This document shows, in pieces, positions 1 to 64,000 of a stretch of DNA of 64,000 nucleotides. The notes under the pieces were generated by a model. That model was not told where the DNA came from. It did not search any database and worked only from the letters and a program-made list of their open reading frames with translations. The DNA is from Escherichia phage W70. Both the position numbers and the translations under genes were made by a program. The first letter of the stretch is position 1, and each line of letters starts with the position of its first letter. The stretch lies in the sequence record OP778610; one strand, written 5' to 3'.

Positions 1-343
1 ATTGGAAAATTTTTTATATCCACAAAAATATAGGGCTTGTCAAGGTCTTTGATAAGAAATTTTCAGGAGGTGAGAATTATTCTCATTTGCAGAATAACGG
101 GCAGGGGTGGTGATTGCTTCGTGAAACCGTCCTCATCACCATGAATATATAATAGCACCGTTTTTGATTAGAAAGCAACAACATTTTAAAAATATTTTTC
201 GGTAAATTTTGGCCGAGCCACCGGCGATCCACCTTACAACCTGGCGGCGATGCCTGGTATGTTAGCCCCGCCTTTACGCCGTGGGGATGGCGATTGTTTT
301 CCTATGTAAGCATTATGGCCCCCTGGCGGGGCCGTTGTCAAGA

Positions 344-610
344 TTATTTTTTGTTTTCTTGCCAGGCCAGGACACCTAACCAAAAAATAGGATAACCGCG
401 TTTATCTTTTGGTATGTTGCTTTCCCCGCCACCGCCTTGCATCCATTCTACGCCACTGTTAAACATTTCAAGCTGATAAAGGTCGGTTATCTTTGTATCC
501 TTAAGGTTAAGGATTGTTTCAACCTTTAAGCCTGTTGCACTCGCCACTTGGTGGACCGTTCCACCTTGCCATTTTAAAGCGTGCATGAGGTGTAGTGTAG
601 TAGTTGTCAT
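344..610 (-). CDS. hypothetical protein (88 aa)
   Basis: Open frame on minus strand with weak RBS; no recognisable motif. Confidence 0.3.
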   Translation of the reverse strand: MTTTTLHLMHALKWQGGTVHQVASATGLKVETILNLKDTKITDLYQLEMFNSGVEWMQGGGGESNIPKDKRGYPIFWLGVLAWQENKK

Positions 611-722
611 GTTGTGTTGCCCTTTCTTTTGTTGTGCGCCCTGGTTGTCGCGGTAAAAAGACTATAAATGATCTTCCTTTATATAGCAAGGAAAAAGAAA
701 TTAAAAAAGATTAAAAATAATG

Positions 723-751
723 TTGACGTAGTGAATCTGGTAGCGTAGTAT
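723..751 (+). promoter_or_regulatory. sigma70-like promoter (TTGACG-17bp-TAGTAT)
   Basis: -35/-10 hexamers with 17-bp spacer upstream of ORF 809. Confidence 0.4.
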
Positions 752-808
752 TCATCTCATCGAACGGCGACATGCCAACAAGTAAACAAATAAAAGGGCA
801 ACAACAAA

Positions 809-994
809 ATGAATAAAAGAATTACAAACGTAAATCCTGGCGAACGTTTCCAACATGAGGGGCATTTGCACACTGTAGTAAGCAACAAAGAGCATACTGT
901 AAGAGTAAATAGAAATATCTTGCAACTTCGCGATCGTTTTGGTATCGTACAGACTTACACTTTCGAAGCAAATAAAACAGTTAAAACTTTCTGA
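809..994 (+). CDS. hypothetical small early protein (61 aa)
   Basis: ORF downstream of promoter; no recognisable motif. Confidence 0.45.
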   Translation: MNKRITNVNPGERFQHEGHLHTVVSNKEHTVRVNRNILQLRDRFGIVQTYTFEANKTVKTF

Positions 995-1005
995 GGATTT
1001 TTAAA

Positions 1006-1341
1006 ATGGCACTAGTCACTAAGTATTTCATTGAAGGCCAGCAAGCGGCGCAACAAGGTTACAGCCGTGTTACTCGTTACAAGAAAGAAGAAAACAAGAT
1101 TGAATTTTTCAAGGGTTACGATAGTGTAAACCGTGATGCAATGGTCCTACGCTTCGAATCCGATCCAGTGGGCAAGCCTGTTACCTCTTACCAGGCATCA
1201 CCGCAGATTGTTTATGTTGGTACTGTTAAAGAATGTAACGACAAGTTAATCACTTTGAAGCAGGCCGATCGTGCGGGTTACTTTGTTGTTTACACTGCTG
1301 ACGGTAAGCCTTACCAGTACGAAAGCAAATATTTTAAATAA
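1006..1341 (+). CDS. hypothetical protein (111 aa)
   Basis: ORF with GAGGA RBS 12 nt after previous stop. Confidence 0.5.
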   Translation: MALVTKYFIEGQQAAQQGYSRVTRYKKEENKIEFFKGYDSVNRDAMVLRFESDPVGKPVTSYQASPQIVYVGTVKECNDKLITLKQADRAGYFVVYTADGKPYQYESKYFK

Positions 1342-1347
1342 AAAGTA

Positions 1348-1405
1348 TTGACAGAAAGAAAGAAGTAAATTAAATTATACCACGTAACGCCGCAATCGTG
1401 CGGCA
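1348..1405 (+). promoter_or_regulatory. promoter (TTGACA) plus 5-prime stem-loop cassette
   Basis: TTGACA at 1348, AT-rich -10, hairpin CGCCGCAATCGTGCGGC before ORF 1423. Confidence 0.4.
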
Positions 1406-1422
1406 ATAAAAACTGATAGGAA

Positions 1423-1644
1423 TTGAACAAAATGGCTAAAATCATCATTAAAAAATCCCGTGTATCTTCTGTTGCTCGCGTCGAAATGGTAAACACTATG
1501 CCAGGTTACCGGACTCGCGAGGAAGCCCGAAGCGTTGCAAAACAGATTAAAGCCCGTGGCTTAACTGTAAGTGCACCGACCAAAACACAAGAAGGATGGA
1601 AGGTATCTATTAAATCCGGTACACTGTCGATCAATAAACACTAA
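1423..1644 (+). CDS. hypothetical basic protein (73 aa)
   Basis: ORF after promoter/hairpin cassette. Confidence 0.5.
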   Translation: MNKMAKIIIKKSRVSSVARVEMVNTMPGYRTREEARSVAKQIKARGLTVSAPTKTQEGWKVSIKSGTLSINKH

Positions 1645-1707
1645 TAGCCAAAACATTAACGGGGCAACTTTGCCCCTCACTAAATAACATTATCCAGGAG
1701 TATTAAC

Positions 1708-1866
1708 ATGACTAGCCAAAACACTAACATTGAAAAAATCAACATTACTAAAGAGCGTAAAGCATGGAATGAAACATTAAATCTGAAAGGTAAGAAGCTG
1801 AATAAAACTAAACGCGATCGCAGTACAAAGCGGGCCTTTTGTGAATTTACAGCGGATCAAGAATGA
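1708..1866 (+). CDS. hypothetical small basic protein (52 aa)
   Basis: ATG at 1708 after CAGGAG RBS; stop overlaps next ATG (ATGA); below the 60-aa ORF track cutoff. Confidence 0.4.
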   Translation: MTSQNTNIEKINITKERKAWNETLNLKGKKLNKTKRDRSTKRAFCEFTADQE

Positions 1867-2162
1867 TGATTAAAGTTATTGCACTTACTGCCTTATTGTG
1901 TATACCATTTTTGGCGCACGGTACTAAGTTTTACGGTGCTAACTTGATAGATTGTAAAGCTCATATGCTGGACCATGAAACAGGCAACAAATTTGTTAAG
2001 CCTTTCCAGATCAATCCGGCGGTGTTTACTGACGGTGTTTTATATCAGGAAGGTAAAGCCAGTACGCTGATAATCCATTACGATCCAGCGACAAAGAAAG
2101 GTAGTTTATCAATCCAGGTTGAAGGCGCGGAAGAGTTTTCAGGTAAAATAATCTGCAATTAA
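1863..2162 (+). CDS. hypothetical exported protein (99 aa)
   Basis: N-terminal hydrophobic signal-like segment MMIKVIALTALLCIPFLAHG. Confidence 0.5.
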   Translation: MMIKVIALTALLCIPFLAHGTKFYGANLIDCKAHMLDHETGNKFVKPFQINPAVFTDGVLYQEGKASTLIIHYDPATKKGSLSIQVEGAEEFSGKIICN

Positions 2163-2170
2163 TATGTTAA

Positions 2171-2199
2171 GGCCCGCCATTGTGCGGGCCTTTCTTTTA
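2171..2199 (+). terminator. rho-independent terminator
   Basis: GGCCCGC-loop-GCGGGCC hairpin followed by T-tract. Confidence 0.6.
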
Positions 2200-2222
2200 T
2201 GAAAATAATTTTGAAAATGTTG

Positions 2223-2291
2223 TTGACAGCACCGATTAAAAGCGTATGATGTATTACATCAGGACGGGGAACCAAACAAGTAACTCCCCGT
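2223..2291 (+). promoter_or_regulatory. promoter (TTGACA..TATGAT) plus stem-loop
   Basis: Hexamers with 16-bp spacer then hairpin ACGGGGA..TCCCCGT. Confidence 0.4.
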
Positions 2292-2340
2292 TAAGTAGTC
2301 CAGGAGTAAGACATACGAAAACCTCCCCTGATAAAATAGT

Positions 2341-2399
2341 TTGACAATAGTTTTTAGTACTGTATAATACATTACATCAAGGGGAGAATAGTTCTCCCC
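2341..2399 (+). promoter_or_regulatory. promoter (TTGACA-17-TATAAT) plus stem-loop cassette
   Basis: Consensus hexamers; hairpin GGGGAGAATAGTTCTCCCC; RBS then ATG 2420. Confidence 0.55.
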
Positions 2400-2419
2400 A
2401 CATCAAAGGAATCAAAACA

Positions 2420-2647
2420 ATGGCTATCGTAATCACTCGCGTATCTGGTACAGTTGGCAATGCGGCAGTAGTAGCGGTTATCACTAATAAGAAAGGTGCG
2501 GAACTACATTTTGCAATGTATAACTGGTCAGTTGATGAGTTTGGTCAGTACGCTAGTGTAGAATACATTGAAACCTATCAAGTGCCGTCGATTAGTTTAA
2601 CTGATTTGGGCGTTGAGCGTATCCTTTGCCTGGATGAATTAAATTAA
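2420..2647 (+). CDS. hypothetical protein (75 aa)
   Basis: ORF with AAGGAAT RBS after cassette. Confidence 0.5.
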   Translation: MAIVITRVSGTVGNAAVVAVITNKKGAELHFAMYNWSVDEFGQYASVEYIETYQVPSISLTDLGVERILCLDELN

Positions 2648-2655
2648 AAAAGTAC

Positions 2656-2716
2656 TTGCAAAGTAAAACGAATAACGTATAATACATTACATCAAGGGGA
2701 GAAATGATTCTCCCCA
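2656..2716 (+). promoter_or_regulatory. promoter (TTGCAA..TATAAT) plus stem-loop cassette
   Basis: Near-identical 27-mer GTATAATACATTACATCAAGGGGAGAA shared with cassette at 2362. Confidence 0.5.
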
Positions 2717-2732
2717 CTAAGAGGAAACTAAG

Positions 2733-2873
2733 ATGAAAACTTGCCAGTGTGGTAAAAAGTCTATTGCTGGTCTGCGTCGCGGTGTTGCTTTATGCCAGTA
2801 TCATTACAATAGTCAAGTATGGGGTAAAACGTGGGCTGACCAGGTTGAAGCAGCAAAGAAAGCAAAAAAGTAA
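2733..2873 (+). CDS. hypothetical Cys-rich small protein (46 aa)
   Basis: ATG after GAGGAAA RBS; CxC..C pattern; below ORF track cutoff. Confidence 0.4.
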   Translation: MKTCQCGKKSIAGLRRGVALCQYHYNSQVWGKTWADQVEAAKKAKK

Positions 2874-2930
2874 TTGACAGCAGGAAGAAAAAGAGTAAAC
2901 TGTATTACGTAGGGCGGCAATAGCGCCGCC
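2874..2930 (+). promoter_or_regulatory. promoter (TTGACA) plus stem-loop GGCGGCAATAGCGCCGCC
   Basis: Cassette similar to the one at 6724. Confidence 0.45.
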
Positions 2931-2951
2931 ACATCAAAGAGAGAAATCAAA

Positions 2952-3170
2952 ATGGCTAATATCCGCACACTGTTAAAAAATGCAAAAGAAGTTTTATTTT
3001 CTGACGATGAATATTTTAATCGCAATATCAAAGGCGTTCGGAACATTAAGGATATAAAGGAATTATTTGGAATCAAAGGTAACGTATATCGTAAAGGATT
3101 GCACGGTAATAATTTTGAATATAAGTTGGCTGATAGTGATTATAATTTTACACTGACCATCATTAGTTGA
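2952..3170 (+). CDS. hypothetical protein (72 aa)
   Basis: ORF with GAGAGA RBS after cassette. Confidence 0.5.
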   Translation: MANIRTLLKNAKEVLFSDDEYFNRNIKGVRNIKDIKELFGIKGNVYRKGLHGNNFEYKLADSDYNFTLTIIS

Positions 3171-3189
3171 AAGTTTTAATCTAGCGCTA

Positions 3190-3218
3190 TTGACTTAAGC
3201 CGATAGTGCTGGCATAAT
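3190..3218 (+). promoter_or_regulatory. sigma70-like promoter (TTGACT-17-CATAAT)
   Basis: Hexamers; cassette paralogous to promoter at 3483. Confidence 0.45.
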
Positions 3219-3250
3219 AACTTTTATCAAGAACATCAAAGGAAAGTAAA

Positions 3251-3463
3251 ATGGCTATCATTACTAAAATCAAAGTAAACAAAACACTGGTTAAGCTGGA
3301 AGAAGTGAAAGCAGGTTATAAAGTATCTTGGTGTGGCATGTATCGGATGTTCACAGATATAGACGATGCAATCAATTACTACACTAACACGATTAAAAAC
3401 TTTGTTCGTGCTGATGTGATTATTGCAGTGGAAGCACATAAAGCATCGAAAGAAAGTAAGTAA
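3251..3463 (+). CDS. hypothetical protein (70 aa)
   Basis: ORF with AAGGAAA RBS. Confidence 0.5.
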   Translation: MAIITKIKVNKTLVKLEEVKAGYKVSWCGMYRMFTDIDDAINYYTNTIKNFVRADVIIAVEAHKASKESK

Positions 3464-3482
3464 AATTATTACCACAGTACTA

Positions 3483-3511
3483 TTGACAACTACTGATAGT
3501 ACTGACATAAT
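3483..3511 (+). promoter_or_regulatory. sigma70-like promoter (TTGACA-17-CATAAT)
   Basis: Hexamers; shares CTGATAGTACTG..CATAATAACTTTTAT with promoter at 3190. Confidence 0.45.
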
Positions 3512-3556
3512 AACTTTTATTAAGTACTACAAATCAAACAAAGAGAGAATACAATC

Positions 3557-3796
3557 ATGGCTAACAACAAAACTTTTAACGGTCACAAAAACAAAACTCA
3601 TTGGAATGTTTCCTTGTGGATTAATAACGATGCATCACTGTATCGACTGGCTAATGATTTCATCGTCGCTAACACTAATCGTAACGATGCGGCCCGTCAT
3701 ATGATGTTATTTTTAGAACAAACCGGACAACATAAAACACCGGACGGATTCAAGTATAGTACTACTGCAATCCGTGCCGCGATGGTTGGGATGTAA
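3557..3796 (+). CDS. hypothetical protein (79 aa)
   Basis: ORF with GAGAGAA RBS. Confidence 0.5.
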   Translation: MANNKTFNGHKNKTHWNVSLWINNDASLYRLANDFIVANTNRNDAARHMMLFLEQTGQHKTPDGFKYSTTAIRAAMVGM

Positions 3797-3853
3797 TATT
3801 CAGTACTGAATCAATGGCGGGGAATAGTTCCCGCCTTTACTGAGGATTATCTA

Positions 3854-4138
3854 ATGAGCAAAGTAATTAATAGTAAAGTACTGAGTAAAACATTAACACT
3901 CACTGAGTGCACCAATGGCTTTTGGCTATACGATTCTACCCGTGGCATGAATATAGCTATGCAAGCGAAATCAGAGGAGGCTGCATTTGTTGAAGCCCTG
4001 GGATACTATCAGAGACGTCTACAGGAAGTAGAAAACAATTACACCAGCCTTAAAGCGAAAGTAGACCATTTCATCGGGCAAGTGGTAGAAGATGATGAGG
4101 ATGGTCACTATTGCGAACGCTGCGGATCTTACAGCTAA
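3854..4138 (+). CDS. hypothetical protein (94 aa), C-terminal CxxC
   Basis: ORF with GAGGA RBS, preceded by hairpin GGCGGGGAATAGTTCCCGCC. Confidence 0.5.
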   Translation: MSKVINSKVLSKTLTLTECTNGFWLYDSTRGMNIAMQAKSEEAAFVEALGYYQRRLQEVENNYTSLKAKVDHFIGQVVEDDEDGHYCERCGSYS

Positions 4139-4146
4139 AAAAGTAG

Positions 4147-4203
4147 TTGACACAAAGAAACAAAACAAGTAAATTAATCACATCAGGCGGGGAATGGACC
4201 CGC
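4147..4203 (+). promoter_or_regulatory. promoter (TTGACA-17-TAAATT) plus stem-loop cassette
   Basis: About 90% identical to cassette at 6264. Confidence 0.5.
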
Positions 4204-4225
4204 TAAAAGAGAAGAGAGAAATCAA

Positions 4226-4558
4226 ATGAGCTTTTTATCTATCGTACAGACTAACTTTGAAAATGATTTCATTGCTCAAGCTATCAACATCGACAAAGGT
4301 ATCCCAAATATCAATTTTGGTTACAATAGCGGTGGTTATGAAAGATACCAGTATTTTGTAACTGACGATGGAAGTGTTTTAGGTATCAATACAGTGATGG
4401 CTAATATCCAAAACATTAATTTCAATGATCCCGATGAGCGCTCATTTTATATCGTCGGTATCCAGGTAAACTATGAAGATGATACGTTAACCGATGATTA
4501 CACAGGTGAAGTATTAGAAAGTGTTTACGGTGATGAATCAGAAGAAGAAGAAGAATAA
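4226..4558 (+). CDS. hypothetical acidic protein (110 aa)
   Basis: ORF with GAGAGA RBS; C-terminal SEEEEE. Confidence 0.5.
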   Translation: MSFLSIVQTNFENDFIAQAINIDKGIPNINFGYNSGGYERYQYFVTDDGSVLGINTVMANIQNINFNDPDERSFYIVGIQVNYEDDTLTDDYTGEVLESVYGDESEEEEE

Positions 4559-4573
4559 GATTAGAAAAAGTAG

Positions 4574-4633
4574 TTGACGGAAAGAGTATAAAGAAGTAAG
4601 ATAATTAACGAATAGGGGGAAACATCTTCCCCC
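4574..4633 (+). promoter_or_regulatory. promoter (TTGACG-17-TAAGAT) plus stem-loop GGGGGAAACATCTTCCCCC
   Basis: Hexamers and hairpin before ORF 4658. Confidence 0.45.
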
Positions 4634-4657
4634 ATAAACAAAAAGAGAGATTGAAAA

Positions 4658-4840
4658 ATGACAGAACTGATTGCAACTACAAAGATCGAAGGCGTTAACG
4701 ATGTTACTTTGTCCTATGATCCTTCTACTCTGGTTTATGTTGTGAAATATGGCAGAATGATCGCAGAACTTGATTGCATTGATGAGGCTTTCGAAAAATA
4801 TTTCGAACTTATCAATATTGCTTATGATGACTACCGTTAA
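4658..4840 (+). CDS. hypothetical protein (60 aa)
   Basis: ORF with GAGAGA RBS. Confidence 0.45.
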   Translation: MTELIATTKIEGVNDVTLSYDPSTLVYVVKYGRMIAELDCIDEAFEKYFELINIAYDDYR

Positions 4841-4870
4841 TATACAACGTAAAAATAGAAAGGTGATAAA

Positions 4871-5080
4871 ATGATCAATGAAAAAACAATCAATGATGTT
4901 CGCGAGGAAGTTTTAGCCGTTGCTGTAGAATCGGGTGCACGTCAGGCATTTTGGAAAGCTACTGATCTTTACCCCGAGCAAGCCGAAAATATTCTTAATC
5001 AGGTCAGCGTTAAACTTGAACAAATAGGCAAACTGAAAACAAGTGAGCGCCTCGACCAAATCATTAAAGAAAGTTTTTGA
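4871..5080 (+). CDS. hypothetical protein (69 aa)
   Basis: ORF with AAAGGTGA RBS. Confidence 0.45.
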   Translation: MINEKTINDVREEVLAVAVESGARQAFWKATDLYPEQAENILNQVSVKLEQIGKLKTSERLDQIIKESF

Positions 5081-5144
5081 TTGACTTTTAACATTGCCCC
5101 TATTAGTATTCAGGGGCAAGATTAAAAGAAACAAGGACACAAAG

Positions 5145-5456
5145 ATGAACGATATTGTTAGCATTATAGGTTTACTGGGCGTAGGCTACGTCGCCACATC
5201 AATTACAATGAGTTACTTCAATAAAAGGCGTGATAAAATGTTTTGTTACTTTGAATACCGTTACCGTGGTAAGGTTGGATCATCCCGTGACTATGGTCCG
5301 ATGTTAGAGATTGATGCGGTTGGCGCTATGCAGTATCGCCAGTCACTAGGGGCTGAAATAATTTTTGAAGTGTACCGCAGTACAGAAGAAGAGATCCACG
5401 ACATTATTGACGAGCGTCAATATTACCACGAACAACAAACTAAACGCAGGGCTTAA
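5145..5456 (+). CDS. hypothetical membrane protein (103 aa)
   Basis: Start moved to internal ATG with AAGGA RBS; N-terminal TM helix. Confidence 0.45.
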   Translation: MNDIVSIIGLLGVGYVATSITMSYFNKRRDKMFCYFEYRYRGKVGSSRDYGPMLEIDAVGAMQYRQSLGAEIIFEVYRSTEEEIHDIIDERQYYHEQQTKRRA

Positions 5457-5459
5457 CAT

Positions 5460-5597
5460 ATGACTAATACAAACCGACAAAAAATCATCAAAACTAAAAA
5501 ACTTGATTTCAATACTTATCAAGAATGCAAGAAGAAAGTAAAAGATAAGCGAGAGAACAAGCGGCACGAATGGATAAGCAATACAATCGATCTTTAA
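5460..5597 (+). CDS. hypothetical small basic protein (45 aa)
   Basis: ATG 3 nt after previous stop; followed by terminator; below ORF track cutoff. Confidence 0.35.
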   Translation: MTNTNRQKIIKTKKLDFNTYQECKKKVKDKRENKRHEWISNTIDL

Positions 5598-5606
5598 TAT
5601 CAACCT

Positions 5607-5630
5607 AAGCCCACTATGTGGGCTTTTCTT
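5607..5630 (+). terminator. rho-independent terminator
   Basis: AAGCCCAC-loop-GTGGGCTT hairpin plus T-tract. Confidence 0.6.
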
Positions 5631-5643
5631 ATGGAGAACAGAC

Positions 5644-5871
5644 ATGATTAATATTCTTTCACTTACAGAAGTGATCCGCTTCCTCAAAAACAACGCCCTG
5701 GGAACGTCTATAACGTATCTAATCCCGCAAGGTAAGGATTATGCCAGCGTTACACGTTCAATCACTGCTACGGCTTCCAGAGAAGAAATAAAGGTCAGCG
5801 TAAGCCAATTGTTGATTGTTGATCCGTCATCTTGCGAGACTATCCAGGCAGTAAAGATAATTAGAAAATAA
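5644..5871 (+). CDS. hypothetical protein (75 aa)
   Basis: ORF with GGAGAA RBS. Confidence 0.4.
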   Translation: MINILSLTEVIRFLKNNALGTSITYLIPQGKDYASVTRSITATASREEIKVSVSQLLIVDPSSCETIQAVKIIRK

Positions 5872-5956
5872 TTTAAAAAACTTCTTGCATCCATTATTGA
5901 GAAGATGTACATTAGTTTCATCAAGACGAGATGATGACAATCAAAAGGTGATTACT

Positions 5957-6250
5957 ATGTTATACGAAGTTTTTGCGGGATTTTGTTTTTATGGTGCTGC
6001 CGCCGTTCGCCAATGTGATGATTATGTAGTTGAGTCATTCGATGATCCTTTGGCGTGTGAGATTGTTACTACGGCGTATGAGCAAGATCGCCGTTGGATT
6101 AATCCGGCCTGTATCGCATCGCCTGAGGTTGAACCTATGCCGGAAGGTGAGGAATTAACAGAGGAAGACTTGCAAGAAGTAAAAGAAGTTATGAGCTACA
6201 TGATTGATAATCTGGACGCTGAAAACTTACAACGGGCTTTGCAAAAATAA
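5957..6250 (+). CDS. hypothetical acidic protein (97 aa)
   Basis: Start moved to ATG with AAGGTG RBS. Confidence 0.45.
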   Translation: MLYEVFAGFCFYGAAAVRQCDDYVVESFDDPLACEIVTTAYEQDRRWINPACIASPEVEPMPEGEELTEEDLQEVKEVMSYMIDNLDAENLQRALQK

Positions 6251-6263
6251 TTTGAAAAAGTAG

Positions 6264-6320
6264 TTGACTCAAAGAAGCAAAACAAGTAAATTATTCACAT
6301 CAGGCGGGGAATGGCCCCGC
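6264..6320 (+). promoter_or_regulatory. promoter (TTGACT-17-TAAATT) plus stem-loop cassette
   Basis: Paralogue of cassette at 4147. Confidence 0.5.
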
Positions 6321-6336
6321 TAAACAAAAAGAGATT

Positions 6337-6717
6337 ATGAAAATGGCTAAAAATACTAACGTTTGTGATTACGCTAACCTGGTTACTCTGAATGCAGATT
6401 CTAAAATTAAACTAAGCGAGGTTGAAGCTATTCATATTCTGGCCCGTCGTTGGTTCCAACAATCATACGGCAATACTTATTTCTCTTTAAGTGTAGACGT
6501 GGAGATCGCTGGTAAATTGGTTCAAGTGGTTAGCGTGCCGTTCCAATATGGTTATGGTGATCATTTCGATACCGTGGCACTAGAAGAATTTAGCAAGGTT
6601 ATCAACATGGAAGGCAAGGAGTTTTCACGCGGTAGCTATCTATCCCGTTTTTGCCGTGACAACAATATCCCTGTTTATTCGAACGCCGTTGATGTTAAAC
6701 GCAAAAAAGATATGTAA
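6337..6717 (+). CDS. hypothetical protein (126 aa)
   Basis: ORF with AAGAGA RBS after cassette. Confidence 0.5.
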   Translation: MKMAKNTNVCDYANLVTLNADSKIKLSEVEAIHILARRWFQQSYGNTYFSLSVDVEIAGKLVQVVSVPFQYGYGDHFDTVALEEFSKVINMEGKEFSRGSYLSRFCRDNNIPVYSNAVDVKRKKDM

Positions 6718-6723
6718 TTATTA

Positions 6724-6782
6724 TTGACAGTACAAAGAAAACGAGTAAACTGTATTACATAGAAAGCGGGAACACTTCCCGC
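6724..6782 (+). promoter_or_regulatory. promoter (TTGACA..TAAACT) plus stem-loop GCGGGAACACTTCCCGC
   Basis: Paralogue of cassette at 2874. Confidence 0.45.
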
Positions 6783-6804
6783 TTATATTCTAGGAGTAAG
6801 AGAA

Positions 6805-7158
6805 ATGATCGAACAAATCAAAACTACGACGGCTAATGTAACGGGAACGGTAGCACACTTTACTAGTGATGAATCGCGGGGCGTTCCCTATTGTGCTGTA
6901 CATGTAAACACTGAGGGTAACTACTGGTTTACGGTTTACGGATCATATTCATTTGGACGGCCAGGGCATCAAAAAATTCTGGATAAAGTACAACCAACGG
7001 GTAAAAATATTACCGCTGAGATGTTTAATAAATCACTTGCAAAGTTAAAAGCACTGAAAGATTTTGGCTTTAAAGATCTAGTTATCAAACGTGATGAAAA
7101 ATTCCGCTTCCGTAATGATCTGGCAAATCGCTACTATGAAATCTATGAAGCACTTTAA
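6805..7158 (+). CDS. hypothetical protein (117 aa)
   Basis: ORF with AGGAG RBS. Confidence 0.5.
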   Translation: MIEQIKTTTANVTGTVAHFTSDESRGVPYCAVHVNTEGNYWFTVYGSYSFGRPGHQKILDKVQPTGKNITAEMFNKSLAKLKALKDFGFKDLVIKRDEKFRFRNDLANRYYEIYEAL

Positions 7159-7164
7159 TAAAAA

Positions 7165-7186
7165 GGGCCGCAATAGCGGCCTTTTC
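7165..7186 (+). terminator. rho-independent terminator
   Basis: GGGCCGCAATAGCGGCC hairpin plus TTTTC. Confidence 0.55.
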
Positions 7187-7268
7187 TATTGACACCTGCT
7201 AACCATTCCTTTAATATGCATCTTGTAGGGCAAGCAATAACGCAAGCCCACAAATAGGACAAACTATT

Positions 7269-7466
7269 ATGACCATCGCTAATGAACTGATCGCCGTATT
7301 GAATGAAGCCAAATCTAATGAAATCGATGTACAGATCAAGGAATTACCCAATGGCCTGATAGGTTGCACTTGCACCTGTATCGGAAGTGACTACACAGAG
7401 GTAAGCTCTCTAGAATCTCTCATTCGTCACTTGAAATCAATAGTTGAAGATTGGAGAATCATCTAA
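7269..7466 (+). CDS. hypothetical protein (65 aa)
   Basis: ORF; last gene of plus-strand early block. Confidence 0.45.
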   Translation: MTIANELIAVLNEAKSNEIDVQIKELPNGLIGCTCTCIGSDYTEVSSLESLIRHLKSIVEDWRII

Positions 7467-7603
7467 TAAACCAGGGGCCGCAATAGTGGCCCTTGTCATG
7501 TCCATCGGTGCGACTCTCCCAACCCTATTAATCCCTTCCCCATTTGGATCATCATAACTTACCTCATCTAATCATTAATCTAATCCCCTTTGGAATCTCT
7601 CCC

Positions 7604-8011
7604 CCACAAATCTAAACTAATCTGATAGCTTACCATAACATAATCCACAAAGAAAGAACTATTTTGCCCACAAAGAAAGGCAGTTTTAAAGAGATACCAT
7701 TGCCAGAGTATGGAGGTGGCGCGACCGTAGGGAGCGACACTATAAAACGAGTATACCCCTCCTACCGCTATGCGGTCATCGGTGATAACCGATATCGTTA
7801 CACGCTATCTGTTCTCTTCGTTTCCTCGTTTTATAGTGTCTATATGTAGTAATCTTTTATTCTTTGTCAATACATTATCGAAGATAATATTGAATTATTT
7901 AATGCTTTGTTATTCATATAAAGTGAATAGCTAGTCAATAGGAAGGCCGTTAGTGTGACCACACAAAGAGGCTATGCACCACAAAGAGAGGCCGTACTTG
8001 CCCACAAAAGG
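7604..8011. repeat. array of six CCACAAAG(A/G)(A/G) direct repeats (DnaA-box-like)
   Basis: Copies near 7604, 7645, 7668, 7959, 7978, 8001; TAATCCACA at 7642. Confidence 0.6.
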
Positions 8012-8117
8012 AGCAAACAAGCAAGGCGGTACGCCAGTTTGCTAATGAGCGTAGCTCTTTTGCTAGACAAAACTCTCTTCTCTCTTCTTTCCCAAAATAA
8101 ATTTTTTCTTGCTTTTA

Positions 8118-8285
8118 TTGCCAGAGTATGGCGGGGCGCTCAGGCTATTGATGGCCCTGATGGAGTCGCTCCTGCACAGTTGGGATAGTTCATCGTTGGA
8201 TAGTCACAAGTTGGTATTATTCTTCCCACTAGTTGGAACAGGCCAGAACTGGCGGGGCTTGGAGTCGCTCCACTTGTTGGACGGA
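8118..8285. repeat. duplicated TTGCCAGAGTATGG segment plus five GTTGG-type repeats
   Basis: TTGCCAGAGTATGG at 7700 and 8118; GGAGTCGCTCC twice; GTTGG every 15-20 bp. Confidence 0.55.
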
Positions 8286-8631
8286 AGAAGGGCGCTTGCA
8301 GTGCGTATAAGTTGTATTATGTTAAATGCAGATCGAAATCGGTATTCTAAACCAGATTCAGAAGTCAATAGAAATCTTTAACTTTATTGTTGGGGCAGCA
8401 CAACATTTTTCTTGACAAGTCGAATCAAAGATGTATTGTGGATTGAAAATAAATGAAGATAATGCTTGACTTCTTGGATATTTTGAAAACATCGGACCCC
8501 CTCCCCCTCCCCCACGGTCGCCGTGCCTGGCAGCAGTATCGATACGCTAGGATATTTTAGCCCCTACTGGACAAGACACCCCCCCGTCAGTTATAATGGG
8601 GGTATACCTATAGAAAAGTAAGGAGGTTGTA

Positions 8632-17642: not shown

Positions 17643-18102
17643 CCAACCCTGGTTTCAGTTTTGGAAGATCTCTTATAAACTCAGGATAGAGGACATTAAC
17701 GAAGTCAATCTCATCATCTGTGGGTTTTTGAATATCTTCGAAATACTCGTCAAGATTGAATATCTGCCAATCCTTACACCCTGCCTTTCGGACACCCATG
17801 AAGATTTCATTGTTACAGGTAGCCATCCAGGAGATCCTAGATCCTTTACCATTCGCATTCGGCAATGTTGAAACACAGAAGCGTGGTACTTCCTGAACCT
17901 TAAAACCCTCGTCATAGTATCCACGACCACGTTGAAATTTAAACTTGGTCTTTCCCACTCTTTGACTAATCTTCATATCTCGGCGAAAGCTGTGGTCCCC
18001 CGTATAGATCAGTTGACGAAGACACTGAGTATATCTGATCTTTTTCCAATTCCAATCTCGAATGAGTATTTCATAGACTTCCTTAAATGCTTCATACGCC
18101 AT
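17599..18102 (-). CDS. hypothetical protein (167 aa), PTDDEI..LYPE motif family
   Basis: ORF; C-terminal KPTDDEIDFVNVLYPEF. Confidence 0.5.
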   Translation of the reverse strand: MAYEAFKEVYEILIRDWNWKKIRYTQCLRQLIYTGDHSFRRDMKISQRVGKTKFKFQRGRGYYDEGFKVQEVPRFCVSTLPNANGKGSRISWMATCNNEIFMGVRKAGCKDWQIFNLDEYFEDIQKPTDDEIDFVNVLYPEFIRDLPKLKPGLDEIHKELRWRFGGY

Positions 18103-18331
18103 CGGAGGATTCCTTATCTAGAGCACCAACAATCTCGAACTTTGCTACGCCTAAAACAACCACATGACCCAAGGATTGTACACCTGTCCACGGAGTACCA
18201 TTCCTCTTAGGTCGCTTACCAGTTACATCGCAGAAATCATTCCGCATTTCTGTTGCATCAAACAACTCGCCTTTCGGAAAAACATCTTTGAAGTCAGCGA
18301 TCACGTTAAGACATTTCAGTTTCATATTCAA
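18092..18331 (-). CDS. hypothetical protein (79 aa)
   Basis: ORF. Confidence 0.45.
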   Translation of the reverse strand: MNMKLKCLNVIADFKDVFPKGELFDATEMRNDFCDVTGKRPKRNGTPWTGVQSLGHVVVLGVAKFEIVGALDKESSDGV

Positions 18332-18668
18332 ACACTCCTCTCTCTAATCTTTGTTTGGCAAGTAACTCCCTTTGTGCTCTAAGTGGCATCCTGAAAAATA
18401 TCACAACATTCTCCAAATCCGCTGCCCGTTTTTTAAGCCCTTTGGTGAATTTACCTTCCCGCTTAATTGCATCATATATACCCCTGTACTCCTCTTCAAT
18501 GGAGTTGTCTTCAAATATCTGGTTGGATACCATACTATCAATCTCCATACCGAGAGCTTCAAAGCTATACCAGTCTACATGTTCTTCTGTAACAGGACCT
18601 CTTTCTTTGTACACTTGTCCAGTTATTTCATTAACTACGATCGTTGTCATTGGAGTATCTCCTTGCAT
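18306..18668 (-). CDS. hypothetical protein (120 aa), FFRMP family
   Basis: ORF; C-terminal FFRMPLRAQRELL shared with next gene. Confidence 0.45.
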   Translation of the reverse strand: MQGDTPMTTIVVNEITGQVYKERGPVTEEHVDWYSFEALGMEIDSMVSNQIFEDNSIEEEYRGIYDAIKREGKFTKGLKKRAADLENVVIFFRMPLRAQRELLAKQRLERGVFEYETEMS

Positions 18669-18975
18669 TATACGGCATCCTGAAAAAGTTTAAAAGGTTG
18701 TAGATAGCAGCAACCCTCTCTCTTACCTTTTCGTCAGAGAAACAATCAGGACCTTCGCTGCAAAGTTTAAAATCTATATCTTCCCACTCAGCGACCACAG
18801 ATTCGTCTTCGAAAACTCCCTTTTCAAACATCATTCGAATCTCCATCTCCATACCCTTGAAGATTGTAAAAGTAACATCTTCAGGATCAAGGTATGATAC
18901 ATTGTCTATAAAGAGGCCCCTTTCGGGATAAATGACCATATGCAAAATAATCCTCCTGTGTCCAATATAATCCAC
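18631..18975 (-). CDS. hypothetical protein (114 aa), FFRMP family
   Basis: ORF; C-terminal FFRMPYNARRY. Confidence 0.45.
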   Translation of the reverse strand: MDYIGHRRIILHMVIYPERGLFIDNVSYLDPEDVTFTIFKGMEMEIRMMFEKGVFEDESVVAEWEDIDFKLCSEGPDCFSDEKVRERVAAIYNLLNFFRMPYNARRYSNDNDRS

Positions 18976-19063
18976 CCAGAAGCGATTTTGACGAGGTTTT
19001 CTTAAGATAATGATAAATCACCTTACCTCGTCGTAGACCTCGTTAGAATCGTTCTGAGAGCGT

Positions 19064-19318
19064 TTAAGCCATACCGAGCAAATTCATCTCTTTTAACAGG
19101 CCTTCCAAGGTAGCATTAAACAACACTGGCTTACCTTCCTCCAGCTTATTGAAGAAGATTTCATGAGTCTCATTGTCTATCTTCGCCATCTCTTTTACCA
19201 CTTCTTCTGACAAAAAGATATCGCTACCTCTTAACCCAGGGAACATTAAGAGGATTGCCGTTTTTGAATCAGTTGCCCAACCCTTTCCACCATCCAGACT
19301 GAATACCTTGATCATCAT
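19064..19318 (-). CDS. hypothetical protein
   Basis: Start trimmed to ATG with GGAG RBS. Confidence 0.4.
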   Translation of the reverse strand: MMIKVFSLDGGKGWATDSKTAILLMFPGLRGSDIFLSEEVVKEMAKIDNETHEIFFNKLEEGKPVLFNATLEGLLKEMNLLGMA

Positions 19319-19319
19319 T

Positions 19320-19616
19320 TTACTCCAAATTAGCCAGTGCAGTTCGGACTTCAAGAAGAGTTGCCTCTCTTGACTCATTTCTTTCCGAGAAATCACGAAT
19401 TATCATCTTGTACTTCATTTCTTCTTCAGTACGGAGAATCTTCTGTTCGATCAACTTGTAAACTTTGTCCGCTCTTTCTGGAAACAACGCTGCAAAGAGA
19501 TTCCAGTCTTCCAATCGACCTTCGTAAGACTCTCCAGAGGTAAAGTACCGATCTCTTTCGATGCTGTCAACAAAATAATAACCGAATTCACCATAACGCC
19601 AAGTTTCATTTTTCAT
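19320..19616 (-). CDS. hypothetical protein (98 aa), YFTS..EDWN family
   Basis: ORF; paralogous to 19778..20017. Confidence 0.5.
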   Translation of the reverse strand: MKNETWRYGEFGYYFVDSIERDRYFTSGESYEGRLEDWNLFAALFPERADKVYKLIEQKILRTEEEMKYKMIIRDFSERNESREATLLEVRTALANLE

Positions 19617-19774
19617 TTGATGTACCGCGCCGCAGCAGTGCCGATAAGGAATCCAGCAGGAACTGCGACGATGATAGCTTCAACCATTTTCAGGTCCGCT
19701 GCAACACAAGCTGCACCAACAACAACAGAACCAGCCCAGATAGCAATTACACGTTTCAAAAATTTAGTATTCAT
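19613..19774 (-). CDS. hypothetical small membrane protein (53 aa)
   Basis: AGGAGA RBS; two hydrophobic segments; ATGA overlap with next gene; below ORF track cutoff. Confidence 0.4.
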   Translation of the reverse strand: MNTKFLKRVIAIWAGSVVVGAACVAADLKMVEAIIVAVPAGFLIGTAAARYIK

Positions 19775-19777
19775 TCG

Positions 19778-20017
19778 TTAGTCTCCTGATTTTGTTAAGT
19801 TTTCTTTTATTTTTACGTATTCAATTAAAGAGTTTGCAAGTTCACCATCGATTTTCTCACAAACCATTAGTATCTCTCTTACCTTTTCGGGATGAACAGA
19901 CTCATAAAAGTTCCAATCCTCTGTTCTTCCTTCTGGAGTTTTAGAAGTGAAGTATTCTTCTCTGTCTTGCTCCGGTAAGAGATAATATACAAGATTCAGC
20001 CTTTTATCGTCAAGCAC
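19778..20017 (-). CDS. hypothetical protein (79 aa), YFTS..EDWN family
   Basis: ORF; paralogous to 19320..19616. Confidence 0.5.
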   Translation of the reverse strand: MLDDKRLNLVYYLLPEQDREEYFTSKTPEGRTEDWNFYESVHPEKVREILMVCEKIDGELANSLIEYVKIKENLTKSGD

Positions 20018-20026
20018 TTTATCACC

Positions 20027-20401
20027 TTATTCGTAAAAAAGTTTATCCGCTTGCTCATTCAACCAACCCTGGCGAAAAGCCCCCTTGAGTACCTCTGCCC
20101 ACTTCGGATTTGCTGCCTCTAAGAGAAGAATTTCTTCTTTCTCTATGTTCATAGGATCAGCAAAGAAATCCAAAATCTGTTCATTAAATATACCCTCTAT
20201 CAAGATCCCTTTATATTTCAACGTCAAACGTTTTGTCATAAAACCTTGAGATAACAAAGCCTCCTCCACATCGAGTTTCGTAGTTGGAGGGTTTGGAAAA
20301 GGAAAGCCCGTCATAGGTGTTGGCGATGCACCTGTCTTCACAAAGGTATTCCCTCCAGTATTATTGAAGAAACCTTTCGCATTTTTATCATAAAGCGACA
20401 T
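20027..20401 (-). CDS. hypothetical protein (124 aa)
   Basis: ORF. Confidence 0.5.
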   Translation of the reverse strand: MSLYDKNAKGFFNNTGGNTFVKTGASPTPMTGFPFPNPPTTKLDVEEALLSQGFMTKRLTLKYKGILIEGIFNEQILDFFADPMNIEKEEILLLEAANPKWAEVLKGAFRQGWLNEQADKLFYE

Positions 20402-20404
20402 ATT

Positions 20405-20842
20405 TCATACCCCCTCTTGAATTTTTATCTCTGCCTCGTCCAAAGCTTCACCCATTGCAAGGATATACCTTGAAATTTCAGGAAACAACGCTTCAAACAT
20501 CTCTATCTCTTCTTCAAGTATATCCGTTGGATCGAGGAAATACTCTTCAAGGACTATCCGCTTTGTCCCACTCTTGTTGCCATAAGTAACAAAAACGAAA
20601 CGATCAGGTTTGCCAATAGAATCTTTGGAGGTTCTCCATTGGAAAAGATGCCTGTTTGAACTTATGTTTATCCTTTTGTCAGCCTTGTCCAGCGGGATTC
20701 TAAAACTTACGGATGTTGACATTCCTTCGGATTGAGTCCATTTTTCACTCTTCTTAAAAATATTGTTCCGGTATCTGTTTTTACCTAAGGCATTAAAAGT
20801 CCACTGCCTGCTCAATCTCTCGATTATCTCTTTAGTTTTCAA
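20405..20842 (-). CDS. hypothetical protein (145 aa), PTD..EE..F.ALFPE motif
   Basis: ORF; C-terminal DPTDILEEEIEMFEALFPE. Confidence 0.5.
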   Translation of the reverse strand: MKTKEIIERLSRQWTFNALGKNRYRNNIFKKSEKWTQSEGMSTSVSFRIPLDKADKRINISSNRHLFQWRTSKDSIGKPDRFVFVTYGNKSGTKRIVLEEYFLDPTDILEEEIEMFEALFPEISRYILAMGEALDEAEIKIQEGV

Positions 20843-21360
20843 AACGGTATGTCCTCGTCAACAATAAATTTTATAGCATTCTTTACAGCCGCTTTATTCA
20901 GATGTTGAACACGCTGGAAGAACATTAGGTTCAAGTCAAGAAGAATATCATCATCTCCGTACAACGCCGTGAAAAGATCAAGCTCTTCATCTGTCGGATG
21001 CGTGGGATTCTCAAATAAGCCCTCAAACACCACCTGGGCCTCATTTCTTTTAGCCAGCGTGGTTGAGTCTCGATAGATATTTAATACCGTGTGTACATCA
21101 TCTACGCTTAGGATTTTGACACATTCCAGATCTCCTGTGTCACCATCGAGATAAAGAGTGATCGCAGGAGTTGACCAATTTGATTCACTTATTGCATAAA
21201 CGTAGATGCTTTTGCGATTACCAACTGCAATAGACTCTTCAATTTTCTTTTCTGCCGCCTTAAAGAAAGGTTGGTGTTTGATCCAATGCTCCCAACCAAT
21301 CCAACGAGCACCCTTACCATACGCATTCAGCACATGATTCTCAATGTTACGTTTACTCAT
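20839..21360 (-). CDS. hypothetical protein (173 aa), PTDEEL motif
   Basis: ORF; HPTDEELDLFTALY. Confidence 0.5.
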   Translation of the reverse strand: MSKRNIENHVLNAYGKGARWIGWEHWIKHQPFFKAAEKKIEESIAVGNRKSIYVYAISESNWSTPAITLYLDGDTGDLECVKILSVDDVHTVLNIYRDSTTLAKRNEAQVVFEGLFENPTHPTDEELDLFTALYGDDDILLDLNLMFFQRVQHLNKAAVKNAIKFIVDEDIPF

Positions 21361-21369
21361 TTAAAACCC

Positions 21370-21410
21370 CCATAAAAGAAAAGCCAGCCACCTTTCGGTG
21401 ACTGGCCTAG
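21370..21410 (-). terminator. rho-independent terminator (minus strand)
   Basis: GCCAGTCACC-loop-GGTGGCTGGC hairpin plus T-run. Confidence 0.55.
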
Positions 21411-21412
21411 AG

Positions 21413-21880
21413 TTAGCTACTAATCACCACGAATGCAGTAACTATAGCATACAGAAATCCAATTGCAACAAAAATTATCATAATGGGGTCAGAGGTTACT
21501 CGCTTAAGTTTTCCTAAGAAAGTTGATCGGTATTTGTGTTCCTTCTCCATTTTGTTTATCAAAATGATGAAAGAGTTGATATGAATATCTTCAGCACTCT
21601 CTGCAAAAGGTGTGTACTTGAACGTACCTTCTGTATTTGCAACAAAGCTGCGATGATACTTTTTACCGTCATAACTTTCTATAAGAAGACCATCCTTTGT
21701 CACCCGATAACTGACTGAACGGAACTTGTCATAAAAAACGTATGCCCTGAATCCATCTTGATCGGGAACAGCCTTTCTGACGTAGCCGTCAAAAAACTCC
21801 AATCTCTTTCCAGAATTCAGTTCCAAGTTGTCAGCTAACATAGGGAGTTGACTTACGTATGTAAAGTACATAATGATCAT
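21413..21880 (-). CDS. hypothetical tail-anchored membrane protein (155 aa)
   Basis: C-terminal TM helix PIMIIFVAIGFLYAIVTAFVVISS. Confidence 0.5.
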   Translation of the reverse strand: MIIMYFTYVSQLPMLADNLELNSGKRLEFFDGYVRKAVPDQDGFRAYVFYDKFRSVSYRVTKDGLLIESYDGKKYHRSFVANTEGTFKYTPFAESAEDIHINSFIILINKMEKEHKYRSTFLGKLKRVTSDPIMIIFVAIGFLYAIVTAFVVISS

Positions 21881-22072
21881 CCTTCCACTAAGCTGAAATC
21901 ATTTTATCATATTATGAAAAAATACAACAGCGAAGATCGGTCATGAACACTATGTTGTTAATTTTTACAACAGGACTCCAAAAAAGTATTTAAATCACTT
22001 AAATCGATTTTAATACATAGAAAATACCTATGGACCAGATCTGACCCATAGGCTATACCTTAATGTGAAATT

Positions 22073-22651
22073 TTATTCATTTCCCCGATATTTTTGAATT
22101 GCGATCGAAGTCCTTGGTTCAGCCAGTCCAGTTCCATATGCATACCATTTGCCAGTGAGTGTTTTTCGAGCACCGTAGGACCCAATCTCCATGTCGTCAC
22201 AATAAACATCGTAACCGATCGGGGTCTTAACTAAAAAGAGTACATTACGAGGAATCCCTAAGAGGGTAAACATCGATATGGCATCTTTTGCGATCTCGTG
22301 AGAAATCTTCTCTGCATTCTTTTTACTGGTTGCACTTCTAAACAGTTCCATCTTTAAGAAGATATTGAAATGAATATCATCAAGAACCATCTCATCACGG
22401 AAGCATGGGGTCACAGCCATCCAACTGCCATCTTCCAACTTCCCTTCTTTGTCGAGTTGGAGGAATGATTGCTCTGCGGAAGCCACTGCATATTTCCCGT
22501 TCTGGACAATTCGAAGATCAGTAACATCTTCGGGGCATGTATGGTCCATAGCATCATCATCCACATAGCTTGGGACAACCTTATCATTGAAACCTTTACA
22601 TTTCCACCAACTGTGGGCATCAATAAACAATGTGAAGTCGATGTTTGACAT
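22073..22651 (-). CDS. hypothetical protein (192 aa)
   Basis: Start at ATG after AAGCGAGG RBS. Confidence 0.5.
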   Translation of the reverse strand: MSNIDFTLFIDAHSWWKCKGFNDKVVPSYVDDDAMDHTCPEDVTDLRIVQNGKYAVASAEQSFLQLDKEGKLEDGSWMAVTPCFRDEMVLDDIHFNIFLKMELFRSATSKKNAEKISHEIAKDAISMFTLLGIPRNVLFLVKTPIGYDVYCDDMEIGSYGARKTLTGKWYAYGTGLAEPRTSIAIQKYRGNE

Positions 22652-22652
22652 T

Positions 22653-23156
22653 TTAGCCTCGCTTACCATTCTGGAATGCACGTTTAGTAATTTTTGACAT
22701 AACCATCAGGTCTTCTATTGAAGTGCTTGGATGATACTTATTCAGGTAGGCTTCCATAGCACCGACCAGATCAGAAAGCTCTACCAACTCCATGATCTTA
22801 CATTTTTGTTTAGCTGCATCCTTGAGTTCATCAAGTTCTTCTTGAATCTTAGTGATCTCTCCAAGCTCTCCGCGAGGGAAAGTATCCAGATGATAACCAG
22901 GTTTTTGTTCTTCAATACCCTCATGTCCGACAACACGAAATTTTCCGGCAGCGAAACGCCAAACACCTTCAAAATACACAATGTAATGTTCCGACTCTAC
23001 AATGAAGATAGTGTCGAAATTTTTAAATTTAAAAAATCCTTCGACAAGATTATCTTCTGTACTGAAACTTCCTAAGAAGTTGAGTTCTTGCTCCGTATGA
23101 AATTCCATAACCATATTTTCGTTCTGGAGTTTCGTCAGCAATTTTAAAATTTTCAT
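22653..23156 (-). CDS. putative MazG-like NTP pyrophosphohydrolase (T4 gp56-like size)
   Basis: GAGGAG RBS; C-terminal ELGEITKIQEELDELKD..ELVELSDLVGA resembles MazG EExxE/D motifs. Confidence 0.4.
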   Translation of the reverse strand: MKILKLLTKLQNENMVMEFHTEQELNFLGSFSTEDNLVEGFFKFKNFDTIFIVESEHYIVYFEGVWRFAAGKFRVVGHEGIEEQKPGYHLDTFPRGELGEITKIQEELDELKDAAKQKCKIMELVELSDLVGAMEAYLNKYHPSTSIEDLMVMSKITKRAFQNGKRG

Positions 23157-23167
23157 TTTCTCTCCTC

Positions 23168-23656
23168 TTATGGGCAACACCGTGGAGATCTTCCACAGAA
23201 GAATTGCCAATTGGTTTCTGAGTCTTTGTAATTTACAAACCCTATCCTTCCGCACCCTTGTCCACTACAAACAGCCTCACGAGGATGATAGTCTATACTA
23301 CAAGAGTGTGGATGGTCAAATGCTTCTCGTATTTCAACACATAGTCGGCTTAACCAGGCGAACATTTTTGGCATAGAAGCCTCAAGAAGTTTAAGTTCGT
23401 CGATCGTAGGTTTGTCTTTCTCAAGGAAGAAGTCATCTATCTCGGAAAACAAAATAACGTTTTGAACTATCCCGTCAGTTACCTTGTAAGAGAACTCCTC
23501 AGTAAGCCTCACGGTAACTTCCTCTATCAGTTCTTTTTCATTATCTTGATCTTTTGCCAGTCTTTCCTCAATCCATCGGATAATGAAGAATCTTTCTCTC
23601 TGAACATCCATGTTCAAAGTGTTGATTATTTTTTCATAGATTAGGTTTCCTTCCAT
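23168..23656 (-). CDS. hypothetical Cys-rich protein (162 aa)
   Basis: ORF; KPTIDELKLLEASMP motif; C-terminal Cys cluster. Confidence 0.45.
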   Translation of the reverse strand: MEGNLIYEKIINTLNMDVQRERFFIIRWIEERLAKDQDNEKELIEEVTVRLTEEFSYKVTDGIVQNVILFSEIDDFFLEKDKPTIDELKLLEASMPKMFAWLSRLCVEIREAFDHPHSCSIDYHPREAVCSGQGCGRIGFVNYKDSETNWQFFCGRSPRCCP

Positions 23657-24768
23657 ACCTTGTCTTGTGCCTCCAGGATAAGTTTTTCAACAATCTTCAG
23701 ATCTGTTTTCTTTGGTAAGCTCGATTGCTTATAAAGAACATCTGTGATCATTTTATCTTTTTCTTCAGCCCAGTCAACAATTTCTTCATAGCGGTATTCA
23801 CCATTTCGGATTGCGAGGAGTTCTTCAGCGTCTGGTCGATTCACTAAAACTTTACCTTCTGTGAGGATTTCTTCACCCATCCGAAGAAGCCGGACCAAAT
23901 GCATAGCATGTTTAGTGTCGTAACCGAACTTCTCTTCCAGTTCATGACGCTTCTCGTTACGATTCTTAACCCATTCCCAATAGTTGTGGTGTTTCTCCTT
24001 GGCCCATTTATGATCGTCAGCACAATACTTAACAATCATCAGTGTCTTACCTCTTTTAACTTCATCTGGGATTTCTTCATAGTCCAGCTTACGGATAGAA
24101 CCATCTTTGTTAAACATAGGTTCAACATTTTCACGACGATCCTCTACAACGCCGTAAATGTTACTGCCGTAATGAACCAAAGTACAGAAGCCTTCCATGT
24201 TTTTAAATTTACGAACAAAGTCTTCGTACTTCAACTCACCTTCTCCGAGATAGCTCTGCACCAGACGGAAATAGTCAAATTGAGTTGGTGGCTCTTTTGG
24301 TTGCGGATTATTAATGTGTTTGTTGTGACCCTTGATCCGCTTTAACTGAGACATTGCATAACCACTGAAGCGAAATGCAACTTCACGAGACAGTAAGGAG
24401 TAGAAATGTTCTTTCATCTCTTTCCAAGCTTCGTGCTCGTACAATGTGGCTTTCGGATCAGTAAAACCCAGTTCAATGATATTTGGGTTCATCTTCGAAA
24501 ACAGTTGAAGGAAAGTTCCCAATTCGTAGATCTTAGCATCCTCTTCACCAGGGATGTTTAATTCAGTAACCTCTTTGAATGGGGTACGAACCACATTTGG
24601 GGTTGCAACAAAAACCCCACGGATATCAATATCACTACCTTCGTTATTCGTACCATACGCATGAGATCCTGCCAGACTCAACATCAGTACCTTCGCCACG
24701 TCTGGATGATTTTCCATCTTCTCTACGATACTTTTTACCTTTCCAGCACTCACAACTGAATTTTCCAT
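23641..24768 (-). CDS. Pol-beta superfamily nucleotidyltransferase (375 aa)
   Basis: GS-x11-DIDI motif (LSLAGSHAYGTNNEGSDIDIRGVF). Confidence 0.6.
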   Translation of the reverse strand: MENSVVSAGKVKSIVEKMENHPDVAKVLMLSLAGSHAYGTNNEGSDIDIRGVFVATPNVVRTPFKEVTELNIPGEEDAKIYELGTFLQLFSKMNPNIIELGFTDPKATLYEHEAWKEMKEHFYSLLSREVAFRFSGYAMSQLKRIKGHNKHINNPQPKEPPTQFDYFRLVQSYLGEGELKYEDFVRKFKNMEGFCTLVHYGSNIYGVVEDRRENVEPMFNKDGSIRKLDYEEIPDEVKRGKTLMIVKYCADDHKWAKEKHHNYWEWVKNRNEKRHELEEKFGYDTKHAMHLVRLLRMGEEILTEGKVLVNRPDAEELLAIRNGEYRYEEIVDWAEEKDKMITDVLYKQSSLPKKTDLKIVEKLILEAQDKVWKET

Positions 24769-24858
24769 TTATCCTCCAATCATGTAAGTCACACAAGCCA
24801 ACCCAGTTGGCCTGTTTAATCTTTATAAAGTTTACGCAGCTTGTGCAGTCTTTTTTAT

Positions 24859-25254
24859 TTATAGGCATTTCACACCATAAATGATCATCAATACAACAAG
24901 TGTCAGTGTATAGATCAAACTCCCATAAAGTCCATGACTGGTGATTTTAAGCTTTTTCTTAAAGCACATCATTGTACTATAAATTACACCAGTCCAGTGA
25001 ATCACTAAAATCGCGGTGGCAATATCTGAAACATTACCCGCCCAAAGCATCAGAGAGTATGAGAGGTACATTGCAAAACCTGATAGCAGGAATGTAAACA
25101 AATAACCAATTACACTTTTCTTTTTCTGATATACGATTTTATTTTTCATGGTATCGATGTTCAGATTGTAATAGGCAACTGCCACTATCTGGATAATCAG
25201 CCCCAAGATAAAGAAAGAGATCAGTGTAACGTATTCAAAAATTGGTGCAGTCAT
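24859..25254 (-). CDS. hypothetical integral membrane protein (4 predicted TM)
   Basis: Four hydrophobic helices. Confidence 0.5.
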   Translation of the reverse strand: MTAPIFEYVTLISFFILGLIIQIVAVAYYNLNIDTMKNKIVYQKKKSVIGYLFTFLLSGFAMYLSYSLMLWAGNVSDIATAILVIHWTGVIYSTMMCFKKKLKITSHGLYGSLIYTLTLVVLMIIYGVKCL

Positions 25255-25652
25255 TATAATTTCTCCTCAATAATTTCAGAAATGAGATTCGAGATCTCGA
25301 AAGTTTCTAACTCTTCGACGTGTGACAAGCGCTGGAGGCGCTCGATAACAAAGTCTTTCTTCACAAATACATCCGACAAATGCTCAATGTCCTGCTTACC
25401 ACGCATTCCGCTAACCAACTGCTTGTATCGGATGAGTTCAATATACTCCTCTTTAGACATTACTGTCAAGCGTTCATCTGCACAAATATGCAAAAATACT
25501 TGCTTGCTGTCCCAGTCAAATCCTCTGTACACTGCCTCTACTTCACGGCGTGGTGTCCCGCCCAGTGTTACATGACCAACCTCAACAGGGATAGATACCT
25601 GATCATCAGGTCGGCACTGCTGCAACTCCTCAATCAATTCAGAAACTTTCAT
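25254..25652 (-). CDS. hypothetical protein (132 aa)
   Basis: ORF. Confidence 0.5.
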   Translation of the reverse strand: MKVSELIEELQQCRPDDQVSIPVEVGHVTLGGTPRREVEAVYRGFDWDSKQVFLHICADERLTVMSKEEYIELIRYKQLVSGMRGKQDIEHLSDVFVKKDFVIERLQRLSHVEELETFEISNLISEIIEEKL

Positions 25653-25654
25653 AG

Positions 25655-26110
25655 TTACCCCTGCTTAAGCTTGAAAGATTTAAATGCTTCGATAAAGTCC
25701 ATTTCTTTTTGCGTATACTTATGATCGATTGTATCAGCGAAAAGAGGGCAACGACCATCAACCAACTTCACATCCCACAGATGTTGAGGGAGAATAAATG
25801 CAATGGCTGTAAGTGCACCATTCAAAGAATCATTCTCCTCGCAGAAAAATGCGTAAGGAATCTTCTCTATGTTTGGAGCTAAAAATCCTTCTGCAAAATT
25901 AAGCATCTTAGATTGATAGCCTCCGTTCAACAAGATCATTGTTTGGTCTTTGCTTTGCCACTGATCTACAAGGTTGTATCTGTCATCATATCGATCGGCA
26001 TAGGCAAAGCCATAATGACCTACAAGGTTTGCTGCTGCATGTGCTGCTTGGATACCTGCTTGGATTCCCATCATATAGCTGTTTACCAATACGTACATCC
26101 GAGTTTTCAA
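25655..26110 (-). CDS. hypothetical protein, possible Pth2-like peptidyl-tRNA hydrolase fold
   Basis: N-terminal MYVLVN..MGIQAGIQAAHAAANL resembles the Pth2 MGKGKxAAQxxHA region (recalled, weak). Confidence 0.35.
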   Translation of the reverse strand: MKTRMYVLVNSYMMGIQAGIQAAHAAANLVGHYGFAYADRYDDRYNLVDQWQSKDQTMILLNGGYQSKMLNFAEGFLAPNIEKIPYAFFCEENDSLNGALTAIAFILPQHLWDVKLVDGRCPLFADTIDHKYTQKEMDFIEAFKSFKLKQG

Positions 26111-26427
26111 TTCTTACCTCCGAAAATTCTTTTTGCAAATTTTTCATTACCTAACGTCATGTTGTAGAAAACTATAATTGAATAGACAATCCACGCAAGG
26201 ACATAAAATAAAATCAAGAAAGGCCAGCCCACAAACCAAAACACTGTCATTATTAACCAGCCCGTCATAAGGAGTTTATAATTAACATTCCCGTGATTTA
26301 AAGGGTCAAGTAAGTTACTGTTCTCTGGCAGGGTGATACGAAACCCACCTTGACGAAGCTTGATCAAAAAGAACCAAGCAGCAGAACTTATAATGCAACA
26401 TAAAATATATATCAGTAATCCTGTCAT
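26107..26427 (-). CDS. small membrane protein, tandem paralogue A (106 aa)
   Basis: Shares FLIKLRQ.GF.I..P and three TM helices with the next gene. Confidence 0.5.
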   Translation of the reverse strand: MTGLLIYILCCIISSAAWFFLIKLRQGGFRITLPENSNLLDPLNHGNVNYKLLMTGWLIMTVFWFVGWPFLILFYVLAWIVYSIIVFYNMTLGNEKFAKRIFGGKN

Positions 26428-26753
26428 TTTTTAACTCCGAAGATCTTAGATAGTAATTTATCATTCCCGATAGTTACACCACAAAAACTTTTTACTCCGT
26501 ATACTAGATACGACCCGATTGTAACACAGATAATGATCGGATAAACAAGATACCAAAAGAATGTTGCAAGTATCCACCCTGCCATCACCATACGTAAATT
26601 TACATTTTCGTTATTCAGTGGCTCCAGGATATAAATATCCTCACAATCTTTTGGGAAGGGGATGTTGAACCCCTTCTGCCGTAATTTGATCAGTAAGAAC
26701 CAAAGTGGGCAACTAATAAGACAACCTATTAAATAACCTTCAACCATTTTCAC
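26424..26753 (-). CDS. small membrane protein, tandem paralogue B (109 aa)
   Basis: Paralogue of 26107..26427. Confidence 0.5.
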   Translation of the reverse strand: MKMVEGYLIGCLISCPLWFLLIKLRQKGFNIPFPKDCEDIYILEPLNNENVNLRMVMAGWILATFFWYLVYPIIICVTIGSYLVYGVKSFCGVTIGNDKLLSKIFGVKK

Positions 26754-27990
26754 TCTCCTTCAACTTGTCAAGATATTGTGTAACGTATCTTACTTTTACA
26801 TTTCGGATTCTGCTCTTGATCTCATCTGGACGTCCCGCGAATTTTTCAGAAATCTCTTTACTTTCTTTTGAGATTGCAACACTGTTCTGAATAATCCCCG
26901 CCAGTGCTGAGAATAATACCAGTGGTTGACTGTAGTTGTCAAACATTTTTTCAGGTCCACGCCCACGAGCATCACAGATGCAAGCGTCAATAAATTCAGA
27001 GAGGAATGCTTGGTCCTTTTCACCACGTAAGGCTACTAACAAGTCATAAACTTTCTTTGGCTTCATTTCTTTGATACGGTGAAGTCGTGTATGATGCTCA
27101 GTTACAGCTAAAGCCAACTTCTTCCAATTATTGGGGACACCAAAGCGATCACAAACTTGTTCAGTTAACTTGATACCATGTTCTTCGTGACCGTGCAGTT
27201 TACCCGTTAGCCAATAAATACATTTACCTAAGTCGTGACAAAGGACTGCCCACTTCACAGCCTCACTTGCACGAGTCGCCTGGGCATAATCCATGCAAAG
27301 TAAAGTGTGAACAAATGCATCACCTTCAGGATGGTGCTCCTTGGGTTGAACAACATCGTATAAATCCACAAGCTCAGGAAATTCTCCCAGTTGAGTCAAC
27401 ATACGGATCATTACCGAAGGTTTATTCATTTCTGACTGATCACTGAAGCATTTCTTAATCTCTGCAAATTTACGCTCTTTTGGCAATGCACTTAAATCCA
27501 CACTCCGACACATTAGCCAAGTGTCAGGATCAATTGTAAACTCACCGCCGTATCTGGCATGTAATCTGGCTAGTCGGTACACACGTAAAGGGTCTTCGAT
27601 AAATGCTTTAGTGGATACACAACGTAACCGACGAAGTTCAATATCCATTGCACCATTACAAGGGTCGATAATTTCGCCCGTGGAAATATCCTTGGCGATC
27701 GCATTAATGGTTAAATCTCTTCGCATCAGGTCTTGTTCAATTGTAACGTCTGGAGAGAACACAACTTCGAAATCGTGATAACCAGGGCCTGTTGATCTTT
27801 CCGTTCGAGCAAGAGCATACTCTTCTTTAGTGTTCGGTTCAAGGTACACAGGGAAAGCTGCACCAACCTTAGTAAATCCCTTCTCAATCATTTCTTCATG
27901 GGTCGCTCCAACTACAACGTAGTCACGATCCTTGCTTTCAACACTCATTAGTTCATCGCGAACTGCACCACCTACCAAGTAAACTTTCAT
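26740..27990 (-). CDS. cca: CCA tRNA nucleotidyltransferase with HD domain
   Basis: MKVYLVGGAVRD..DRDYVVVG head motif; HDLGK HD motif; close to recalled E. coli Cca. Confidence 0.9.
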   Translation of the reverse strand: MKVYLVGGAVRDELMSVESKDRDYVVVGATHEEMIEKGFTKVGAAFPVYLEPNTKEEYALARTERSTGPGYHDFEVVFSPDVTIEQDLMRRDLTINAIAKDISTGEIIDPCNGAMDIELRRLRCVSTKAFIEDPLRVYRLARLHARYGGEFTIDPDTWLMCRSVDLSALPKERKFAEIKKCFSDQSEMNKPSVMIRMLTQLGEFPELVDLYDVVQPKEHHPEGDAFVHTLLCMDYAQATRASEAVKWAVLCHDLGKCIYWLTGKLHGHEEHGIKLTEQVCDRFGVPNNWKKLALAVTEHHTRLHRIKEMKPKKVYDLLVALRGEKDQAFLSEFIDACICDARGRGPEKMFDNYSQPLVLFSALAGIIQNSVAISKESKEISEKFAGRPDEIKSRIRNVKVRYVTQYLDKLKESENG

Positions 27991-28028
27991 TCCTTCTTCT
28001 CCCATTCTTTCCAATTCTGCATGTCCGC

Positions 28029-28193
28029 TCATAGCCATCCCCTTTCTTTATACCCTTTTGTAAATCCTGATTCCCAATCTTGAAATTGCTCCGGCATGGT
28101 GTTTGGATTATACGGGTTGTTTCTCTTGAACATCCCAAACTTGAATCCAGCGGCTCGGCCCTTCTCGTATGCTGAACTGCTTTTTCTTGTCAT
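28029..28193 (-). CDS. hypothetical small basic protein (54 aa)
   Basis: Start at ATG after AAGAGGAGAA RBS. Confidence 0.4.
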   Translation of the reverse strand: MTRKSSSAYEKGRAAGFKFGMFKRNNPYNPNTMPEQFQDWESGFTKGYKERGWL

Positions 28194-28519
28194 ACTCTTT
28201 CTCCTCTTAAATTTAAAGACCAATCTTTTATTTCTTCTTTCCAGTTCGTATTTCTCTTAATGTCTTGCTTTTGACCGCGAAGATAGTTAATGATCTCAAG
28301 CGGGTCTTGCTTAACAAAAGAAATATTGTCGATCGGGCACTCAACTAACTTAAGCATCCTTTCAAAACGATTATACTCATCTTCTGATTTCGGTGCAACA
28401 GGAATAACATCATAATCTTCAAGATTGTCGAGAGTTTCAAGGGTAACCCTCATCTCGTAGCCTTCTAATCTCTTTGTCTTGATACCAAACACTCTTCGAA
28501 AGTAAATGTAATATTTCAT
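28190..28519 (-). CDS. hypothetical protein (109 aa)
   Basis: ORF. Confidence 0.5.
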   Translation of the reverse strand: MKYYIYFRRVFGIKTKRLEGYEMRVTLETLDNLEDYDVIPVAPKSEDEYNRFERMLKLVECPIDNISFVKQDPLEIINYLRGQKQDIKRNTNWKEEIKDWSLNLRGERV

Positions 28520-28572
28520 TATGTTCTCCTACTTAATGATCATCATTATACACATCCCTGAATTCAAGTCAA

Positions 28573-28600
28573 CAAAAAAGGCCACCCGAAGGTGACCTTT
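28573..28600 (-). terminator. rho-independent terminator (minus strand)
   Basis: GGTCACC-loop-GGTGGCC hairpin plus T-run. Confidence 0.55.
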
Positions 28601-28604
28601 AAAT

Positions 28605-29114
28605 TTAAGGGTGAATCCAGTAAAAAGGTTTTGTTAAACCAAGTTTACCTTTCGGGTCCCAAATGAAGTAGGCATACGCCGCACCATCTGTTTTCCCATC
28701 CTCAGTAAAAGAGGGTCGCTTGGATAGAGTAACCAAGTGATCAACAGGATATTCCTTCCAGAACTCCACACGTTTGGTACTCTCAAGGAAACCTAAACGA
28801 AGCAGCATTATCACCACATCAGCATCCTTGTGAGCCTTCTCTACAAACTCTTGAGCTAAATTATAAGGTGGGTTAGTTAACACACAATCTACCTTATTGT
28901 ATTTAGTTGCAAGATAATCAACACCTTCTTGAATCTCTCCCCAAGCTGAACCAATTGGCATTTCATTATAAAAACGTCCAGAGGCTCTGCAAGGTTCCAG
29001 ATAAGTCCAATCCTGACGGATTGGAACTAAATTCAAGAAAGCATCTACTGCCCATTTCGGAGTTTCATAGCGATCATTTTCACGGCGCTCTGCTTTAGGT
29101 TTCAATGCTGCCAC
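28605..29114 (-). CDS. putative phage Dam-type DNA N6-adenine methyltransferase (169 aa)
   Basis: NPPY catalytic motif (CVLTNPPYN); small size. Confidence 0.5.
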   Translation of the reverse strand: MAALKPKAERRENDRYETPKWAVDAFLNLVPIRQDWTYLEPCRASGRFYNEMPIGSAWGEIQEGVDYLATKYNKVDCVLTNPPYNLAQEFVEKAHKDADVVIMLLRLGFLESTKRVEFWKEYPVDHLVTLSKRPSFTEDGKTDGAAYAYFIWDPKGKLGLTKPFYWIHP

Positions 29115-29116
29115 TC

Positions 29117-29962
29117 TTATTTGCCCCCTTCTTTCGCCGCAGTGATGATCTGTTCAATTAACTCATCACGATAATAAACGTACTGTTCAACACCGAAACA
29201 TTCCGCAATCTCGTCTAGTTCGTCGAGGTTGTACTCGTCAAAGTCTCGTGGGTTAAGAGTAAAGATGTTGAATTTTTTGGCGTAGCCTTCGTCGAGGACG
29301 ATTTCAAATTCTCCCTCTCCGATTTCCTTCGCATCATCAACATCACTCGATTCGATTGACCCTTCAACCTTAATCCCCCCTGTATTTTGTTGATCGGCTT
29401 CCATTTGCTTTTTAATTGCTTCATCTTCAGCGGTCAAACGGGCTTGCATCTGAGAGGAAGTGAAGTAAATTTCGCCAGCACGATCAAACAGTTCAACGAG
29501 TTCATCTTCTGTCATAACACCCTTGTACAGATCGTAGTATTTCTCTTTGAACAGGTCTTTGTAGAAATCGCTACGTTTAAATACCAGTGCTGAATCACCA
29601 CCCATACTCATCTGAACGTTGTGGAACATGTAATGAGAACCTGGACGACAAATTCGAACATGACCAGACAAGAAGATCATTGTTGCAGCACTTGCCACTT
29701 CACCAATACCGTGTGTTACAACAGTCGCCTTTGTTTCAGAGATCGCTGTCATGTACATATCTGCGATATCACAATAACCACCACAAGAAGTAATGTACAG
29801 ATTTACAATATCACCTTCAGGTGCTGAACGAATCAGGTCAACAGCCTCGATATGTGCTTCAGGTGAATTGTGCAGATCCGTAACATAAATACGCCAATCG
29901 TTAGAAGTTACTGGAGACACCCAAATGTTTTTTGCCGGACCATTCATTACGATTTCTTCCAT
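29117..29962 (-). CDS. ClpP/S14-like serine protease
   Basis: YITSCGGY..THGIGEVASAATMIF..HNVQ resembles the ClpP core. Confidence 0.55.
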   Translation of the reverse strand: MEEIVMNGPAKNIWVSPVTSNDWRIYVTDLHNSPEAHIEAVDLIRSAPEGDIVNLYITSCGGYCDIADMYMTAISETKATVVTHGIGEVASAATMIFLSGHVRICRPGSHYMFHNVQMSMGGDSALVFKRSDFYKDLFKEKYYDLYKGVMTEDELVELFDRAGEIYFTSSQMQARLTAEDEAIKKQMEADQQNTGGIKVEGSIESSDVDDAKEIGEGEFEIVLDEGYAKKFNIFTLNPRDFDEYNLDELDEIAECFGVEQYVYYRDELIEQIITAAKEGGK

Positions 29963-29974
29963 ATTAATTCCCCC

Positions 29975-30445
29975 TTAGCTAATTAAAGTACGGATGCGGG
30001 TAGCGTTTTGCAGAACCCAGTCTACTACGACAGAATGATCAGAGTCAACAATTACTTCATGATGACGTTTGAACATATCAAGAATCTTTGCTGCTTCGGC
30101 AGTATAAAGTGCCGCACGATCTAAAAAGATAATCTGCTCTTTAAGTTCTTCTGTAATCGGACATAACTTACTTGGGACCTTGATGGCTGACAAATGTTCT
30201 ACCAACTCTTTTCGAGTAGAGAACATAATATCAACTTCCTGATCGATACTAAGAGAGCCTAAGAATAAGCGAGAAAACCATCCACGATACTCATCGTTGT
30301 TTTTACGCAAAGTCTTAATTCCAAATATTAACTCTTCGAACAGGGCTGTTGCAATTTCTTCAATACGATCAGGAACAATAGCCCCACAATTTTTCAATTC
30401 CATCAGTTTACGATGATCAACTGTTGCGTACATACCCTTATCCAT
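29975..30445 (-). CDS. hypothetical protein (156 aa)
   Basis: ORF. Confidence 0.5.
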   Translation of the reverse strand: MDKGMYATVDHRKLMELKNCGAIVPDRIEEIATALFEELIFGIKTLRKNNDEYRGWFSRLFLGSLSIDQEVDIMFSTRKELVEHLSAIKVPSKLCPITEELKEQIIFLDRAALYTAEAAKILDMFKRHHEVIVDSDHSVVVDWVLQNATRIRTLIS

Positions 30446-30453
30446 ATCACCCC

Positions 30454-30771
30454 TTAAATTCCGATTAAATATTTAAACTTCCCGTCGTTCTCTGCGATCT
30501 TGTGGATTACATAGAACCAATTTTCAATTCCGTCTTCATCTTCCTCTTTCACACGATCACCAGTTTTTAACTCAACCTCGGAAACGTACTCCTTACTTTC
30601 AAGGAAATACTTCCACTGAACCATGTCTTTAAAATTACAGATTAGTTTATTTTTGCCATCTGTCGTCCAAAGGTCCTGATTGACCCACATACCAACAACG
30701 AAATTCTTTTCTTTCTTAGGACGACCAAGTGCATAAGTGTTGTTTAACATCTTTGCTTTATCTAAGACCAC
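30454..30771 (-). CDS. hypothetical protein (105 aa)
   Basis: ORF. Confidence 0.5.
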   Translation of the reverse strand: MVLDKAKMLNNTYALGRPKKEKNFVVGMWVNQDLWTTDGKNKLICNFKDMVQWKYFLESKEYVSEVELKTGDRVKEEDEDGIENWFYVIHKIAENDGKFKYLIGI

Positions 30772-31375
30772 GTTTTGACTCCAAGTTAACTAAGAAACTC
30801 TCAAGCACTGCGATGTTGTCTTCTTTCCAAAGATTAAGTGTTCTTACACCATTCTTCTTTGCCAGATTGACTGCTGTTGCAGTGCCGCCTTTAGGATTAC
30901 CCGTCTTTGTTTCCTTTGCGTAGTATATCACAAATTTACTTTGCATCAAGTAGGCATTTGAAAGATTTTTACCAAAAATTTGGTGTACGTTTCTTTCGTG
31001 TAATTTCCTTGCCCCTTGACTCAACTTGTCCCATCCACCATGAACTTCCTTTATCCATTCCCATCGCATTTCTGTATGTTCTGGAAATTCTTTATCAATC
31101 GTGTTCAGGGAGATATTATACAGATCTTTAAGTCCTTGTCCACCTTTAAAGTTGTCCCAAGGAACATATATCTCTGCAAGTTTGCTCGGTGATTGAGTCA
31201 TATTGCAATCTTCATGAAACTTCTGCATACCTCTTTGGAAAGCTGCATCTGCACCATCTGCACCGCCAGATCGTAATGTATATCCGACCCTTGCTAATCT
31301 CCAACCCGCATCTTCCATAATTTTTAATACTTCTTCAGGGGCCTCCCTTGAACCTATTCCTGTATAAGCTGGCAC
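30758..31375 (-). CDS. DprA/Smf-like (SLOG) Rossmann-fold protein
   Basis: GIGSREAP..LRSGGADGADAAFQRG; start set at GTG after AAGGAGG RBS to avoid overlap with nrdG. Confidence 0.45.
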   Translation of the reverse strand: MPAYTGIGSREAPEEVLKIMEDAGWRLARVGYTLRSGGADGADAAFQRGMQKFHEDCNMTQSPSKLAEIYVPWDNFKGGQGLKDLYNISLNTIDKEFPEHTEMRWEWIKEVHGGWDKLSQGARKLHERNVHQIFGKNLSNAYLMQSKFVIYYAKETKTGNPKGGTATAVNLAKKNGVRTLNLWKEDNIAVLESFLVNLESKRGLR

Positions 31376-31376
31376 T

Positions 31377-31859
31377 TTAACCTCCTTCATCTTCAGTTGA
31401 CCAGTACCCATTAACTTTTTTCCAAAGTCTTTGGTTATCTGATCCCCTGAATCTTTTAGTTGTAGGTTTGTTTTCATCATACTTGCCATCCATGATTAAG
31501 TCAACGTATTTCTTTATTTCCTCATCTAAGTCTTGAAAAAGATACCCTGTCCACACCATGATATCTTTACTCTCACCAAAGCACGACTTTACTTCCTTGA
31601 TAATTCTTTTTACAACATCAATATTCTCAGGGTCAAGAGGTTCTCCACCCATAATTGACAATCCACTGATAAAATTTCGAGAAAGATCTTTTTTCAAACT
31701 CTCCATATCTTCATCTGTGAATTCTTTCCCATACCTGTATGACCAAGCCTTTTGGTTAAAACAACCCTTACACTTATGACTGCATCCACTAACCCAGAGA
31801 GAGGTTCTTACCCCCTCTCCATTGATGAAGTCTGTTCTTTCATATCCGCAAATGTTCAA
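31377..31859 (-). CDS. nrdG: anaerobic ribonucleotide reductase activating protein (radical SAM)
   Basis: CSHKCKGC cluster; 4-nt overlap with nrdD. Confidence 0.85.
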   Translation of the reverse strand: MNICGYERTDFINGEGVRTSLWVSGCSHKCKGCFNQKAWSYRYGKEFTDEDMESLKKDLSRNFISGLSIMGGEPLDPENIDVVKRIIKEVKSCFGESKDIMVWTGYLFQDLDEEIKKYVDLIMDGKYDENKPTTKRFRGSDNQRLWKKVNGYWSTEDEGG

Positions 31860-33934
31860 ACGTGTTTTTCCCTTTGTAAGACCTCCTGCATCTTACCTTT
31901 GTTATAAGGTCTTGCATTTGGTGCAGATAAATAACCAGAAACCCTTCGGATTACTGAAATTGTTCCCTCTTCTTTGTTACCGCAACAAGGGCATTCAAAA
32001 CCTTTAGCCGTTGCATCGAACTCCCCGCTAAAGTTACATTTAAAGCACTGGTCTACAGGTTGATTAACACCGAAGTAAGGTATGGTTTTATAACCGTAAT
32101 CGATCAACGTTTCAAGTGCCTTCATATTATTTTTCAAGTTTGGCGTTTCAACATAACCAATATTACCGCCTGAACTTATTGTTGCGAAACCGGATTCATA
32201 CTTCCACTTAGCGAAAGGATCTGAATGTTCCCAAACAGGTGCATGAAAAGAGTTTGTAAGATAGTCTCGCTTAATGGCTTCTGGATATTTTTCCTTAAGC
32301 TTGGTGGCGAAACGATAACATAAACTCTCAGCGGGTGTTCCGTAGAGGCTAAAGGAAATACGTGAACGCTCTTTAAATTCATCACATTTGATTTTCATGT
32401 GATTGAGGATCATTACCGCTAAAGCCTTATGCTTTTGCCCCACCATAATATCAACTGCTTCCGATAAGCCTACATATCCAATACTGATCGATGCGTACCC
32501 GTCATAGAATAACTTACTAATCTTTTCATCAGCACCCAATCTTGCTAAAGCACCCTCCATAAACAGGGTTGGGTTTTGAGATGCTTTCACATTCTTGAGT
32601 CTATTGACACGAACCATATGCGATTCATATGCGTTTTCCATGTGCTGGTCAAGAAGTGCATAAAAATTACCACCTTTGGCTTTATACTCTGCCGCAATCA
32701 ATGGGAGGTTGATCGACACAACACCAAGGTTGAACCTTCCATCATACTTCTCTCCATGTTCTGTCGTAAATTTGGAAAGGAAGCTCCTACAACCCATACT
32801 TGTAACTTTCCCATCTGAAGATCCAGTAACCTCTTTATTTAATGGCACAGAGATGAAGTCAGGATAGATCCTTTCAACACAGCACTGCATTGCTATTTGT
32901 TTAAGGTCATAATTAACATCACCAGGTTTCAGGTTTACACCATCTTGCAAAAAGAAGACAACCTTCGGAAAAACTGGAGTTACCTTATCCTTGCCAAGCC
33001 CCTCAGTATGGACCTTTAGATAGTTTTTGGTAATCATCCTACCAAACTCTGAAGTTTCAAGACCCATACTGATCGTAATGAAAGGCGATTGACCGTTAAC
33101 ACTCATTAAAGTATTAACCTGATAAACCAGAGTCTGCATTGCATCATACACATCTCGGTCTGTCATTTCCATTGCTAAAGATTCATTAGGTTTTCCGATC
33201 TTTTCTAAAAACTCGATATTCTTTTTGTGACTCATCTCAACATATGTTTTCAAACCCTCATCGATATGAGCACATGTTTGTCCTCCGTATTGACTGGATG
33301 CTACAGCCTGAATGATTTGAGTCAGAACTGTTGTTGCAACACCAATCGACTTAGGTTTTTCGATCTTCGCATTTCCAATCTTAAAACCATTTTCAAGCAT
33401 GTCCCGATAGTTAACAAGACAACAGTTAGTTAATGGACTAACCAAATAATCCAAGTCGTGAATGTGACCATAACCTTCATTGTGCCAAGCAGCGAGGTCT
33501 TTTGGCAAGATCTGATTAATACTGACATGCTTGCTTAAAATACCTGCCAGCAAGTCCCGATGAGTATTTACCAAATTGCTAGGTTTGTTTGCATTCTCAC
33601 GAGTAAATTCTTCAGCCGTTTGATCCAAAAATCCGCTAATATCTGAATAAAGTTTACCTTTGCCTTCACGAACTGAATCCCGATCATGACGGTATTCAAT
33701 ATAGCATCTGGCAACATCTTGAAGATTTTTCTGACTCATTAAGGTATTCTCAACAACCTTATGAATCTCTTCTACAGATATACGATCTTTATCTTCAATC
33801 TGACTAACGACTTCAGTAATGAGTTTATCAACATCGGCTTTAGTGCCTGCGGATAAAAGAGCGCCCCGAAGGGCTGCTCCGATCTTATCCGTGCACAAGG
33901 TTTCTTCACGCCCGTCACGTTTTGCAATAATCAA
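31856..33934 (-). CDS. nrdD: anaerobic ribonucleoside-triphosphate reductase
   Basis: Glycyl-radical motif RRVSGYLS; C-terminal CxxC..CxxC; 692 aa uninterrupted. Confidence 0.9.
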   Translation of the reverse strand: MIIAKRDGREETLCTDKIGAALRGALLSAGTKADVDKLITEVVSQIEDKDRISVEEIHKVVENTLMSQKNLQDVARCYIEYRHDRDSVREGKGKLYSDISGFLDQTAEEFTRENANKPSNLVNTHRDLLAGILSKHVSINQILPKDLAAWHNEGYGHIHDLDYLVSPLTNCCLVNYRDMLENGFKIGNAKIEKPKSIGVATTVLTQIIQAVASSQYGGQTCAHIDEGLKTYVEMSHKKNIEFLEKIGKPNESLAMEMTDRDVYDAMQTLVYQVNTLMSVNGQSPFITISMGLETSEFGRMITKNYLKVHTEGLGKDKVTPVFPKVVFFLQDGVNLKPGDVNYDLKQIAMQCCVERIYPDFISVPLNKEVTGSSDGKVTSMGCRSFLSKFTTEHGEKYDGRFNLGVVSINLPLIAAEYKAKGGNFYALLDQHMENAYESHMVRVNRLKNVKASQNPTLFMEGALARLGADEKISKLFYDGYASISIGYVGLSEAVDIMVGQKHKALAVMILNHMKIKCDEFKERSRISFSLYGTPAESLCYRFATKLKEKYPEAIKRDYLTNSFHAPVWEHSDPFAKWKYESGFATISSGGNIGYVETPNLKNNMKALETLIDYGYKTIPYFGVNQPVDQCFKCNFSGEFDATAKGFECPCCGNKEEGTISVIRRVSGYLSAPNARPYNKGKMQEVLQREKHV

Positions 33935-33936
33935 CC

Positions 33937-34683
33937 TTAATTACCTCCTTTAAGATCCTTTTCACGAGCCTTGACAACTGCCTTACAGAATGGACTACGA
34001 ACGATTTCTTCACTAGTCGCTTCAACATAATCGGCAAAGTCGTAAAGTTCATGACGATCAATGAATTCGATTGCCCATTCTAATCCAGTTTCACGATTAC
34101 GCATATCGTTCTGTGTGATATCGCCTAAGCAGAACAGCTTAGAACTTTCACCTTTACGAGTCATGATCGTGTAAGCCGTATCTTCATCTGTGTTCTGAAA
34201 CTCATCGACAATAACAACCGCATTATCGAAAGAACGCCCACGGATATATTCCAGAGGAACAAATTCAATGTTACCACAACCCAACTGAGTTTCAAAGAAA
34301 CCGTGACCGTAGCGTTGCTGAATAACCTGAATAAGTGCCTGAAGGAAAGGCTCGAATTTCTCACGGATAGTCCCAGGTAGTAACCCGAGGCTGTTCCCCA
34401 TTCCCAATGTTGGTCGAGTAAGGACGATCTTTTCAATCTTACCTTGCTTCAGCCAATCAATAACGGTACTCATAATGACAAATGTCTTACCTGTACCCGC
34501 CGGAGCGTTAACGAAAACAACTTCCTTCTCGTTAACCAGAGATAACAATTCCTTTTGGAATCGGTTCTTTGGAGTAATAGGTTTTTTCAACTCTTCATAG
34601 GCTTTAGGTGTTACCTGACGGCCTTTTGAACGCTTCTCTTCACGACGATCCTGACGAGATTTACGATTAGTATGACGTTGCAT
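33937..34683 (-). CDS. phoH: PhoH-like ATPase
   Basis: Walker A GTGKTF; Walker B VIVDEFQN. Confidence 0.85.
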   Translation of the reverse strand: MQRHTNRKSRQDRREEKRSKGRQVTPKAYEELKKPITPKNRFQKELLSLVNEKEVVFVNAPAGTGKTFVIMSTVIDWLKQGKIEKIVLTRPTLGMGNSLGLLPGTIREKFEPFLQALIQVIQQRYGHGFFETQLGCGNIEFVPLEYIRGRSFDNAVVIVDEFQNTDEDTAYTIMTRKGESSKLFCLGDITQNDMRNRETGLEWAIEFIDRHELYDFADYVEATSEEIVRSPFCKAVVKAREKDLKGGN

Positions 34684-34698
34684 AGAGTACCTCGCTTC

Positions 34699-35082
34699 TT
34701 AAGGGTAGAGTTTATGAGGGAGTTGGAAATGAGGACCATCTTTAAATGAAGTCCAATCACCGCCCCACTCAATCGGGATGTTTAATTCTTTTGCTGCATC
34801 CTTAACAGCTTCTGCCATCGGGTAATAATATTTCCAGTCCCAAGTAACCGATCCGTTAACCAAAGGCCACAAATCTACAGCATGTCCGGTCAGATGACGA
34901 CTATTCATCGTTTTACTCTTACCTTCTGCAACATACTTACGTTGGGTTTCTATTGTACGTAGACCTTCACCAACAGTAAAGTCAATCGTACTCTTTTTGA
35001 TTGCCAGTTTCACAACTTCAACCAAGTCGGGATGAACGCCCTTAAGACGTTCAATACTCCGTTTACCTAATACAAATCCCAT
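34699..35082 (-). CDS. endolysin, L-alanyl-D-glutamate peptidase (M15 family)
   Basis: SRHLTGHAVDL zinc motif; size and layout as recalled for T5 Lys. Confidence 0.8.
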   Translation of the reverse strand: MGFVLGKRSIERLKGVHPDLVEVVKLAIKKSTIDFTVGEGLRTIETQRKYVAEGKSKTMNSRHLTGHAVDLWPLVNGSVTWDWKYYYPMAEAVKDAAKELNIPIEWGGDWTSFKDGPHFQLPHKLYP

Positions 35083-35090
35083 TAAGTCTC

Positions 35091-35501
35091 CTAGTGAGTA
35101 ACTTCAGTTTTTACATACCCCAAGATCAAATCATCTTGGATCTCTTTCATCGCCACAGACATTTTCAACTGAACTTCAGCGATAGCTTCTGAATATTCAA
35201 TTTCGTCTACAAAGCGTTGAAGATGTTCAGTGGATAACGAATCCATATTTTCCACGATCGCATTCTGCATTACCTTTTCGTAATTTTCAGAAGTCATCGC
35301 TTCAACGATCTTCTGTTGATTTCGGACCTTAATGATATCTTCTTCTGTCTTATCTTCAATACCTTTCAGGAAGTCCAGCGTCATCACTGCCACTTCAAGG
35401 TTTGCGTCAATTGCCTTACCAACAACGTACTTTGCAATTTTATGAAGCAGACGCTCACGATCAGTCAGTTCTTTTTCAATTTTATCAACGGTATTAGTCA
35501 T
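35091..35501 (-). CDS. hypothetical protein (136 aa)
   Basis: ORF. Confidence 0.5.
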   Translation of the reverse strand: MTNTVDKIEKELTDRERLLHKIAKYVVGKAIDANLEVAVMTLDFLKGIEDKTEEDIIKVRNQQKIVEAMTSENYEKVMQNAIVENMDSLSTEHLQRFVDEIEYSEAIAEVQLKMSVAMKEIQDDLILGYVKTEVTH

Positions 35502-35794
35502 TACAGATCTCCCAGGTCATCGTTATTGAAGTCAAGTTCTACTTTGCTCGGCAAATTCTTTGCTACCAGTTCAGTGTAGCCACCAACGTACTCACTGTCA
35601 ATAAAAATCTGAGGAACTGTACGTGGAACATAACCAACAGCATCGCTTACCTTTTTAACCATCTCTTGCAGATTGCCAGAGTTTGCACCCACGTCAATAT
35701 ACTCATACTCATAACCTTTCTGATCAAGGAGGGTTTTTGCATTGTCACAGAATGGGCAGTTTACTTTACCAAAAATCACATTACTCATTATCAA
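35501..35794 (-). CDS. nrdC: glutaredoxin (T4 NrdC-like)
   Basis: CPFCDNAKTLL active site; TVPQIF and GG motifs. Confidence 0.85.
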   Translation of the reverse strand: MIMSNVIFGKVNCPFCDNAKTLLDQKGYEYEYIDVGANSGNLQEMVKKVSDAVGYVPRTVPQIFIDSEYVGGYTELVAKNLPSKVELDFNNDDLGDL

Positions 35795-35825
35795 TCTCCT
35801 TTATCCAGAAAACAAAACTATTTAA

Positions 35826-36017
35826 TCACACTTCTTTGAACGTTGCAAGCACTGTTGATTCAATTTCGTAATAATTTTCACGAACTTTGATATCTTCATT
35901 CAATGCCCAAGGTACACCAAGGTCAGTGCTTACATATTGGAGATCATCTGATCCATCATAAACAGAATTCTGTTCAAACACAAAACCTTCCACTGCAAAA
36001 GTACAAATAAGTTTTTT
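35826..36017 (-). CDS. hypothetical protein (about 63 aa)
   Basis: Possible GTG start after GGAG; uncertain. Confidence 0.3.
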   Translation of the reverse strand, partial: KKLICTFAVEGFVFEQNSVYDGSDDLQYVSTDLGVPWALNEDIKVRENYYEIESTVLATFKEV

Positions 36018-36060
36018 CACTTTTAGAATCTCCAGGTTAAGGGCCTTTCGGCCCAGCTTA

Positions 36061-37158
36061 TTAAAGTTCGAAATCGAAGTCAGATGCACTTACTGAAGAG
36101 TCAACCTGACCAGACAGATATTGACCATTTTCTAGTTCCTGTGGAGTCACCTGGACGTTTTTAGTATTCAGGTGGCTATTGATCCAAGGGATCGGATTCT
36201 TCAGTGGCTTACTGATGAAACTATCTAAACCAACTGCTCGCATACGTTGGTCAGCCATATAATCTACGTATTGCCACAGGATCTCTTTATTCAGTCCAAC
36301 CATCGAACCATCTTTGAACAGGTATTCTGCCCAATCACGTTCTTGCTGTCGTGCCTGTAAGAACAACTCACGGGCTTCATCTTTACAATCTTCTGCAACT
36401 CGTGCAATAAGGTCACCTTCACGACCACTCTGCATTTCGTTCAGAATATACTGAGTACCCGACAAATGCAAGGCTTCATCACGAGCGATCAGTTCAATAA
36501 TGTTGGTGTTACCAGTCATGATACTACGCTCACCAAATGCAAACGAACATGCAAAGCTCACATAGAAACGGATTGCTTCCAGAGCATTAATGCTGTGCAT
36601 ACACAGATACAGTGCTCGTGCATGTGCATAACGATCAACTGACAAGTTCAAAGCGTAACGACTGTTCAACTGGAATAAATCGTCATACAGCCTCGTAACC
36701 GCATCTGCACGTTCCAGAATTTCTGGAGTTTTCATGATCTCATCAAGAATTGCAGAAGGATCACTAAATACATTTCGAATAATGTGTGTATATGAACGGC
36801 TGTGGATTGTTTCACTGAAACCCCAAGTCTCAATCCAAGTTTCCAAAGCTGGATCAGAAACAATTGGAAGTAATACTGCATTCGGGCCACGCCCTTGAAC
36901 TGAATCAAGCAATGTTTGATACTTAAGGTTACTAATGAAAATATGTTTTTCATGATCAGGTAATCCCATAAAGTCAATTCGGTCGCGGGTCACATCGATC
37001 TCTTCCGGCCGCCAGAAGAATGCCAACTGCTTTTCTGTCAGCTTTTCAAATTTGTTGTGTTTTTGCTTGTCGTAACGAGAAACGTTAACAGACTCGCCAA
37101 AGAACATCGGTTGTTCCATAAAATCAAACTGGTTTTTGTTAAAAGTTGTGTAACTCAC
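36061..37158 (-). CDS. nrdB: ribonucleotide reductase class Ia beta subunit
   Basis: Strong similarity to recalled E. coli NrdB ([26 protein letters not shown]). Confidence 0.95.
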
Positions 37159-37213
37159 TTATTATCTCCTCTTCGCTAATCTGAAAACCATTATACCTAA
37201 ACTTACCAGGAAA

Positions 37214-37555
37214 TCAATAGTTATTTCTTAAAATTTCAATCCCATACCGCTTAAAGACTTCCTTTGCTGCCATAAACTTTTGTGCTGCACTTGGATTTGA
37301 AGTGTGAACAAACAGAACAGCAGGATACAGGATCGGTTTGCCAAACACAAGTTTTTCTTCTAACATTTCTAAGCAACGGTAACCTTCTTTTGAATCTTCA
37401 CCAAGATCATTGTCGAAATGCCATTCTGTTACCCGACGATACATTTTATTAGGGTCCTCAAGGAACTCTATAAACTGGTCAGAATTTTTAAACCAGATGG
37501 CATCATCATGCCCGTAATCTTTCGGATCTCTCAAATCATCAAGCCAAATCTTCAT
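37214..37555 (-). CDS. hypothetical protein (113 aa) between nrdA and nrdB
   Basis: ORF. Confidence 0.5.
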   Translation of the reverse strand: MKIWLDDLRDPKDYGHDDAIWFKNSDQFIEFLEDPNKMYRRVTEWHFDNDLGEDSKEGYRCLEMLEEKLVFGKPILYPAVLFVHTSNPSAAQKFMAAKEVFKRYGIEILRNNY

Positions 37556-37611
37556 CCTTTCCTCCTGTCTCGTTTATGTGATTTATTATACGGATTACTT
37601 TACCAAAGTCA

Positions 37612-37637
37612 ATAAAAAACCGCCCCAAAGGGCGGTT
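37612..37637 (-). terminator. rho-independent terminator (minus strand)
   Basis: ACCGCCC-CAAA-GGGCGGT hairpin plus T-run. Confidence 0.65.
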
Positions 37638-37641
37638 AATT

Positions 37642-37830
37642 TCAATTGTACTTGTTGAGAATCTTAAACATATCTTTTGCAATATATTTATTGTCTCGAC
37701 AACCAGCAAGGTTGTTACGAAGTGCAGCCATATAGATCTCTGTACCACAACCTGGGTATTTCGTTCCGAATCTTTTTGCCTGCCGTTTAAATGTCCAACG
37801 ATCAATAAAGAACCACGAGATAAACTTCAT
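37642..37830 (-). CDS. hypothetical protein (62 aa)
   Basis: Start at ATG after GAGGAGG RBS. Confidence 0.45.
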   Translation of the reverse strand: MKFISWFFIDRWTFKRQAKRFGTKYPGCGTEIYMAALRNNLAGCRDNKYIAKDMFKILNKYN

Positions 37831-37870
37831 ATTCCTCCTCAGAACCACCCCAAAGGGTGGCTATTCATTG

Positions 37871-40129
37871 TCACAATTTGCAAGCACCTGATTCGCAACC
37901 ATCATCCTCTTCATCTTCACCATCGCGAGTTTCTTGATAGTAAACAGTTTTCAAGCCAATCTTGTAAGCATACATCAGGTCACGCAGTACAATCTTAATT
38001 GGCAGTTTGCCACCTGGATAATCCCAAGGTTTGTAGAAGGTATTGGTCGAGATCGACTGGTCAATAAACTTCTGGATGATAGCCATCAGGTTAAGATAAG
38101 CTGTCGGTCCGTTCATATCCCATTTGTACTCGTACACCACACCTTCCTCACCAACACCAGGAACCAGCGTCGGAAGCATACCCGCAGGTGACTTCTTAAA
38201 CGTCACCGGACCACGAGGAGGTTCAATCCCGTTGGTAGAGTTGGTGATCTGGCTTGATGTTTCACAAGGCATCATTGTGGACAACGTTGAGTTACGTAAT
38301 CCGTGCAATGCGATATCCAGACGCAAACTTTCCCAATCTTGTTGCAATTCTGCGGTATGCAACTGATCAACTTCTTTCTTGTAGCGATCGATAGGTAAGA
38401 TGCCACGAGAATAAGATGTTTGATCGTACCACTCACAAGAACCACGCTCTTTTGCCAACTGAACAGAAGCTTTCAGCAGGTAGAACTGGAATGCTTCCGC
38501 GAGTTTATGAACTTCATTGGCAGCTTCTGGCGAACTATATTTGAGTCCACGTTTAGCTAAGTAATACGCCAAGTTAGTCCAGCCAATACCCAAAGTACGA
38601 CGCAGTAACGTTTTCTCTGCTGCAAGAACAGGGTAGTTCTGATAATCAAGCAGGTTATCAAGAGCACGTACCGTGATCATAACAGGTTCTTCTAAATCTT
38701 CAAGCTTCTCGATCTTTCCGAGGTTGATTGCTGATAAAGTACACAGTGCAACTTCACCAGAATCTTTCGGGTCCTTAATGTTATTGATCGGGGCCGTAGG
38801 TAATGCAATTTCCATACACAGATTAGACTGCTTAATCGGAGCCACATCAGGAAGGAACGGACTGTTGCTATTGCAGTGGTCAACGTTCTGAATATAAATA
38901 CGACCTGTCTGGCTACGTTCTTGAGCTAAACGAGTGAAAGCATCCGTCGCTTCAAGCTCTTTGCGAGGAATGGAAGGGTCTGCTTCCAATTTCTCATACA
39001 GTTCTGCAAATGCTTCTTGATCCGAGAAGAAGTGTTTATACAGATCGCCGTTTGCTACGTTTGGATGGAAGAAACTGATCTTGCCACCTTTCTGTAAACG
39101 AGTATAGAAGAACTTGTTGATCTGAACACCATAGTCAACATGTCGTGCACGGGTGCTTTCAGTACCACGGTTGTTCTTCATTACGATCAGATTTTCAAAG
39201 TCCCAGTGCCAAATCGGGTAGAAGTAGTTAGCTGAAGCTTTACGCAGACCACCTTGAGATGCCCAACCTAAAGATTCTTGATACATTCGAACAATGCCGA
39301 CCGTACCTGCATGTTTAACTTCCCCGCCGCGAATAGGAGCGTCCTGTCCACGAATAGCACCAAAGTTCAAACCGATACCTGCTCGCTGTGCTGCATACTT
39401 ACCTTGTGCTTCAACTGCGGCAAAGATCTGGTTAATATCATCACCAGATTCAATCAGTACACAAGAACTGAATTGGCGAGTCGGAGTTCGTACACCACCC
39501 ATAATCGGAGTAGGCAGAGAAACCTTCATGGTAGAAACCATATTGTACAGATCAATCACTTTTTGTAGACGCTTCTTAGGATCTTCTTTACTCATCAAGC
39601 ACATTGCGATCAGCATCAGTGCTGTCTGAGGAGATTCAAAGATTTCACCTGTTACACGATCCTTGACCAGATATTTATCTTCGTACTGACGCATAGCTGC
39701 GTAAGTGTAATCAAAATCACGGTCATGATCGATAACTGTATCTAAAAATTCAATCTCTTCTTTCGTGTAATCTGAAATCAGATGTTCATCGTATTTACCG
39801 CGAGCCACAGTCATAAGAATGTGAGCGTACAGTGGACGAGGTTCAAAACCACCATAAGCCTGCTTACGCAGTTTAAACAGAAGCAGACGTGCTGCTGGAT
39901 ACTGATAGTTTGGACTTTCTACACTAATTAGGTCCGCTGCGGACTTGATCAGGGTATCGTGGATCGCGTCTGTTTCTACACCATCATACATCTGAATCTG
40001 AGATTTCATCAGGATATCAGAAGGACTTACATCATTAACCCCTTCACAAGACCAAACTACAACACGGTTGATTTTCTCAGCTTCGAATTTCTCTACAGAA
40101 CCATTACGCTTACGAACAGTAATACCCAA
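37871..40129 (-). CDS. nrdA: ribonucleotide reductase class Ia alpha subunit
   Basis: 752 aa; ATP-cone and catalytic motifs; close to recalled E. coli NrdA. Confidence 0.95.
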   Translation of the reverse strand: MGITVRKRNGSVEKFEAEKINRVVVWSCEGVNDVSPSDILMKSQIQMYDGVETDAIHDTLIKSAADLISVESPNYQYPAARLLLFKLRKQAYGGFEPRPLYAHILMTVARGKYDEHLISDYTKEEIEFLDTVIDHDRDFDYTYAAMRQYEDKYLVKDRVTGEIFESPQTALMLIAMCLMSKEDPKKRLQKVIDLYNMVSTMKVSLPTPIMGGVRTPTRQFSSCVLIESGDDINQIFAAVEAQGKYAAQRAGIGLNFGAIRGQDAPIRGGEVKHAGTVGIVRMYQESLGWASQGGLRKASANYFYPIWHWDFENLIVMKNNRGTESTRARHVDYGVQINKFFYTRLQKGGKISFFHPNVANGDLYKHFFSDQEAFAELYEKLEADPSIPRKELEATDAFTRLAQERSQTGRIYIQNVDHCNSNSPFLPDVAPIKQSNLCMEIALPTAPINNIKDPKDSGEVALCTLSAINLGKIEKLEDLEEPVMITVRALDNLLDYQNYPVLAAEKTLLRRTLGIGWTNLAYYLAKRGLKYSSPEAANEVHKLAEAFQFYLLKASVQLAKERGSCEWYDQTSYSRGILPIDRYKKEVDQLHTAELQQDWESLRLDIALHGLRNSTLSTMMPCETSSQITNSTNGIEPPRGPVTFKKSPAGMLPTLVPGVGEEGVVYEYKWDMNGPTAYLNLMAIIQKFIDQSISTNTFYKPWDYPGGKLPIKIVLRDLMYAYKIGLKTVYYQETRDGEDEEDDGCESGACKL

Positions 40130-40140
40130 TTTATTTCTCC

Positions 40141-40389
40141 TTATTTAGTTTCAGTTTTAGTTGCAGACTTGTTGATCAGGGTATCATATTTATCGACATT
40201 TTCAAGTGTCGGTTCACCTAATCGAACAGTTAATCCAGAATATTGATCGTGGTAAGTGTCGTCATAACCAAACGAGTCATCAACCAGATCATTAAACTGC
40301 AACCAACCTAAGTATTCATGCTTGCTTGCAAAACCACGCTGGAACCATTTAGTTTGTTCAACCGGAACTGTTAATTTAGATTTACCCAT
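40141..40389 (-). CDS. hypothetical protein (82 aa)
   Basis: ORF. Confidence 0.5.
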   Translation of the reverse strand: MGKSKLTVPVEQTKWFQRGFASKHEYLGWLQFNDLVDDSFGYDDTYHDQYSGLTVRLGEPTLENVDKYDTLINKSATKTETK

Positions 40390-40403
40390 AATATCTCTCC
40401 TTA

Positions 40404-40877
40404 TTATTTAATCAGTGTTTCAGAAAACTCAGGAAGATCCATAACGATTGTTTCGGAACGATCTTCTTTTCGTGTGTACTTACGGGTATTCACCTTTTCA
40501 ACAACCGGAATATCAAAATCTAAAGAGTTAACAAAAGCTGTTGCTTTTGAACTTCTAACATCCAGAATGTCCATCTTTTCATAGATATCTACCAGCGGGA
40601 ATTCTGATTTGTCACGTAGACGTCCAGAAAACACTGTTGTTTCACGGCAAAGGTACGGCTTGTCGATACAACGCACATTCACTCGGTTAATTCGGTCAAT
40701 CTGGCAAGGTTTATATTCACCAGTCTCTTCATTCAGAATTGAAACTTGGAAACCGATCAGGTGAAGGACTTTACGAAGAGTTTTGTCATCCTTCGGGTCG
40801 AAGTTCATGATTTTTGCACATTCCAAAATGAAATCCAGAGTTACTGCACCGTATTTAACTTCTTTCTTAAAACCCAT
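40404..40877 (-). CDS. hypothetical protein (157 aa)
   Basis: Start at ATG after GAGGAG RBS. Confidence 0.5.
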   Translation of the reverse strand: MGFKKEVKYGAVTLDFILECAKIMNFDPKDDKTLRKVLHLIGFQVSILNEETGEYKPCQIDRINRVNVRCIDKPYLCRETTVFSGRLRDKSEFPLVDIYEKMDILDVRSSKATAFVNSLDFDIPVVEKVNTRKYTRKEDRSETIVMDLPEFSETLIK

Positions 40878-40964
40878 TTTAATCTCCTCGTACAACATTT
40901 TAAAAGTGGGGCAACATGCCCCAGCGCCGATAATGATATAAAATTAACTAACCAATGTCAATAA

Positions 40965-41987
40965 TTATTTTGCAACATGTCCAGGAATTAACTGACGATG
41001 TTGAACAAACCCTTTCAGGTTACCACTCCAGAAGTTACCGTCGCGATCTACGTGAGTAATGCCTTCTTCCCAAGATTCTGGACACCACGGCACGTTCACC
41101 ATGCTCTGCCCTTCTTCAACATCCTCACACGTTTCCTGGATCTCCTTCGCCTGATGCTCGAATGGAGAAGCGTGAACCTTTTTACCCGATACAAGCTTGG
41201 CATAAATATCCAGAGCCTTATCTTTCGTATTGTTAAGACGACGATAACTTACCTGCCCACAACAAGAGGAAGAGATAGACAAAGCTTCTTCTTCAGACAG
41301 CATAATATGATTACCATCTTCATCCTGTACACAATACCCTGCGAAAATATGTCCATCGCCCAAAGGTCCAGAGTCGAAGCAATGATCTACGTAAGGAGTA
41401 TGCCACACCCCAGGCTGTAACCATTCTGGAGTAGAAGCTTTATAAGCTTCGTGCATTTTCTTAGCCAATACTTCGATCGTTGGATCTGCATCTGCATCAA
41501 CACGTAGCCAGAAGAAGTTTTCAAATTCCGTTGCTGTAACGATAGTCTTCATCATCTGGAACGGTTCGATCAATCGGTTAGCAATCTGCTTATGGAACCC
41601 TGCCGTCTCGAAACGTTCTGCCCATTCACAGGCATTTTCCGCAGCCTTGGCCCAAGCTTCTCGTCCGGTACAGTACAGTTCATGACACACGCCACTTGTA
41701 TCTTCCACCCAATCATACCATACTTTACCATCATGTTCTGTTCCTTTATCCTGCATACCAGGTTGGTTAGCACCAAATCGAACAGGCATTGCCATATTTT
41801 CACGGATCAGTTTAACCATTGTCTTGATCGGCACTGCACGAGAAGACATTGCATTTCGGCTAAACAGTCGGTGCGTCATAAGTTCTGAGTGAATGAATCG
41901 AGGATAGGTCAATTCAAACGTGGTGATACGAGCTTTACTACGGTAGCCAACAGAATCTGCAATAATACGGGCTTCAATCATGGACAT
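40965..41987 (-). CDS. ThyX-like (flavin-dependent thymidylate synthase family) protein, atypical
   Basis: N-terminal FELTYPRFIHSELMTHR-x7-SSR aligns with ThyX RHR-x7-SxR region; TPFEH-like HASPFEH lies near the C-terminus. Confidence 0.5.
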   Translation of the reverse strand: MSMIEARIIADSVGYRSKARITTFELTYPRFIHSELMTHRLFSRNAMSSRAVPIKTMVKLIRENMAMPVRFGANQPGMQDKGTEHDGKVWYDWVEDTSGVCHELYCTGREAWAKAAENACEWAERFETAGFHKQIANRLIEPFQMMKTIVTATEFENFFWLRVDADADPTIEVLAKKMHEAYKASTPEWLQPGVWHTPYVDHCFDSGPLGDGHIFAGYCVQDEDGNHIMLSEEEALSISSSCCGQVSYRRLNNTKDKALDIYAKLVSGKKVHASPFEHQAKEIQETCEDVEEGQSMVNVPWCPESWEEGITHVDRDGNFWSGNLKGFVQHRQLIPGHVAK

Positions 41988-42003
41988 TCAAATCTCCTCT
42001 CTA

Positions 42004-42210
42004 TTAATTTAAATCTTCAACAAATTGTGGCAAGTAATCTTCAATTGGGCGACTCAAATCATTTTCTCTTACAATTTCCAAGTTAGCAAGTCTTTTCTTT
42101 GCCAAGTAAGAAATAAATTCCTTAGTATCTACCCTGTGCCCTTCTAGTGCCAACTTACCGTCAATATAAACACCTTCCCAATCTTCACCTTCGAAAAATA
42201 CTATTTTCAT
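42004..42210 (-). CDS. hypothetical protein (68 aa)
   Basis: ORF. Confidence 0.45.
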   Translation of the reverse strand: MKIVFFEGEDWEGVYIDGKLALEGHRVDTKEFISYLAKKRLANLEIVRENDLSRPIEDYLPQFVEDLN

Positions 42211-42392
42211 TTTATTTTCCTGATTTTGTAATCAACACGAACATCATACATAACGTGAAGATACATGTCAAACATTTCTTTGCACATATCGCTTTTTACT
42301 TTGAAGGAAGCCAAAAGGCTTCCATTTTCTTTAGAAAGGATCTCTACATAATCCCCTTCCCTAACTACCCACCTTCCTTTACCACATCTCAA
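42207..42392 (-). CDS. hypothetical protein (61 aa)
   Basis: ORF. Confidence 0.4.
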   Translation of the reverse strand: MRCGKGRWVVREGDYVEILSKENGSLLASFKVKSDMCKEMFDMYLHVMYDVRVDYKIRKIK

Positions 42393-42994
42393 GATTCTCT
42401 CTCCAAAATAAATTCAGCAATCGATGCCCAATCGCTAGTTACCAAGTCGTAACATCCGATCTCTTCTTCATCTTGACTGAAGGGTGTATCATACTTGATT
42501 TTTACTACCTTGTCACTAAATTGATTCAAAAATTTATTACGATCATCAATGATGTAATCACCCGAAACTCCAGCCTTGTACTTTGTAGCATAAAATCCAC
42601 ACCCGTCTGTTCCATTTTCAAGGTCCAGGTTAGGGAAGTGTCTCTTCAAGAAACGAACCTTACTGCTAAAATGACCTTTCTTGCAATAAGAAACAAACCG
42701 AATAGGGAATCCTGCGGCATGTAACTTGTTGATTGCATCTACCGCCCCCGCAATAGGGAACATCTTATCATACAAGAAAGGATCTTCCCAATAATCATAA
42801 GGAGGGATAGCCTTCTTACAGCGATCAGGGAAGTACCGAGAAAGATTGTAATCAAAATACCCATTCTCGCTAATGTCCTTGTCCATAAGGTCAGAATCAG
42901 CCTCCATATTATAGATGCTTTCCATCCAGTGCAACCAAGGCCATCCAGAATCAACGATAGTTAAGTCAACATCCACAATGATCGCTTTTTTCAT
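42389..42994 (-). CDS. HAD-superfamily phosphatase, possible 5-prime deoxynucleotidase
   Basis: Motif I IVDVDLTIVDS; motif IV GDYIIDD. Confidence 0.5.
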   Translation of the reverse strand: MKKAIIVDVDLTIVDSGWPWLHWMESIYNMEADSDLMDKDISENGYFDYNLSRYFPDRCKKAIPPYDYWEDPFLYDKMFPIAGAVDAINKLHAAGFPIRFVSYCKKGHFSSKVRFLKRHFPNLDLENGTDGCGFYATKYKAGVSGDYIIDDRNKFLNQFSDKVVKIKYDTPFSQDEEEIGCYDLVTSDWASIAEFILERES

Positions 42995-43633
42995 TTACTC
43001 TTTCCCCTCTGAGAGTTTGATAATTAATTTTGCAGTTTCAGTTAGCTTACCATTAACGTTTTCAACGTCGAAATCTCTAGGTCGTGCACTTTCAGGGAAA
43101 TTCTCAGAGTAAATATAATTACGAGAATCACCTTCAAAAGTTAATTTATTACCTGTTCGTGGATCAGTACGATGTAAACGGATCAGGGTGTAATCACCAT
43201 TTACCGCTTTAACTACCGGAACACTTTCATGAATAAATCCACCATCAGAGCTAATAAATGTACAAGTATAACCATCCATTTCCATACTTTTCGCAATATC
43301 TTTAACACGCTTGGCAAGAGCAACACCGAAGTATTCTTCCCCGAAGAGAGGCTTCGCAACATTCTCCGAGATGTGGATCAGCCAGTTACGTGGGGACACT
43401 TGTTTACCTGCAACATTAAAATATGGTTGAGGTACTTCTTTATAATCACGGTGGTAAAGTGCATCCCACAGTTCACGATTAATACCTGCAATACGAATAG
43501 CTAGATCGATAAGGGAACCTTTAAACTCCACATGAATACCCACGTTGTTGCCTACGGTAACTAACTGAGCGATCTCACCAGCAAGAGCATCTTTACCAGA
43601 AAAAGCAGGACCATTCAAATTGATAAATTTCAT
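42995..43633 (-). CDS. deoxynucleoside monophosphate kinase (T4 gp1-like)
   Basis: P-loop MKFINLNGPAFSGKD matches recalled T4 gp1 N-terminus MKLIFLSGVKRSGKD. Confidence 0.7.
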   Translation of the reverse strand: MKFINLNGPAFSGKDALAGEIAQLVTVGNNVGIHVEFKGSLIDLAIRIAGINRELWDALYHRDYKEVPQPYFNVAGKQVSPRNWLIHISENVAKPLFGEEYFGVALAKRVKDIAKSMEMDGYTCTFISSDGGFIHESVPVVKAVNGDYTLIRLHRTDPRTGNKLTFEGDSRNYIYSENFPESARPRDFDVENVNGKLTETAKLIIKLSEGKE

Positions 43634-43656
43634 ATTAATCTCCTCTCAGTTTCACA

Positions 43657-43682
43657 ATAAAAAACCGCCCCGAAGGGCGGTT
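43657..43682 (-). terminator. rho-independent terminator (minus strand)
   Basis: ACCGCCCCGAAGGGCGGT hairpin plus T-run. Confidence 0.65.
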
Positions 43683-43691
43683 AAATCAAAA

Positions 43692-44786
43692 TTACAGAAT
43701 GTTTGCCAGCGTTTTCTTCATCGCTGCCTTCTCGCGAACATTCTGACGATCTCGTGCACAAGAACCACATTCTTGACAACGATAAATCTTGAACTTAGAC
43801 AAGAACGTTACTGCTGACTTACCTTCCTCAATAACCAGGTCGTCACTACCACAACGAACACAACGCATTGCCGTCTGATCTTTGTGGAACAATGCAATGT
43901 TCGGATGTTTACGCATGAAAGGTCGTACAGTCAGATACAGTTCTTCCAGCGTTGGAATATCACCAATGTTATATTCTTCCATCTCTTCAAATGCGGTTGG
44001 GTCACCTTCAACACAACGTCGCCACAGACTGAAACCTTCGTGCGACAGCTTACGACTATCAAGTTCAAAATAGTTACATGCTGCTTCAAGTGCATTTGAA
44101 GGAAGAGAGAAAGCTTCTTTCAGTGCAGCCAATGTATCGATCGTAATGTAAGGACTTGGTGGTTGCATACCGTAGTATGCGAAACGCTGATTTGCCCAAC
44201 CACGGTCAAAGCGAGCATTATGTGCGATGAAGATATCACATTCATCCAGAACTTTCCACAGGTCTTCGATCAACTTACGATCTGACTGGTGATCTCGTGC
44301 AAACTCTTCTGGATAATCCGTCAGCTTACGGCTGAAGATCGACGGGTTGTGCAACCACTTACCAGCGAATGTCAGCATGTACGGTTCCATAATTACCTGC
44401 TTCGGTGCAATGAACTGTTTAAATCGTCCAAACGAATATGCAACAGAAGGAGATGTTTCAACGTCACCAAGGAAAACTTTAGCACCTGGGTTCTGCTCTT
44501 TGATCTTTTCAATGAAATCTTTTTGAATCTTAGCAACAGGTTCACCACTCGACTCTTTCTGCTGCATATATTCCGCATAGTTTTCGTAATCTTCATAGGC
44601 CGGAGTAATTTCAAGGAGTTCCTTAACACTTGAAACATCATTCTTTTCAATTTCACGACGGATCATATTACGAACCGTGGATTCCTGAGACTCTTTACCC
44701 AATTGGCGAGCTACTTCACGCTGAGACAGACCGTGTTTCATCAGTTGCAGAACTTGTTCAACAGTAAAAGTTACTTTATTAGTCAC
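43692..44786 (-). CDS. DEDDh 3-prime-5-prime exonuclease with N-terminal HTH and C-terminal zinc ribbon
   Basis: Exo I GDVETS; Exo II HNARFD; HTH LSQREVARQLG; CxxC..CxxC. Confidence 0.6.
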   Translation of the reverse strand: MTNKVTFTVEQVLQLMKHGLSQREVARQLGKESQESTVRNMIRREIEKNDVSSVKELLEITPAYEDYENYAEYMQQKESSGEPVAKIQKDFIEKIKEQNPGAKVFLGDVETSPSVAYSFGRFKQFIAPKQVIMEPYMLTFAGKWLHNPSIFSRKLTDYPEEFARDHQSDRKLIEDLWKVLDECDIFIAHNARFDRGWANQRFAYYGMQPPSPYITIDTLAALKEAFSLPSNALEAACNYFELDSRKLSHEGFSLWRRCVEGDPTAFEEMEEYNIGDIPTLEELYLTVRPFMRKHPNIALFHKDQTAMRCVRCGSDDLVIEEGKSAVTFLSKFKIYRCQECGSCARDRQNVREKAAMKKTLANIL

Positions 44787-44796
44787 TAAAAACTCC

Positions 44797-45042
44797 TTAT
44801 TTAAAAAATTCGATTACATCGGCAACAGCAAAGTCACGGATATCTTGTTTATCTACATCATACGCTTTCATAAACCACTGTTCGCCACGATGATAGGGCG
44901 ATTCACCATACCACATCACTGGCGTTCCAGTTACAGTACGATAACCACACTCACCTTTCCAATTGCGATAATAAAACCGCAGGGTTGGTAAACCGTAGGT
45001 GTTATGGTCAACTTCTTGACTCATACAAATAACCCTCCTCAA
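44797..45042 (-). CDS. hypothetical protein (81 aa)
   Basis: ORF. Confidence 0.45.
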   Translation of the reverse strand: MRRVICMSQEVDHNTYGLPTLRFYYRNWKGECGYRTVTGTPVMWYGESPYHRGEQWFMKAYDVDKQDIRDFAVADVIEFFK

Positions 45043-45586
45043 GTTTATCGATAAACGCTTTTACATAAAGAGTTATCATCTCTCCTTTATCCAAGCTCTC
45101 ATCGATAACTACATTGTATCTCAATAAAGCGTTCGTTGCAATTGTTTCTTTCTTTAATCTCTTCAAATATTTTTTCAGGTCAGCAACAATCTCACCATGA
45201 AATTTCCTTGAAGAGTAATCCCTTTCGAGATAGTCAGCCATTCTACGCAGAACTTCACTCATTGTCAAGTCTGTTTTATCTTCCATATGTTTAGACCAAA
45301 GTTTTTGTACACCACCTTCGAAAAGGTTAAGAGTGCTTCCAATAACGCCCCTTACCTTTCCGTCGAAGTGGTCATGGTCCAAACAAGGCTTCTCCATAAC
45401 TTCACCCAGTATAGCACAAACTCCTTGTTGGTCAAGCAATATTTCATCACGATATTTTGCTATTTCTTTTGACCCACTTACCCAAAGATCCTTATTTAGT
45501 TTCACACGGATAGGTGTAGTCGCCTTATCCTTTGCTGTGAATAGAGGCTTCTTTGACCGCCGCTTCCTCACTCTCGGTACTCGCAT
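45008..45586 (-). CDS. recombination endonuclease VII (T4 gp49-like)
   Basis: CAILGE..CLDHDH..GKVRGVI matches endo VII zinc/HNH core. Confidence 0.75.
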   Translation of the reverse strand: MRVPRVRKRRSKKPLFTAKDKATTPIRVKLNKDLWVSGSKEIAKYRDEILLDQQGVCAILGEVMEKPCLDHDHFDGKVRGVIGSTLNLFEGGVQKLWSKHMEDKTDLTMSEVLRRMADYLERDYSSRKFHGEIVADLKKYLKRLKKETIATNALLRYNVVIDESLDKGEMITLYVKAFIDKLEEGYLYESRS

Positions 45587-46193
45587 GTACTCCCTCCAAG
45601 GCTAAAGCCATTAATAACTCACCATGTGTTGGTTCAAGAGGGTTTTCAAAATACTCTTCCATTCCGAAACGATAAAGTGACATTGGGAAGTTTATACTAC
45701 TAAACAAGCTGTTGTCAACATTATTTTTAAATTCCGGTGGAACGTTCGTATCAAATTCCCTAAAGAATTCAGATCGACTAGAGTTTATAAAAACCCTTAG
45801 AGCATTATCAAAAATTGGATTACCTTTTTGCTTAGTCAGATAAAGCAATTCTTTTAGCGAAGCCTTATCAGAAACAGACTTAAAAGAATATCCACTGATG
45901 ATGATCTCGTCAAAACACATACCCCTGACTTTTTGCCAGAAAGACCACTGTGCAGAACTGATCGTCTGAATGTGCATGTTCAGCTTAGATCGTTCATTAA
46001 ACAGGTTTATATCGTAACCACTACGATCTTTCTGATAAGAACCAAACCCCAAGCTATTTGCAGTGTGCTTCAGTTTAGCAATGAAATCCCCCCTTTCGAG
46101 GGTATTCCAACAGATCACTAATTTCTTACTCTGGTAAAACTCTTCAGATTCATAGCGTTCAATAACCGTTTCGTTCAAGGTAGCATCTCCCAA
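45525..46193 (-). CDS. hypothetical protein (222 aa)
   Basis: ORF. Confidence 0.5.
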   Translation of the reverse strand: MGDATLNETVIERYESEEFYQSKKLVICWNTLERGDFIAKLKHTANSLGFGSYQKDRSGYDINLFNERSKLNMHIQTISSAQWSFWQKVRGMCFDEIIISGYSFKSVSDKASLKELLYLTKQKGNPIFDNALRVFINSSRSEFFREFDTNVPPEFKNNVDNSLFSSINFPMSLYRFGMEEYFENPLEPTHGELLMALALEGVHASTESEEAAVKEASIHSKG

Positions 46194-46737
46194 TTAAGTA
46201 GGCATCTGCAAGATCTGTAGACCCGCCGTTCTTACCCGTCTTTGAATATCCAGCTAAAAACCCAGGTTCCATCAACTCGCAAACCTTCATCATTTGATCT
46301 TTATCCATTTTAATTTTTTCCATCTTCGTACCTTTTGCATTCATCACTTCTTGTTCTTCACCAGGTAACTTACCTCGTGCCCAAGATTTAACGGATGTTG
46401 GTGCAATTGTGTGTATGTTGTCCATACTATACCCATCTCGAAGCAGTGTCAACTGAATACAGAAAAATAATCCTGCAAGATCCCTTGTCGCATTACCAGC
46501 AGAGCCGAAACTCAAAGACTCCAATACGATCTTCTCAACCTTAAAAGATTCACAAATATCTGCAATGTGTCTAGAGATGTATGCCATCTGCTCGACAGGG
46601 TTGTCAAATCGAATCTGCCAGTCCTTGGCATTTGCAGATCCAGTGGTTTTTAATACCTCTTTAAAGATCGGTTCATTACCGTCAAAAACTACACATGCAC
46701 AAGAAGCCATACTCTGATCGATGGATAAAATTTTCAC
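46159..46737 (-). CDS. RuvC-like Holliday junction resolvase
   Basis: MKILSIDQS N-terminus; C-terminal DLADAYLIG acidic motif. Confidence 0.6.
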   Translation of the reverse strand: MKILSIDQSMASCACVVFDGNEPIFKEVLKTTGSANAKDWQIRFDNPVEQMAYISRHIADICESFKVEKIVLESLSFGSAGNATRDLAGLFFCIQLTLLRDGYSMDNIHTIAPTSVKSWARGKLPGEEQEVMNAKGTKMEKIKMDKDQMMKVCELMEPGFLAGYSKTGKNGGSTDLADAYLIGRCYLERNGY

Positions 46738-47045
46738 GCTGATTCCCCTTCTTCGGTATTATCAAGATAATGATACTGGTCGATTAAGAACACATAGTTC
46801 TTTACTTCTCCGTCCATGTAAACCATAAAAGTTACATATTTCTCATCATAGAACGGATCACCAACAACATAGATCTGGCAGATAGAATCAACACGTTTGT
46901 CAAACCACTGGATTCGCCAAGGCTCCTCAAGCATAGTCCAAGGTTCTTCAATCTTGTAGACCTGGCGCTTTGCGCCAGGAACGAGTGCTGCACGAATTTC
47001 GTCAGCGATCATAACATCATCAAAACTCTCAGAAAAACCCGACAT
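46734..47045 (-). CDS. hypothetical protein (103 aa)
   Basis: ORF. Confidence 0.5.
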   Translation of the reverse strand: MSGFSESFDDVMIADEIRAALVPGAKRQVYKIEEPWTMLEEPWRIQWFDKRVDSICQIYVVGDPFYDEKYVTFMVYMDGEVKNYVFLIDQYHYLDNTEEGESA

Positions 47046-48154
47046 TAAATACCTACCCGTTTTAAAGTTGAGGCTAATGTTGTCTTATCATTTTCTGTAC
47101 GCTTCATATAAACACACTGGAAAATGACAGAAGCCCACTGACCCGCCGAAAACTTACGATGATTACCTAAATGATCTGTGTATTCAACACCATCAGGAAA
47201 CCACTTCTTATATTGATCAATAATAGCCAACCACATACTCTTCTCGTCTGCACAAGGGGAGATGACCTGGAAAGCCGATGTTTCACCAAAGCGAAGACCC
47301 TCGAAGGTTTGATATGGTTTAACGTTATCCGCTGCATCACCAAATAGCATTTGGTAACCGAAGAATTTCTTACCCCAACCTTTTACCTTACCAGACTCCA
47401 TCCAGATCTCACCCATAGAATCATCGATCAACCAAAGTTCAGGATGTTTCCATGTACGCTCTGTTGAGTCACGCATTGTGTTAAACAACAAAGAAGGAAC
47501 CTGAACCTGATCCTTATCGAATGATGCCACAATATGACTAAACTTTCCAGTCTTCCGATAATTTAAATATCCTTTATATCCAAGGATCGATAAATAATCA
47601 TCTGCCTCAATACCATCCACAATGATCGCACCATACTTCTGCTGAACATATCGACGAGTCTCCCCAAGCAACAGAGGACGTAAAGTATCTTCACGGTTAC
47701 CCTTATAGATCTCAGGGGTCGGGAGTGCAAGACGGAAGTTACCACTCCCACCTAAAACACCAAGCCCGTTTGCTGATCCTACGTGTTCAAGAATAGCATT
47801 GATCTTAATCTTCAATAAGTGAAGACAGTTCTCCACTGGTTCTGGAGTTTGCTTTTCAATGATCTCGAAATCATCACGGGTCCACGGAGTAAATTCTTTT
47901 CCGCGAGCAACCGCTTTTGCTTCCATATTAATGTTTTGGTCTTTTAACCATCCACCAACAACATTCTTTTGGCGACCCCAGAATTCTGTTCGATTTTTAA
48001 ACTCTTTCTCTCGGCCTGTTTCTTTGTGCCGAGCAATGATCGTTCGCTTCTCTGCACCTGCCGCAGCCACGTATGCTGTCTGGTCCAGATCCAATGCCAC
48101 GACAACATTATCTTCGACAATACCTGACCAATCTTTAATTACCGGATAACCCAT
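47045..48154 (-). CDS. 5-prime-3-prime exonuclease / flap endonuclease (RNase H-like)
   Basis: VVALDLDQTAY, GIEADDYL and FGDAADNV motifs typical of FEN/T4 RNase H. Confidence 0.65.
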   Translation of the reverse strand: MGYPVIKDWSGIVEDNVVVALDLDQTAYVAAAGAEKRTIIARHKETGREKEFKNRTEFWGRQKNVVGGWLKDQNINMEAKAVARGKEFTPWTRDDFEIIEKQTPEPVENCLHLLKIKINAILEHVGSANGLGVLGGSGNFRLALPTPEIYKGNREDTLRPLLLGETRRYVQQKYGAIIVDGIEADDYLSILGYKGYLNYRKTGKFSHIVASFDKDQVQVPSLLFNTMRDSTERTWKHPELWLIDDSMGEIWMESGKVKGWGKKFFGYQMLFGDAADNVKPYQTFEGLRFGETSAFQVISPCADEKSMWLAIIDQYKKWFPDGVEYTDHLGNHRKFSAGQWASVIFQCVYMKRTENDKTTLASTLKRVGI

Positions 48155-48168
48155 GAAATCTCCCCTTA

Positions 48169-48687
48169 TTAAAATGCTTCGCCGTAATCTTCGTCTTCTT
48201 TAACTTCTTTTACTGGTCGCTTAAATTTGAAATCTTGACCCATGTATTCATACAGATAATCAATATTCAAAGACCATTCTTGCTTACTTCTTTGTCGCCA
48301 TAAACTAAATTCTTCTTTCAAATAATCAATCGCCTGATCACGAGTGATGTTGTTAACCTTCATGAATTGACGAATTGCCCTTTCAAGGTGTCCATTCTTT
48401 TGTGCTAACCCAGGATGCATGAATTCATGACAAGGTGGGCAAAGACACATAAGGCCGACAAGTTTAACCTCTCCATTTTCAAAAGTCCACTCTTCATGAC
48501 ATTCTACCGCATGTTTTCTTCCATTACCTCCCTGACCGTTACATATCTGACAATGCCAGTTGTGCTCTGCATAACTTTTCTTGCGGATCTTATCCCATTG
48601 GGACTGAGTAAGATATGAACGTAAATTGTTATTCCATGCTGTCTGTGGGATTATGCAAATTTTATGTTTTATATCTACCATTTTCAT
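48169..48687 (-). CDS. HNH-type zinc-finger nuclease-like protein
   Basis: HCQICNG..ECHEEW..CPPCHEFMH. Confidence 0.5.
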   Translation of the reverse strand: MKMVDIKHKICIIPQTAWNNNLRSYLTQSQWDKIRKKSYAEHNWHCQICNGQGGNGRKHAVECHEEWTFENGEVKLVGLMCLCPPCHEFMHPGLAQKNGHLERAIRQFMKVNNITRDQAIDYLKEEFSLWRQRSKQEWSLNIDYLYEYMGQDFKFKRPVKEVKEDEDYGEAF

Positions 48688-49193
48688 TTTCCTCTAAAGT
48701 TGCCTTCCAGTTCAGGGTATTTTTCATTTTTTAGATCGAGGTAAGCTTGTTTTGCTTCCTCTTCTGTTTTGCAATACTTCACGTACTCTCGACCACCCCT
48801 GTTAAGTCTTGCTTGCCAGCAATTACTCTTTTTATGCCAACGATAACCTTTACTCAGTGACCTGTTTACGTTGTTTGCAGATCTATCGACTTCTCGCAGA
48901 TTCCAACCTGCATTATTTTGTCTATTCCCGTCTATGTGATCAATATCTCCAAGAGGCCAATACCCATTAAGAATGAAAAACACAACTCTATGCGCCCTAT
49001 AAGTTTTGTCATTAAGATTCCCGTAAAAATAATTACGATCTCCTTTCTTACATGTTGTGAAGGCGGGATCTCCTATCTCAGACCTTATTCTCTTTATCTT
49101 CCAACGAAGACCTGTATAACTTGACTCATCAACCCCCAGCGATAACTTTATATTTTCAAGTTCCTCCTCGGTTGGGACTCTAACTTTTGTCAT
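48684..49193 (-). CDS. HNH homing endonuclease (HNH_3/AP2-type)
   Basis: YTGLRWK; DHIDGNRQNNAGWNLREVDRSAN. Confidence 0.8.
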   Translation of the reverse strand: MTKVRVPTEEELENIKLSLGVDESSYTGLRWKIKRIRSEIGDPAFTTCKKGDRNYFYGNLNDKTYRAHRVVFFILNGYWPLGDIDHIDGNRQNNAGWNLREVDRSANNVNRSLSKGYRWHKKSNCWQARLNRGGREYVKYCKTEEEAKQAYLDLKNEKYPELEGNFRGK

Positions 49194-49745
49194 TTAATAT
49201 GCCTCACATTTACCAATCATATTCATAGCTTCAGAAACATCGATAATCATATCGGTTGCTTCGTCCCAAGCTTTCCCCAAGAGATTCTCACCATACCAGA
49301 AACTTTCATCATCTACCATAGGGTGATTCTCATCCATACCGATCCCCCATATACGATCTCTCGGAGAAGCCTCTACAAACTTTAAACCCTTTTTACGGTA
49401 ACCTACCGCAAGTTCACGGAGATTACCATTATCACACATACGACTATACACTAAACGGGTTACAATGTTAAATTTATTTTCATCCCAAACTGCCTGATCA
49501 AAATCCTTAACTTTACGACCTAGCCTTTTAGCACCTTGTGGAGTTACAGATTTAAGGATTCTTTCCGCTGAAGCTTTGTCACCGAAAAGCATAGCCTTTT
49601 CATACATCATGTAATGCTCACCTGTGTGGAAATAAACCCCTTTCATCTTCTGGTCGAAGTTTGAAAACGGAGAGATCTCCTGGTAATGATTACTAAAAAC
49701 ATCACGAAAAGAATAAAAGAACACATGTTTATCAGTGACTCGCAT
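49194..49745 (-). CDS. NADAR/YbiA-like (DUF1768) domain protein
   Basis: FFYSF..FSNH..P, KFVEASPRDRIWGIG; start at ATG after AGGAG RBS. Confidence 0.55.
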   Translation of the reverse strand: MRVTDKHVFFYSFRDVFSNHYQEISPFSNFDQKMKGVYFHTGEHYMMYEKAMLFGDKASAERILKSVTPQGAKRLGRKVKDFDQAVWDENKFNIVTRLVYSRMCDNGNLRELAVGYRKKGLKFVEASPRDRIWGIGMDENHPMVDDESFWYGENLLGKAWDEATDMIIDVSEAMNMIGKCEAY

Positions 49746-49881
49746 AAAAACTCCTATAGATCTAATGCAGATATTGAAATCAAGAATAGCACTACCGAAA
49801 GTAATCCGTCCGGCGTACTGAAAAATCCAATCCAGCACGCTCTTGTGAACAGGTAGAATGCCAGTATTAAAACGATAACCC

Positions 49882-50118
49882 CTAAGAATGTTTCGATTTT
49901 TCTAACTCCCGAGCCATAATCTTCGTAATGTCAGCAAACGCAACATAAGCATGTTTGTAACAACCTACATCAACATTGAGAGACTTGATCTCCTCTTCTA
50001 ATGAATTTATTACATGAAGTGTTTGACGAATAAGATCAACATCCTTAGTCGTTACATTGGGCGAAGCTGTCATCAACTTAAGCCTTTCTTTAATCGTTTC
50101 GATATCTTGATTATACAT
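49882..50118 (-). CDS. hypothetical protein (78 aa)
   Basis: ORF. Confidence 0.45.
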   Translation of the reverse strand: MYNQDIETIKERLKLMTASPNVTTKDVDLIRQTLHVINSLEEEIKSLNVDVGCYKHAYVAFADITKIMARELEKSKHS

Positions 50119-50443
50119 TCACAATCTCCAGTAAAGATCCAGGAATTGAAACAGAACAGTTTTCTGCCATCGGGAATTTAGCAATCCAATCTGAAAGGCT
50201 GCAATAGGCAGACCAATCAAAGTCTTCGTCGAAAACGACAATATTATTAAATTCCACACCATCAAGATTAACAATCTTTTTAATAATCAGGTCTTCGATC
50301 TGACTTGCCTTAAAAAGACCACAGATTTTGGATGGCAAGTTAAGTCCCCACCGTTCACGAAATTCAGAATCTTCAAACTTGAAGAAACCAACTGCCTTTG
50401 CCAAGTCTGCTGCACGGACCTCTAAAATAACCAATTTACTCAT
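50111..50443 (-). CDS. hypothetical protein (110 aa)
   Basis: ORF. Confidence 0.5.
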   Translation of the reverse strand: MSKLVILEVRAADLAKAVGFFKFEDSEFRERWGLNLPSKICGLFKASQIEDLIIKKIVNLDGVEFNNIVVFDEDFDWSAYCSLSDWIAKFPMAENCSVSIPGSLLEIVNV

Positions 50444-50656
50444 TTAATTTTCTCCTCGATCTGTGTAGTGCTGTATAATCTCATTTAAACATTTACCTGT
50501 CAACGAAAATTTCTTAGCTACGTAGCATTCGAGAATATGCTCTTTCAAGTCTTCAGAGTCAGTGTATCCCATCTTCACAATGAAGTTGCGAATCTTAGCC
50601 TTATCTTTATCATTTAAAGAATTAAAATAATCACTTTTAGAATTAATTATCCTCAT
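50444..50656 (-). CDS. hypothetical protein (70 aa)
   Basis: Start at ATG after AGGA RBS. Confidence 0.4.
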   Translation of the reverse strand: MRIINSKSDYFNSLNDKDKAKIRNFIVKMGYTDSEDLKEHILECYVAKKFSLTGKCLNEIIQHYTDRGEN

Positions 50657-50915
50657 TTTCAAGTTTCCTGATCTGATAGTAAAGAGAGTCAATGATCTCT
50701 TCGTTGGCCTTAATGTACATATCCCGTAAGAAAGGTTTCAACCCATCACGCAAAATATTTCCATCACAAGCATCGTTCAGGTATGGATGACCTAGAGCCT
50801 CCCAGGCAGGTTGATTGGTATAAGTGCCCCAGCCTTCATTCATCATCTGGTTAAGATACTCGATTTGTTTTATCTTAAGCTGCAAAGCTTCAATAGTAAG
50901 CTGTTTAATGTTCAT
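50643..50915 (-). CDS. hypothetical protein (90 aa)
   Basis: ORF. Confidence 0.45.
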   Translation of the reverse strand: MNIKQLTIEALQLKIKQIEYLNQMMNEGWGTYTNQPAWEALGHPYLNDACDGNILRDGLKPFLRDMYIKANEEIIDSLYYQIRKLENEDN

Positions 50916-51379
50916 CAGTAAAGGTCCTCCGAGTAAAGTTCTTTCTCACTTCCACCACGTTCGATACGTACCTGTCCGGCATAAGTTGCAATAACCATTG
51001 CTTCTTCACGAGTCCAGTAATTTGAATATTGATCAATAAAGCCTTGATCATCACCACAAACTTGTTGTGAAACTAATTGGGGACCAACCACATCAAGCAC
51101 TTCAGCCATATCTTTAGAGTAATGACGAGCACCAGGAATGACTATAGTTCCACCATCCTTCAATTTAAACCGATTAGCAGCACATACAATAGTACGTTGA
51201 ACTTTTTGATCATTATTCCAATGACATGTTTGCCAACAGATCTCAGGAATATCGTCCATCATATCTTCGAAAGAGTAATCAGCATTTCCGTATGACTGTA
51301 GTTTTTCAAACAAACTCTCTGGAGTTTCACGAGACAAAGCTTTATCCAATAATTCCAGACGTTCTTTAAAAGTTTTCAA
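50915..51379 (-). CDS. hypothetical protein (154 aa)
   Basis: ORF. Confidence 0.5.
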
Positions 51380-51383
51380 TTGA

Positions 51384-51572
51384 TCACCCCTCTGTAGTAG
51401 AATCTTGCTTGGTCATTTCACGAAGAATAAGTGCTCCAACATTTTCAAGAAGTGTTACGAGAGAGTCAACTTCAGGTAACTTAATACTCTTAGATTCTTT
51501 ACTCATCCCATCACGAACTGACGAAATTTGCATAAACACGGCGATCATTTCTTTTGTAAGCTTAATATTCAT
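51384..51572 (-). CDS. hypothetical protein (62 aa)
   Basis: ORF. Confidence 0.4.
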
Positions 51573-51647
51573 TTTATCCTCTTTAGTTAGTAGATGAATC
51601 GTTGATCATGGTTGTGGCCCAAGTTGAACAATCTGAAGTAATTTATA

Positions 51648-51869
51648 TCAATTTCTCTTGATGTGTTTACTAGGACAGGCTCCCGCACCGTCTTTATATA
51701 CCACAGCAGACGATCGACCGTTGCTATAAACGCATACAGTTTGGCTACCGTCGCGGTATGAATCTTCTAAGTCTAACGTCTGACTGGCGTGAGCCTCAGG
51801 GAAGTTTAGTACACTCGTAATTAGGCAACCAAGTGCAAAACCCATAATCAGTGCTCTATTTTTGCGCAT
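51648..51869 (-). CDS. hypothetical secreted small protein (73 aa)
   Basis: Signal peptide MRKNRALIMGFALGCLITSVLNFPEAHA; Cys residues. Confidence 0.5.
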   Translation of the reverse strand: MRKNRALIMGFALGCLITSVLNFPEAHASQTLDLEDSYRDGSQTVCVYSNGRSSAVVYKDGAGACPSKHIKRN

Positions 51870-51940
51870 TATTTCATATCCTCTTCGTTGGTTGATATAA
51901 GGATTATACAGGATTGGTGGCAGGTGTCAATAGATAGATA

Positions 51941-51965
51941 AAGAAAAACCGCCCCGAAGGGCGGC
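51941..51965 (-). terminator. rho-independent terminator (bidirectional hairpin)
   Basis: CCGCCCCGAAGGGCGG hairpin flanked by A and T runs. Confidence 0.65.
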
Positions 51966-51975
51966 TTAAAAATTT

Positions 51976-52218
51976 TTACCAATTTGCGTAACCATCTTGT
52001 TCATCAGTGTCACGATCTACGATTCGTGGCTTTGGAGTTAGATCCATATGAGCAAGAGGCGTACCTTCTGGAATATCATTCAGTGAATATTCAACATTTA
52101 CCAGTTGACCTGTAAGCTCATCCATCTTTTGGGAGATATACGCTGCAACTGATCGACCTTCCAGAGTAGCCAGGTATTTCAGTTTTTCGTAAGTCGCGTC
52201 ATTAAAATTGATATTCAT
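51976..52218 (-). CDS. hypothetical protein (80 aa)
   Basis: ORF. Confidence 0.5.
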   Translation of the reverse strand: MNINFNDATYEKLKYLATLEGRSVAAYISQKMDELTGQLVNVEYSLNDIPEGTPLAHMDLTPKPRIVDRDTDEQDGYANW

Positions 52219-52280
52219 ATTTGTATCTCCTTTTTGTATTTTTCATTATAAGGGCCACACTAACGTGGCCCGATCGTTAC

Positions 52281-52502
52281 TTAAGCTACCAGTTCTAAAT
52301 CTTCAGCTTCTGCGTAGAAACCATCAACGATAACACCATCCTGACGTGTGAATGCAACAATAACATCTCCCCAATCTTCATCGACGAATTCAACAACGCC
52401 AATATCTCCAAATCGAACACCAGACAAACTGTAGCGGTCTTCATAATTACCTAACGGACTGAACTTAACTGTCTGACCTGGATTAACTTCTTTGATATTC
52501 AC
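52281..52502 (-). CDS. hypothetical protein (73 aa)
   Basis: ORF. Confidence 0.5.
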   Translation of the reverse strand: MNIKEVNPGQTVKFSPLGNYEDRYSLSGVRFGDIGVVEFVDEDWGDVIVAFTRQDGVIVDGFYAEAEDLELVA

Positions 52503-52544
52503 AGAATTTCTCCTTATACAACTTTAAGATATTAGCTTTCTATA

Positions 52545-52859
52545 TTATTCACCAAAAGCAACTTCACGACCCATCAGGATATCAAGCTCATTCAGTTGCT
52601 CAATCTGACTTTCAAGCGCTGCACGTTTCTTCTCTGCTGCATCTTGCTTATCGTATTCACCGTTGATCAGGGTACGCAGGAATTTAGGGTCGATGTTCAG
52701 GTCTTCTTTAGTGATCGCCAGTATGCTTTTCAGATCTTCAGCGGCATCTTTCTGACGACGAACAGCTTCAACACCTTCCTGAACAATGTTAGCCAGACGC
52801 TTACGAACTTCCAGGTCAGAAGGCAGGGTAGTGATCAGATCAGTTTTAGATTTAGCCAT
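52545..52859 (-). CDS. hypothetical protein (104 aa)
   Basis: Start at ATG after AGGAGAA RBS. Confidence 0.5.
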   Translation of the reverse strand: MAKSKTDLITTLPSDLEVRKRLANIVQEGVEAVRRQKDAAEDLKSILAITKEDLNIDPKFLRTLINGEYDKQDAAEKKRAALESQIEQLNELDILMGREVAFGE

Positions 52860-52875
52860 TTTTTTATTTCTCCTA

Positions 52876-53376
52876 TTATTTCCAATAAAATTTACCATTA
52901 AGATGAGGGTAGAGTTCAAGTTTCTTTTTCTCGTACCACTCCCTCGCTTCTTTTTCACTTAAGGTGTTTTTAGTATACACCCTAACTCCGCACTTTACAA
53001 CACTTCTCCAACAATTTTTCTCTGTACACCAAAAATAACCACGAGCTATTTTATTAGCACCGTTATCCAAATGATCAACCTCTCGGAGATTATCAGGATT
53101 GTTGTTACTTTTATCTCTGTCTATATGGTCTATTATACCACTAGGCCAATAGCCTCTGTCAAGAAAAAATACAACTCGGTGACAAAGATACGGCTTATTC
53201 AAAAATCTACCAGAGAAATACCCACTCTTTGTTACTGTGGTCATTGCTGGGTCACCAACCAAAGCCCTTGGCCCAGGTGATAACTTCCAACGAAGAAAAC
53301 TTATACTTGTGTCATCTACGAAAAGATAATCATTGATTGCATAAAGTTCCTTATCACTTGGGATGTATATTTTCAT
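52876..53376 (-). CDS. HNH homing endonuclease (HNH_3/AP2-type)
   Basis: SFLRWK; DHIDRDKSNNNPDNLREVDHLDN. Confidence 0.8.
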   Translation of the reverse strand: MKIYIPSDKELYAINDYLFVDDTSISFLRWKLSPGPRALVGDPAMTTVTKSGYFSGRFLNKPYLCHRVVFFLDRGYWPSGIIDHIDRDKSNNNPDNLREVDHLDNGANKIARGYFWCTEKNCWRSVVKCGVRVYTKNTLSEKEAREWYEKKKLELYPHLNGKFYWK

Positions 53377-53436
53377 AAAATAACACCTCTATCTTTGCTT
53401 CGATGGGGTAAATAATACCCCATTCAATATCTTCTG

Positions 53437-53781
53437 TCAAGCAGGATTTTTAAGTTCTTTAAAAACAACCTGAAAGACTGGAATTTCATCACTGATCTCT
53501 GACACAAGCAGAGCTACAGTTTCACAAGGTAAAGTACACGTTGCAAATGTTTCATAACCCGTATGGATCTTCAAGGTTAAATTACCTTTTAGTCCAATTT
53601 GGAACTGACGGACAAAAGGACTTAATGCACTGACATAGATCTCATGATAACCGTTTGGACGACGAGCATATTTTTTACCACTCGCAAGACCTGTAATAAC
53701 TAAACCATCAAAAGAAATTTTAGTCTGAGAACCATCATACACAGGTAAGCCAGGTTTTTCAACATCTTTTTCTTGATTCAT
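53437..53781 (-). CDS. hypothetical protein (114 aa)
   Basis: ORF. Confidence 0.5.
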   Translation of the reverse strand: MNQEKDVEKPGLPVYDGSQTKISFDGLVITGLASGKKYARRPNGYHEIYVSALSPFVRQFQIGLKGNLTLKIHTGYETFATCTLPCETVALLVSEISDEIPVFQVVFKELKNPA

Positions 53782-53789
53782 AATTCCCC

Positions 53790-53966
53790 CTATCGTACAA
53801 ACATTTTACCCTGGTCACAATAACCGTTTTTAATTCCTCGTGGAGCAGACAAACATTTTACTGCAATCTCTCCACACTTGCAAGGAGCATTTTCACGTTC
53901 TGCAATCTTTCGATTCTGATCGAAAACTTCACCACATTTTTCACATTTGTAAGAATACAACGGCAT
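53790..53966 (-). CDS. FmdB-like zinc-ribbon protein (58 aa)
   Basis: MPLYSYKCEKCGEVF..CKCGE; below ORF track cutoff. Confidence 0.45.
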   Translation of the reverse strand: MPLYSYKCEKCGEVFDQNRKIAERENAPCKCGEIAVKCLSAPRGIKNGYCDQGKMFVR

Positions 53967-53969
53967 TAA

Positions 53970-54707
53970 TTACATACCCTCCAGGTTTGCTTCAAAATAA
54001 GTGATTGGCTTCATGATCTTGCCATTCTTATCTTTAAATACTACACGATCCATACCATCACCACCTTTTACGATGCTTCCCTTTACACCTTGATAACGGT
54101 TACGGTTACGCAGTTCAATCTGTTCAGCTTCCAAACGCAACATGGCATCAATATCAAAATCAGCTTCTGCAAAAAAGTAATACGTCTTGTAGAAACATTC
54201 CGTAAATTCTTTCACGGTTGGGATCTTGGAATCATTTGAATCCAAAACCTCATTTAAAGCACGACGAGCATTAAAGTTGGAGTTCTGCATGATTGCAACA
54301 ACCGCCATAACGATCCCGTTTGTATTGTCACTCTCGATAAATTGATCAAGAGTTCGATAAAGCGAAGTCAGATTATACGTACCAACATTGTCAGCAGGAC
54401 AGATGTTTTCAGAACCACCTTTCAGGAAGTTGTAATATGATCCAACTACAAACAGGTCGCAAAGTGCATCTATGATTTCCTTACGATTCTTTTTAGTTAA
54501 ACCAAGATCATAAAGTTCATTGTACTCTTCCATAACAAGAGTTTTTTGGAATTTTGAAACATCTTCAGAGAAGTCATGAAAACCACGAGCAACAAAATTC
54601 CAATTTTTTACTCGCTCTGCTGCTTCCCGAAAGAAGCTATTGCCCTTAACATCAATCATCTCGGAAATAAAGGTTTTTTGATCAGTACTCAATTCTTTGT
54701 ATTTCAA
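53970..54707 (-). CDS. hypothetical protein (245 aa)
   Basis: ORF. Confidence 0.5.
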   Translation of the reverse strand: MKYKELSTDQKTFISEMIDVKGNSFFREAAERVKNWNFVARGFHDFSEDVSKFQKTLVMEEYNELYDLGLTKKNRKEIIDALCDLFVVGSYYNFLKGGSENICPADNVGTYNLTSLYRTLDQFIESDNTNGIVMAVVAIMQNSNFNARRALNEVLDSNDSKIPTVKEFTECFYKTYYFFAEADFDIDAMLRLEAEQIELRNRNRYQGVKGSIVKGGDGMDRVVFKDKNGKIMKPITYFEANLEGM

Positions 54708-54760
54708 TTTAATCTCCTTTCGTTTAACTTGGGGCCATTATACATGACCCCTTATCATTG

Positions 54761-55222
54761 TCAACAGTCTTTATAAGTTTCTAGTGCAACTTTACGTGCT
54801 TCATCCTTTTCAATCTCAAACTTAGATCGCTTGTCCTTTCTTGAAGCCTTGTTACGGCGTTTAATGATCCGACGGCAAGCATGATAAAGGCGTGTACCTT
54901 CGTAATCATTCATCCAGAACAGATCGCCATTTACAAAAAGGCTGTCGGAGAAAATACCACAAACCTTTTCAATGTAAGTAACCTTACCTGTGACCGTATC
55001 AACAATTGTATAATCAACATACCAAAGATCATCATTGTCTTCACAAGGGTCTTCATGACCTTCAGGAACAAAAACTCCAGAATGTATCTCAAACCGAGGA
55101 GATCCTTTACGAATCAACTTCAAGATCTTACCTGCTGGCTTACGAGTCATCAGCACAGGAGCGCCCAAAATTAAAGAAAGGTAAAGCGCAATCCCCACAA
55201 CAGCGATAATTAAAGCTTCCAC
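54761..55222 (-). CDS. hypothetical membrane-anchored protein (153 aa)
   Basis: N-terminal TM helix then Cys-containing domain. Confidence 0.5.
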   Translation of the reverse strand: MEALIIAVVGIALYLSLILGAPVLMTRKPAGKILKLIRKGSPRFEIHSGVFVPEGHEDPCEDNDDLWYVDYTIVDTVTGKVTYIEKVCGIFSDSLFVNGDLFWMNDYEGTRLYHACRRIIKRRNKASRKDKRSKFEIEKDEARKVALETYKDC

Positions 55223-55224
55223 TA

Positions 55225-56592
55225 TTAAACCTCCTCTGCAATTTTACGAAGAAGATCCAGAAGAGAGTTCGATGCTTCGATCACTTCTTCCAGGCTGTTG
55301 GCTACGCTCTTATCAAAGCGAAGTTCAACAAACTTATAATTTAAACGAGGCAAAAACAGAGATTTCAGATCTTTGTTCTCTGCATCAGTAATGTCATTAG
55401 CCTTGATCGTAATAATCTGCCCAATGAAATACTCACTCGGTTTTTTACGAAGAGCATCAGTAAGTCCAGACCCTGCACCAACTTCAAGAAGTCCATCACG
55501 AGTACGGCAGATCAGAGATCCAATAAGCCCAGGCTTCTTTTTGTGAGGCGTTGTCGCCACAACTTCAAGATCAACATCGAACTCATTTTTAAGTTTGATC
55601 CCTTTCTTAGTTTTGTTATCTCCCCAAGGCATATTCGCTTCTTTAAGAACCGTACCCTCTTTCTTCTGCAAACGCATTTCGATAAAGTGGTCAATAGCCT
55701 CTTTAAGACTGCCAATCTGACGACCACGGATCATCTGGAAATGAGAAGACTCATCAACATAGTTGACAATATTTTCAACCTGCTTACGACGGTCTTTATA
55801 TTTTTTCTTGGATTTACGTGCGATATACTCGTCCATAGAAACAACATCCCAAACAACCAAACGTACCAGATTAGGATCAATGTTTTCAGGATCTTGGTTA
55901 AGATATCCGTTACCGATCTCTCGTGGTTGAACCCCGTGCGGGTATGACAGGTCAATAACTAAACCTTCCCCGTGCATAACAAAAGGACCATCAGAATTGG
56001 CTTTTTCTTTCAGGTTTTGCTCAAGTGAAGGAATACACCGGAAATTAAGCTCTTTCCCTGATCGTGAACGATAAATGATCTGCTCAGGCCAAACCATAAT
56101 GTCTGCATAAAGTCCGTCCATCTTCTCGTCGGAGAAAGCACCCTCGTAGTTGAAATTACGAAGGAGATCCTCTTTGAAAAGGGTGTAGCTCTGGTAAGGA
56201 GGCTCTGTAACCAGATCCTTCCAAACCTTGTTGGTCAGAGTTGTCTGGATACCACACTCAAGATCGCGGTTAATGATCTTCAGCAGTGTTTCTGGTTCTT
56301 CGCACAGTTGAACAGCATTCGTGAGAACATCACGGGCTTCATGCCCAGTATACATACGACTTGCAACATCGTTGACGATAAGATCAATACTCTCTTGCAG
56401 ATTCCGATTCCCTTGGTGGAAAGTTGCAGGATCAACCTTAAAACTGCGAACAAAGAAGTTTAACTCTTTGCTGTATGCAACCCGAAATACTTCACGCAGG
56501 CCATCATTGTCCGCATGGCTACGTAAGATCGCTTCTTTTTCTTTTGTTGATCCGGTTGCTGCCAGTTGTTCGATAATCTTAGTTACGCTCAT
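55225..56592 (-). CDS. ATP-dependent DNA ligase (T4 gp30-like)
   Basis: KxDG motif EKMDGLYADI; N-terminus GSTKEKEAIL and RDLECG match recalled T4 ligase. Confidence 0.9.
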   Translation of the reverse strand: MSVTKIIEQLAATGSTKEKEAILRSHADNDGLREVFRVAYSKELNFFVRSFKVDPATFHQGNRNLQESIDLIVNDVASRMYTGHEARDVLTNAVQLCEEPETLLKIINRDLECGIQTTLTNKVWKDLVTEPPYQSYTLFKEDLLRNFNYEGAFSDEKMDGLYADIMVWPEQIIYRSRSGKELNFRCIPSLEQNLKEKANSDGPFVMHGEGLVIDLSYPHGVQPREIGNGYLNQDPENIDPNLVRLVVWDVVSMDEYIARKSKKKYKDRRKQVENIVNYVDESSHFQMIRGRQIGSLKEAIDHFIEMRLQKKEGTVLKEANMPWGDNKTKKGIKLKNEFDVDLEVVATTPHKKKPGLIGSLICRTRDGLLEVGAGSGLTDALRKKPSEYFIGQIITIKANDITDAENKDLKSLFLPRLNYKFVELRFDKSVANSLEEVIEASNSLLDLLRKIAEEV

Positions 56593-56601
56593 AGTTTCTC
56601 C

Positions 56602-56937
56602 TTAGTTTGCTTTGATTTCTAATGTGTATTTTGCCAGACCAAGATTAATCTTGTCAAGATCTTCTATTGATTTTTTAACCTCTTCAAAGACCTCTTTGGT
56701 TACATTCTTGCCATTAACAATATACTGTATCTCAGGGCTTCCCTCCTCCACAACTTCGAAATCATAGTCCTTAAAAAATACGATCACTCCGGCTGCACCA
56801 TTCTCGTCACTACCAGATAGCATGATTCCCTCTTCATTAGCAACTTCAAAAATTCGATCTTTGAAATCATATACCTTACCAACAACAAACTTAAGAGAGT
56901 TAAATTTAGTCTTGTAGCCTTTAAATCGGTATTTCAT
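56602..56937 (-). CDS. hypothetical protein (111 aa)
   Basis: ORF. Confidence 0.5.
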   Translation of the reverse strand: MKYRFKGYKTKFNSLKFVVGKVYDFKDRIFEVANEEGIMLSGSDENGAAGVIVFFKDYDFEVVEEGSPEIQYIVNGKNVTKEVFEEVKKSIEDLDKINLGLAKYTLEIKAN

Positions 56938-57155
56938 TTAGTCTCCTTTAGTTTTCCACAAAGAGCACCTTCAACATAATCAGGATTCTCTTTAAAGAAC
57001 TGATCATTCTTTTTAATGAAACCACCAATGTTCCGACGGAGAAATGCGAATGCTTTGATCCCTCGATACCAAGCATCAAAGCTTGATTTCTTCAGTTCCC
57101 CACCCATATAGACATTGGTGAAATAAAACGGATGAGTCTTCTTACTTATCCTCAT
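56934..57155 (-). CDS. hypothetical protein (73 aa)
   Basis: ORF. Confidence 0.45.
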   Translation of the reverse strand: MRISKKTHPFYFTNVYMGGELKKSSFDAWYRGIKAFAFLRRNIGGFIKKNDQFFKENPDYVEGALCGKLKETK

Positions 57156-57164
57156 TGTTTCCTC

Positions 57165-57518
57165 CTAAACAGAGAAAAGAACCTCTTCTTTCTCCACATG
57201 AAACTCAAAACCGTCCACAAGATTAGATTCTCGATCCTTACTTTCATGATAACTACACGTCCAACGGTAAACACCAGGACCAGAATCTGAATCAGGTGGA
57301 AGACCAATATACTCCGCTTCAGGACCCTCGTCAAGCAATGCAGGATGAATATTTGGTGCTTTAAGGACGGTTACCCGTCCACTGTAATCAACAGCCACAA
57401 TCCAAACACTTCCATTCGGAGATTCGAAAACTTCCTCTTTTGGATCTTCTTTGATAAGAGCTTTGTTTGGCTTTTTCAAGCAGGTTGCCAATCCAGAATC
57501 AATCCACTGGTTTGACAT
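57165..57518 (-). CDS. hypothetical protein
   Basis: Start uncertain; longest form overlaps the upstream gene. Confidence 0.35.
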   Translation of the reverse strand: MSNQWIDSGLATCLKKPNKALIKEDPKEEVFESPNGSVWIVAVDYSGRVTVLKAPNIHPALLDEGPEAEYIGLPPDSDSGPGVYRWTCSYHESKDRESNLVDGFEFHVEKEEVLFSV

Positions 57519-57537
57519 TCCTGCATTAAGCCATGTT

Positions 57538-57906
57538 TCAGACAGACTTTTTCTTTTTGACGGCACGTTTCTTCTCCTTAACCTGTTCAACAGGTTTTCT
57601 CTTAGGCTTAGGTTTTGGTTTGTACGGTTCCTCAGGCTTCTGGTAAAGCCCAAGAACAACTCTTTCTATTGCACTCATAGGTACGGTTGTCATCTTCCGT
57701 CTCTTAGCGTCAGGAAGCTGCAATTCCCAAATACCCAACCAATAAGACAGATCGTCGATACGATCCTGTACCCAAGGGTCCGGCTTCGGAATAGTTAGTA
57801 GTCTACTTAACTCTTCATTACATGTCAACAAACATTCTTCAAGTTTTTCAACTGGCGTATTAAAAACAAAGGCAGTCTTGTCAAAAGGCTTCTTCTCTGT
57901 CGTCAT
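57538..57906 (-). CDS. hypothetical protein with Lys/Pro-rich C-terminus (122 aa)
   Basis: KPKPKPKRKP tract. Confidence 0.5.
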   Translation of the reverse strand: MTTEKKPFDKTAFVFNTPVEKLEECLLTCNEELSRLLTIPKPDPWVQDRIDDLSYWLGIWELQLPDAKRRKMTTVPMSAIERVVLGLYQKPEEPYKPKPKPKRKPVEQVKEKKRAVKKKKSV

Positions 57907-57910
57907 AGCA

Positions 57911-58102
57911 TCACTCTTCAGTATCGTAAGTGTTATTCTTGATTGCTTCCAGTAATACGTCCAAAGGAACAGTGAATGACTCTACAGTGTCCATCCCACC
58001 AACCTTATAGCCGTGAACAATCTCACCACCTTCACGATTGCATACCAGAAGAGAATACCCACCAGCAATGTTCTCACTGATCTCGATATCAACAACTTTC
58101 AT
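57911..58102 (-). CDS. hypothetical protein (63 aa)
   Basis: ORF. Confidence 0.45.
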   Translation of the reverse strand: MKVVDIEISENIAGGYSLLVCNREGGEIVHGYKVGGMDTVESFTVPLDVLLEAIKNNTYDTEE

Positions 58103-58331
58103 CTTTAGTCTCCTTCTTGTTCTCTACCCAACCATAAGCCTTCATACACCCCTGGTAATTAGGCCACCTTTTATTTACAACGTTCTCAAGCCACTCAAGA
58201 TCCGTACTTACATGAATGTATTCACTATACAGTTCATCAAGAGTGTCAACAAGGTCAGGGCGATCTTTCAAATACTCTCGAACATCACTGATCCTTTTTC
58301 CAAGCTTACAGTTATCACATTCACAAGTCAT
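58089..58331 (-). CDS. hypothetical protein (80 aa)
   Basis: ORF. Confidence 0.45.
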   Translation of the reverse strand: MTCECDNCKLGKRISDVREYLKDRPDLVDTLDELYSEYIHVSTDLEWLENVVNKRWPNYQGCMKAYGWVENKKETKDESC

Positions 58332-58627
58332 CCCATATGCTCCAAAACAAGAAGGTGCTTATAACGATGATTATGTGCATAGACCAATAGGGCCATATCC
58401 ATCCAAGCAACCTCGTCAGCGTCACCAATCACAGAGAGGCATAAGTTGTCACAGTTCTGTCTTACTTTCGCCACAGTGAGTTCTACACCCCTTCCTTCTA
58501 GGATTTCTTCAAGATATTCAAACTGGTCATTCAGTTCCATAGACCACAAGTAGAATCGTGGCTTCTCCTGTGCACGAAAGATGTTTTCCAACTGCTCGCT
58601 TAATTCATCACTAAAGATCAATTTCAT
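58328..58627 (-). CDS. hypothetical protein (99 aa)
   Basis: ORF. Confidence 0.5.
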   Translation of the reverse strand: MKLIFSDELSEQLENIFRAQEKPRFYLWSMELNDQFEYLEEILEGRGVELTVAKVRQNCDNLCLSVIGDADEVAWMDMALLVYAHNHRYKHLLVLEHMG

Positions 58628-58767
58628 GATTTACTTTTCCTCTCTCCAATACCTTTGTTAAGATACTTAACCAAACTGATACCAAATGCTATCATGATCA
58701 GAAACCACACTGTACCAAACTCAACAATGTTCAATCCAAACGCAACAACATCGTTACACTCTTTCAT
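58624..58767 (-). CDS. hypothetical small membrane protein (47 aa)
   Basis: GGAGA RBS; one TM helix; ATGA overlap downstream; below ORF track cutoff. Confidence 0.4.
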   Translation of the reverse strand: MKECNDVVAFGLNIVEFGTVWFLIMIAFGISLVKYLNKGIGERKSKS

Positions 58768-59048
58768 CAGATCATCTCCAAAGTTATTAGTACATTATCC
58801 AAATCTTCAGCCACAAGCTGTAAGTCAGGTTTCATACTATCTTCCACACGATGATAAATCAAGCCTTTTTCCACATAAGGATTCATTACCCCGTAATAGT
58901 TCCCCAAAATGGTGTACCAGTCACATTCGTAAACAGTCACAACACATACTTTCAGTCCAGCTTTTGCTGAATGCCAAGCTTCTCTCATAGCTTGAAGGTG
59001 ACTTAGTTCATTTTCTGATAACTTTTTACATTTATTATTCAAAATCAT
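58767..59048 (-). CDS. hypothetical protein (93 aa), first gene of minus-strand block
   Basis: ORF next to divergent control region. Confidence 0.5.
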   Translation of the reverse strand: MILNNKCKKLSENELSHLQAMREAWHSAKAGLKVCVVTVYECDWYTILGNYYGVMNPYVEKGLIYHRVEDSMKPDLQLVAEDLDNVLITLEMI

Positions 59049-59139
59049 TATAAAAATAACCTGTTGTTTGTTAAAGTAAGAGCACTATACCTATGTAAAA
59101 ACTCCATGTCAAGACTTTAAATTTAAAAAATTTAGTATA

Positions 59140-59375
59140 AAATCTATAAAAGATCCTTTAAGATCTATAGATCATACATAAAAAGATCTTATAAAAGATC
59201 TTGTTTTTATTGTTTTTAATAATAATTATGAATGTAATGAATAATTATTATATAATTTATGAATGTAATGAATAAATTATAAAGATAAAGGGTTTGGCGA
59301 GAGGCTTCGAGCCAGGGAAATCTAATATAGTATTGTATGCCTAAACGGGCATAAAGGGTTTGACATGTTGGGATA
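59140..59375. repeat. AT-rich control region with GATC cluster and direct repeats
   Basis: Five GATC in about 50 bp (59152-59200); 19-bp TTATGAATGTAATGAATAA twice; ATAAAGGGTTTG twice. Confidence 0.6.
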
Positions 59376-59415
59376 GTCATGTAAGATAGCGAATGTAAGG
59401 TTAAGAGGAGGGACT

Positions 59416-59802
59416 ATGTTTGAGATAAACACCTCTGTTGGGAAGAAAACTTTTGAAGACGATGCATTCGCCATGCTTCCTCTTCGTTGGGTTACTGAAA
59501 TGTCCGGCGAGGATTTAAAGAGGATGATACTTTTGAGGTGGAGATTTTCATTCTTTGCGGAGTTTGCTTCTCGACAGGGCGAATCAGTGGAAACGTGTTT
59601 CTATGAATCACAGGTGGCATTGTGTGAGTTGTTTCAAATGTCACCGACCAGTCAAGCTAAGGTAAGTGCATTCCTTAAGAAGATGGAGACTGGTGGTTAC
59701 ATCAGGATTTACAGAGATAAGGTGATAATCAACGGGAAGTCGAAACCACGTCATTACATTGTGGTTAACGACCCAATACTTAAAGAGAAGTACGGATATT
59801 GA
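59416..59802 (+). CDS. hypothetical protein (128 aa)
   Basis: ORF with AGAGGAGGG RBS. Confidence 0.55.
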   Translation: MFEINTSVGKKTFEDDAFAMLPLRWVTEMSGEDLKRMILLRWRFSFFAEFASRQGESVETCFYESQVALCELFQMSPTSQAKVSAFLKKMETGGYIRIYRDKVIINGKSKPRHYIVVNDPILKEKYGY

Positions 59803-59813
59803 CGGAGGTAATC

Positions 59814-60044
59814 GTGAATCAGGTTTCAGAATGCCGTTTAAACGCAATAGGAAGCTCTCTCACGAAAGAAACAGATGAAGTTATGTCTTTTCTTGACTGG
59901 AGTGCAATGAACGCTCAAATCGTTTCTGAGAGAGTTTATGCCGATATGGCATCTCAGTTTATGATACCCTGTAAGGAGATTCAGGTTGAATCTAAGCTTG
60001 AAGAAGAAATATCTGGACTTCTTCAATCGTTTGAGTTACATTGA
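59814..60044 (+). CDS. hypothetical protein (76 aa)
   Basis: GTG start after GGAGG RBS. Confidence 0.45.
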   Translation: MNQVSECRLNAIGSSLTKETDEVMSFLDWSAMNAQIVSERVYADMASQFMIPCKEIQVESKLEEEISGLLQSFELH

Positions 60045-60102
60045 CTATCATTGGTTATGCCAGTAAAATGGAGGTATACTTTTATTTAACTGGTTAACTA
60101 AT

Positions 60103-60351
60103 ATGAAAAACTTTAAACTTGCACTGGAATACGGTGCTGCTGGATACGTAACGGAAGAGTATATCGATATCTTTGACAGCTATGACGAAGCCTTTGATGA
60201 AGGTAACGACATTGCCTTTGAGAGTACAGGCTTTTCTCTGGAGTGCTGGAAAAAGATTGACTTTGGAAAAGGAAATCGAATATACTTCTTCTACCCCAAC
60301 GAGGGTGATTTAACTTCTCGTTATAAAATGACTTTTATGGAGGCAAAATGA
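60103..60351 (+). CDS. hypothetical acidic protein (82 aa)
   Basis: ORF. Confidence 0.4.
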   Translation: MKNFKLALEYGAAGYVTEEYIDIFDSYDEAFDEGNDIAFESTGFSLECWKKIDFGKGNRIYFFYPNEGDLTSRYKMTFMEAK

Positions 60352-60572
60352 AATTTAGCATTACACTGAACTTTACCGTAGACAAGTCCAATGAAACTCT
60401 TGCCAAAGAGATGAAAGAAGCTGCTGAACGTCAAGGTATTACAGTTGAAGAAATCTACAAGACATTCCCACAGCAATTCCTTCAGGGTTTTGTAGAACAG
60501 TTCCCTAATGACGATTCTGAGTTCCCTGGGTTAACTACAGAAGTTACTGTTTCGGAGATCACCAATGACTAA
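60348..60572 (+). CDS. hypothetical protein (74 aa), tandem paralogue
   Basis: Similar to 60565..60783 (EEI[YF] motif). Confidence 0.45.
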   Translation: MKFSITLNFTVDKSNETLAKEMKEAAERQGITVEEIYKTFPQQFLQGFVEQFPNDDSEFPGLTTEVTVSEITND

Positions 60573-60783
60573 ACAGGTTGTAGAACTCAAGGTCACTTAT
60601 GAAATTGACTACACTAACGAAGATATGGCAGAGATGTTAAAGGCTAAGATGGAAAAATCTGGCTTGAGCATCGAAGAAATTTTCGAAGCTGTAGAAAAAG
60701 AACTTATCGAAGGAACTCTCGAATCTATGGAGTTAGAGTGCAAAACTCTACCTGGTTTCAGTGTCGGCGTTGTTAAACTGTAA
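60565..60783 (+). CDS. hypothetical protein (72 aa), tandem paralogue
   Basis: Similar to 60348..60572. Confidence 0.45.
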   Translation: MTKQVVELKVTYEIDYTNEDMAEMLKAKMEKSGLSIEEIFEAVEKELIEGTLESMELECKTLPGFSVGVVKL

Positions 60784-60891
60784 TAGGGGTAAGATACATG
60801 ATTGGATACGGAGAAGGTTGATGAAAGATGAATTTGATGGTTTCGTAGGATTCGGGGAGGGAATCATTAACGAGGAGAATTGGGATGTGTG

Positions 60892-61062
60892 ATGAAAGAC
60901 CAGACCTTTGAATCTCTAAGTTTCGATGACCCTCGTAATCATGAAAAACAAAAAGGTTACATGTGTCAGTGTTTTGTTTGTGGTTACAAATTTTTAGGGC
61001 CTAAGCGATCAGTGATGTGCAATCTTTGCCTTATTGGTAAAAAGACTGTTGACAATAGCTGA
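60892..61062 (+). CDS. hypothetical Cys-rich small protein
   Basis: CxCxxC..CxxC pattern; start uncertain. Confidence 0.35.
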   Translation: MKDQTFESLSFDDPRNHEKQKGYMCQCFVCGYKFLGPKRSVMCNLCLIGKKTVDNS

Positions 61063-61315
61063 TTAAATATGTAAGATTATCTTGTCGCCTGAGAGATTAG
61101 TCATCTTAATGGCTGGGTGGATAAATATAAGTTGGAACCATTATACCACCGACGCGATTTACGCTTTTGGTTGACTGTGACTAAATGGGATGCCCAGTCC
61201 ATCCTTCTTTAAAACGGGGAGCCGTCGAAGATTGTCTGATTAGTGATTTACGGATCATTATAGTTTTAATACCACGACAATCTTTTACGGTGTACCCCTT
61301 GTAAGAGAATTTAGC

Positions 61316-61394
61316 GCGGGTGTATCTCAACGGTCTTCTAAACCGTCGTTAATCGAGTAATTGGAGTATGAAGGTTCGAGTCCTTCCTCCCGCG
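61316..61394 (+). ncRNA. tRNA-like element (noncanonical; possible pseudo-tRNA or stable RNA)
   Basis: Canonical T-arm GAAGG-TTCGAGT-CCTTC and 7-bp acceptor-like helix with one mismatch; anticodon-like hairpin with loop CTTCTAA (TCT); no clean D-arm. Confidence 0.4.
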
Positions 61395-61413
61395 CTAAGT
61401 TCTTTTGAATATA

Positions 61414-61485
61414 GGCCCTGTAGCTGGACGGTTCAAGCAAGCGACTCATAATCGCCAGACGGTGGTTCGATTCCACCCAGGGCCA
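61414..61485 (+). tRNA. tRNA with anticodon CAT (Met or Ile2)
   Basis: Acceptor GGCCCTG/CAGGGCC, T-arm GGTGG-TTCGATT-CCACC, loop CTCATAA, CCA encoded. Confidence 0.8.
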
Positions 61486-61621
61486 CCATACAAAGTCGGG
61501 TAGCTCCCGATAAGTCGTCGGACTGATGTTCCCTGACTATGAGTTCTCTCAACGATAACGACGTAGATCACAGCAGAAACGGCGCACCCTATTATATTTC
61601 TTAATACATTTCAATAAGTTC

Positions 61622-61650
61622 TTGACATAATCCTATTATACTGCTAATAT
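61622..61650 (+). promoter_or_regulatory. sigma70-like promoter (TTGACA-17-TAATAT)
   Basis: Hexamers upstream of ORF 61678. Confidence 0.5.
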
Positions 61651-61677
61651 AGATATATCGACTGAATTGAGGTGTTT

Positions 61678-62052
61678 ATGGCTAAAGCTGAAATCGTTAC
61701 TCGAAAACGCGGTCGGCCTACTACAGAGGAAAGCATTGCAATCAATACTGAGAGAGCAATTCTTCATGCTCGTTCCGAGTTTGCAAGACTTACTCCTCAA
61801 GCAATTAAAACTCTGGAAGGTCTACTGACTTCCGGTACAGAGAAAGTTAAAGAAACTACTGCGAAGTATATTCTTGAGCAAGCTGAAAAGGCAAACAATC
61901 TGTACACAATGGAAGATAATGAAGAGGATCTGGCAGGAGGAACTACTTCTGCAAATTCAGAAACTCATCAAGGCCCTTCTGATGCATTTAAAGATGCTAT
62001 CCCATTAACTACTCAGATTCGTGAGTATAAAATGGCAGAAGGTGAAGATTAA
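61678..62052 (+). CDS. hypothetical protein with AT-hook-like KRGRP motif
   Basis: ATG after GAGGTG RBS; RKRGRPTT. Confidence 0.5.
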   Translation: MAKAEIVTRKRGRPTTEESIAINTERAILHARSEFARLTPQAIKTLEGLLTSGTEKVKETTAKYILEQAEKANNLYTMEDNEEDLAGGTTSANSETHQGPSDAFKDAIPLTTQIREYKMAEGED

Positions 62053-62075
62053 GGCTCGCAAGGGCCTTTATTAAG
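62052..62075 (+). terminator. terminator-like hairpin with GCAA tetraloop
   Basis: AGGCTC-GCAA-GGGCCT followed by T-rich tract. Confidence 0.45.
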
Positions 62076-62297
62076 AAGTTTTCTTTAAGGTAGTTCTTAC
62101 TTTAGCAGAGTAAATCTTCGGCAAGTGGCGGTAACCACTTTACCGATACCTCATAGTCAGTGCTGCAAACACTGGCTACCTTAAAGAGAATTTAACTCGT
62201 CGAATAAGGAAGATGCTGATCTCAAAGTGAGGTCACTTACCGCAAGGGGTGTGCATAGACTCCCGCTTCCGAATAGACTATGTGGCGAGATGTATTT

Positions 62298-62376
62298 GGG
62301 GACGTGGCAGAGCGGTCGAATGCGCCTGACTGTAAATCAGGTATCCCACACGGTGGTTCGAATCCATCCGGCCCCA
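62298..62376 (+). tRNA. tRNA-Tyr (anticodon GTA)
   Basis: AC arm CCTGA-CTGTAAA-TCAGG; T-arm GGTGG-TTCGAAT-CCATC; acceptor with one A-G mismatch; CCA encoded. Confidence 0.7.
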
Positions 62377-62382
62377 CCAAAT

Positions 62383-62455
62383 TTTCCGTTAGGCTTACAG
62401 GATAAGATTCCCACAACATATCGTTGTGATACTGGTTCGAATCCAGTACGGAAAC
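62383..62455 (+). ncRNA. tRNA-like element (noncanonical anticodon arm)
   Basis: Perfect acceptor TTTCCGT/ACGGAAA and T-arm ACTGG-TTCGAAT-CCAGT; internal hairpin CACAAC-ATATC-GTTGTG. Confidence 0.45.
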
Positions 62456-62582
62456 CAAATTAAGCCGTGATGTGATGTAATCACTGACCTCTTTGAAGGA
62501 TCATGGCATTTTATACAAAAACCTGAATAATTTAGGTTTTAATTCCTGGGGTTCGTAGCCCTATTACTAAGAGGACTTAACT

Positions 62583-62792
62583 ATGTTTACTATTAAAATT
62601 ATTGATATCGATGGAAATGAGACTGGTGTTTCAACAAGGCACTATAGATGGTACTCAAAAATGAATATTTTTGATCTGGAGGGTGGTGAATCTGTTTCTG
62701 TACCACCAAAAAGTCGTGCTTATGTAATGAATGACAAAGGAATAACCATCGGTAGATACACAAATACAGCGGATCAACGCGTTCTTAATTAA
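62583..62792 (+). CDS. hypothetical protein (69 aa) inside tRNA cluster
   Basis: ORF with AAGAGGA RBS. Confidence 0.5.
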   Translation: MFTIKIIDIDGNETGVSTRHYRWYSKMNIFDLEGGESVSVPPKSRAYVMNDKGITIGRYTNTADQRVLN

Positions 62793-62793
62793 A

Positions 62794-62865
<72 letters not shown>

Positions 62866-62966
62866 CCAAACCTCTATCCATCTGACGCGTTTATGGGGTT
62901 GACCTGATCACTCTTCTCCTAATCTCGTGTGAAGACACCATGATTGTTGGGATGGATAAACTTCTT

Positions 62967-63038
62967 TTGGGGATTAGCCAAGCGGTAAGGCATCGGATTT
63001 TGATTCCGACATTCACTGGTTCGATTCCAGTATCCCCA
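62967..63038 (+). tRNA. tRNA-Gln (anticodon TTG)
   Basis: Acceptor TGGGGAT/ATCCCCA (U1-A72); AC arm TCGGA-TTTTGAT-TCCGA; T-arm ACTGG-TTCGATT-CCAGT. Confidence 0.9.
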
Positions 63039-63046
63039 GCCAATTA

Positions 63047-63121
<75 letters not shown>

Positions 63122-63174
63122 CCAATTTACCCTCATATAATAACAATAATATAATCTCCTCTCCTTCGCCTCAG

Positions 63175-63200
63175 CCTCCCTCATTTGGGAGGCTTTTTTA
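63175..63200 (+). terminator. rho-independent terminator
   Basis: CCTCCC-TCATTT-GGGAGG hairpin plus TTTTTT. Confidence 0.7.
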
Positions 63201-63241
63201 TTTGTGCTTTCGGTGATAAAATATCCAAAAGGAGGATTTAT

Positions 63242-63601
63242 ATGTTACCCGCTAAAAAATATTTCATTTACGCAATGATCGGCGTTGCGTTATTTACGTC
63301 TGGAAAACTGTATCTCGGACACGTCGAGTCTGTGGGATATGACAAAGGCTACGATGCTGCAAACACGGCTTGGATAAAGAAAGCTACTGAGTACAAAGGA
63401 AAGCTTGACTCTACATTGGAAGAGAATAAGAGGTTGAATGAAGAACTTTCTTATGCAAATGCAAAACGGATCATCGCTGAGGAAAAATTACGTGATGAAG
63501 TAGAGGCAATGAGAATCGACTATGCAAAATCTAAAAAGGGACAAGAAATATTTATGGATGATGAGATAGTTGATATCTATAACAAATCACTGGGGGAATA
63601 A
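63242..63601 (+). CDS. putative i-spanin (Rz-like)
   Basis: AAAGGAGGA RBS; N-terminal TM helix then coiled-coil-like charged domain. Confidence 0.55.
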   Translation: MLPAKKYFIYAMIGVALFTSGKLYLGHVESVGYDKGYDAANTAWIKKATEYKGKLDSTLEENKRLNEELSYANAKRIIAEEKLRDEVEAMRIDYAKSKKGQEIFMDDEIVDIYNKSLGE

Positions 63602-63900
63602 TGAAGAAGATTATCGCCGGAATTATCCTTTGTTTTGGTCTTGTTGGTTGTCAGAGTAAAGAAATTTGTGGGCCTACTGAAGAAGTTAAGATAGAAAAGC
63701 TGATCGAAAAGCCGGATCTTGAACTTATGAAGAAAGAAGGTCCTAAGCTGGTTATGGAAAAACGCTCTGCAAAGACAACTGTTGCTGACGTTCTTAGTCA
63801 TAACAATCTTCGTGCTGCAAGAATAGAAAGGCGTGCTGAAGGATTACAGACCTACGTTTGTAATATTTTTAAAGAAAATCCACCAGAGTTCTGCAAATAA
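63601..63900 (+). CDS. putative o-spanin lipoprotein (Rz1-like)
   Basis: Signal peptide with lipobox LVGC; ATGA overlap with upstream gene. Confidence 0.55.
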   Translation: MKKIIAGIILCFGLVGCQSKEICGPTEEVKIEKLIEKPDLELMKKEGPKLVMEKRSAKTTVADVLSHNNLRAARIERRAEGLQTYVCNIFKENPPEFCK

Positions 63901-64000
63901 TGTTGACAAGGTCAGTGCTTTTATGCATTGGCCTTTATTTTTTATCCTTTTTATGGTAATATACCTTTTATCGGTTCAAGTCAAGAACTAAAGGAGAATT

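Follow-up and report, generated by a model that had tools for sequence, protein, structure and literature searches.

Two stacked, divergent members of a small phage-only membrane protein family in Escherichia phage W70 look like holin-type lysis or phage-exclusion proteins

Gene order and expression signals at the locus

The window, i.e. the whole stretch of 64,000 nucleotides of Escherichia phage W70 (OP778610) that was analysed, belongs to a lytic Septuagintavirus (Vequintavirinae). At the locus described here it is 99.9% identical to Escherichia phage A73, and the first 9 kb of the window differ from that phage. Two stacked genes at the locus encode divergent members of a single small family that is confined to phages. 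Both open reading frames listed in a preliminary description of this DNA are present at the coordinates it gave, and they are encoded on the minus strand, which went unmentioned there. The following features were recognized.

34699..35082, minus strand: soluble endolysin-type peptidase in the preceding transcription unit (phrog_465, 4.3e-66)
28577..28600, minus strand: rho-independent terminator-like hairpin AAAGGTCACCTTCGGGTGGCCTTT followed by a T run (scan; conserved in 9 lineages)
28545..28572, minus strand: sigma70-type promoter TTGACT-N16-TATAAT with TGTG before the -10 element (11/12 match; conserved in 9 lineages)
26740..28032, minus strand: CCA-adding tRNA nucleotidyltransferase (PolyA_pol head PF01743, 3.2e-19; HD domain PF01966, 1.4e-8; A73 annotation)
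26755..26760, minus strand: Shine-Dalgarno sequence AAGGAG of the upstream copy, in the 3'-terminal part of the CCA-enzyme gene (read from sequence)
26424..26747, minus strand: upstream copy (A'; A73_225 homologue), 107 aa (open reading frame, A73 annotation, phrog_17692 match, Shine-Dalgarno spacing)
26435..26438, minus strand: Shine-Dalgarno sequence GGAG of the downstream copy, 7 nt before ATG 26427 (read from sequence)
26107..26427, minus strand: downstream copy (A; A73_226 homologue), 106 aa (open reading frame, phrog_17692 match, tblastn, tree, AF2 model)
26117..26121, minus strand: Shine-Dalgarno sequence GGAGG of the PTH-like gene, which has a TTG start at 26110 (read from sequence)
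25655..26110, minus strand: PTH-like "hydrolase", directly downstream of A (phrog_3668, 6.3e-37)
25254..25652, minus strand: A73_228 homologue, soluble (phrog_12566)
24859..25254, minus strand: A73_229 homologue, about 4 TM segments (phrog_12739, "membrane protein")

The upstream reading frame had been given as 26424..26753. It exists at that length, but its start is most likely the ATG at 26747, which yields the 107 aa of the A73 annotation. The AAGGAG element (26760-26755) lies 7 nt from this ATG and 1 nt from the in-frame GTG at 26753; the latter would add two residues, MK, and is too near the Shine-Dalgarno sequence. A lambda-S-like dual start, GTG-AAA-ATG (MKM), was ruled out on the same spacing. 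The reported overlap of the two reading frames by 4 nt was found as the sequence ATGA at 26424-26427.

The signals for translation of each gene are placed within the gene before it. The CCA-enzyme gene lies directly upstream of A' and overlaps its start by 8 nt. The GGAG element of the downstream copy is built from the conserved C-terminal F-G codons of the upstream copy (TTCGGAG), and the GGAGG element of the PTH-like gene comes from F-G-G codons that are conserved in the downstream copy, the stop codon of which overlaps the next start in TTGA (26107-26110). The latter arrangement is likewise present before the PTH-like gene in CR8 and PcCB7V. The overlapping stop and start codons, together with the embedded ribosome-binding sites, show a chain of predicted translational coupling that runs from the CCA-enzyme gene through A' and A to the PTH-like gene. 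The PTH-like protein has no sequence relative in the PDB; its counterpart in phage PcCB7V is annotated as peptidyl-tRNA hydrolase. In most lineages of the gene-order table, the A73_228 and A73_229 homologues keep synteny with the family.

The promoter at 28545..28572 probably starts a unit comprising the homologues of A73_222 and 223, the CCA-enzyme gene, A', A, the PTH-like gene, 228 and 229. Perfect matches to this promoter class number 5 in the window, where 0.26 would be expected, and the sequence agrees with the putative early/middle consensus reported for Certrevirus (PMC7344957). The hairpin at 28577..28600, unique in the window, closes the preceding unit, which contains the gene of the endolysin-type peptidase (M15C; PMC11370258) and has a promoter of the same class at 37585-37612. 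A candidate late motif, TGnTAAAATA, derived from four regions 5' of structural genes, has no minus-strand match in the window and is uninformative on timing.

A small family with exchangeable subtypes

The preliminary description regarded the two proteins as paralogues, and the alignment between them is indeed significant. BLASTP gives 42/103 identities (41%) with an E value of 2e-30, and the Smith-Waterman score of 242 compares with 30.6 ± 5.9 in global shuffles (z 36) and 36.6 ± 7.9 in shuffles preserving the layout of TM segments and loops (z 26). In a negative control, another pair of neighbouring small membrane ORFs of phage A73 (48982-49610 in the coordinates of the A73 record) reached only E 3.5. 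Therefore, the similarity is not an artefact of hydrophobic composition. The quoted motifs, LIKLRQ[GK]GF.I..P and LLDPLNHGNVN / LEPLNNENVN, were also found. Neither copy is a pseudogene, the second objection that had been foreseen; both are intact in five related phages and under strong purifying selection, with dN/dS of 0.04-0.08 for the upstream copy and 0.08-0.09 for the downstream copy and dS of up to 1.0 across these comparisons. A "frameshift" in DU_PP_I and DU_PP_IV was considered as pseudogene evidence and rejected. It consists of one extra G in a TGGGCCCC run of an otherwise near-identical gene, and the fact that the adjoining gene of PHROG 11979 (B) is broken too suggests a sequence error.

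The description of small membrane proteins with an N-terminal TM helix and two further ones holds: three TM segments are predicted, the last two forming a hairpin. Hydropathy places the hydrophobic segments of the family at 4-22, 52-67 and 70-90, and these are matched by the helices of the AF2 model of the downstream copy (2-26, 41-44, 50-62, 64-90 and 95-102; pLDDT 83.8). Mean K+R counts over 30 family members are 0 in the N terminus, 5.1 in loop 1, 0 in the turn between TM2 and TM3 and 3.9 in the tail. From this charge distribution an N-out/C-in orientation is inferred, with a periplasmic N terminus and with the conserved loop and the short basic tail in the cytoplasm. The predicted cytoplasmic loop of about 28 residues reads K-x-R-Q-x-G-[FWY]-x-I-x-x-P ... 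L-x-P-[LI]-N, and the short tail, T-x-G-N-E-K-[LF]-A-[RK]-[RK]-I-F-G-G-K-x, holds on average 3.9 K+R and 1.7 D+E in 16 residues. Mean column identity is 0.65 in the loop and 0.72 in the tail against 0.48 in TM3, and R25, G28, P34 and P42 are invariant or almost so. The conservation of the tail is due in part to the ribosome-binding site embedded there.

Residues 4-106 of the downstream copy match positions 3-107 of the phrog_17692 profile (E 1.5e-32), and residues 5-108 of the upstream copy, a divergent subtype, match positions 4-106 (E 3.6e-21). A distant member, P0012, matches the same profile with E 6.3e-19. The family is tiny, narrow and restricted to phages, with 13 representatives among 1.84 billion proteins. 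It had no match in Pfam (default thresholds and E up to 5), NCBIfam or PADLOC, the family profile found no PDB sequence, and a Foldseek search of BFVD and PDB with the pLDDT-84 model returned only the protein itself.

Comparison of related genomes, a check proposed in the preliminary description, revealed 0, 1 or 2 copies. The downstream copy is 53-57% identical (tblastn) to the single-copy Certrevirus genes, its closest subtype, which stands alone in CR8 and others. P0010, the nearest relative of the upstream copy, stands alone in the lineage L026, and a 114-aa subtype occurs by itself in L019/L020. In a neighbour-joining tree the downstream copy groups with the single-copy Certrevirus-type genes and the upstream copy forms a deep branch with P0010; bootstrap values, weakly resolved with such short sequences, are 44% and 59% for these groupings and 16% for the two copies as sisters. 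Moreover, a second pairing of subtypes arose independently in uncultured phages (L015/L016/L028/L029). The term "tandem duplicated" is therefore accurate as to adjoining homologues and too simple as to their history, since the copies are not clearly sisters, their subtypes occur solo elsewhere and a second pairing exists. The family is truncated or absent in the cultured, plaque-forming phages phiTE (the lineage L007), CB7 and SSBI34, it is absent from the rV5- and PVP-SE1-type relatives, and its gene is relocated in some genomes, lying within an unrelated early region in FBKp34. The family is thus shown to be an exchangeable accessory module.

Possible roles of the pair

Superinfection exclusion, immunity and holin/antiholin functions had been listed as roles of such proteins. 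The holin-type role gains from the predicted class I topology and from the position of P0012 next to an endolysin gene; none of the characterised holins, antiholins, Imm/Sp or further exclusion proteins is homologous to the pair. The single likeliest reading, which is put forward tentatively, is that of class-I-holin-like lysis proteins. Both proteins would build up in the inner membrane and make it permeable, and the signal-less endolysin would thereby gain access to the cell wall. As two variants each able to act alone, the copies would raise the dosage or adjust the time of lysis, and they would not be a holin/antiholin pair; a division of labour of the latter kind is unlikely, as each subtype occurs solo in other phages and the MKM start is implausible.

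The holin-type reading is preferred because in one uncultured lineage a family member lies directly 5' of the endolysin gene and overlaps it. On contigs from two samples (L022/L025 and L023), the P0012 gene is found directly upstream of a GH19 endolysin gene (phrog_181, 1.9e-63), with a 4-nt overlap, in a slot beside PhoH; the window endolysin (34699-35082) occupies the equivalent PhoH-side slot. This adjacency represents one evolutionary event, in which the family gene entered the resident endolysin gene at its 5' end and took the place of the N-terminal domain, and the insertion there could be due to chance. A search for P0012 in viral and metagenome contigs returned no further endolysin-adjacent members. 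The endolysin-type peptidase of the window has no signal sequence and, according to a TM scan, no adjoining membrane protein. No holin has been named for Septuagintavirus (PMC11370258), and only distant 2-TM candidates have been proposed for Certrevirus (PMC7344957) and for the related phage BME3 (PMC12210895).

Several observations bear on how far a role in lysis can be taken. Searches of Pfam, NCBIfam and the PHROG lysis families (E up to 5), and of BFVD and PDB with Foldseek, revealed no similarity to holin sequences or folds, which does not exclude holin function, because holin families are mutually unrelated. The operon promoter is of a type read as early/middle in the Certrevirus literature, and this counts against the holin reading; timing as such is no objection, since the endolysin unit and the unit of the pair share one promoter class. 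That conservation is best in the cytoplasmic loop and tail is unusual for holins and also counts against it. The family cannot be the sole holin of the group, because it is truncated or absent in plaque-forming phiTE, CB7 and SSBI34; its loss there is compatible with the holin reading, PHROG 11979 being kept in that region. Finally, with about 26 membrane proteins per Certrevirus genome (PMC9769974), the prior for any single one being the holin is low.

An exclusion or other membrane takeover role is nearly as likely as a holin-like one. A function in superinfection exclusion, in other phage-versus-phage conflict or in anti-defence is possible. The proteins would be made soon after infection from the sigma70-type promoter and inserted in the inner membrane, where they may block DNA entry of later related phages or neutralise a membrane-associated defence of the host, and two stacked, divergent variants may widen the range of targets. 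Consistent with this are the small size and predicted inner-membrane location of the proteins, the host-type promoter of their operon with its early/middle assignment in Certrevirus, and the narrow, phage-only distribution of the family. The genes are also non-essential, occurring in 0, 1 or 2 copies and truncated in phiTE/CB7, and their subtypes are self-sufficient and were combined twice independently, in the clade of the window and in L015/L016/L028/L029. Moreover, the pair forms a sharply bounded, deeply divergent allelic block, a pattern typical of arms-race cassettes: between two allele groups of the five phages its dS is 0.6-1.0 against 0.0-0.2 in flanking genes, and nucleotide identity is 83-88% inside the two-gene block and 98-100% immediately downstream. 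However, this support is generic throughout and holds nothing specific to exclusion, and mosaicism is similar in holin genes. The low dN/dS (0.05-0.09) gives no sign of diversifying selection, and Pfam, PHROG and PADLOC revealed no similarity to Imm, Sp, Cor, Sie, Llp or PADLOC families. The conserved motifs are, in addition, predicted to be cytoplasmic, whereas the machinery of an incoming phage arrives in the periplasm.

The same conserved regions may point to a host-takeover factor with no direct role in lysis or exclusion, a reading that is about as possible as exclusion. The cytoplasmic loop and the juxtamembrane tail would bind and modulate a host or phage partner in the cytoplasm or inner membrane, for example a transporter or protease, or the machinery of division or of envelope stress. 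Conservation peaks in exactly these predicted cytoplasmic parts, and the pair probably shares its transcription unit with genes of metabolism and host interaction. Most small phage membrane proteins function outside lysis and exclusion, which, with the number of membrane proteins in each Certrevirus genome, also favours such a role. However, no partner was identified and there is no domain homology, the embedded ribosome-binding site explains some of the tail conservation, and the relocation beside an endolysin gene is left unexplained.

A more far-reaching proposal, which is doubtful, would have PHROG 17692 determine compatibility among strictly lytic phages by allele type. Each subtype would identify one group for exclusion or for lysis timing, cassettes would be swapped among co-infecting relatives, stacking would broaden the group, and the family would be interchangeable with PHROG 11979. 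If true, a modular membrane-protein slot would govern competition among Certrevirus and Septuagintavirus phages.

A membrane partner or tether for tRNA-repair-type enzymes (the CCA-adding enzyme, the PTH-like hydrolase and an RlaP-family nucleotidyltransferase) is improbable. In most lineages the family gene does come directly after the CCA gene, with translational coupling between the two, and this holds even at protein identities below 30%. However, lineage L018 has A, B, 228 and C but lacks CCA, PTH and RlaP, L025 retains only a 141-aa CCA remnant and carries its family gene elsewhere, and the FBKp34 gene is in its unrelated early region; conversely, phiTE, CB7, SSBI34 and PVP-SE1 have the enzymes without the family. 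An obligatory functional coupling to these enzymes is ruled out by this pattern of presence and absence. The idea of a decaying duplicate, or of similarity by chance or composition, has one hint in its favour, the greater divergence of the upstream copy (its identity to single-copy relatives is about 40%, and that of the downstream copy about 55%), and is refuted by the shuffle z-scores of 26-36, intact copies in five phages with dN/dS of 0.04-0.09, good ribosome-binding sites in both genes and end-to-end matches of both proteins to the PHROG profile.

Significance and comparison with known systems

Summarizing, the pair looks like lysis (holin-type) or phage-exclusion proteins, which is no surprise, and it is a previously uncharacterised family within an already known kind of small membrane protein. 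The literature on Certrevirus, Septuagintavirus and the wider rV5-like phages holds no experimentally identified holin, and phages of these groups are in development for biocontrol and therapy. PHROG 17692 and its slot-mate PHROG 11979 are concrete and cheaply testable holin candidates. Should they turn out to act in exclusion or takeover, the phages that naturally carry 0, 1 or 2 copies and different combinations of subtypes would form a comparative set on the diversification of small membrane effectors in lytic phages. Either outcome would give a function to a "hypothetical" family, and no general principle would be changed.

Both window proteins are members of PHROG 17692, matching its profile over the full length, but this assignment brings no functional information, as GenBank entries are labelled "hypothetical protein" or, as in PcCB7V, left unannotated. 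PHROG 11979 ("membrane protein"; Certrevirus, phiTE, CB7) shares the genomic region with the family and resembles it in size (about 99 aa) and in plan, with TM1, a charged loop and a long hydrophobic hairpin, but it is unrelated in sequence (profile-profile comparison with hhalign: probability 0.9%, E 0.063). Phages in which the family is truncated or missing (phiTE, CB7, SSBI34) have PHROG 11979, and two-copy genomes lack it. The complementarity of A and B is not strict, several lineages having one copy of A and no B; in every lineage examined this region encodes A, B or some other small membrane protein.

T4 Imm and Sp are likewise small, non-essential inner-membrane proteins of a large lytic phage, confined to a narrow phage group, and expression from a host-type promoter is probably common to both systems; they have no homology to the pair, and both their number of TM segments and their predicted topology are different. 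A single membrane event may also be served by two or more small membrane proteins, as in SPP1 (gp24.1/gp26) and mycobacteriophage D29 (LysA2a/LysA2b). The two-holin sets of these phages resemble the pair in having more than one such protein, but they are mostly non-paralogous and jointly needed, whereas each of the window subtypes stands alone elsewhere. In comparison with class I holins (lambda S105, P22 gp13), the family has a long conserved cytoplasmic loop and is dispensable in phiTE/CB7, and the window pair carries no credible dual-start motif and lies 8 kb from the endolysin gene, in another transcription unit. What the family shares with these holins is a size of 105-114 aa, three predicted TM segments, the predicted N-out/C-in orientation and a short basic tail.

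Homology and integrity of the two genes

The two genes lie next to each other on the minus strand of the window:

26107..26427, minus strand: downstream copy (A), ORF of 106 aa
26424..26753 as read, 26424..26747 (107 aa) from the ATG, minus strand: upstream copy (A'); the GenBank annotation uses ATG 26747

The coordinates first read for the downstream ORF were retained, as was the 4-nt overlap (ATGA). The upstream ORF, in contrast, more likely begins at ATG 26747, because the AAGGAG at 26760-26755 precedes this codon by 7 nt and GTG 26753 by only 1 nt. The sequence motifs quoted as shared were found in both proteins, which align end to end with 41% identity (E 2e-30). The Smith-Waterman score was 242, against 31 +/- 6 in global shuffles (z 36) and 37 +/- 8 in shuffles within TM and loop segments (z 26), and two other neighbouring ORFs for small membrane proteins, from Escherichia phage A73 (OP778609), showed no homology (E 3.5). 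This control pair, A73_90/A73_89 (A73 record 48982-49610, outside the window), is 3-TM-like and also overlaps by 4 nt. Since the shuffles and the control pair score far lower, the similarity reflects homology and not hydrophobic composition, and the observation made in the preliminary description is correct and statistically solid.

Both ORFs are intact, in an unchanged arrangement, in five phages (A73, A7_1, UPEC06, LTH01 and A5-4). Comparison of the allele groups {window, A7_1, UPEC06} and {LTH01, A5-4} revealed strong purifying selection on both copies:

Substitution rates between the two allele groups
26424-26747, upstream copy: dS 0.61-1.04, dN about 0.05, dN/dS 0.05-0.08
26107-26427, downstream copy: dS 0.68-0.72, dN 0.059, dN/dS 0.08-0.09

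This selection refutes the view that one copy is a pseudogene; either that or an artefactual similarity is regarded as extremely improbable. In UPEC06 (L014 847-2188) two ORFs make up the gene of the CCA-adding tRNA nucleotidyltransferase (CCA), which carries a fragment annotation, whereas the membrane-protein genes that follow it are both intact and encode the same protein sequences as in the window.

Predicted topology and expression signals

Hydropathy analysis indicated an N-terminal TM segment (residues 4-22) followed by a 39-residue hydrophobic stretch, which a conserved G-W-P turn divides into helices 52-67 and 70-90. The mean number of K+R residues over 30 family members was 0 at the N terminus, 5.1 in the loop after TM1, 0 in the TM2-TM3 turn and 3.9 in the C-terminal tail. 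Because the basic residues sit in the loop and the tail, the positive-inside rule predicts three TM helices with an N-out/C-in orientation, in line with the N-terminal helix and two further TM helices proposed at the outset. The AlphaFold2 model based on a 30-sequence alignment (mean pLDDT 83.8) contained helices 2-26, 41-44, 50-62, 64-90 and 95-102; with a 6-sequence alignment the pLDDT was only 67.

The loop (K-x-R-Q-x-G-[FWY]-x-I-x-x-P...L-x-P-[LI]-N) and the tail (G-N-E-x-[LF]-A-[RK]-K-I-F-G-G-K) are the most conserved parts. In both family alignments Y7, R25, W64 and F102 are invariant, and L21, G28 and P34 invariant or nearly so; 90% conservation was reached by W18 and P42 only in the 17-sequence alignment and by P65 only in the 30-sequence alignment. 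A part of the tail conservation results from overlap with a translational signal, since the F-G-G codons TTCGGAGG serve as the Shine-Dalgarno sequence (SD) of the next gene in both window genes and in relatives.

The CCA, A', A and PTH-like hydrolase genes are chained by stop/start overlaps of 8, 4 and 4 nt, with a good SD before each start. Upstream of the pair, between a DNA methyltransferase gene and the A73_222 homologue, an intergenic hairpin-promoter element (28545-28600, minus strand) is conserved nearly base for base in nine divergent lineages.

Translation and transcription signals
26117-26121 and 26435-26438 in the window, also near 5275-5285 in the phage loci L002 and L003: Phe-Gly(-Gly) codons doubling as SD
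28600-28577, minus strand: strong terminator-like hairpin AAAGGTCACCTTCGGGTGGCCTTTTTT, promoter directly after it
28572-28545, minus strand: putative sigma70-type promoter from a sequence scan, TTGACT-N16-TATAAT with extended -10
2341-2368 (plus), 28545-28572, 37585-37612, 51903-51930 and 54737-54764 (all minus): TTGAC-N16-18-TATAAT sites

The hairpin sequence also occurs in the structural region of A73 (record about 6270-6300). The putative promoter fits the sigma70-like consensus proposed for CB7 as the Certrevirus early/middle promoter (PMC7344957). Perfect TTGAC-N16-18-TATAAT sites number five in the window, where 0.26 would be expected by chance, and the -10 region is GTATAAT at all four minus-strand sites. 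These sites look like a promoter set that partitions the extended run of minus-strand genes into separate transcription units. The 37612-37585 site heads the preceding unit, which holds an endolysin-type peptidase (34699-35082, phrog_465). The pair and the endolysin are thus probably driven by a common promoter class, and because of this the promoter type carries little weight on either side of the question of a lysis role. A candidate late motif derived from upstream of the structural genes (TGnTAAAATA) had no minus-strand match within the window.

Distribution, copy number and allelic exchange

Both proteins match PHROG 17692, a family already catalogued and annotated as hypothetical, of unknown function. 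Neither matched Pfam, even at E up to 5, and NCBIfam and PADLOC gave no match; a family-profile search of PDB sequences gave no match, and Foldseek found no relatives in BFVD or PDB. Searching 1.84 billion representative proteins with a profile yielded 13 matches, 11 of them full-length (105-114 aa), and a 5.8-billion-cluster collection yielded 28 clusters. A tblastn search of 50,697 phage records detected the family in just 28. Besides the five E. coli phages and FBKp34, a single phage of the Stephanstirmvirinae, these are Certrevirus-type phages infecting Cronobacter, Pectobacterium, Enterobacter, Pantoea and Klebsiella.

The window was assigned to Septuagintavirus, a genus within Vequintavirinae (PMC11370258), and its source is a very close relative of A73, with 100% identity over 25000-29000, 99.9% over the whole of 9432-48991, and about 93-97% with indel or rearranged blocks in the first 8.5 kb. 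Window 1-9431 is a hypervariable early-gene region with many small ORFs, and some 6.7 kb of A73 (record roughly 78.7-85.4 kb) is unmatched.

Gene order from profile and phmmer searches over all fetched loci (A'', deep 114-aa subtype; B, PHROG 11979; C, A73_229-type membrane protein; 228, A73_228 homologue; RlaP, RlaP-family nucleotidyltransferase; L numbers, phage loci or contigs)
Certrevirus: CCA > A > PTH-like > B > 228 > C > RlaP-type nucleotidyltransferase
Window clade: CCA > A' > A > PTH-like > 228 > C > RlaP, without B
Uncultured clade L015/L016/L017/L028/L029: CCA > A (P0006) > A'' (P0034/P0015) > PTH-like and so on, without B
L019/L020, close relatives of that clade: A'' alone
L026: P0010 alone after CCA; of all relatives, closest to the upstream copy in the window (44%)
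L006, L021, L024: one copy, without B
L030, L027: A then B
L018: A > B > 228 > C, without CCA, PTH and RlaP
FBKp34: family gene in an unrelated early region
Position of B: L007 6155-6454; L002 5742-6041; L018 6327-6629; L026 921-1217; L033 4973-5272

Related genomes carry zero, one or two copies. In the uncultured clade A'' is 28-30% identical to A, from which a 10-nt gap separates it. At 375 aa, the RlaP product of the window is shorter than those of L006 (683 aa; 2162-4213) and DU_PP_I (about 700 aa; L008 4928 onward), whose inserted middle part is intein-like or homing-endonuclease-like in appearance.

In the NJ tree the downstream copy groups with single-copy Certrevirus-type genes (bootstrap 44%) and the upstream copy lies on a deep branch (59% with P0010), so the tandem duplication first proposed is an old event at best. 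Tree support for both placements appears weak; two homologous adjacent copies do exist, but a recent origin in situ lacks support (16% as sisters). An equally good fit is that unequal recombination among related phages stacked two diverged alleles of one slot, and two-copy stacking arose at least twice, with different partners. In the comparisons of the same allele groups, the flanking PTH-like, 228, 229 and RlaP genes had dS of only 0.0-0.23. Nucleotide identity was 83-88% exactly across the pair (window about 26127-26750) and 98-100% directly downstream. Because the divergence is confined to the two genes, the pair behaves as a single exchangeable cassette with two old alleles.

Candidate functions

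The roles suggested in the preliminary description (superinfection exclusion, immunity or holin/antiholin) seem reasonable as proposals. A holin-type lysis function is a tentative reading, short of probable, with the most specific support. The gross architecture would be that of a class I holin, and the family protein P0012 (L022/L025 and L023, two samples) is encoded between a phrog_12288 gene and a GH19 endolysin, overlapping the endolysin start by 4 nt, in a slot next to PhoH that is the endolysin slot in the window and L018. The endolysin of these phages is signal-less and no holin has been identified: the Septuagintavirus paper names none (PMC11370258), and the Certrevirus (PMC7344957) and BME3 (PMC12210895) papers give only small 2-TM candidates elsewhere in the genome, one of them missing in CR9. 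In A73 (record 56342-57066, outside the window; L009, L010) a 70-aa 2-TM ORF comes after, and overlaps, the gene of a signal-peptide SleB-like hydrolase; this ORF corresponds to the one put forward in CB7 as a class II holin candidate.

However, the endolysin adjacency is a single event. The GH19 proteins of the P0012 lineage and of L018 are orthologues (69% identity; PhoH 76%), and the former has lost its N-terminal domain, which points to an insertion of P0012 that could be fortuitous; P0012 queries of viral and metagenome contigs found no further endolysin-adjacent members. In this lineage the CCA gene is cut down to a 141-aa remnant (L025 13220-13645), and the 18.6 kb of L025 examined showed no PTH-like, B, C or RlaP gene. 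The long, conserved, predicted cytoplasmic loop also argues against a holin, and about 26 membrane proteins per Certrevirus genome compete for this role (PMC9769974).

A further objection is dispensability. In the IMG/VR contig L007, whose B protein is 100% identical to that of the phiTE and CB7 loci, the family gene retains about 48 codons, L takes the place of the invariant R25 and the PTH-like gene is deleted. CB7 shares this order: a short remnant is all that is left of A, and the PTH-like gene is again missing. In Salmonella phage SSBI34 the order is CCA > PTH-like > B without a family gene, and PVP-SE1, lacking both A and B, has a different 72-aa 2-TM protein after CCA. As phages without an intact copy are cultured and plaque-forming, the family is not essential for phiTE, CB7, SSBI34 and PVP-SE1. 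The apparent frameshift in DU_PP_I/DU_PP_IV was rejected as a probable sequence error (one extra G in homopolymer context, adjoining B also broken). The objection is softened because no lineage examined lacks all of A, B and other small membrane proteins in the region, a rule biased by the finding of most loci through searches for A. B has a similar plan and an unrelated sequence, occurs in every Certrevirus record as well as in phiTE, CB7 and SSBI34 (none of these three with an intact family copy), is absent from both two-copy clades, and may be a functional analogue. Division of the two copies into holin and antiholin is unlikely, since either subtype occurs by itself in other phages and a dual start is not credible.

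The main rival to the holin-type reading is an early membrane role in competition or takeover, which would cover superinfection exclusion, anti-defence and the modulation of a host partner. It agrees with the host-type promoter, the dispensability, the varying copy number, the stacked self-sufficient subtypes, the deep allelic block and the narrow distribution, but none of these features is specific to it; an exclusion or anti-competitor function is doubtful taken singly, and another cytoplasm-facing takeover role equally so. Partnership with the tRNA module is very unlikely, as some lineages keep the family or the tRNA enzymes and not both, which contradicts an obligatory link. Five tRNA genes (Met, Tyr, Gly, Gln, Pro) are clustered at 61414-63124 on the plus strand, as background to the CCA-adding and PTH-like enzymes of the phage.

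Summarizing, the pair provides a concrete candidate for a holin or an exclusion protein in phages without a known holin, and the zero-, one- and two-copy genomes with their subtype combinations form a natural series usable for experiments. The family would be a new one within a known functional kind.

Follow-up and report, generated by a model that had tools for sequence, protein, structure and literature searches.

Cellular ClpP (MEROPS S14; PF00574; PDB 1TYF) and the ClpP-related head proteases of phages are the described systems closest to the 281-aa peptidase analysed here, together with the non-structural phage proteins annotated as 'ATP-dependent protease' (PHROG 5410/1827) in rV5-like and T5-like phages, ICP1 (gp211) and schizoT4 Vibrio phages. 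Over 1,000 sequenced phages (T5-like, rV5-like, ICP1, Vibrio T4-like) carry non-structural ClpP-like genes, and no functional study of the PHROG 5410/1827 proteins was found in the literature searched. The neighbouring 169-aa protein is comparable with the gamma-class (TaqI/Eco57I/HsdM-like) N6-adenine DNA methyltransferases and with the alpha-class Dam (GATC) of phages and hosts. The usual role of such methyltransferases in temperate phages is anti-restriction DNA methylation.

The phage peptidase shared the fold, the aligned Ser and His, the oxyanion Gly and the handle helix with cellular ClpP, whereas a Glu in place of Asp, a largely charged pocket and an acidic linker followed by a 66-aa C-terminal domain set it apart. 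Its likeness to the ClpP-related head proteases consisted of the clan-level fold and weak profile matches; unlike these and the XkdF-type prohead proteases, the peptidase is encoded outside the head module and its product was absent from a virion protein list. A non-structural context was common with the PHROG 5410/1827 proteins, but the PHROG 1827 members (T5, ICP1) corresponded to the core only, with about 25% identity over residues ~12-190, and had other C-terminal extensions or none. In the case of the methyltransferase, the X-I-(II-III)-IV motif order with NPPY and the Rossmann methyltransferase fold were those of the gamma class, whereas the phage protein has only 169 aa, no recognition domain and no Pfam family. 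The (D/N)PPY motif and, probably, the m6A chemistry are common with Dam; in contrast, Dam models were not matched and the motif order differed from the alpha class. The best joint explanation, with a probability of roughly 0.6, is that the locus encodes an intracellular, virus-type ClpP-fold peptidase, which is not a prohead protease, and a minimal m6A methyltransferase core.

Gene pair and transcription signals

The window, i.e. the whole stretch of 64,000 nucleotides that was analysed, matched Escherichia phage A73 (Vequintavirinae; OP778609.1) with 100% identity. The ClpP-like peptidase gene (281 aa; A73_220; PHROG 5410) is located on the minus strand at 29117..29962, corresponding to positions 107126-107971 of the A73 record, and starts with ATG, 7 nt 5' of which the Shine-Dalgarno sequence AAGGGGGA was found. 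The methyltransferase gene (169 aa; A73_221; PHROG 799), of the minimal gamma/TaqI-order NPPY type, occupies 28605..29114 of the same strand. Its GTG start lies 2 nt past the TAA of the peptidase gene and its Shine-Dalgarno sequence (AAGGGGG) within the 3' end of that gene, due to which the two genes are probably translationally coupled. Since both ORFs are on the minus strand, the ClpP-like gene is transcribed first and the methyltransferase gene second. The preliminary description, made from the sequence of the window, had the coordinates and lengths of both ORFs and their adjacency right, but placed the peptidase after the methyltransferase.

An intrinsic-terminator-like hairpin (28577..28600, minus strand; 10-bp stem, 5 GC pairs, T-run) begins 5 nt beyond the stop codon of the methyltransferase gene, and the transcription unit is therefore predicted to end there. 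A near-consensus sigma-70-type promoter (TTGACT-16-TATAAT, 11/12 match) followed at 28545..28572 of the minus strand; the gene served by it would be phrog_12008 (28190..28519, minus strand), the next after the methyltransferase gene. The pair would close a transcription unit on the minus strand of phage A73 that would be expressed at an early or middle stage; a functional link between the two products beyond co-expression may exist.

Both genes were real by several measures. The profile matches of the peptidase to PHROG 5410 and of the methyltransferase to PHROG 799 had E-values of 2.8e-77 and 4.3e-63, the numbers of database homologues were 39 and 170, and the mean pLDDT values of the AF2 models were 80.6 and 92.8, respectively.

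Peptidase fold, catalytic centre and acidic tail

The peptidase matched PHROG 5410 at full length, the match running from residue 11 to 278 and covering positions 17-312 of the 323-position profile. Its AF2 model had the ClpP alpha/beta fold with a long handle helix, the core comprising approximately residues 20-194, and in the Foldseek comparison with PDB the top 50 structures were all ClpP (E~3e-8, TM(target) ~0.67). The match to viral ClpP-like proteins (E down to 4e-19) was stronger than that to cellular ClpP. The Pfam model PF00574 was passed (34 vs 20.2), over residues 51-122 only, and no Pfam match to Peptidase_S49 was obtained at E<=0.01. The assignment as a ClpP/S14-like rather than an S49 protease, which had been proposed from the sequence and was to be checked, is in correlation with these results.

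The codons of the catalytic residues were all mapped on the minus strand. The nucleophile Ser91 (29690..29692; GEVASAA) was invariant in 24 of 24 family members and aligned with Ser111 of the E. coli ClpP precursor (Ser97 of the mature protein). His114 (29621..29623; MFHNV), also invariant in the family, aligned with His136 of the precursor (His122, mature). Glu164 (29471..29473; RAGEIYF) was Glu in 23 and Asp in one of the 24 members, and its position corresponded to the catalytic Asp of ClpP ('ERDFWL' in P. aeruginosa ClpP2). From this alignment we infer that Glu164 is the third member of the triad, Glu instead of Asp being unusual. The oxyanion-hole glycine, Gly62, was invariant among the peptidase homologues.

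The core is followed by an acidic linker (residues 178-215; 29318..29431, minus strand; net charge -7), which consists of the tail of the long helix and a low-confidence stretch (pLDDT <50, residues 196-215) and is variable in length in the family, with insertions up to ~60 aa. The acidic C-terminal domain (residues 216-281, 66 aa; 29120..29317, minus strand; net charge -12) was conserved and modelled as beta-beta-alpha-alpha-alpha with pLDDT 81-91; its consensus was GDEFDITLDxGYKKTFRLSTLxPKDFDEYNxxEIxEIGxxFG... The net charge of residues 178-281 was -19 with a pI of 4.05, and the acidity was kept in the family, so the acidic C-terminal extension noticed in the preliminary description is real. 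No significant known-domain match was found for the C-terminal domain, the PDB profile search giving chance antibody matches only. Its assignment as Rho_N/HeH (SAP-like) was rejected, as the Pfam match was sub-threshold (E=0.0036, 17.7 vs 24.9 bits) and seen in 1 of 13 members; the similarity to the N-terminus of E. coli Rho was unsupported as well (hhalign probability 0.4%).

In the proposed mechanism, a virus-specific ClpP-fold serine peptidase with a Ser91-His114-(Glu164) centre, intact by alignment, would be produced within the infected cell and be absent from the virion. Most likely it forms a ClpP-like chamber and cuts host or phage polypeptides, and we infer that its substrates or partners are selected via its own C-terminal domain and not by canonical docking to host ClpX/ClpA; ring formation, activity and ClpX/ClpA independence are all derived from an alignment of ~20% identity. 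Due to the lack of a recognisable homologue of the C-terminal domain, its role as the selector of substrates or partners is a guess.

Most GenBank records label the peptidase as 'ATP-dependent Clp protease proteolytic subunit', according to which it would redirect the host's ATP-dependent proteolysis through ClpX or ClpA, either by itself or as part of rings that also contain host ClpP. The ClpP fold, the conserved catalytic centre and the handle helix agree with this label, and in the hhalign alignment the N-terminus of the peptidase and that of mature E. coli ClpP begin at matching positions. Furthermore, no annotated AAA+ unfoldase was found in the two inspected stretches of the A73 record (50 kb and 43.5 kb) or in the cassettes of relatives, and thus a host partner would be required for protein unfolding. 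However, the identity to host ClpP was 23% over 128 aligned columns (hhalign), and the scores of 13-30 bits were far from the 228-308 bits required by the equivalog and subfamily models of ClpP: 13.4 vs 308.6 for TIGR00493, 24 vs 249 for PRK00277 and 28.9 vs 228 for PRK12553, i.e. the NCBIfam cut-offs were missed by about 8-20-fold in bits. The IGF/LGF loops of ClpX/ClpA dock into a hydrophobic apical pocket of E. coli ClpP formed by Y60, Y62, F82, I90, M92, F112 and L114. At these positions, mapped by hhalign, the family had, in the same order, E/N, L/Y, D/E, R/H, I, I/V and D/E/R; four of the seven, those matching Y60, F82, I90 and L114, were charged or polar family-wide, so that the hydrophobic docking pocket appears not to be conserved. 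The conserved acidic tail of 100 aa has no counterpart in cellular ClpP either. A Clp subunit serving the host unfoldases is, on this balance, unlikely.

The preliminary description also considered the protein as a misplaced maturation protease or as a factor degrading host proteins; the latter role may apply. A part in head maturation, as an additional or displaced prohead protease or in the processing of the scaffold, would be consistent with the weaker PHROG matches to 'head maturation protease' (phrog_1684, 3.7e-17; phrog_94, 1e-11) and with the match to the NCBIfam model of the ClpP-related head maturation protease (NF045542, Clp_rel_HeadMat; E=1.5e-7), but the score in the latter, 31.5 bits, was below the cut-off of 120. 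Neither of the observations named beforehand as refuting, adjacent capsid genes or a missing catalytic Ser/His, was made. The capsid genes were located elsewhere: the complete head module of A73, at record positions 1-6240, comprises TerL, portal, XkdF/S78_2 protease, scaffold-like, decoration protein and MCP genes, with the XkdF/S78_2 prohead protease at 3103-3675 between the portal and the scaffold/MCP genes. The ClpP-like gene is at least ~37 kb away from this module in either direction, on the opposite strand and inside a nucleotide-metabolism operon, and its relatives in other phage lineages are outside head modules, too. By ESI-MS/MS, 28 proteins were identified in the virion of phage W70, which is 96% similar to A73, with proteins below 25 spectra excluded; the capsid maturation protease was among them and the ClpP-like protein was absent (PMC11370258). 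Since the head module has its own XkdF-type protease, found in W70 virions, the idea of a misplaced maturation protease is unsupported. The prohead-protease reading is largely refuted and was considered very improbable. An equally slim chance was given to a non-catalytic decoy whose acidic tail would sequester host Clp components or a defence protein. The strongly acidic, conserved tail would suit such a decoy; in contrast, Ser91, His114, Gly62 and the acidic residue 164 were invariant or nearly so across homologues of 31-58% identity, and near-invariant catalytic residues in divergent homologues are not expected in a pseudo-enzyme.

If the peptidase is independent of ClpX/ClpA and targeted by its tail, the 'ATP-dependent Clp protease subunit' label on many records would be misleading, and the gene would become a candidate for a role in host takeover or anti-defence in therapy phages.

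The NPPY methyltransferase

NPPY, the motif IV of the 169-aa protein, comprises residues 81-84 (28863..28874, minus strand), preceded by motif X (DRYETP, residues 14-19) and motif I (LEPCRASGRF, residues 39-48). Conserved in 37 homologues were D14-x-Y-x-T18-P19, E40-P-C-x-x-x-G and N81-P-P-(Y/F). Judged from the X-I-IV order and the spacing, with only ~35 residues between motif I and NPPY, the enzyme is gamma/TaqI-like and incompatible with the alpha class. The closest structures to the model were the gamma-class m6A DNA methyltransferases CamA, HsdM, BseCI and PacII (E~1e-5, TM(query) ~0.6), along with rRNA adenine dimethylases. The protein is a single compact domain which ends ~85 residues past NPPY and has no target-recognition domain; no S-subunit-like gene was found next to it.

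The NPPY motif and the amino-methyltransferase core of the preliminary description were supported by the fold, but its 'Dam-type' assignment failed. There was no Pfam match whatever for the protein, and hence none to the Dam-family models; the score with the phage-Dam equivalog TIGR01712 was 13.6 bits against a cut-off of 97.05. The observed/expected ratio of GATC in the phage was 1.02, so the site was neither avoided nor enriched, which is uninformative on the specificity of the enzyme.

It was also considered that the NPPY protein methylates not DNA but RNA (tRNA/rRNA adenine or guanine) or protein glutamine. In the fold search, rRNA adenine dimethylases (Dim1/KsgA/ErmC) and a putative archaeal RNA methyltransferase scored equally to the DNA methyltransferases, which together with the missing DNA-recognition domain and a CCA tRNA nucleotidyltransferase gene 0.6 kb downstream speaks for an RNA substrate. 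The N-terminal arrangement 'YETPxxxVD...LEPxxGxG...NPPY', which we take to be that of TaqI-like DNA methyltransferases (M.TaqI), argues against it, as do the PADLOC matches, which were weak and to type II methyltransferases only, and the presence of the family in temperate phages of 34-60 kb without tRNA-related genes; homologues were detected in 565 phage records, small temperate phages included. The published annotation, founded on the NPPY PROSITE pattern alone, leaves room for the RNA reading. Moreover, Vequintavirinae with a 60%-identical orthologue were described as 'exceptionally susceptible' to restriction systems, which counted for the RNA reading and leaves DNA protection a putative role. 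A substrate other than DNA was nevertheless regarded as rather unlikely; the methyltransferase most likely adds m6A to phage DNA, with a probably narrow specificity at its predicted target.

Neighbouring genes, relatives and the HslV-like counterpart

The neighbours of the pair are nucleotide-metabolism genes (NrdD, NrdG, PhoH, DprA-like), as had been described before, whereas the tRNA genes of that description were at 61.4-63.1 kb of the window, ~32 kb away, and the CCA tRNA nucleotidyltransferase gene was the only tRNA-related gene nearby. Upstream, all on the minus strand, two conserved cassette genes of unassigned function were found, encoding proteins of 156 aa (PHROG 7224; 29975..30445) and 105 aa (PHROG 5456; 30454..30771), followed by the gene of a DprA-like/SLOG-type protein (PHROG 768; 30758..31489) with a weak PADLOC PsyrA match, for which the A73 record gives a shorter start, 31375. 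The annotated PhoH-like ATPase gene, A73_214, is at 33937..34683. The order (phrog_5456)-(phrog_7224)-ClpP-like-MTase was kept in six genera of Vequintavirinae, namely Septuaginta-, Certre-, Seuna-, Henuna-, Avuna- and Vequintavirus. In most genera the conserved block is opened by the DprA-like gene, PhoH being immediately 5' of it in four other genera inspected; in A73, NrdD and NrdG separate the two. The Vequintavirus block was without the DprA-like gene and the Avunavirus stretch without PhoH. In the annotation of Salmonella phage SSBI34, phrog_7224 and the ClpP-like protein form one in-frame fusion (P0038, 448 aa), which, as one case in 39 homologues, was too weak a sign of their interaction.

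The peptidase and methyltransferase pair is already annotated in A73 and in many related phage genomes: the paper describing A73 lists both genes, and in BASEL phage DrSchubert the orthologous pair is labelled 'ClpP-like protease' and 'putative N6 adenine methyltransferase'. Being annotated already, the pair adds no new kind of element. Relatives of the ClpP-like gene in T5-like phages, in ICP1, in schizoT4 phages and at 75 IMG/VR loci had genes of DNA metabolism or lysis around them, and their top neighbour families included no head genes. PhoH was linked to ClpP in Vequintavirinae, ICP1, phiPsa315 and KLEP7. This linkage was rejected as a general rule, as PhoH was within 7 kb in only 3 of the 75 other IMG/VR loci and in none of the T5-like or schizoT4 phages. 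The genes next to the environmental ClpP-like genes encoded no NPPY/DPPY motifs, and the methyltransferase adjacency via PHROG 757/363 thus involves other families.

In tuntematon and muut, phages of the sister subfamily Stephanstirmvirinae, the slot of the ClpP-like gene of Vequintavirinae, lysozyme-PhoH-x-[peptidase]-x-MTase, is filled by an HslV-like peptidase (PHROG 1040) which has an acidic C-terminal tail, too. Its fold is unrelated to ClpP, being of the Ntn/proteasome type with the Thr2 nucleophile (PDB HslV, E=4.9e-9). The 156-aa PHROG 7224 protein showed no similarity to the proteins flanking the HslV-like gene, and for neither of the slot peptidases was there an obvious AAA+ partner gene. 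The PhoH-HslV 'fusion' P0225 of phage VEcB was rejected as evidence of a partnership, as it is a chimera without the N-terminal Thr of HslV. A slot module of this kind could be ATPase-independent with targeting by the tail, or it could work together with the PhoH-like ATPase encoded nearby. That the position between PhoH and the methyltransferase is generally one of a 'chambered peptidase', as an unrecognised proteolytic module of phages for host takeover or counter-defence, is a speculative and quite improbable proposal. A C-terminal domain common to the ClpP-like and HslV-like peptidases was rejected (hhalign E=0.03 over 11 columns; profile-profile E=0.51). By eye, 'DFDEYNxxEL..FG' of the ClpP-like protein resembles 'DLENFSKEEL..FG' of the HslV-like one.

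Gene pair and transcription unit

The region 28000-31500 of the window was identical (100%) to Escherichia phage A73 (OP778609.1, 142,009 bp), which has been described and placed in Vequintavirinae, proposed genus Septuagintavirus (PMC11370258); position 1 of the window corresponds to position 78010 of the A73 record. An ORF check recovered both genes exactly where the preliminary description had placed them: the ClpP-like peptidase gene (281 aa) at 29117..29962 and the methyltransferase (MTase) gene (169 aa, GTG start) at 28605..29114. Since both are located on the minus strand, the peptidase gene is transcribed first. The MTase start lies 2 nt past the TAA of the peptidase gene and its Shine-Dalgarno sequence, AAGGGGG, inside the 3' end of that gene. 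A terminator-like hairpin with a 10-bp stem and a T-run (28600..28577, minus strand) begins 5 nt past the MTase stop and is directly followed by a near-consensus sigma-70 promoter, TTGACT-16-TATAAT (28572..28545, minus strand). The position of these elements right behind the MTase indicates that the pair forms the end of a transcription unit, the strong hairpin and the promoter marking a sharp boundary at 28545-28600 (minus strand). The other members of the unit are NrdD, NrdG, a DprA-like protein and two small proteins without known function, and a CCA tRNA nucleotidyltransferase is encoded 0.6 kb downstream of the pair. The tRNA genes previously named as neighbours are situated 32 kb off, at 61.4-63.1 kb of the window.

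The ClpP-like peptidase

The Pfam CLP_protease match of the peptidase was confined to residues 51-122 (34 bits), and a full-length match was obtained with PHROG 5410 ('ATP-dependent protease', category 'other', E=2.8e-77). The 39 homologues from the database search range from 229 to 448 aa, with nearly all at 268-344 aa, and for most of them the query coverage is above 85%; the longest contigs among them were phage genomes of 140-150 kb. Ser91 (GEVASAA), His114 (MFHNV) and Gly61-Gly62 were invariant in the alignment of 24 homologues. With E. coli ClpP, taken from NC_000913.3, hhalign matched Ser91 with the catalytic Ser and His114 with the catalytic His; both residues on which the earlier assignment depended are thus present. 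The nearly invariant Glu164, replaced by Asp in a single divergent family member, was aligned on the catalytic Asp of P. aeruginosa ClpP2 in the HMM alignment. Three parts were distinguished in the AF2 model (pLDDT 80.6): a ClpP core whose long helix covers residues 124-147, an acidic linker (196-215) which is disordered, and, at 216-281, a small beta-beta-alpha-alpha-alpha domain modelled with confidence. In the Foldseek search against PDB the top 50 hits were all ClpP (E~3e-8), in agreement with the proposed fold, and viral ClpP-like models gave much stronger matches (E as low as 4e-19).

The peptidase differs from canonical ClpP. The NCBIfam ClpP models scored 13-30 bits against cut-offs of 228-308. 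We take Y60, Y62, F82, I90, M92, F112 and L114 of E. coli ClpP to be the pocket of the ClpX/ClpA IGF loop and of ADEP; according to the hhalign mapping, the family carries E/N, L/Y, D/E, R/H, I, I/V and D/E/R, respectively, so that four hydrophobic positions of the docking pocket are charged or polar. The C-terminal extension had correctly been described as acidic: the 104-residue tail has a net charge of -19 and a pI of 4.05, and the acidity is kept across the family. Its folded domain is also conserved in the family; it matched no known domain, and the PDB profile search gave chance hits only. Assignment of the tail domain as Rho_N was rejected, the match being sub-threshold in one of 13 members and the hhalign comparison with Rho non-significant.

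A misplaced maturation protease had been considered as one possible role. The A73 head module (TerL, portal, protease, scaffold-like, decoration, MCP) was located at positions 1-6240 of the A73 record, on the other strand than the peptidase gene and about 104 kb from it in the deposited record, or about 37 kb across the record ends. It encodes its own 190-aa XkdF/Peptidase_S78_2 protease and an E-type major capsid protein. The NCBIfam model of ClpP-related head maturation proteases scored 31.5 bits with the peptidase (cut-off 120). For W70, which has 96% nucleotide similarity to A73, the published ESI-MS/MS list of virion proteins has 28 entries; the capsid maturation protease of the head module is one of them, and the ClpP-like protein is not listed (PMC11370258). 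The distant head-module protease and the virion list argue against the maturation role, and with capsid genes about 37 kb or more away rather than adjacent, the non-structural location was confirmed. The ClpP-like protein is most likely an intracellular, non-virion, self-compartmentalised serine peptidase, which would work without the canonical ClpX/ClpA docking mode and be co-expressed with a minimal m6A methyltransferase.

The methyltransferase and site statistics

The published annotation of the MTase is based solely on the NPPY PROSITE pattern IPR002052 (PMC11370258). None of the Pfam families matched the protein, and PHROG 799 matched with E=4.3e-63. The blocks D-x-Y-x-TP (14-19), EPC-x-x-x-G (40-46), TNPP(Y/F) (80-84), LLR-x-x-FL and RPSF...G-x-TD-x-x-Y were conserved in 37 homologues, and the AF2 model (pLDDT 92.8) consists of one Rossmann domain, in support of an NPPY methyltransferase. 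The phage-Dam equivalog TIGR01712 scored 13.6 bits (cut-off 97), and with the motif order X, I, IV a recognition domain would not fit between I and IV. This order is the gamma/TaqI arrangement, as in M.TaqI, versus the alpha arrangement of Dam. Consequently, of the preliminary description, the ClpP fold, catalytic residues, non-structural site and NPPY methyltransferase were retained, while 'Dam-type' and the misplaced maturation protease were dropped.

The best structural neighbours of the MTase model were the gamma-class m6A DNA MTases CamA, HsdM, M.BseCI and PacII; the rRNA adenine dimethylases Dim1, KsgA and ErmC scored about equally (E~1e-5, TM~0.6). The family is spread over 565 phage records, small temperate phages among them, and this distribution speaks for DNA as the substrate. 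Vequintavirinae with a 60%-identical orthologue have been described as 'exceptionally susceptible' to restriction-modification systems; by inference through homology, this speaks against an m6A methylase that is non-specific or acts at frequent sites.

Sites were counted in positions 1-50000 of the A73 record and the window, 114 kb in all. GATC was neither avoided nor enriched (682 sites, O/E 1.02). The 6-bp palindromes CTGCAG, CAGCTG, CGTACG, CACGTG and CCATGG were completely absent (expected 26, 13, 11.7, 9.1 and 9, respectively), and the O/E of CTAG, CCGG and CATG was 0.58-0.69, which suggests restriction-site avoidance.

Related loci and other genes of the window

The order (endolysin-PhoH)-DprA-like-phrog_5456-phrog_7224-ClpP-like-MTase-...-CCA transferase was found in Certrevirus, Seunavirus, Henunavirus and Avunavirus, and the same ClpP-like/MTase block, with small variations, in Vequintavirus. 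In BASEL phage DrSchubert the pair is annotated as 'ClpP-like protease' and 'putative N6 adenine methyltransferase'. Since annotations of the pair exist both in the literature and for hundreds of genomes, its novelty is low and its interest modest. In Salmonella phage SSBI34, the homologue of the upstream 156-aa PHROG 7224 protein and the ClpP-like protein (window counterparts 29975-30445 and 29117-29962) are annotated as one in-frame ORF of 448 aa; among the 39 homologues this fusion occurs once, and it could stem from an error in sequencing or annotation.

Relatives of the ClpP-like protein were detected by tblastn in 1,214 phage records. The arrangements included dNMP kinase-ClpP-holin-lysozyme in T5-like phages, PhoH-HNH-gp210-ClpP-like gp211 in ICP1, a gene between frd and uvsX in a schizoT4 Vibrio phage, a PhoH stop overlapping the ClpP start in Otagovirus and PhoH-x-Clp-...-Pth2-CCA in KLEP7. 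In an IMG/VR sample of 80 ClpP-like loci, 75 were not Vequintavirinae-like and carried a version of about 200 aa, the nearest neighbours being RuvC, other-family methyltransferases, endolysin, ligase, RNR, PhoH and primase. Head genes were absent from the 25 commonest neighbour families of these 75 loci, and a general linkage to PhoH was not supported (3 of 75). This recurrence across phage lineages shows non-structural ClpP-like genes to be a widespread, routinely annotated class; no functional study of the proteins was found in the literature searched.

In the Stephanstirmvirinae phages tuntematon and muut, the backbone is glutaredoxin-lysozyme-PhoH-x-[peptidase]-x-MTase, with an MTase 44% identical to that of A73. 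The slot of the ClpP-like gene is occupied by an HslV-like peptidase of the proteasome fold (2830-3522 of the tuntematon locus L014, NC_052660.1; 2380-3033 of the muut locus L097, NC_052657.1), which matched Pfam Proteasome (25.6 bits, cut-off 22.4), PHROG 1040 (2.7e-63) and PDB HslV (4.9e-9). Its N-terminus is MTTI, with Thr2 as the predicted nucleophile, and like the ClpP-like peptidase it carries an acidic tail at the C-terminus; homology between the two tails was not detectable. It looks like one chambered peptidase was displaced by another, non-orthologous one in the PhoH/MTase slot. A 267-aa protein of Escherichia phage VEcB joins about 110 N-terminal residues of PhoH to about 155 C-terminal residues of the HslV-like peptidase, without the Thr nucleophile; this chimera probably results from a deletion, or from an artefact of assembly, across the gene in between.

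The DprA-like protein (PHROG 768, 30758-31489, minus strand), which heads the conserved block, gave a weak PADLOC PsyrA match (E=3.9e-5), and all its DprA matches were sub-threshold; instead of mediating recombination, it may bind nucleotides as a SLOG/LOG-like protein. A 151-aa protein (25655-26110, minus strand), encoded downstream of the CCA transferase, matched PHROG 3668 'hydrolase' and no Pfam family. A Pth2-type peptidyl-tRNA hydrolase holds a comparable position in the Aeromonad phage KLEP7, and the 151-aa protein might belong to a tRNA-repair set. The five-tRNA cluster (Met-CAT, Tyr-GTA, Gly-TCC, Gln-TTG, Pro-TGG; 61414-63124, plus strand) lies in a plus-strand region near the record end. 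The sign of the GC skew is reversed near 10 kb and near 60 kb of the window, corresponding to switches of the transcription strand. Shortly downstream of the CCA transferase, the adjacent overlapping ORFs at 26107-26427 and 26424-26753 (minus strand) encode visibly similar hydrophobic proteins of 106 and 109 aa, both with 'LIKLRQxGF...' and ending in 'IFGxKx'; they appear to be small membrane proteins and tandem paralogues of each other.

Follow-up and report, generated by a model that had tools for sequence, protein, structure and literature searches.

The flavin-dependent thymidylate synthase ThyX is a well-studied enzyme and a target for antibacterial drugs, in which the active site is formed by motifs from different subunits. 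The canonical enzymes considered here (PF02511; TIGR02170), including TM0449 of T. maritima, Rv2754c of M. tuberculosis (Mtb) and those of H. pylori and PBCV-1, are 210–250 aa in length; canonical ThyX is a homotetramer that binds FAD, has active sites shared between subunits and uses NAD(P)H and CH2-H4folate to turn dUMP into dTMP. The roles of individual dUMP- and FAD-binding residues are taken from the Mtb enzyme, in which R199 is the uracil-binding arginine, S71 touches FAD, R95 touches both flavin and dUMP, R190 contacts the FAD phosphate, and Y108 forms a lid above the reacting atoms that shields C5 of dUMP and N5 of the flavin from solvent (PMC6514825). A ThyX-like UMP/dUMP C5-methylase, PolB (PDB 4p5a), acts in polyoxin biosynthesis. 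Phage enzymes of the ThyA family (thymidylate synthase and the dUMP/dCMP hydroxymethylases) occupy the same place in nucleotide metabolism, although their fold and mechanism are unrelated to those of ThyX, and the hydroxymethylases provide a precedent for a thymidylate-synthase-like enzyme yielding a modified pyrimidine (PMC8989533). In N4-like roseophages, a thyX gene is located near a dCMP deaminase gene (PMC2784036).

The ORF studied here is located at positions 40965..41987, on the minus strand, of the window, the whole stretch of 64,000 nucleotides from Escherichia phage W70 (OP778610) that was analysed; all features given below lie on the same strand. The ORF was verified as starting with ATG and encoding 340 aa plus a stop codon, and a Shine–Dalgarno sequence, GAGGAG, can be read directly in the sequence 6 nt 5' of the ATG (41994..41999). 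The same protein, with 100% identity, is encoded as A73_203 in Escherichia phage A73 (Vequintavirinae; OP778609), where it is labelled 'putative thymidylate synthase'. The sub-family to which A73_203 belongs shares with canonical ThyX the S-x-R half of the signature motif, the dUMP arginines (Mtb R87, R107 and R199; Tm R147), the H-x-(S/T)-P-F-E-H loop, the α1 sequence A-x-V-S-(F/Y) and a similar genomic role in dNTP supply. It differs in that the α1–α2–HxSPFEH segment comes after the core and not before it, in having Thr for the first Arg of RHR, Ala for the lid Tyr and Thr for Tm R165, and in the addition of a GxNQxGMQ insertion, a β-rich WHxPY linker and a 60-aa C-terminal extension, giving a total length of ~300–340 aa. 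No specific sequence affinity to PolB was seen, and whereas PolB is bacterial and belongs to an antibiotic pathway, the A73_203 family is found in phage dNTP modules. We consider it likely that the ORF product belongs to the ThyX superfamily as a phage-specific member with rearranged sequence and that it makes dTMP from dUMP.

The homology to ThyX is clear. Pfam Thy1 (PF02511) matches the product with 42.1 bits against a cut-off of 24.8 (E = 1.1e-10) and the predicted fold is that of ThyX, which places the protein in the ThyX/Thy1 superfamily. The match is confined to residues 23–188, equivalent to profile positions 60–191 of 191, and the score of 43.2 bits against TIGR02170 falls below the equivalog cut-off of 87.9. 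Searches of PDB sequences gave nothing closer than E ~1, and no solved structure of a close relative was found. A collinear catalytic core extends over residues 20–190 (41418..41930), corresponding approximately to Tm ThyX 60–199 (hhalign P = 1e-5, probability 82%). Within this core, residues 21–51 (ITTFELTYPRFIHSELMTHRLFSRNAMSSRA) pair with residues 61–91 of T. maritima ThyX (reference sequence 100% identical to the database entry), with T38 opposite R78 and A51 opposite Y91. Alignment and family counts thus identify a variant ThyX motif, T38-H-R-x7-S48-x-R50-A51 (41835..41876), in place of the canonical R-H-R-x7-S-x-R-Y; the full R-H-R-x7-S-x-R signature is absent from A73_203, with its H-R...S-x-R part retained. 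The residue before HR is T in 222 of 224 family motifs and R in 120/120 canonical ThyX sequences, and that following SxR is A in 224/224 and Y in 120/120, respectively. An earlier note on this DNA had described a protein of about 340 aa whose first 50 or so residues resemble the ThyX signature segment, with RHR changed to THR and the trailing Tyr to Ala, and had placed a TPFEH-like element, HASPFEH, near residue 275. These observations hold, the last with the element at residues 272–278, and both substitutions are near-universal in the family.

The part of canonical ThyX that is not covered by the core match is found further downstream. Residues 237–281 (41145..41279) are homologous to canonical ThyX ~20–61, comprising α1, α2 and the flavin-binding loop, as judged by profile–profile alignment and de-permutation. 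The loop itself, H272-A-S274-P-F-E277-H278 (41154..41174), was assigned from alignment and family conservation and is the counterpart of Tm H53-E-T-P-F-E-H59 and Mtb H69-F-S71-V-L-E-H75. Alignment by hhalign of residues ~237–281 with canonical ThyX 20–61 gave a score of 47.7 (probability 95.5%, P = 1.4e-8), against a mean of 11.8 (sd 3.2, maximum 19.8) for 100 column shuffles and 15.3 for the reversed segment, which puts the segment ~11 sd over the column shuffles. Two independent local profile–profile alignments, of query 20–187 with Tm 60–199 and of query 238–281 with Tm 21–62, meet on canonical ThyX with neither gap nor overlap, but in swapped order. De-permutation in silico raised the Pfam Thy1 score from 40.6 to 53–56 bits (+13–15), compared with 40.3 for a shuffled control, and profile coverage grew from 60–191 to 17–191. 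When the segment was moved before the core, the canonical-ThyX HMM score increased in 120 of 121 family members, by a median of 14 bits. In a motif census, the PFEH-type motif came after the ThyX motif in 204/204 family members with both motifs detected, and before it in 120/120 canonical sequences. The canonical collinear order (β1, α1–α2, HxTPFEH, β2, ThyX motif, core) is not that of A73_203, and comparison with PF02511, proposed in the earlier note as a check, gives neither an ordinary collinear ThyX nor an absence of similarity but a partial match in swapped order. No description of this rearrangement was found in the literature searched on ThyX permutation, phage ThyX motifs, rV5 and Vequintavirinae.

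A chance resemblance would offer another explanation, in which an N-terminally truncated collinear ThyX is joined to a C-terminal domain of other descent, where a PFEH-like string occurs by coincidence. The native sequence does give one matched stretch in both Pfam and TIGRFAM, and the C-terminal 150 residues alone are without any Pfam match. However, the similarity goes beyond a heptapeptide to cover 42 columns (α1, α2 and the loop) at the P value given above, the template range of 20–61 abuts exactly what the core match (60–199) misses, and the effect of de-permutation extends to all but one of the 121 divergent members. Furthermore, H272, S274, E277 and H278 (121, 119, 116 and 120 of 121 divergent members, respectively) are ~96–100% conserved, and the relocated loop is host to an intein in some homologues (P0140 and P0164). 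The sequence statistics, namely the column shuffles and the family-wide gain in score, led us to reject a chance resemblance, which we regard as extremely improbable.

The topology of the rearrangement can be considered from the N-terminus. The AlphaFold2 model begins with a β-hairpin, residues 5–29 (41901..41975), with strands at 5–14 and 20–29, the second of which aligns to Tm 60–69; the two are linked by a 5-residue turn where canonical ThyX has α1–α2 and HxTPFEH. Strand 5–14 may be the equivalent of canonical β1. The hairpin looks like β1–β2 minus the α1–α2 excursion, and on this reading the rearrangement would represent a transposed internal segment and not a cyclic shift. Alternatively, a strict circular permutation may have arisen by tandem duplication with loss of both ends, in which case residues ~190–281 would correspond to canonical 1–62 including β1 (as WHTPYV), while strand 5–14, instead of being β1 proper, would be a remnant or newly acquired; the two possibilities compete on topology and origin alone, and not on function. 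The β-rich linker, residues 191–236 (41280..41417), has no detectable canonical ThyX counterpart and carries an invariant W-H196-x-P198-Y (195–199), which is followed by an insertion and then by an α1-like S-x-C-C-x-Q-V-S-Y. This succession, which we take, as a lead only, to be like the usual strand–Pro–helix start of ThyX, speaks for a strict permutation, as do the β-strands predicted at 201–205, 214–221 and 227–230, directly before the relocated helices. However, neither of the two candidates, the N-terminal strand and WHTPYV (195–200), added score against Pfam Thy1 in seven de-permuted constructs or against the canonical HMM in family-wide constructs, and neither aligned above shuffled controls in short-segment hhalign comparisons, so that sequence assigns canonical β1 (Tm 1–19) to neither of them. 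In addition, no resemblance of the kind that a decayed duplicate would leave was found between the C-terminal and N-terminal halves, 'double-length' members contain inteins and are not tandem duplicates, and a tight β-hairpin at the start of the model is expected if β1–β2 were kept and the excursion removed. We consider a strict circular permutation somewhat unlikely. The earlier note had suggested a circularly permuted or rearranged domain; the swapped alignments and the gain on de-permutation bear out the rearrangement, of which a strict circular permutation is one possible form.

Conservation of individual residues was counted over 121 divergent family members. By alignment, the dUMP-binding residues are R30 (Mtb R87), S48 (S105), R50 (R107) and R162 (R199), and R138 corresponds to Tm R147, each being present in 119–121 of the 121. 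R138, the counterpart of an arginine that binds the dUMP phosphate, lies in the sequence N-R138-x-x-E-P-F (41559..41579; R138 in 120/121), and R162, also equivalent to Tm R174, lies in N157-F-F-W-L-R162-V-D-A-D-A-D (41484..41519; R162 in 121/121, N157 in 120/121). The predicted FAD-binding residues H39, R40 and S274 (Mtb S71) are likewise retained. The kept dUMP and FAD residues are 98–100% conserved, with the exception of R40 (98/121), and H39, R50 and A51 are invariant. Three residues that do not vary among the canonical enzymes of this comparison have been lost throughout the family, with Tm R78/Mtb R95 replaced by T38, the lid Tm Y91/Mtb Y108 by A51 (121/121) and the FAD-phosphate arginine Tm R165/Mtb R190 by T153.

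The family also contains conserved sequence of its own. The motif P-x-x-(W/F)-G-x-N-Q-x-G-M-Q, residues 68–79 (41751..41786), lies inside an insertion absent from canonical ThyX, with G77 present in 120/121 members and M78 in all 121. The C-terminal extension, residues 282–340 (40968..41144), was delimited by family conservation and carries a conserved G-x-T-H-x-D and W-S-G-N-x-x-G-x-x-Q329-x-R331-Q, in which R331 is present in 121/121. In the AlphaFold monomer model, pLDDT is 84–90 over the extension and reaches its lowest values in the relocated segment (54–60 over residues 241–280) and in the ThyX loop. The extension matches no Pfam family and was not found to resemble the N-terminal part; the idea that it derives from a second, degraded copy of ThyX was rejected (hhalign of C-terminal against N-terminal half, probability 0.2%).

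The loss of three canonical active-site residues could mean that this ThyX-like protein is without catalytic activity and serves instead in regulation or binding, perhaps by sequestering dUMP or folate. However, the other substrate and cofactor residues are near-perfectly conserved among members that are ≤50% identical, and the gene is kept in the dNTP-synthesis modules of very different phage lineages. In addition, inteins, which usually occupy active centres (PMC5050341), target the active-site motifs of this family; in homologues they are found (as Intein_splicing, HNH and LAGLIDADG matches) after THR, in SS|SR, after LRxH and in H|SPFEH. A dead protein thus appears very improbable. Members of 520–680 aa with two matched stretches were considered as evidence of tandem duplication and rejected, as they are really single copies split by inteins.

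The ORF lies among genes of dNTP synthesis, as the earlier note had recognized. Neighbouring genes encode class Ia ribonucleotide reductase α (nrdA, 37871..40129) and β (nrdB, 36061..37158, converted from A73 114070–115167 with an offset of 78009), an NT5C-like 5'(3')-deoxyribonucleotidase of the HAD family (42389..42994; PF06941, E = 2.9e-8) and a deoxynucleoside monophosphate kinase (42995..43633; phrog_139, E = 1.3e-32); a class III RNR is also among the neighbours. When ThyA, FolA and Dut were used as tblastn queries (E. coli sequences), no match better than E = 0.4 was obtained in the 142-kb A73 genome. The ORF is thus the sole thymidylate synthase candidate found in the A73 genome, in which neither a ThyA homologue nor a DHFR was found. 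The host has its own ThyA, and the phage consequently has no strict need for the activity. Members of the Vequintavirinae are reported to be 'exceptionally susceptible' to restriction–modification (RM) systems (PMC8594841), which argues against modified DNA.

Given this gene context, the failure to find a second thymidylate synthase and the sensitivity to restriction reported for the Vequintavirinae, the enzyme is most likely an ordinary dUMP to dTMP synthase, as far as sequence can indicate. Starting from the observed homology, non-collinear order, conservation and gene context, we infer the placement of the relocated segment in three dimensions, the oligomeric state, the cofactor and the activity as follows. 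A short N-terminal β-hairpin would lead into the core, with the ThyX motif and the R147- and R174-type arginines, and the α1–α2–HxSPFEH segment, encoded ~200 residues later and followed by the conserved 60-aa extension, would fold back and supply the missing part of the same site for flavin and folate in a protein that assembles as ThyX does. Reduced flavin would then take the methylene from CH2-H4folate and hand it to C5 of dUMP, and the resulting dTMP would feed phage DNA replication beside the phage RNRs and dNMP kinase, with no requirement for DHFR. The extension may supply substitutes for the missing canonical arginines and Tyr lid, the invariant R331 being one candidate.

The earlier note had mentioned possibly altered chemistry, and one can envisage that the rearranged site, which lacks both the first Arg of RHR and the Tyr lid and has a new extension, catalyses a reaction other than methylation of dUMP. 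The exocyclic methylene might be hydrated to give 5-hydroxymethyl-dUMP, another nucleotide might be the substrate, as with PolB, or a different flavin or reductant might be used. The family-wide changes of R78 to T, Y91 to A and R165 to T affect residues that shield C5 and N5 and contact FAD and dUMP (PMC6514825), and the score lies under the thyX equivalog cut-off. Against this, the neighbouring genes are those of ordinary dNTP supply, with no modification genes of the glycosyl-, amino-acyl- or kinase-type among them, a second thymidylate synthase was not found in the genome, and the family spans ~1,000 phage genomes of disparate lineages, including rV5-like, phi92, ICP1, N4-like, Pakpunavirus and phiCbK phages. 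We know of no thymine modification reported for any of these groups. The RM sensitivity of Vequintavirinae also speaks against bulk base modification (PMC8594841). The R-to-T and Y-to-A replacements are therefore real, but context, the lone synthase and restriction sensitivity favour dTMP as the product, and we regard altered chemistry as improbable. There is, similarly, only a small chance that the relocated loop, the extension (R331, Q329 and W-S-G-N) and the lost Arg, Tyr and Arg jointly make this a separate catalytic type of flavin-dependent nucleotide methylase, which may, for example, use another flavin form or reductant, release 5-hydroxymethyl-dUMP from a solvent-open site or accept a different nucleotide substrate. 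If so, this variant would occur in ~2% of sequenced phage genomes, including those of model phages such as ICP1, phi92 and N4-like viruses. No experimental report on any member of the sub-family was found in the literature searched.

The displacement of a motif and the replacement of three 'invariant' residues throughout a large sub-family amount to a natural experiment on the architecture that ThyX requires. Should the protein prove to be an ordinary dTMP synthase, as we expect, it would be a neat case of protein rearrangement and not new biology; a difference in chemistry would be relevant to many therapeutic and model phages. The sub-family was found in 1,021 of 50,697 phage records (~2%) and forms >5,000 clusters at 50% identity. 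When 185,579 species genomes were searched with two strict motif patterns, only 10 loci emerged; every one of them lies in a metagenome-assembled genome, probably on a phage contig, and the sub-family thus appears to be restricted to phages. The thyX product of the N4-like roseophage DSS3phi2 is 31% identical to the query over 99% of its length. Some records describe the gene only as 'hypothetical protein', because profile models cover no more than two thirds of the domain and the equivalog model misses the protein, and a sub-family profile in the native order would mend this gap in annotation.

The ORF at 40965-41987 (-), with GAGGAG ahead of its ATG start, encodes a protein of 340 aa and is 100% identical to A73_203, annotated 'putative thymidylate synthase' in Escherichia phage A73 (OP778609, Vequintavirinae), of whose record the window forms positions 78010-142009, the final 64 kb. 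The protein matches PHROG 85 'thymidylate synthase' (E = 2.6e-103) and Pfam Thy1 (E = 1.1e-10), the latter only between residues 23-188 and positions 60-191 of the 191 in the profile; structure sequence searches found no solved structure of close sequence. Its fold and profile place the protein within the flavin-dependent thymidylate synthase (FDTS, ThyX) superfamily; it lies outside the canonical ThyX equivalog, because it scores 43.2 bits against the NCBI equivalog TIGR02170 (cut-off 87.9) and lacks the full signature, the collinearity and the Tyr lid (all four tests were run).

The earlier note had proposed a rearranged domain in which the PFEH-type element follows the ThyX motif. Alignment to T. 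maritima (Tm) ThyX confirmed both motifs where that note had placed them: T38-H-R-x7-S48-x-R50-A51 aligns with Tm R78-H-R-x7-S88-x-R90-Y91, and H272-A-S-P-F-E-H278 with Tm H53-E-T-P-F-E-H59. HMM comparison with Thy1/ThyX gave significant similarity in a non-collinear order. A family alignment (the query and 120 representatives sharing no more than 50% identity) was compared with an alignment of 120 T. maritima-like ThyX, the Tm sequence used being 100% identical to its database entry. Two separate local profile-profile alignments, of residues 238-281 with Tm 21-62 (P = 4e-6) and 20-187 with Tm 60-199 (P = 1e-5), together tile canonical ThyX with the order swapped. The relocated segment alone (residues 237-281) scored 47.7 against the canonical profile (probability 95.5%, P = 1.4e-8), as against 11.8 +/- 3.2 (maximum 19.8) for 100 column shuffles and 15.3 for the reversed segment. 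When residues 232-279 were moved in silico to the front of residue 18-20, the score against Pfam Thy1 rose from 40.6 to 53-56 bits, with profile coverage widening from 60-191 to 17-191; with a shuffled insert at the same place the score stayed at 40.3 bits. The same de-permutation raised the canonical ThyX HMM score in 120 of the 121 family members (median +14.0 bits; shuffled controls -0.4 bits) and shifted the HMM start from 63 to 22. In every one of the 204 family sequences that yielded both motifs, the PFEH-type motif follows the ThyX motif; in 120/120 canonical ThyX it comes first. The swapped order therefore characterises the sub-family as a whole and is not an artefact of assembly or annotation, and we regard the sequence rearrangement itself, as the earlier note had it, as very probably genuine.

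In the structure predicted by AlphaFold2, a turn of 5 residues connects two strands (residues 5-14 and 20-29) at the exact point at which canonical ThyX carries its 40-residue alpha1-alpha2-HxTPFEH excursion. Judging by this N-terminal hairpin, beta1 and beta2 would have kept their original place and the excursion alone would have moved. The collinear core (20-190) carries an insertion with the family-specific motif P-x-x-(W/F)-G-x-N-Q-x-G-M-Q (68-79), followed by N-R138-x-x-E-P-F and N157-F-F-x-L-R162. A beta-rich linker (191-236) then contains a W-H196-x-P198-Y motif, in which H196 and P198 are invariant; with the alpha1-like motif that follows it, this strand may alternatively represent a displaced beta1, the arrangement expected of a circular permutation. 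Neither candidate strand raised the score or aligned above shuffles. The conserved C-terminal extension (282-340), bearing G-x-T-H-x-D and W-S-G-N-x-x-G-x-x-Q329-x-R331-Q, matched no Pfam family and showed no resemblance to the N-terminal half. Across 121 divergent members H39, R50, A51, M78, R162, H196, P198, S247, H272 and R331 are invariant, and R30, T38, S48, K133, R138, T153, N157, S274, E277 and H278 nearly so. In the rV5-like phage vB_EcoM-ECP26 the homologue is annotated as two proteins (BFVD A0A4Y5TVX3, 245 aa, and A0A4Y5TVY4, 97 aa), split approximately between the core plus linker and the part with the PFEH loop and extension; this could reflect a frameshift, the insertion of a mobile element or an enzyme truly made of two pieces.

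Among the 150 best family representatives, about 16 have lengths of 520-680 aa. These resembled tandem duplicates and proved to be single copies bearing inteins, at N-terminal sites (P0131, P0136, P0141, P0156, P0170, P0173, P0192, P0200, P0263), a middle site (P0233, P0243) or a C-terminal site (P0140, P0164, P0197, P0213, P0229). The inteins carry HNH or LAGLIDADG endonuclease domains and occupy four places across homologues (THR|C, SS|SR, LRxH|C and H|SPFEH, one each in four sequences examined in detail), all within conserved motifs; four independent homing sites within one small enzyme are unusual. Selection on the ThyX-like motifs is strong; active centres are characteristic homing targets of inteins (PMC5050341).

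The dUMP-binding set of canonical ThyX is largely kept (R30, S48, R50 and R162, corresponding to M. tuberculosis (Mtb) R87, S105, R107 and R199). R138 (Tm R147) is also kept, and we take its dUMP-binding role from the T. maritima literature. Of the FAD set, H39, R40 and, in the relocated loop, S274 (Mtb S71) remain. Throughout the family three canonical residues are replaced: T38 stands in place of the first Arg of RHR (Mtb R95), A51 in place of the Tyr lid (Mtb Y108) and T153 in place of the FAD-phosphate Arg (Mtb R190/Tm R165). The other residue roles follow an FDTS review, in which Mtb R95 contacts both flavin and dUMP (PMC6514825). R331, R/K44 and W320, which are basic or aromatic and belong to the new parts, may make up for these losses. 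The protein is likely to be a functional flavin-dependent thymidylate synthase of rearranged sequence, and its biological output is probably ordinary dTMP. Altered chemistry, which the earlier note had thought possible, found no support and seems improbable; Vequintavirinae are 'exceptionally susceptible' to restriction-modification systems in the BASEL study (PMC8594841), which argues against a modified pyrimidine in A73 DNA.

The dNTP-synthesis neighbourhood was borne out by a supply module comprising both subunits (alpha and beta) of class Ia RNR, a class III RNR and its activase, a dNMP kinase and an NT5C-like nucleotidase. A tblastn search of the A73 genome found no ThyA, DHFR or Dut; a ThyX-type enzyme works without DHFR. 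In N4-like roseophages thyX lies near a dCMP deaminase gene (PMC2784036, PMC11934525), and the thyX product of one, DSS3phi2, shares 31% identity with the query across 99% of its length. At 43663-43682 (-) a strong terminator-like hairpin, AACCGCCC-TTCG-GGGCGGTT followed by a T run, separates the exonuclease-subunit gene (43692-44786) from the dNMP kinase gene, which suggests a separate transcription unit for the dNMP kinase, nucleotidase, thyX-like and nrdA genes. Near-consensus sigma-70-like promoters (TTGACA, 17 nt spacer, TATCAT or TATGAT; 11/12 matches) occur at 42243-42271 (-) and 40933-40961 (-), the latter directly downstream of the thyX-like stop codon and ahead of a 164-aa ORF of unknown function (40404-40898). 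The dNTP-synthesis genes are interspersed with four small phage ORFs, conserved but of unknown function (phrog_5488, phrog_5557, phrog_19048, phrog_4903), at 40141-40898 (-) and 42004-42392 (-), and an 81-aa ORF at 44797-45042 (-) with a weak WYL-domain match (E = 0.0011, under the Pfam cut-off) adjoins the exonuclease-subunit gene. Outside the window, annotation divides the A73 DNA polymerase into two CDSs, A73_98 and A73_100, with a small ORF between them (A73 record 41848-45250), which suggests a split or interrupted gene.

By tblastn the protein was found in 1,021 of 50,697 phage records (995 near full length), including rV5-like and phi92-like coliphages, Vibrio phage ICP1, Pseudomonas Pakpunavirus-type phages, N4-like podoviruses and Caulobacter phiCbK, and an exhaustive profile search gave 5,427 clusters at 50% identity. 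Two strict motif patterns retrieved only 10 loci from 185,579 species genomes, all metagenome bins. The papers searched handle these phage genes as ordinary thyX, and we found no mention of the swapped order or the T-H-R/S-x-R-A variant in the searchable literature, outside which lies the possibly relevant Liu & Yang 2004 ('distinctive ThyX motifs'). The rearrangement affects an enzyme family that is a drug target; it is robust and widespread and seems to have been overlooked. MG065672 (Campylobacter phage A141) and Escherichia phage isim both show 51% protein identity to the query, and MG065650 (Campylobacter phage B15) and phAPEC8 share an identical 39-nt DNA match to its gene; these two records match the gene about as well as those of rV5-like or phAPEC8-like coliphages. 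Their 'Campylobacter' host labels may be wrong.

Follow-up and report, generated by a model that had tools for sequence, protein, structure and literature searches.

A conserved AT-rich region with clustered GATC sites and palindrome-framed repeats between divergent early promoters of an rV5-like coliphage, a candidate replication origin

Introduction

At the oriR origin of phage P1, an AT-rich core with five closely set GATC repeats adjoins 19-bp iterons, with the initiator gene directly downstream; the system has two DnaA boxes, five iterons and a RepA protein of 286 aa. In RepA_N plasmids, the iterons are found inside the initiator gene itself. Replication can also be primed by transcription, as at the primary origin of T7 and at oriF and oriG of T4, where a promoter is paired with an AT-rich unwinding element, and T7-like replisomes start at a promoter beside an AT-rich region. 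The GATC core of P1 oriR has been described as a target of SeqA (Brendler et al., 1995, as cited in PMC2912659), which in vivo prefers GATC sites spaced roughly 10 or 20 bp apart and pairs lying within less than about 31-50 bp of each other (PMC2912659). The iterons of RepA_N systems are semi-palindromic direct repeats (PMC7145576), and the sigma70-like early promoters of Certrevirus phages follow the consensus AAAA(N3-4)TGTTGAC(N17-19)TATAAT (Buttimer et al., 2020, PMC7344957).

The locus considered here is a 367-bp gap (59049-59415) between two outward-facing early promoters of an rV5-like coliphage, and lies in a 64,000-nucleotide stretch of DNA from Escherichia phage W70 (OP778610), referred to below as the window. 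The element is real, composite in structure and conserved among phages. As the replication origin of this phage, with an initiator gene attached, it is the best candidate, a reading that is held with somewhat less than even confidence.

Several described systems resemble the gap in part. The closest likeness in both protein and style of repeat is to the RepA_N initiators (RepA of pSK41/pTZ2162 and RepA of the V. cholerae PLE), but the phage protein has neither a PF06970 match (none at E<=1, with 16 members of the family tested) nor a C-terminal domain, its bearer is a lytic myovirus of enterobacteria, and the repeats stand upstream of the gene, unlike those of RepA_N plasmids. With P1 oriR, taken as origin core, incC iterons and repA, the gap shares an AT-rich core with five GATC sites, iteron-like repeats and an initiator-like gene downstream, whereas it lacks a DnaA box, has two palindrome-framed units and encodes a 128-aa protein that is not similar in sequence to P1 RepA. 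Dense GATC sites at helical-turn spacing in AT-rich DNA near promoters are also a feature of the unwinding element of E. coli oriC and of the dnaA promoter (PMC2912659). Unlike oriC, the gap is devoid of 9-mer DnaA boxes: between 59000 and 59450 there is no perfect box (TTWTNCACA) and there are two sites with one mismatch, neither of them in the AT-rich core, while the best matches to the oriC-type 13-mer GATCTnTTnTTTT carry two mismatches. As at the T7 and T4 origins, a promoter adjoins a very AT-rich stretch, in a phage family with a T7-like polymerase and primase-helicase; however, the two strong promoters of the gap point away from the AT-rich DNA, into which only the weak P_x reads, and the T7 and T4 origins have neither iterons nor an adjacent winged-helix gene. 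Membership of the oriC or P1 class fails on the DnaA boxes and 13-mers, and membership of the RepA_N family fails on the sequence match and the missing C-terminal domain, such that the comparisons with oriC, P1 and RepA_N are likenesses and not assignments.

Genomic position and base composition

The closest database match of the window is Escherichia phage A73 (OP778609.1, Vequintavirinae). Positions 52000-64000 correspond to A73 130009-142009 with one mismatch, at 58890, while positions 1-12000 are only 93-98% identical to A73, with indels; because the first 12 kb diverge in this way, the window is taken to come from a sibling isolate. The initial annotation had placed the region between the first minus-strand gene and the first plus-strand gene, which the positions of the open reading frames (58767-59048 and 59416-59802) bear out, and the gap is bounded precisely by the ATG codons of these two genes. 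The minus-strand gene, the first of the leftward early unit, encodes a 93-aa protein (phrog_12865, E=5e-46; A73_164) and holds the same position in Certrevirus phages. Leftward genes, a DNA ligase gene among them, extend over about 50 kb and end at the gap. The rightward block starts there and passes a tRNA cluster and a spanin-like pair before reaching the terminase gene with which the A73 record begins.

The description of the region as 80% AT was a fair one, as GC content is 27% for the whole gap, 17.6% in a 250-bp window starting at 59031 and 14% in a 172-bp AT-rich core (59114-59285) that lies between both promoters and is a candidate DNA-unwinding region. A 200-bp window from 59092 has 16.5% GC, the second lowest value in the 64 kb being 28.5%, and the extreme persists in a composite in which positions 1-78009 of the A73 record were joined to the window. 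The core thus corresponds to the adjacent AT-rich unwinding region that is characteristic of iteron-type theta origins, and it is the most AT-rich place in the window. From left to right, it consists of an UP-like A/T tract with the weak P_x, the GATC cluster, a tandem of two TTGTTTTTA copies and two abutting repeat units. No meaningful second copy of the region was found in the window.

Early promoters

Both ends of the gap carry sigma70-type promoters. The leftward promoter P_L (59084-59112, minus strand) has TTGACA (59112-59107), a 17-nt spacer and TATAGT (59089-59084), agreeing with the consensus at 11 of 12 positions, and the TGTCAA of its -35 box is invariant in 10 aligned phages. The rightward promoter P_R (59360-59387, plus strand) has TTGACA, a 16-nt spacer and TAAGAT (10 of 12 positions), and the TGAC core of its -35 box is kept in nearly all of the 10 phages, with SSBI34 departing from it. 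Sites of the form TTGAC-N17-19-TAWRNT that are co-oriented with genes number 25 in the window, where 3 are expected by chance, and P_L and P_R belong to this set. The two therefore constitute a divergent sigma70 pair in which spacing (16-18 bp), co-orientation with genes and conservation are all found. They also fit the published Certrevirus consensus and its placement in early regions (PMC7344957); a term search of the same paper found no mention of a GATC cluster, repeat units or an origin.

A further possible promoter, P_x (59116-59143, plus strand), stands back-to-back with P_L and reads rightward into the core. It is weak here, with TTTAAA, a 16-nt spacer and TAAAAT (9 of 12 positions), and its equivalents are strong in KB57 (TTGACA-N17-GATAAT) and PVP-SE1 (TTGACA-N17-CATACT).

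GATC cluster and DNA methyltransferase

A report of five GATC sites in about 50 bp proved accurate, with five in 49 bp (59152-59200) that start at 59152, 59162, 59170, 59185 and 59197, three of them as AGATCT. The sites had been placed inside AAAGATCT repeats, which is true of two (exact copies at 59182 and 59194) and does not apply to the remaining three, whose contexts are AAAGATCC, TAAGATCT and TAGATCA. Start-to-start spacings are 10, 8, 15 and 12 bp, or about one helical turn, and this arrangement agrees with SeqA-type spacing, in which at least two GATC lie less than about 31-50 bp apart and ideally about 10 or 20 bp apart. DNA of the Certrevirus phage CB7 has been reported as likely Dam-methylated (PMC7344957).

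Whether the density of GATC is elevated depends on the measure applied. The tetramer is in excess over the window as a whole (396 observed, 253 expected), and by spacing alone the cluster is marginal, given that uniform placement of the sites yields five GATC within 45 bp somewhere in 64 kb in 6% of trials. Against local composition, on the other hand, about 0.7-0.8 GATC are expected in the gap and the probability of at least five is 0.0004, and across the homologous gaps of eight lineages there are 33 GATC, whereas the 23 alternative orderings of G, A, T and C average about 7. The second most compact group of five sites takes up 166 bp in the window, or 110 bp in the composite with A73. What makes the cluster convincing is local composition together with its conservation across eight phage lineages and its persistence while the flanks change.

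Comparison of relatives illustrates this persistence. The homologous gap of every lineage has 2-6 GATC, and the tetramer itself is kept while its flanks vary (AAAGATCC, TAAGATCT, TAGATCA, CATGATCA). Among close relatives, copy number shifts by whole 10-bp units, as in UPEC06 and LTH01, which have gained a sixth GATC by insertion of one such unit. Certreviruses have two GATC within the P_L spacer and one in the -10 box of P_x; in A73 the two spacer sites are absent and the upstream cluster is larger, so that the total per gap stays at 5-6. The GATC cluster and the repeats described below are conserved and under selection and are not a chance product of an AT-rich gap.

The phage also encodes a 169-aa protein with an NPPY motif (28605-29114, minus strand), previously described as a putative Dam-like methyltransferase. 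Its open reading frame matches PHROG 799 'DNA methyltransferase' (E=4e-63), has no Pfam match and reaches TIGR01712 only at E=0.036, far below the cut-off. The product is likely an N6-adenine DNA methyltransferase, but the matches give no indication of GATC specificity. A link between this enzyme and the GATC cluster is only conjectural.

Repeat units and hairpins

Directly 3' of the last GATC pair, itself capable of forming a weak hairpin, lies the tandem of two TTGTTTTTA copies (59201-59218, plus strand), a T-run whose counterpart in related gaps is TTGTTTTNTTGTTTT. The motif TTGTTTTNTTGTTTTT is kept in Certrevirus, PVP-SE1, KB57 and Hena1. To the right of the T-run, the perfect 19-bp direct repeat TTATGAATGTAATGAATAA that had been noted earlier is indeed present in two exact copies (59226-59244 and 59257-59275), for which shuffled sequences give 0.06 matches even when three mismatches are allowed. 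The term direct repeat nevertheless understates the structure, which is better described as two palindrome-framed units of which the 19-mers are only the centres. In unit 1 (59219-59251), perfect inverted arms of 11 bp (ATAATAATTAT / ATAATTATTAT) enclose the core GAATGTAATGA (59230-59240), and in unit 2 (59251-59281), which abuts it, perfect inverted arms of 10 bp (TATAATTTAT / ATAAATTATA) enclose the identical asymmetric 11-nt core (59261-59271).

Perfect inverted arms of 9-12 bp were found in 22 of 22 units from 11 phages. When 16 units were aligned, every cell of the inner nine pairs proved to be paired, and five arm positions have changed on both sides, including from A-T to C-G and to G-C; in slid registers, pairing falls to 36-56%. 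The covariation score of the arms is 0.447 compared with 0.121 for shuffled alignments, a value reached in 0 of 500 shuffles. The cell counts are inflated by the paralogy of units 1 and 2, but at least four lineage-specific compensatory changes are visible, in the A73 group, in UViG_3300012996 and in both units of Kashira. It follows that both the asymmetric centre and either dyad symmetry or the potential to form a hairpin are kept by selection. At the one variable base of the core, or loop, both A73 units have T and both units of the four closest relatives have A. Iteron-type theta origins have multiple direct repeats to which the initiator binds; here there are only two repeats, which are exact, conserved and evolving in concert. 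As two abutting units, they are also semi-palindromic direct repeats of the kind described for RepA_N iterons (PMC7145576).

A GC-richer block (59285-59362, plus strand) completes the right part of the gap. It includes two copies of ATAAAGGGTTTG, which had been correctly reported (59285-59296 and 59351-59362, the second overlapping the TTGACA at 59360-59365) and which are weak evidence by themselves, in that 12 shuffles out of 100 yield two or more matches when one mismatch is permitted. The block also has the mini-hairpin GGCTTCGAGCC (59303-59313), the conserved word TAGTATTGT (59328-59336) and a hairpin TATGCC-TAAACG-GGCATA (59336-59353) directly upstream of the P_R -35 box. Other genera have one to three hairpins at the equivalent place with different stems, such as TATTCC..GGGAATA in PVP-SE1 and KB57 and TGTCCCC..GGGGACA in Av-05. 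A ToxI-like repeat, as known from phiTE, is absent from the gap locus.

The winged-helix protein

The first rightward gene (59416-59802, plus strand) encodes a 128-aa winged-helix protein (phrog_8453) that is a candidate iteron-binding initiator or autoregulator. Its AlphaFold2 model is confident (pLDDT 89.5) and consists of an N-terminal beta-hairpin, a long helix, the winged helix and a C-terminal helix. In structural comparison, the protein comes closest to the N-domains of RepA_N initiators (RepA of a staphylococcal plasmid and RepA of the V. cholerae PLE), by a small margin, and Foldseek against the PDB returned generic winged-helix matches only. The modelled fold has the DnaD-like extended winged-helix form of a RepA_N N-domain, and all 128 aa fall within it, which corresponds to the size of such an N-domain; the host-specific C-terminal domain of RepA_N proteins is absent. 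As for an initiator gene beside the repeats, the adjacent winged-helix gene is a candidate whose top structural matches are initiators, by fold only and with a small margin. The resemblance to RepA_N seen in the model is real but narrow, and is a likeness and not an assignment.

Sequence comparisons are less specific. No Pfam domain passes, and profile searches of Pfam, NCBIfam and the PDB produced only generic, sub-threshold winged-helix matches, which group the protein with regulators of the Crp, TrmB, MarR and ArsR types. No sequence-level link to RepA_N, DnaD or another family was found. Two homology searches and the PHROGs define a closed family of 39 members, all from phages of this kind and with no remote sequence relatives, in which the recognition helix and wing are conserved across genera. 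The homologue in PcCB7V is annotated as a transcriptional regulator.

Conservation across phages

The order of the module is P_L, GATC cluster, T-run, two repeat units, one or more hairpins, P_R and winged-helix gene. It is common to A73-like phages, Certrevirus, SSBI34, Seunavirus, Mydovirus, Avunavirus, Henunavirus and Serratia phage Kashira, and is preserved ahead of the winged-helix gene in diverged sequences too, with GATC in A/T-rich DNA throughout. The non-coding left half of the gap is about 71% identical to Certrevirus phages, which is on par with the neighbouring gene; the phages aligned infect Cronobacter, Pectobacterium, Klebsiella and Enterobacter. Gene and element co-occur in at least six genera: homologues of the 128-aa protein are encoded by Certrevirus, Seunavirus (PVP-SE1), Mydovirus (KB57, Ro1), Avunavirus (Av-05), Henunavirus (Hena1) and Kashira, and in all of them the gene is the first of the rightward unit at a divergent junction. 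rV5 itself has neither the 128-aa gene nor a gap with GATC sites and iterons, and its counterpart of the 93-aa gene does not flank a junction; the module is therefore not universal in the subfamily.

Phages of the Seunavirus and Mydovirus types have different repeats (ATAAGTTAGT twice), yet the recognition helix of the protein is conserved. The only non-trivial words common to nearly all gaps are AAGATCT and GAATAAT, and with either type of repeat GAATAA(T/A)T is found on the 3' side of the units. This word might point to the target of the winged-helix protein, and is a lead, not a result.

Alternative explanations

Nearly as likely as an origin is a region that controls transcription and has no origin function, an alternative that is likewise held tentatively and in which the winged-helix protein would act early as a regulator, or as an autoregulator, through binding to the repeat units and hairpins, the GATC cluster would make the early promoters sensitive to Dam and SeqA and so couple early shut-off to replication, and the AT-rich DNA would be an UP element, bent DNA or a target of nucleoid proteins. 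In its favour, both P_L and P_R make good sigma70 promoters, and the UP-like part of the Certrevirus consensus is matched by the AT tract beside P_L. In PVP-SE1, KB57, Ro1 and Hena1, repeated hairpin units occupy positions of about -40 to -85 relative to P_R, with a third copy overlapping the Shine-Dalgarno sequence, a layout like that of operators; the GATC sites of Certrevirus phages within the P_L spacer and the P_x -10 box, the regulator-type matches of the protein and the PcCB7V annotation point the same way. In A73, however, the iteron units precede the P_R start by about 95-145 bp and are separated from the P_L start by about 150-200 bp, distances that are long for classical activation or repression. 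Moreover, the perfect and compensated complementarity of the arms exceeds what operators usually show, the AT content is extreme in comparison with the other approximately 25 promoters of the window, and the best structural matches of the protein are initiators, not regulators. The two readings are not exclusive, as the Rep proteins of plasmids do both jobs.

The remaining alternatives are far less probable. The GATC cluster and T-run could belong to a short rightward transcript from P_x, whether small RNA, leader or primer RNA, in which the AAGAUCUU palindromes form hairpins and the last hairpin and the U-run act as an intrinsic terminator. Strong back-to-back rightward promoters in KB57 and PVP-SE1 are consistent with this, as are the small hairpin that precedes the T-run in all lineages and the fold of the KB57 sequence into three hairpins, with a GATC hairpin followed by the U-run (z=-4.3, 0 of 200 shuffles as good). 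The idea is nonetheless improbable, because P_x is weak here, the fold in the window falls short of significance (z=-1.8), the terminator stem, with two G-C pairs, has a low stability of about -5 to -7 kcal/mol and a constraint on pairing alone would give covarying stems, whereas several genera keep GATC; no Rfam family matches, and a scan of 58500-64000 at E<=1 gave only tRNAs and, in the region, a chance match to Histone3 (E=0.23). The pac site of P1 uses clustered GATC-containing hexamers, and a packaging site regulated by adenine methylation could be imagined at the gap, with the terminase gene, the one at the start of the record, some 4.6 kb downstream. These phages package by a headful mechanism (PMC7344957). 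A pac site is very improbable, since neither a TGATCA nor a TGATCG hexamer is present, the site is neither in nor beside a terminase gene, and read depth and BAL-31 analysis of CB7 and phiTE indicate full circular permutation with no preferred end (PMC7344957). Least probable of all is that slippage in an AT-rich spacer produced the repeats neutrally, leaving them with no function of their own. Short repeats form readily in such DNA, a 10-bp unit has been inserted or lost between close relatives, and the uniform-placement scan statistic for the GATC cluster is just 0.06, but neutrality is at odds with the conservation of module order across genera, the compensatory changes in the iteron arms, the enrichment of GATC over words of the same composition in eight lineages, and the 98% identity of the gap among five close relatives whose wider 2.5-kb neighbourhood is about 96% identical.

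A model for origin function

The earlier proposal of an origin or of Dam- or SeqA-sensitive regulation names what are still the two best candidate readings, given that the cluster and repeats are conserved and the spacings are SeqA-like. The origin option has been strengthened by the AT outlier, by hairpin-type iterons with compensatory changes and by the RepA_N/DnaD-like fold of the neighbouring protein. An origin together with its initiator is preferred on account of the initiator-like gene, identical repeat units, AT-extreme DNA, SeqA-spaced GATC and divergent promoters. More specifically, the gap may be an iteron-type origin, activated by transcription and equipped with a Dam/SeqA-sensitive GATC cluster, a proposal that is plausible but stays below an even chance.

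As the promoters are close to consensus, conserved and co-oriented with genes, host sigma70 RNA polymerase would be expected to fire P_L and P_R, and perhaps P_x, right after injection. Divergent transcription might then underwind the 250 bp between the promoters, with the result that the 14%-GC core melts or the AT-armed units are extruded as hairpins. The first product of P_R, the 128-aa protein with its RepA_N/DnaD-like fold, could bind the two iteron units, and would probably also bind the hairpin beside its own -35 box, leading to autoregulation as in plasmid Rep proteins. A T7-like primase-helicase and polymerase may load on the opened GATC/T-run region, and a short transcript might serve as primer, as at the T7 and T4 origins. 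A T7-like DNA polymerase and a primase/helicase are named in the annotation of rV5, which fits initiation at a promoter beside an AT-rich stretch. By the spacing rules of SeqA, the five GATC, which would be fully methylated on incoming DNA, could become a high-affinity SeqA target when hemimethylated after the first round of replication, and SeqA binding might provide a means of timing or limiting re-initiation and the activity of the early promoters.

Several observations weigh against the model: the iteron units number only two, DnaA boxes and close oriC-type 13-mers are missing, the protein has the size of an N-domain, lacks a recruiting C-terminal domain and shows no sequence-level link to an initiator family, the repeats of Seunavirus- and Mydovirus-type phages differ despite the conserved recognition helix, and rV5 does without the module. 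No convincing IHF or Fis consensus sites were seen. The minimum of the cumulative GC skew falls at the cluster, but GC skew was rejected as evidence of an origin, because its slopes follow the four transcription blocks with no separable replication component and are equal in blocks that agree and disagree with replication from the gap.

A bolder version of the proposal would make of the gap and the 128-aa protein a minimal origin module, complete in itself, of lytic enterobacterial myoviruses, with an initiator of RepA_N type reduced to its N-domain. It would further comprise two iterons capable of forming cruciforms, with compensated AT stems and an 11-nt centre, and a GATC-bearing unwinding element timed by Dam and SeqA and fired by divergent transcription. 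Possible as this is, it is less likely than not. Were it true, a lytic coliphage lineage would for the first time be credited with a RepA_N-type initiator, and these genera of Vequintavirinae would have their first mapped origin; no description of an origin for rV5-like phages was found in a limited search of the literature. An insertion-free intergenic region of 2 kb has been reported for a Vequintavirus, Bas54, in a recent transposon study. It was rejected as a relative of the gap, as it maps in rV5 to a convergent junction and is unrelated in composition and repeats.

If the gap is an origin, it would give phage engineers a defined cis element, along with a small trans-acting factor, for instance for replicons and conditional mutants, would extend RepA_N-like initiators to the lytic phages of enterobacteria, and would provide a simple system for Dam/SeqA timing and divergent transcription at a phage origin. 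If it is a promoter control region only, it would still be a conserved master switch for two early transcription units. Phages of the rV5-like group are widely isolated and have been considered for therapy, and a scan of IMG/VR with a profile of the 128-aa protein extends its known range by one or two lineages beyond the isolates.

Hairpin Layout of the Gap and Its Counterparts

The two iteron units (59219-59251 and 59251-59281) in the gap between the 93-aa gene and the 128-aa winged-helix gene each carry perfect inverted arms around an identical core, and the alignment of close relatives (A4) revealed a sole variable base within this core (59235 and 59266), at which the two units agree within each phage: W70 has T in both, and A7_1, A5-4, UPEC06, and LTH01 have A. 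The iteron copies thus undergo concerted evolution. Because the small CDSs annotated inside the gap in UPEC06 and F1M1E (window 59216-59380, minus strand; comparison loci L021 760-924 and L006 1776-1874 and 1988-2152) span the iteron hairpins and are broken by indels in relatives, their annotation as genes is probably an error. Across the start codon of the 93-aa gene lies another promoter-like sequence close to the consensus, TTAACA-N16-TATAAT (59074-59047, minus strand; 11 of 12 consensus positions), which probably arose by chance in AT-rich DNA.

In other genera, the hairpin stems vary while the layout near the rightward promoter of the gap, P_R, remains constant. PVP-SE1, KB57, Ro1, and Hena1 each contain three copies of TATTCC-N5-GGGAATAA(T/A)TAG (L012 1370-1497, L013 1370-1497, L015 1330-1455, and L014 1360-1428), two of which lie immediately upstream of the P_R -35 element, and the third coincides in part with the winged-helix gene's Shine-Dalgarno sequence. 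At the equivalent position, Av-05 has two copies of TGTCCCC-N5-GGGGACA. KB57 (L013 1245-1352) and PVP-SE1 (L012 1240-1352) also possess a strong rightward promoter, back-to-back with the leftward promoter P_L and followed by a well-folding stretch of ~100 nt (z=-4.3 in KB57), the 3' end of which is a GATC hairpin and a U-run. This stretch may specify a small RNA or a transcript that serves as a primer.

Other Junctions and Genomic Context

In rV5, the counterpart of the region reported to be transposon-free in the Vequintavirus phage Bas54 is a convergent junction with 2.6 kb of gene-free DNA (L034 16014-18619; rV5 104014-106617). The AT content of this rV5 stretch is not extreme, its own repeats include ACATGCCTGACTGTTTAC-like copies and two exactly matching 20-bp sequences, and it is unrelated to the W70 gap element. 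The second divergent junction of the genome, of 120 bp (sibling phage A73 record 63344-63463; L024 13344-13463), contains a single GATC; it has no comparable extreme of AT content, none of the repeats, and no winged-helix gene. GATC sites are over-represented in the window as a whole (1-64000), with 396 observed versus 253 +/- 14 expected from dinucleotide-preserving shuffles; thus, Dam sites are not avoided by the phage.

Window positions 52000-64000 differ from A73 at one base (58890). The small early genes at 1-12000 share just 93-98% identity with A73, with indels and rearranged pieces, which makes the window distinct from A73; this early-gene block is a mosaic part of the genome. Six tRNA genes (61316-63121) and, after them, a spanin-like pair encoding a membrane protein and a lipoprotein (63185-63900) lie immediately upstream of the terminase gene, which is located at the beginning of the A73 record.
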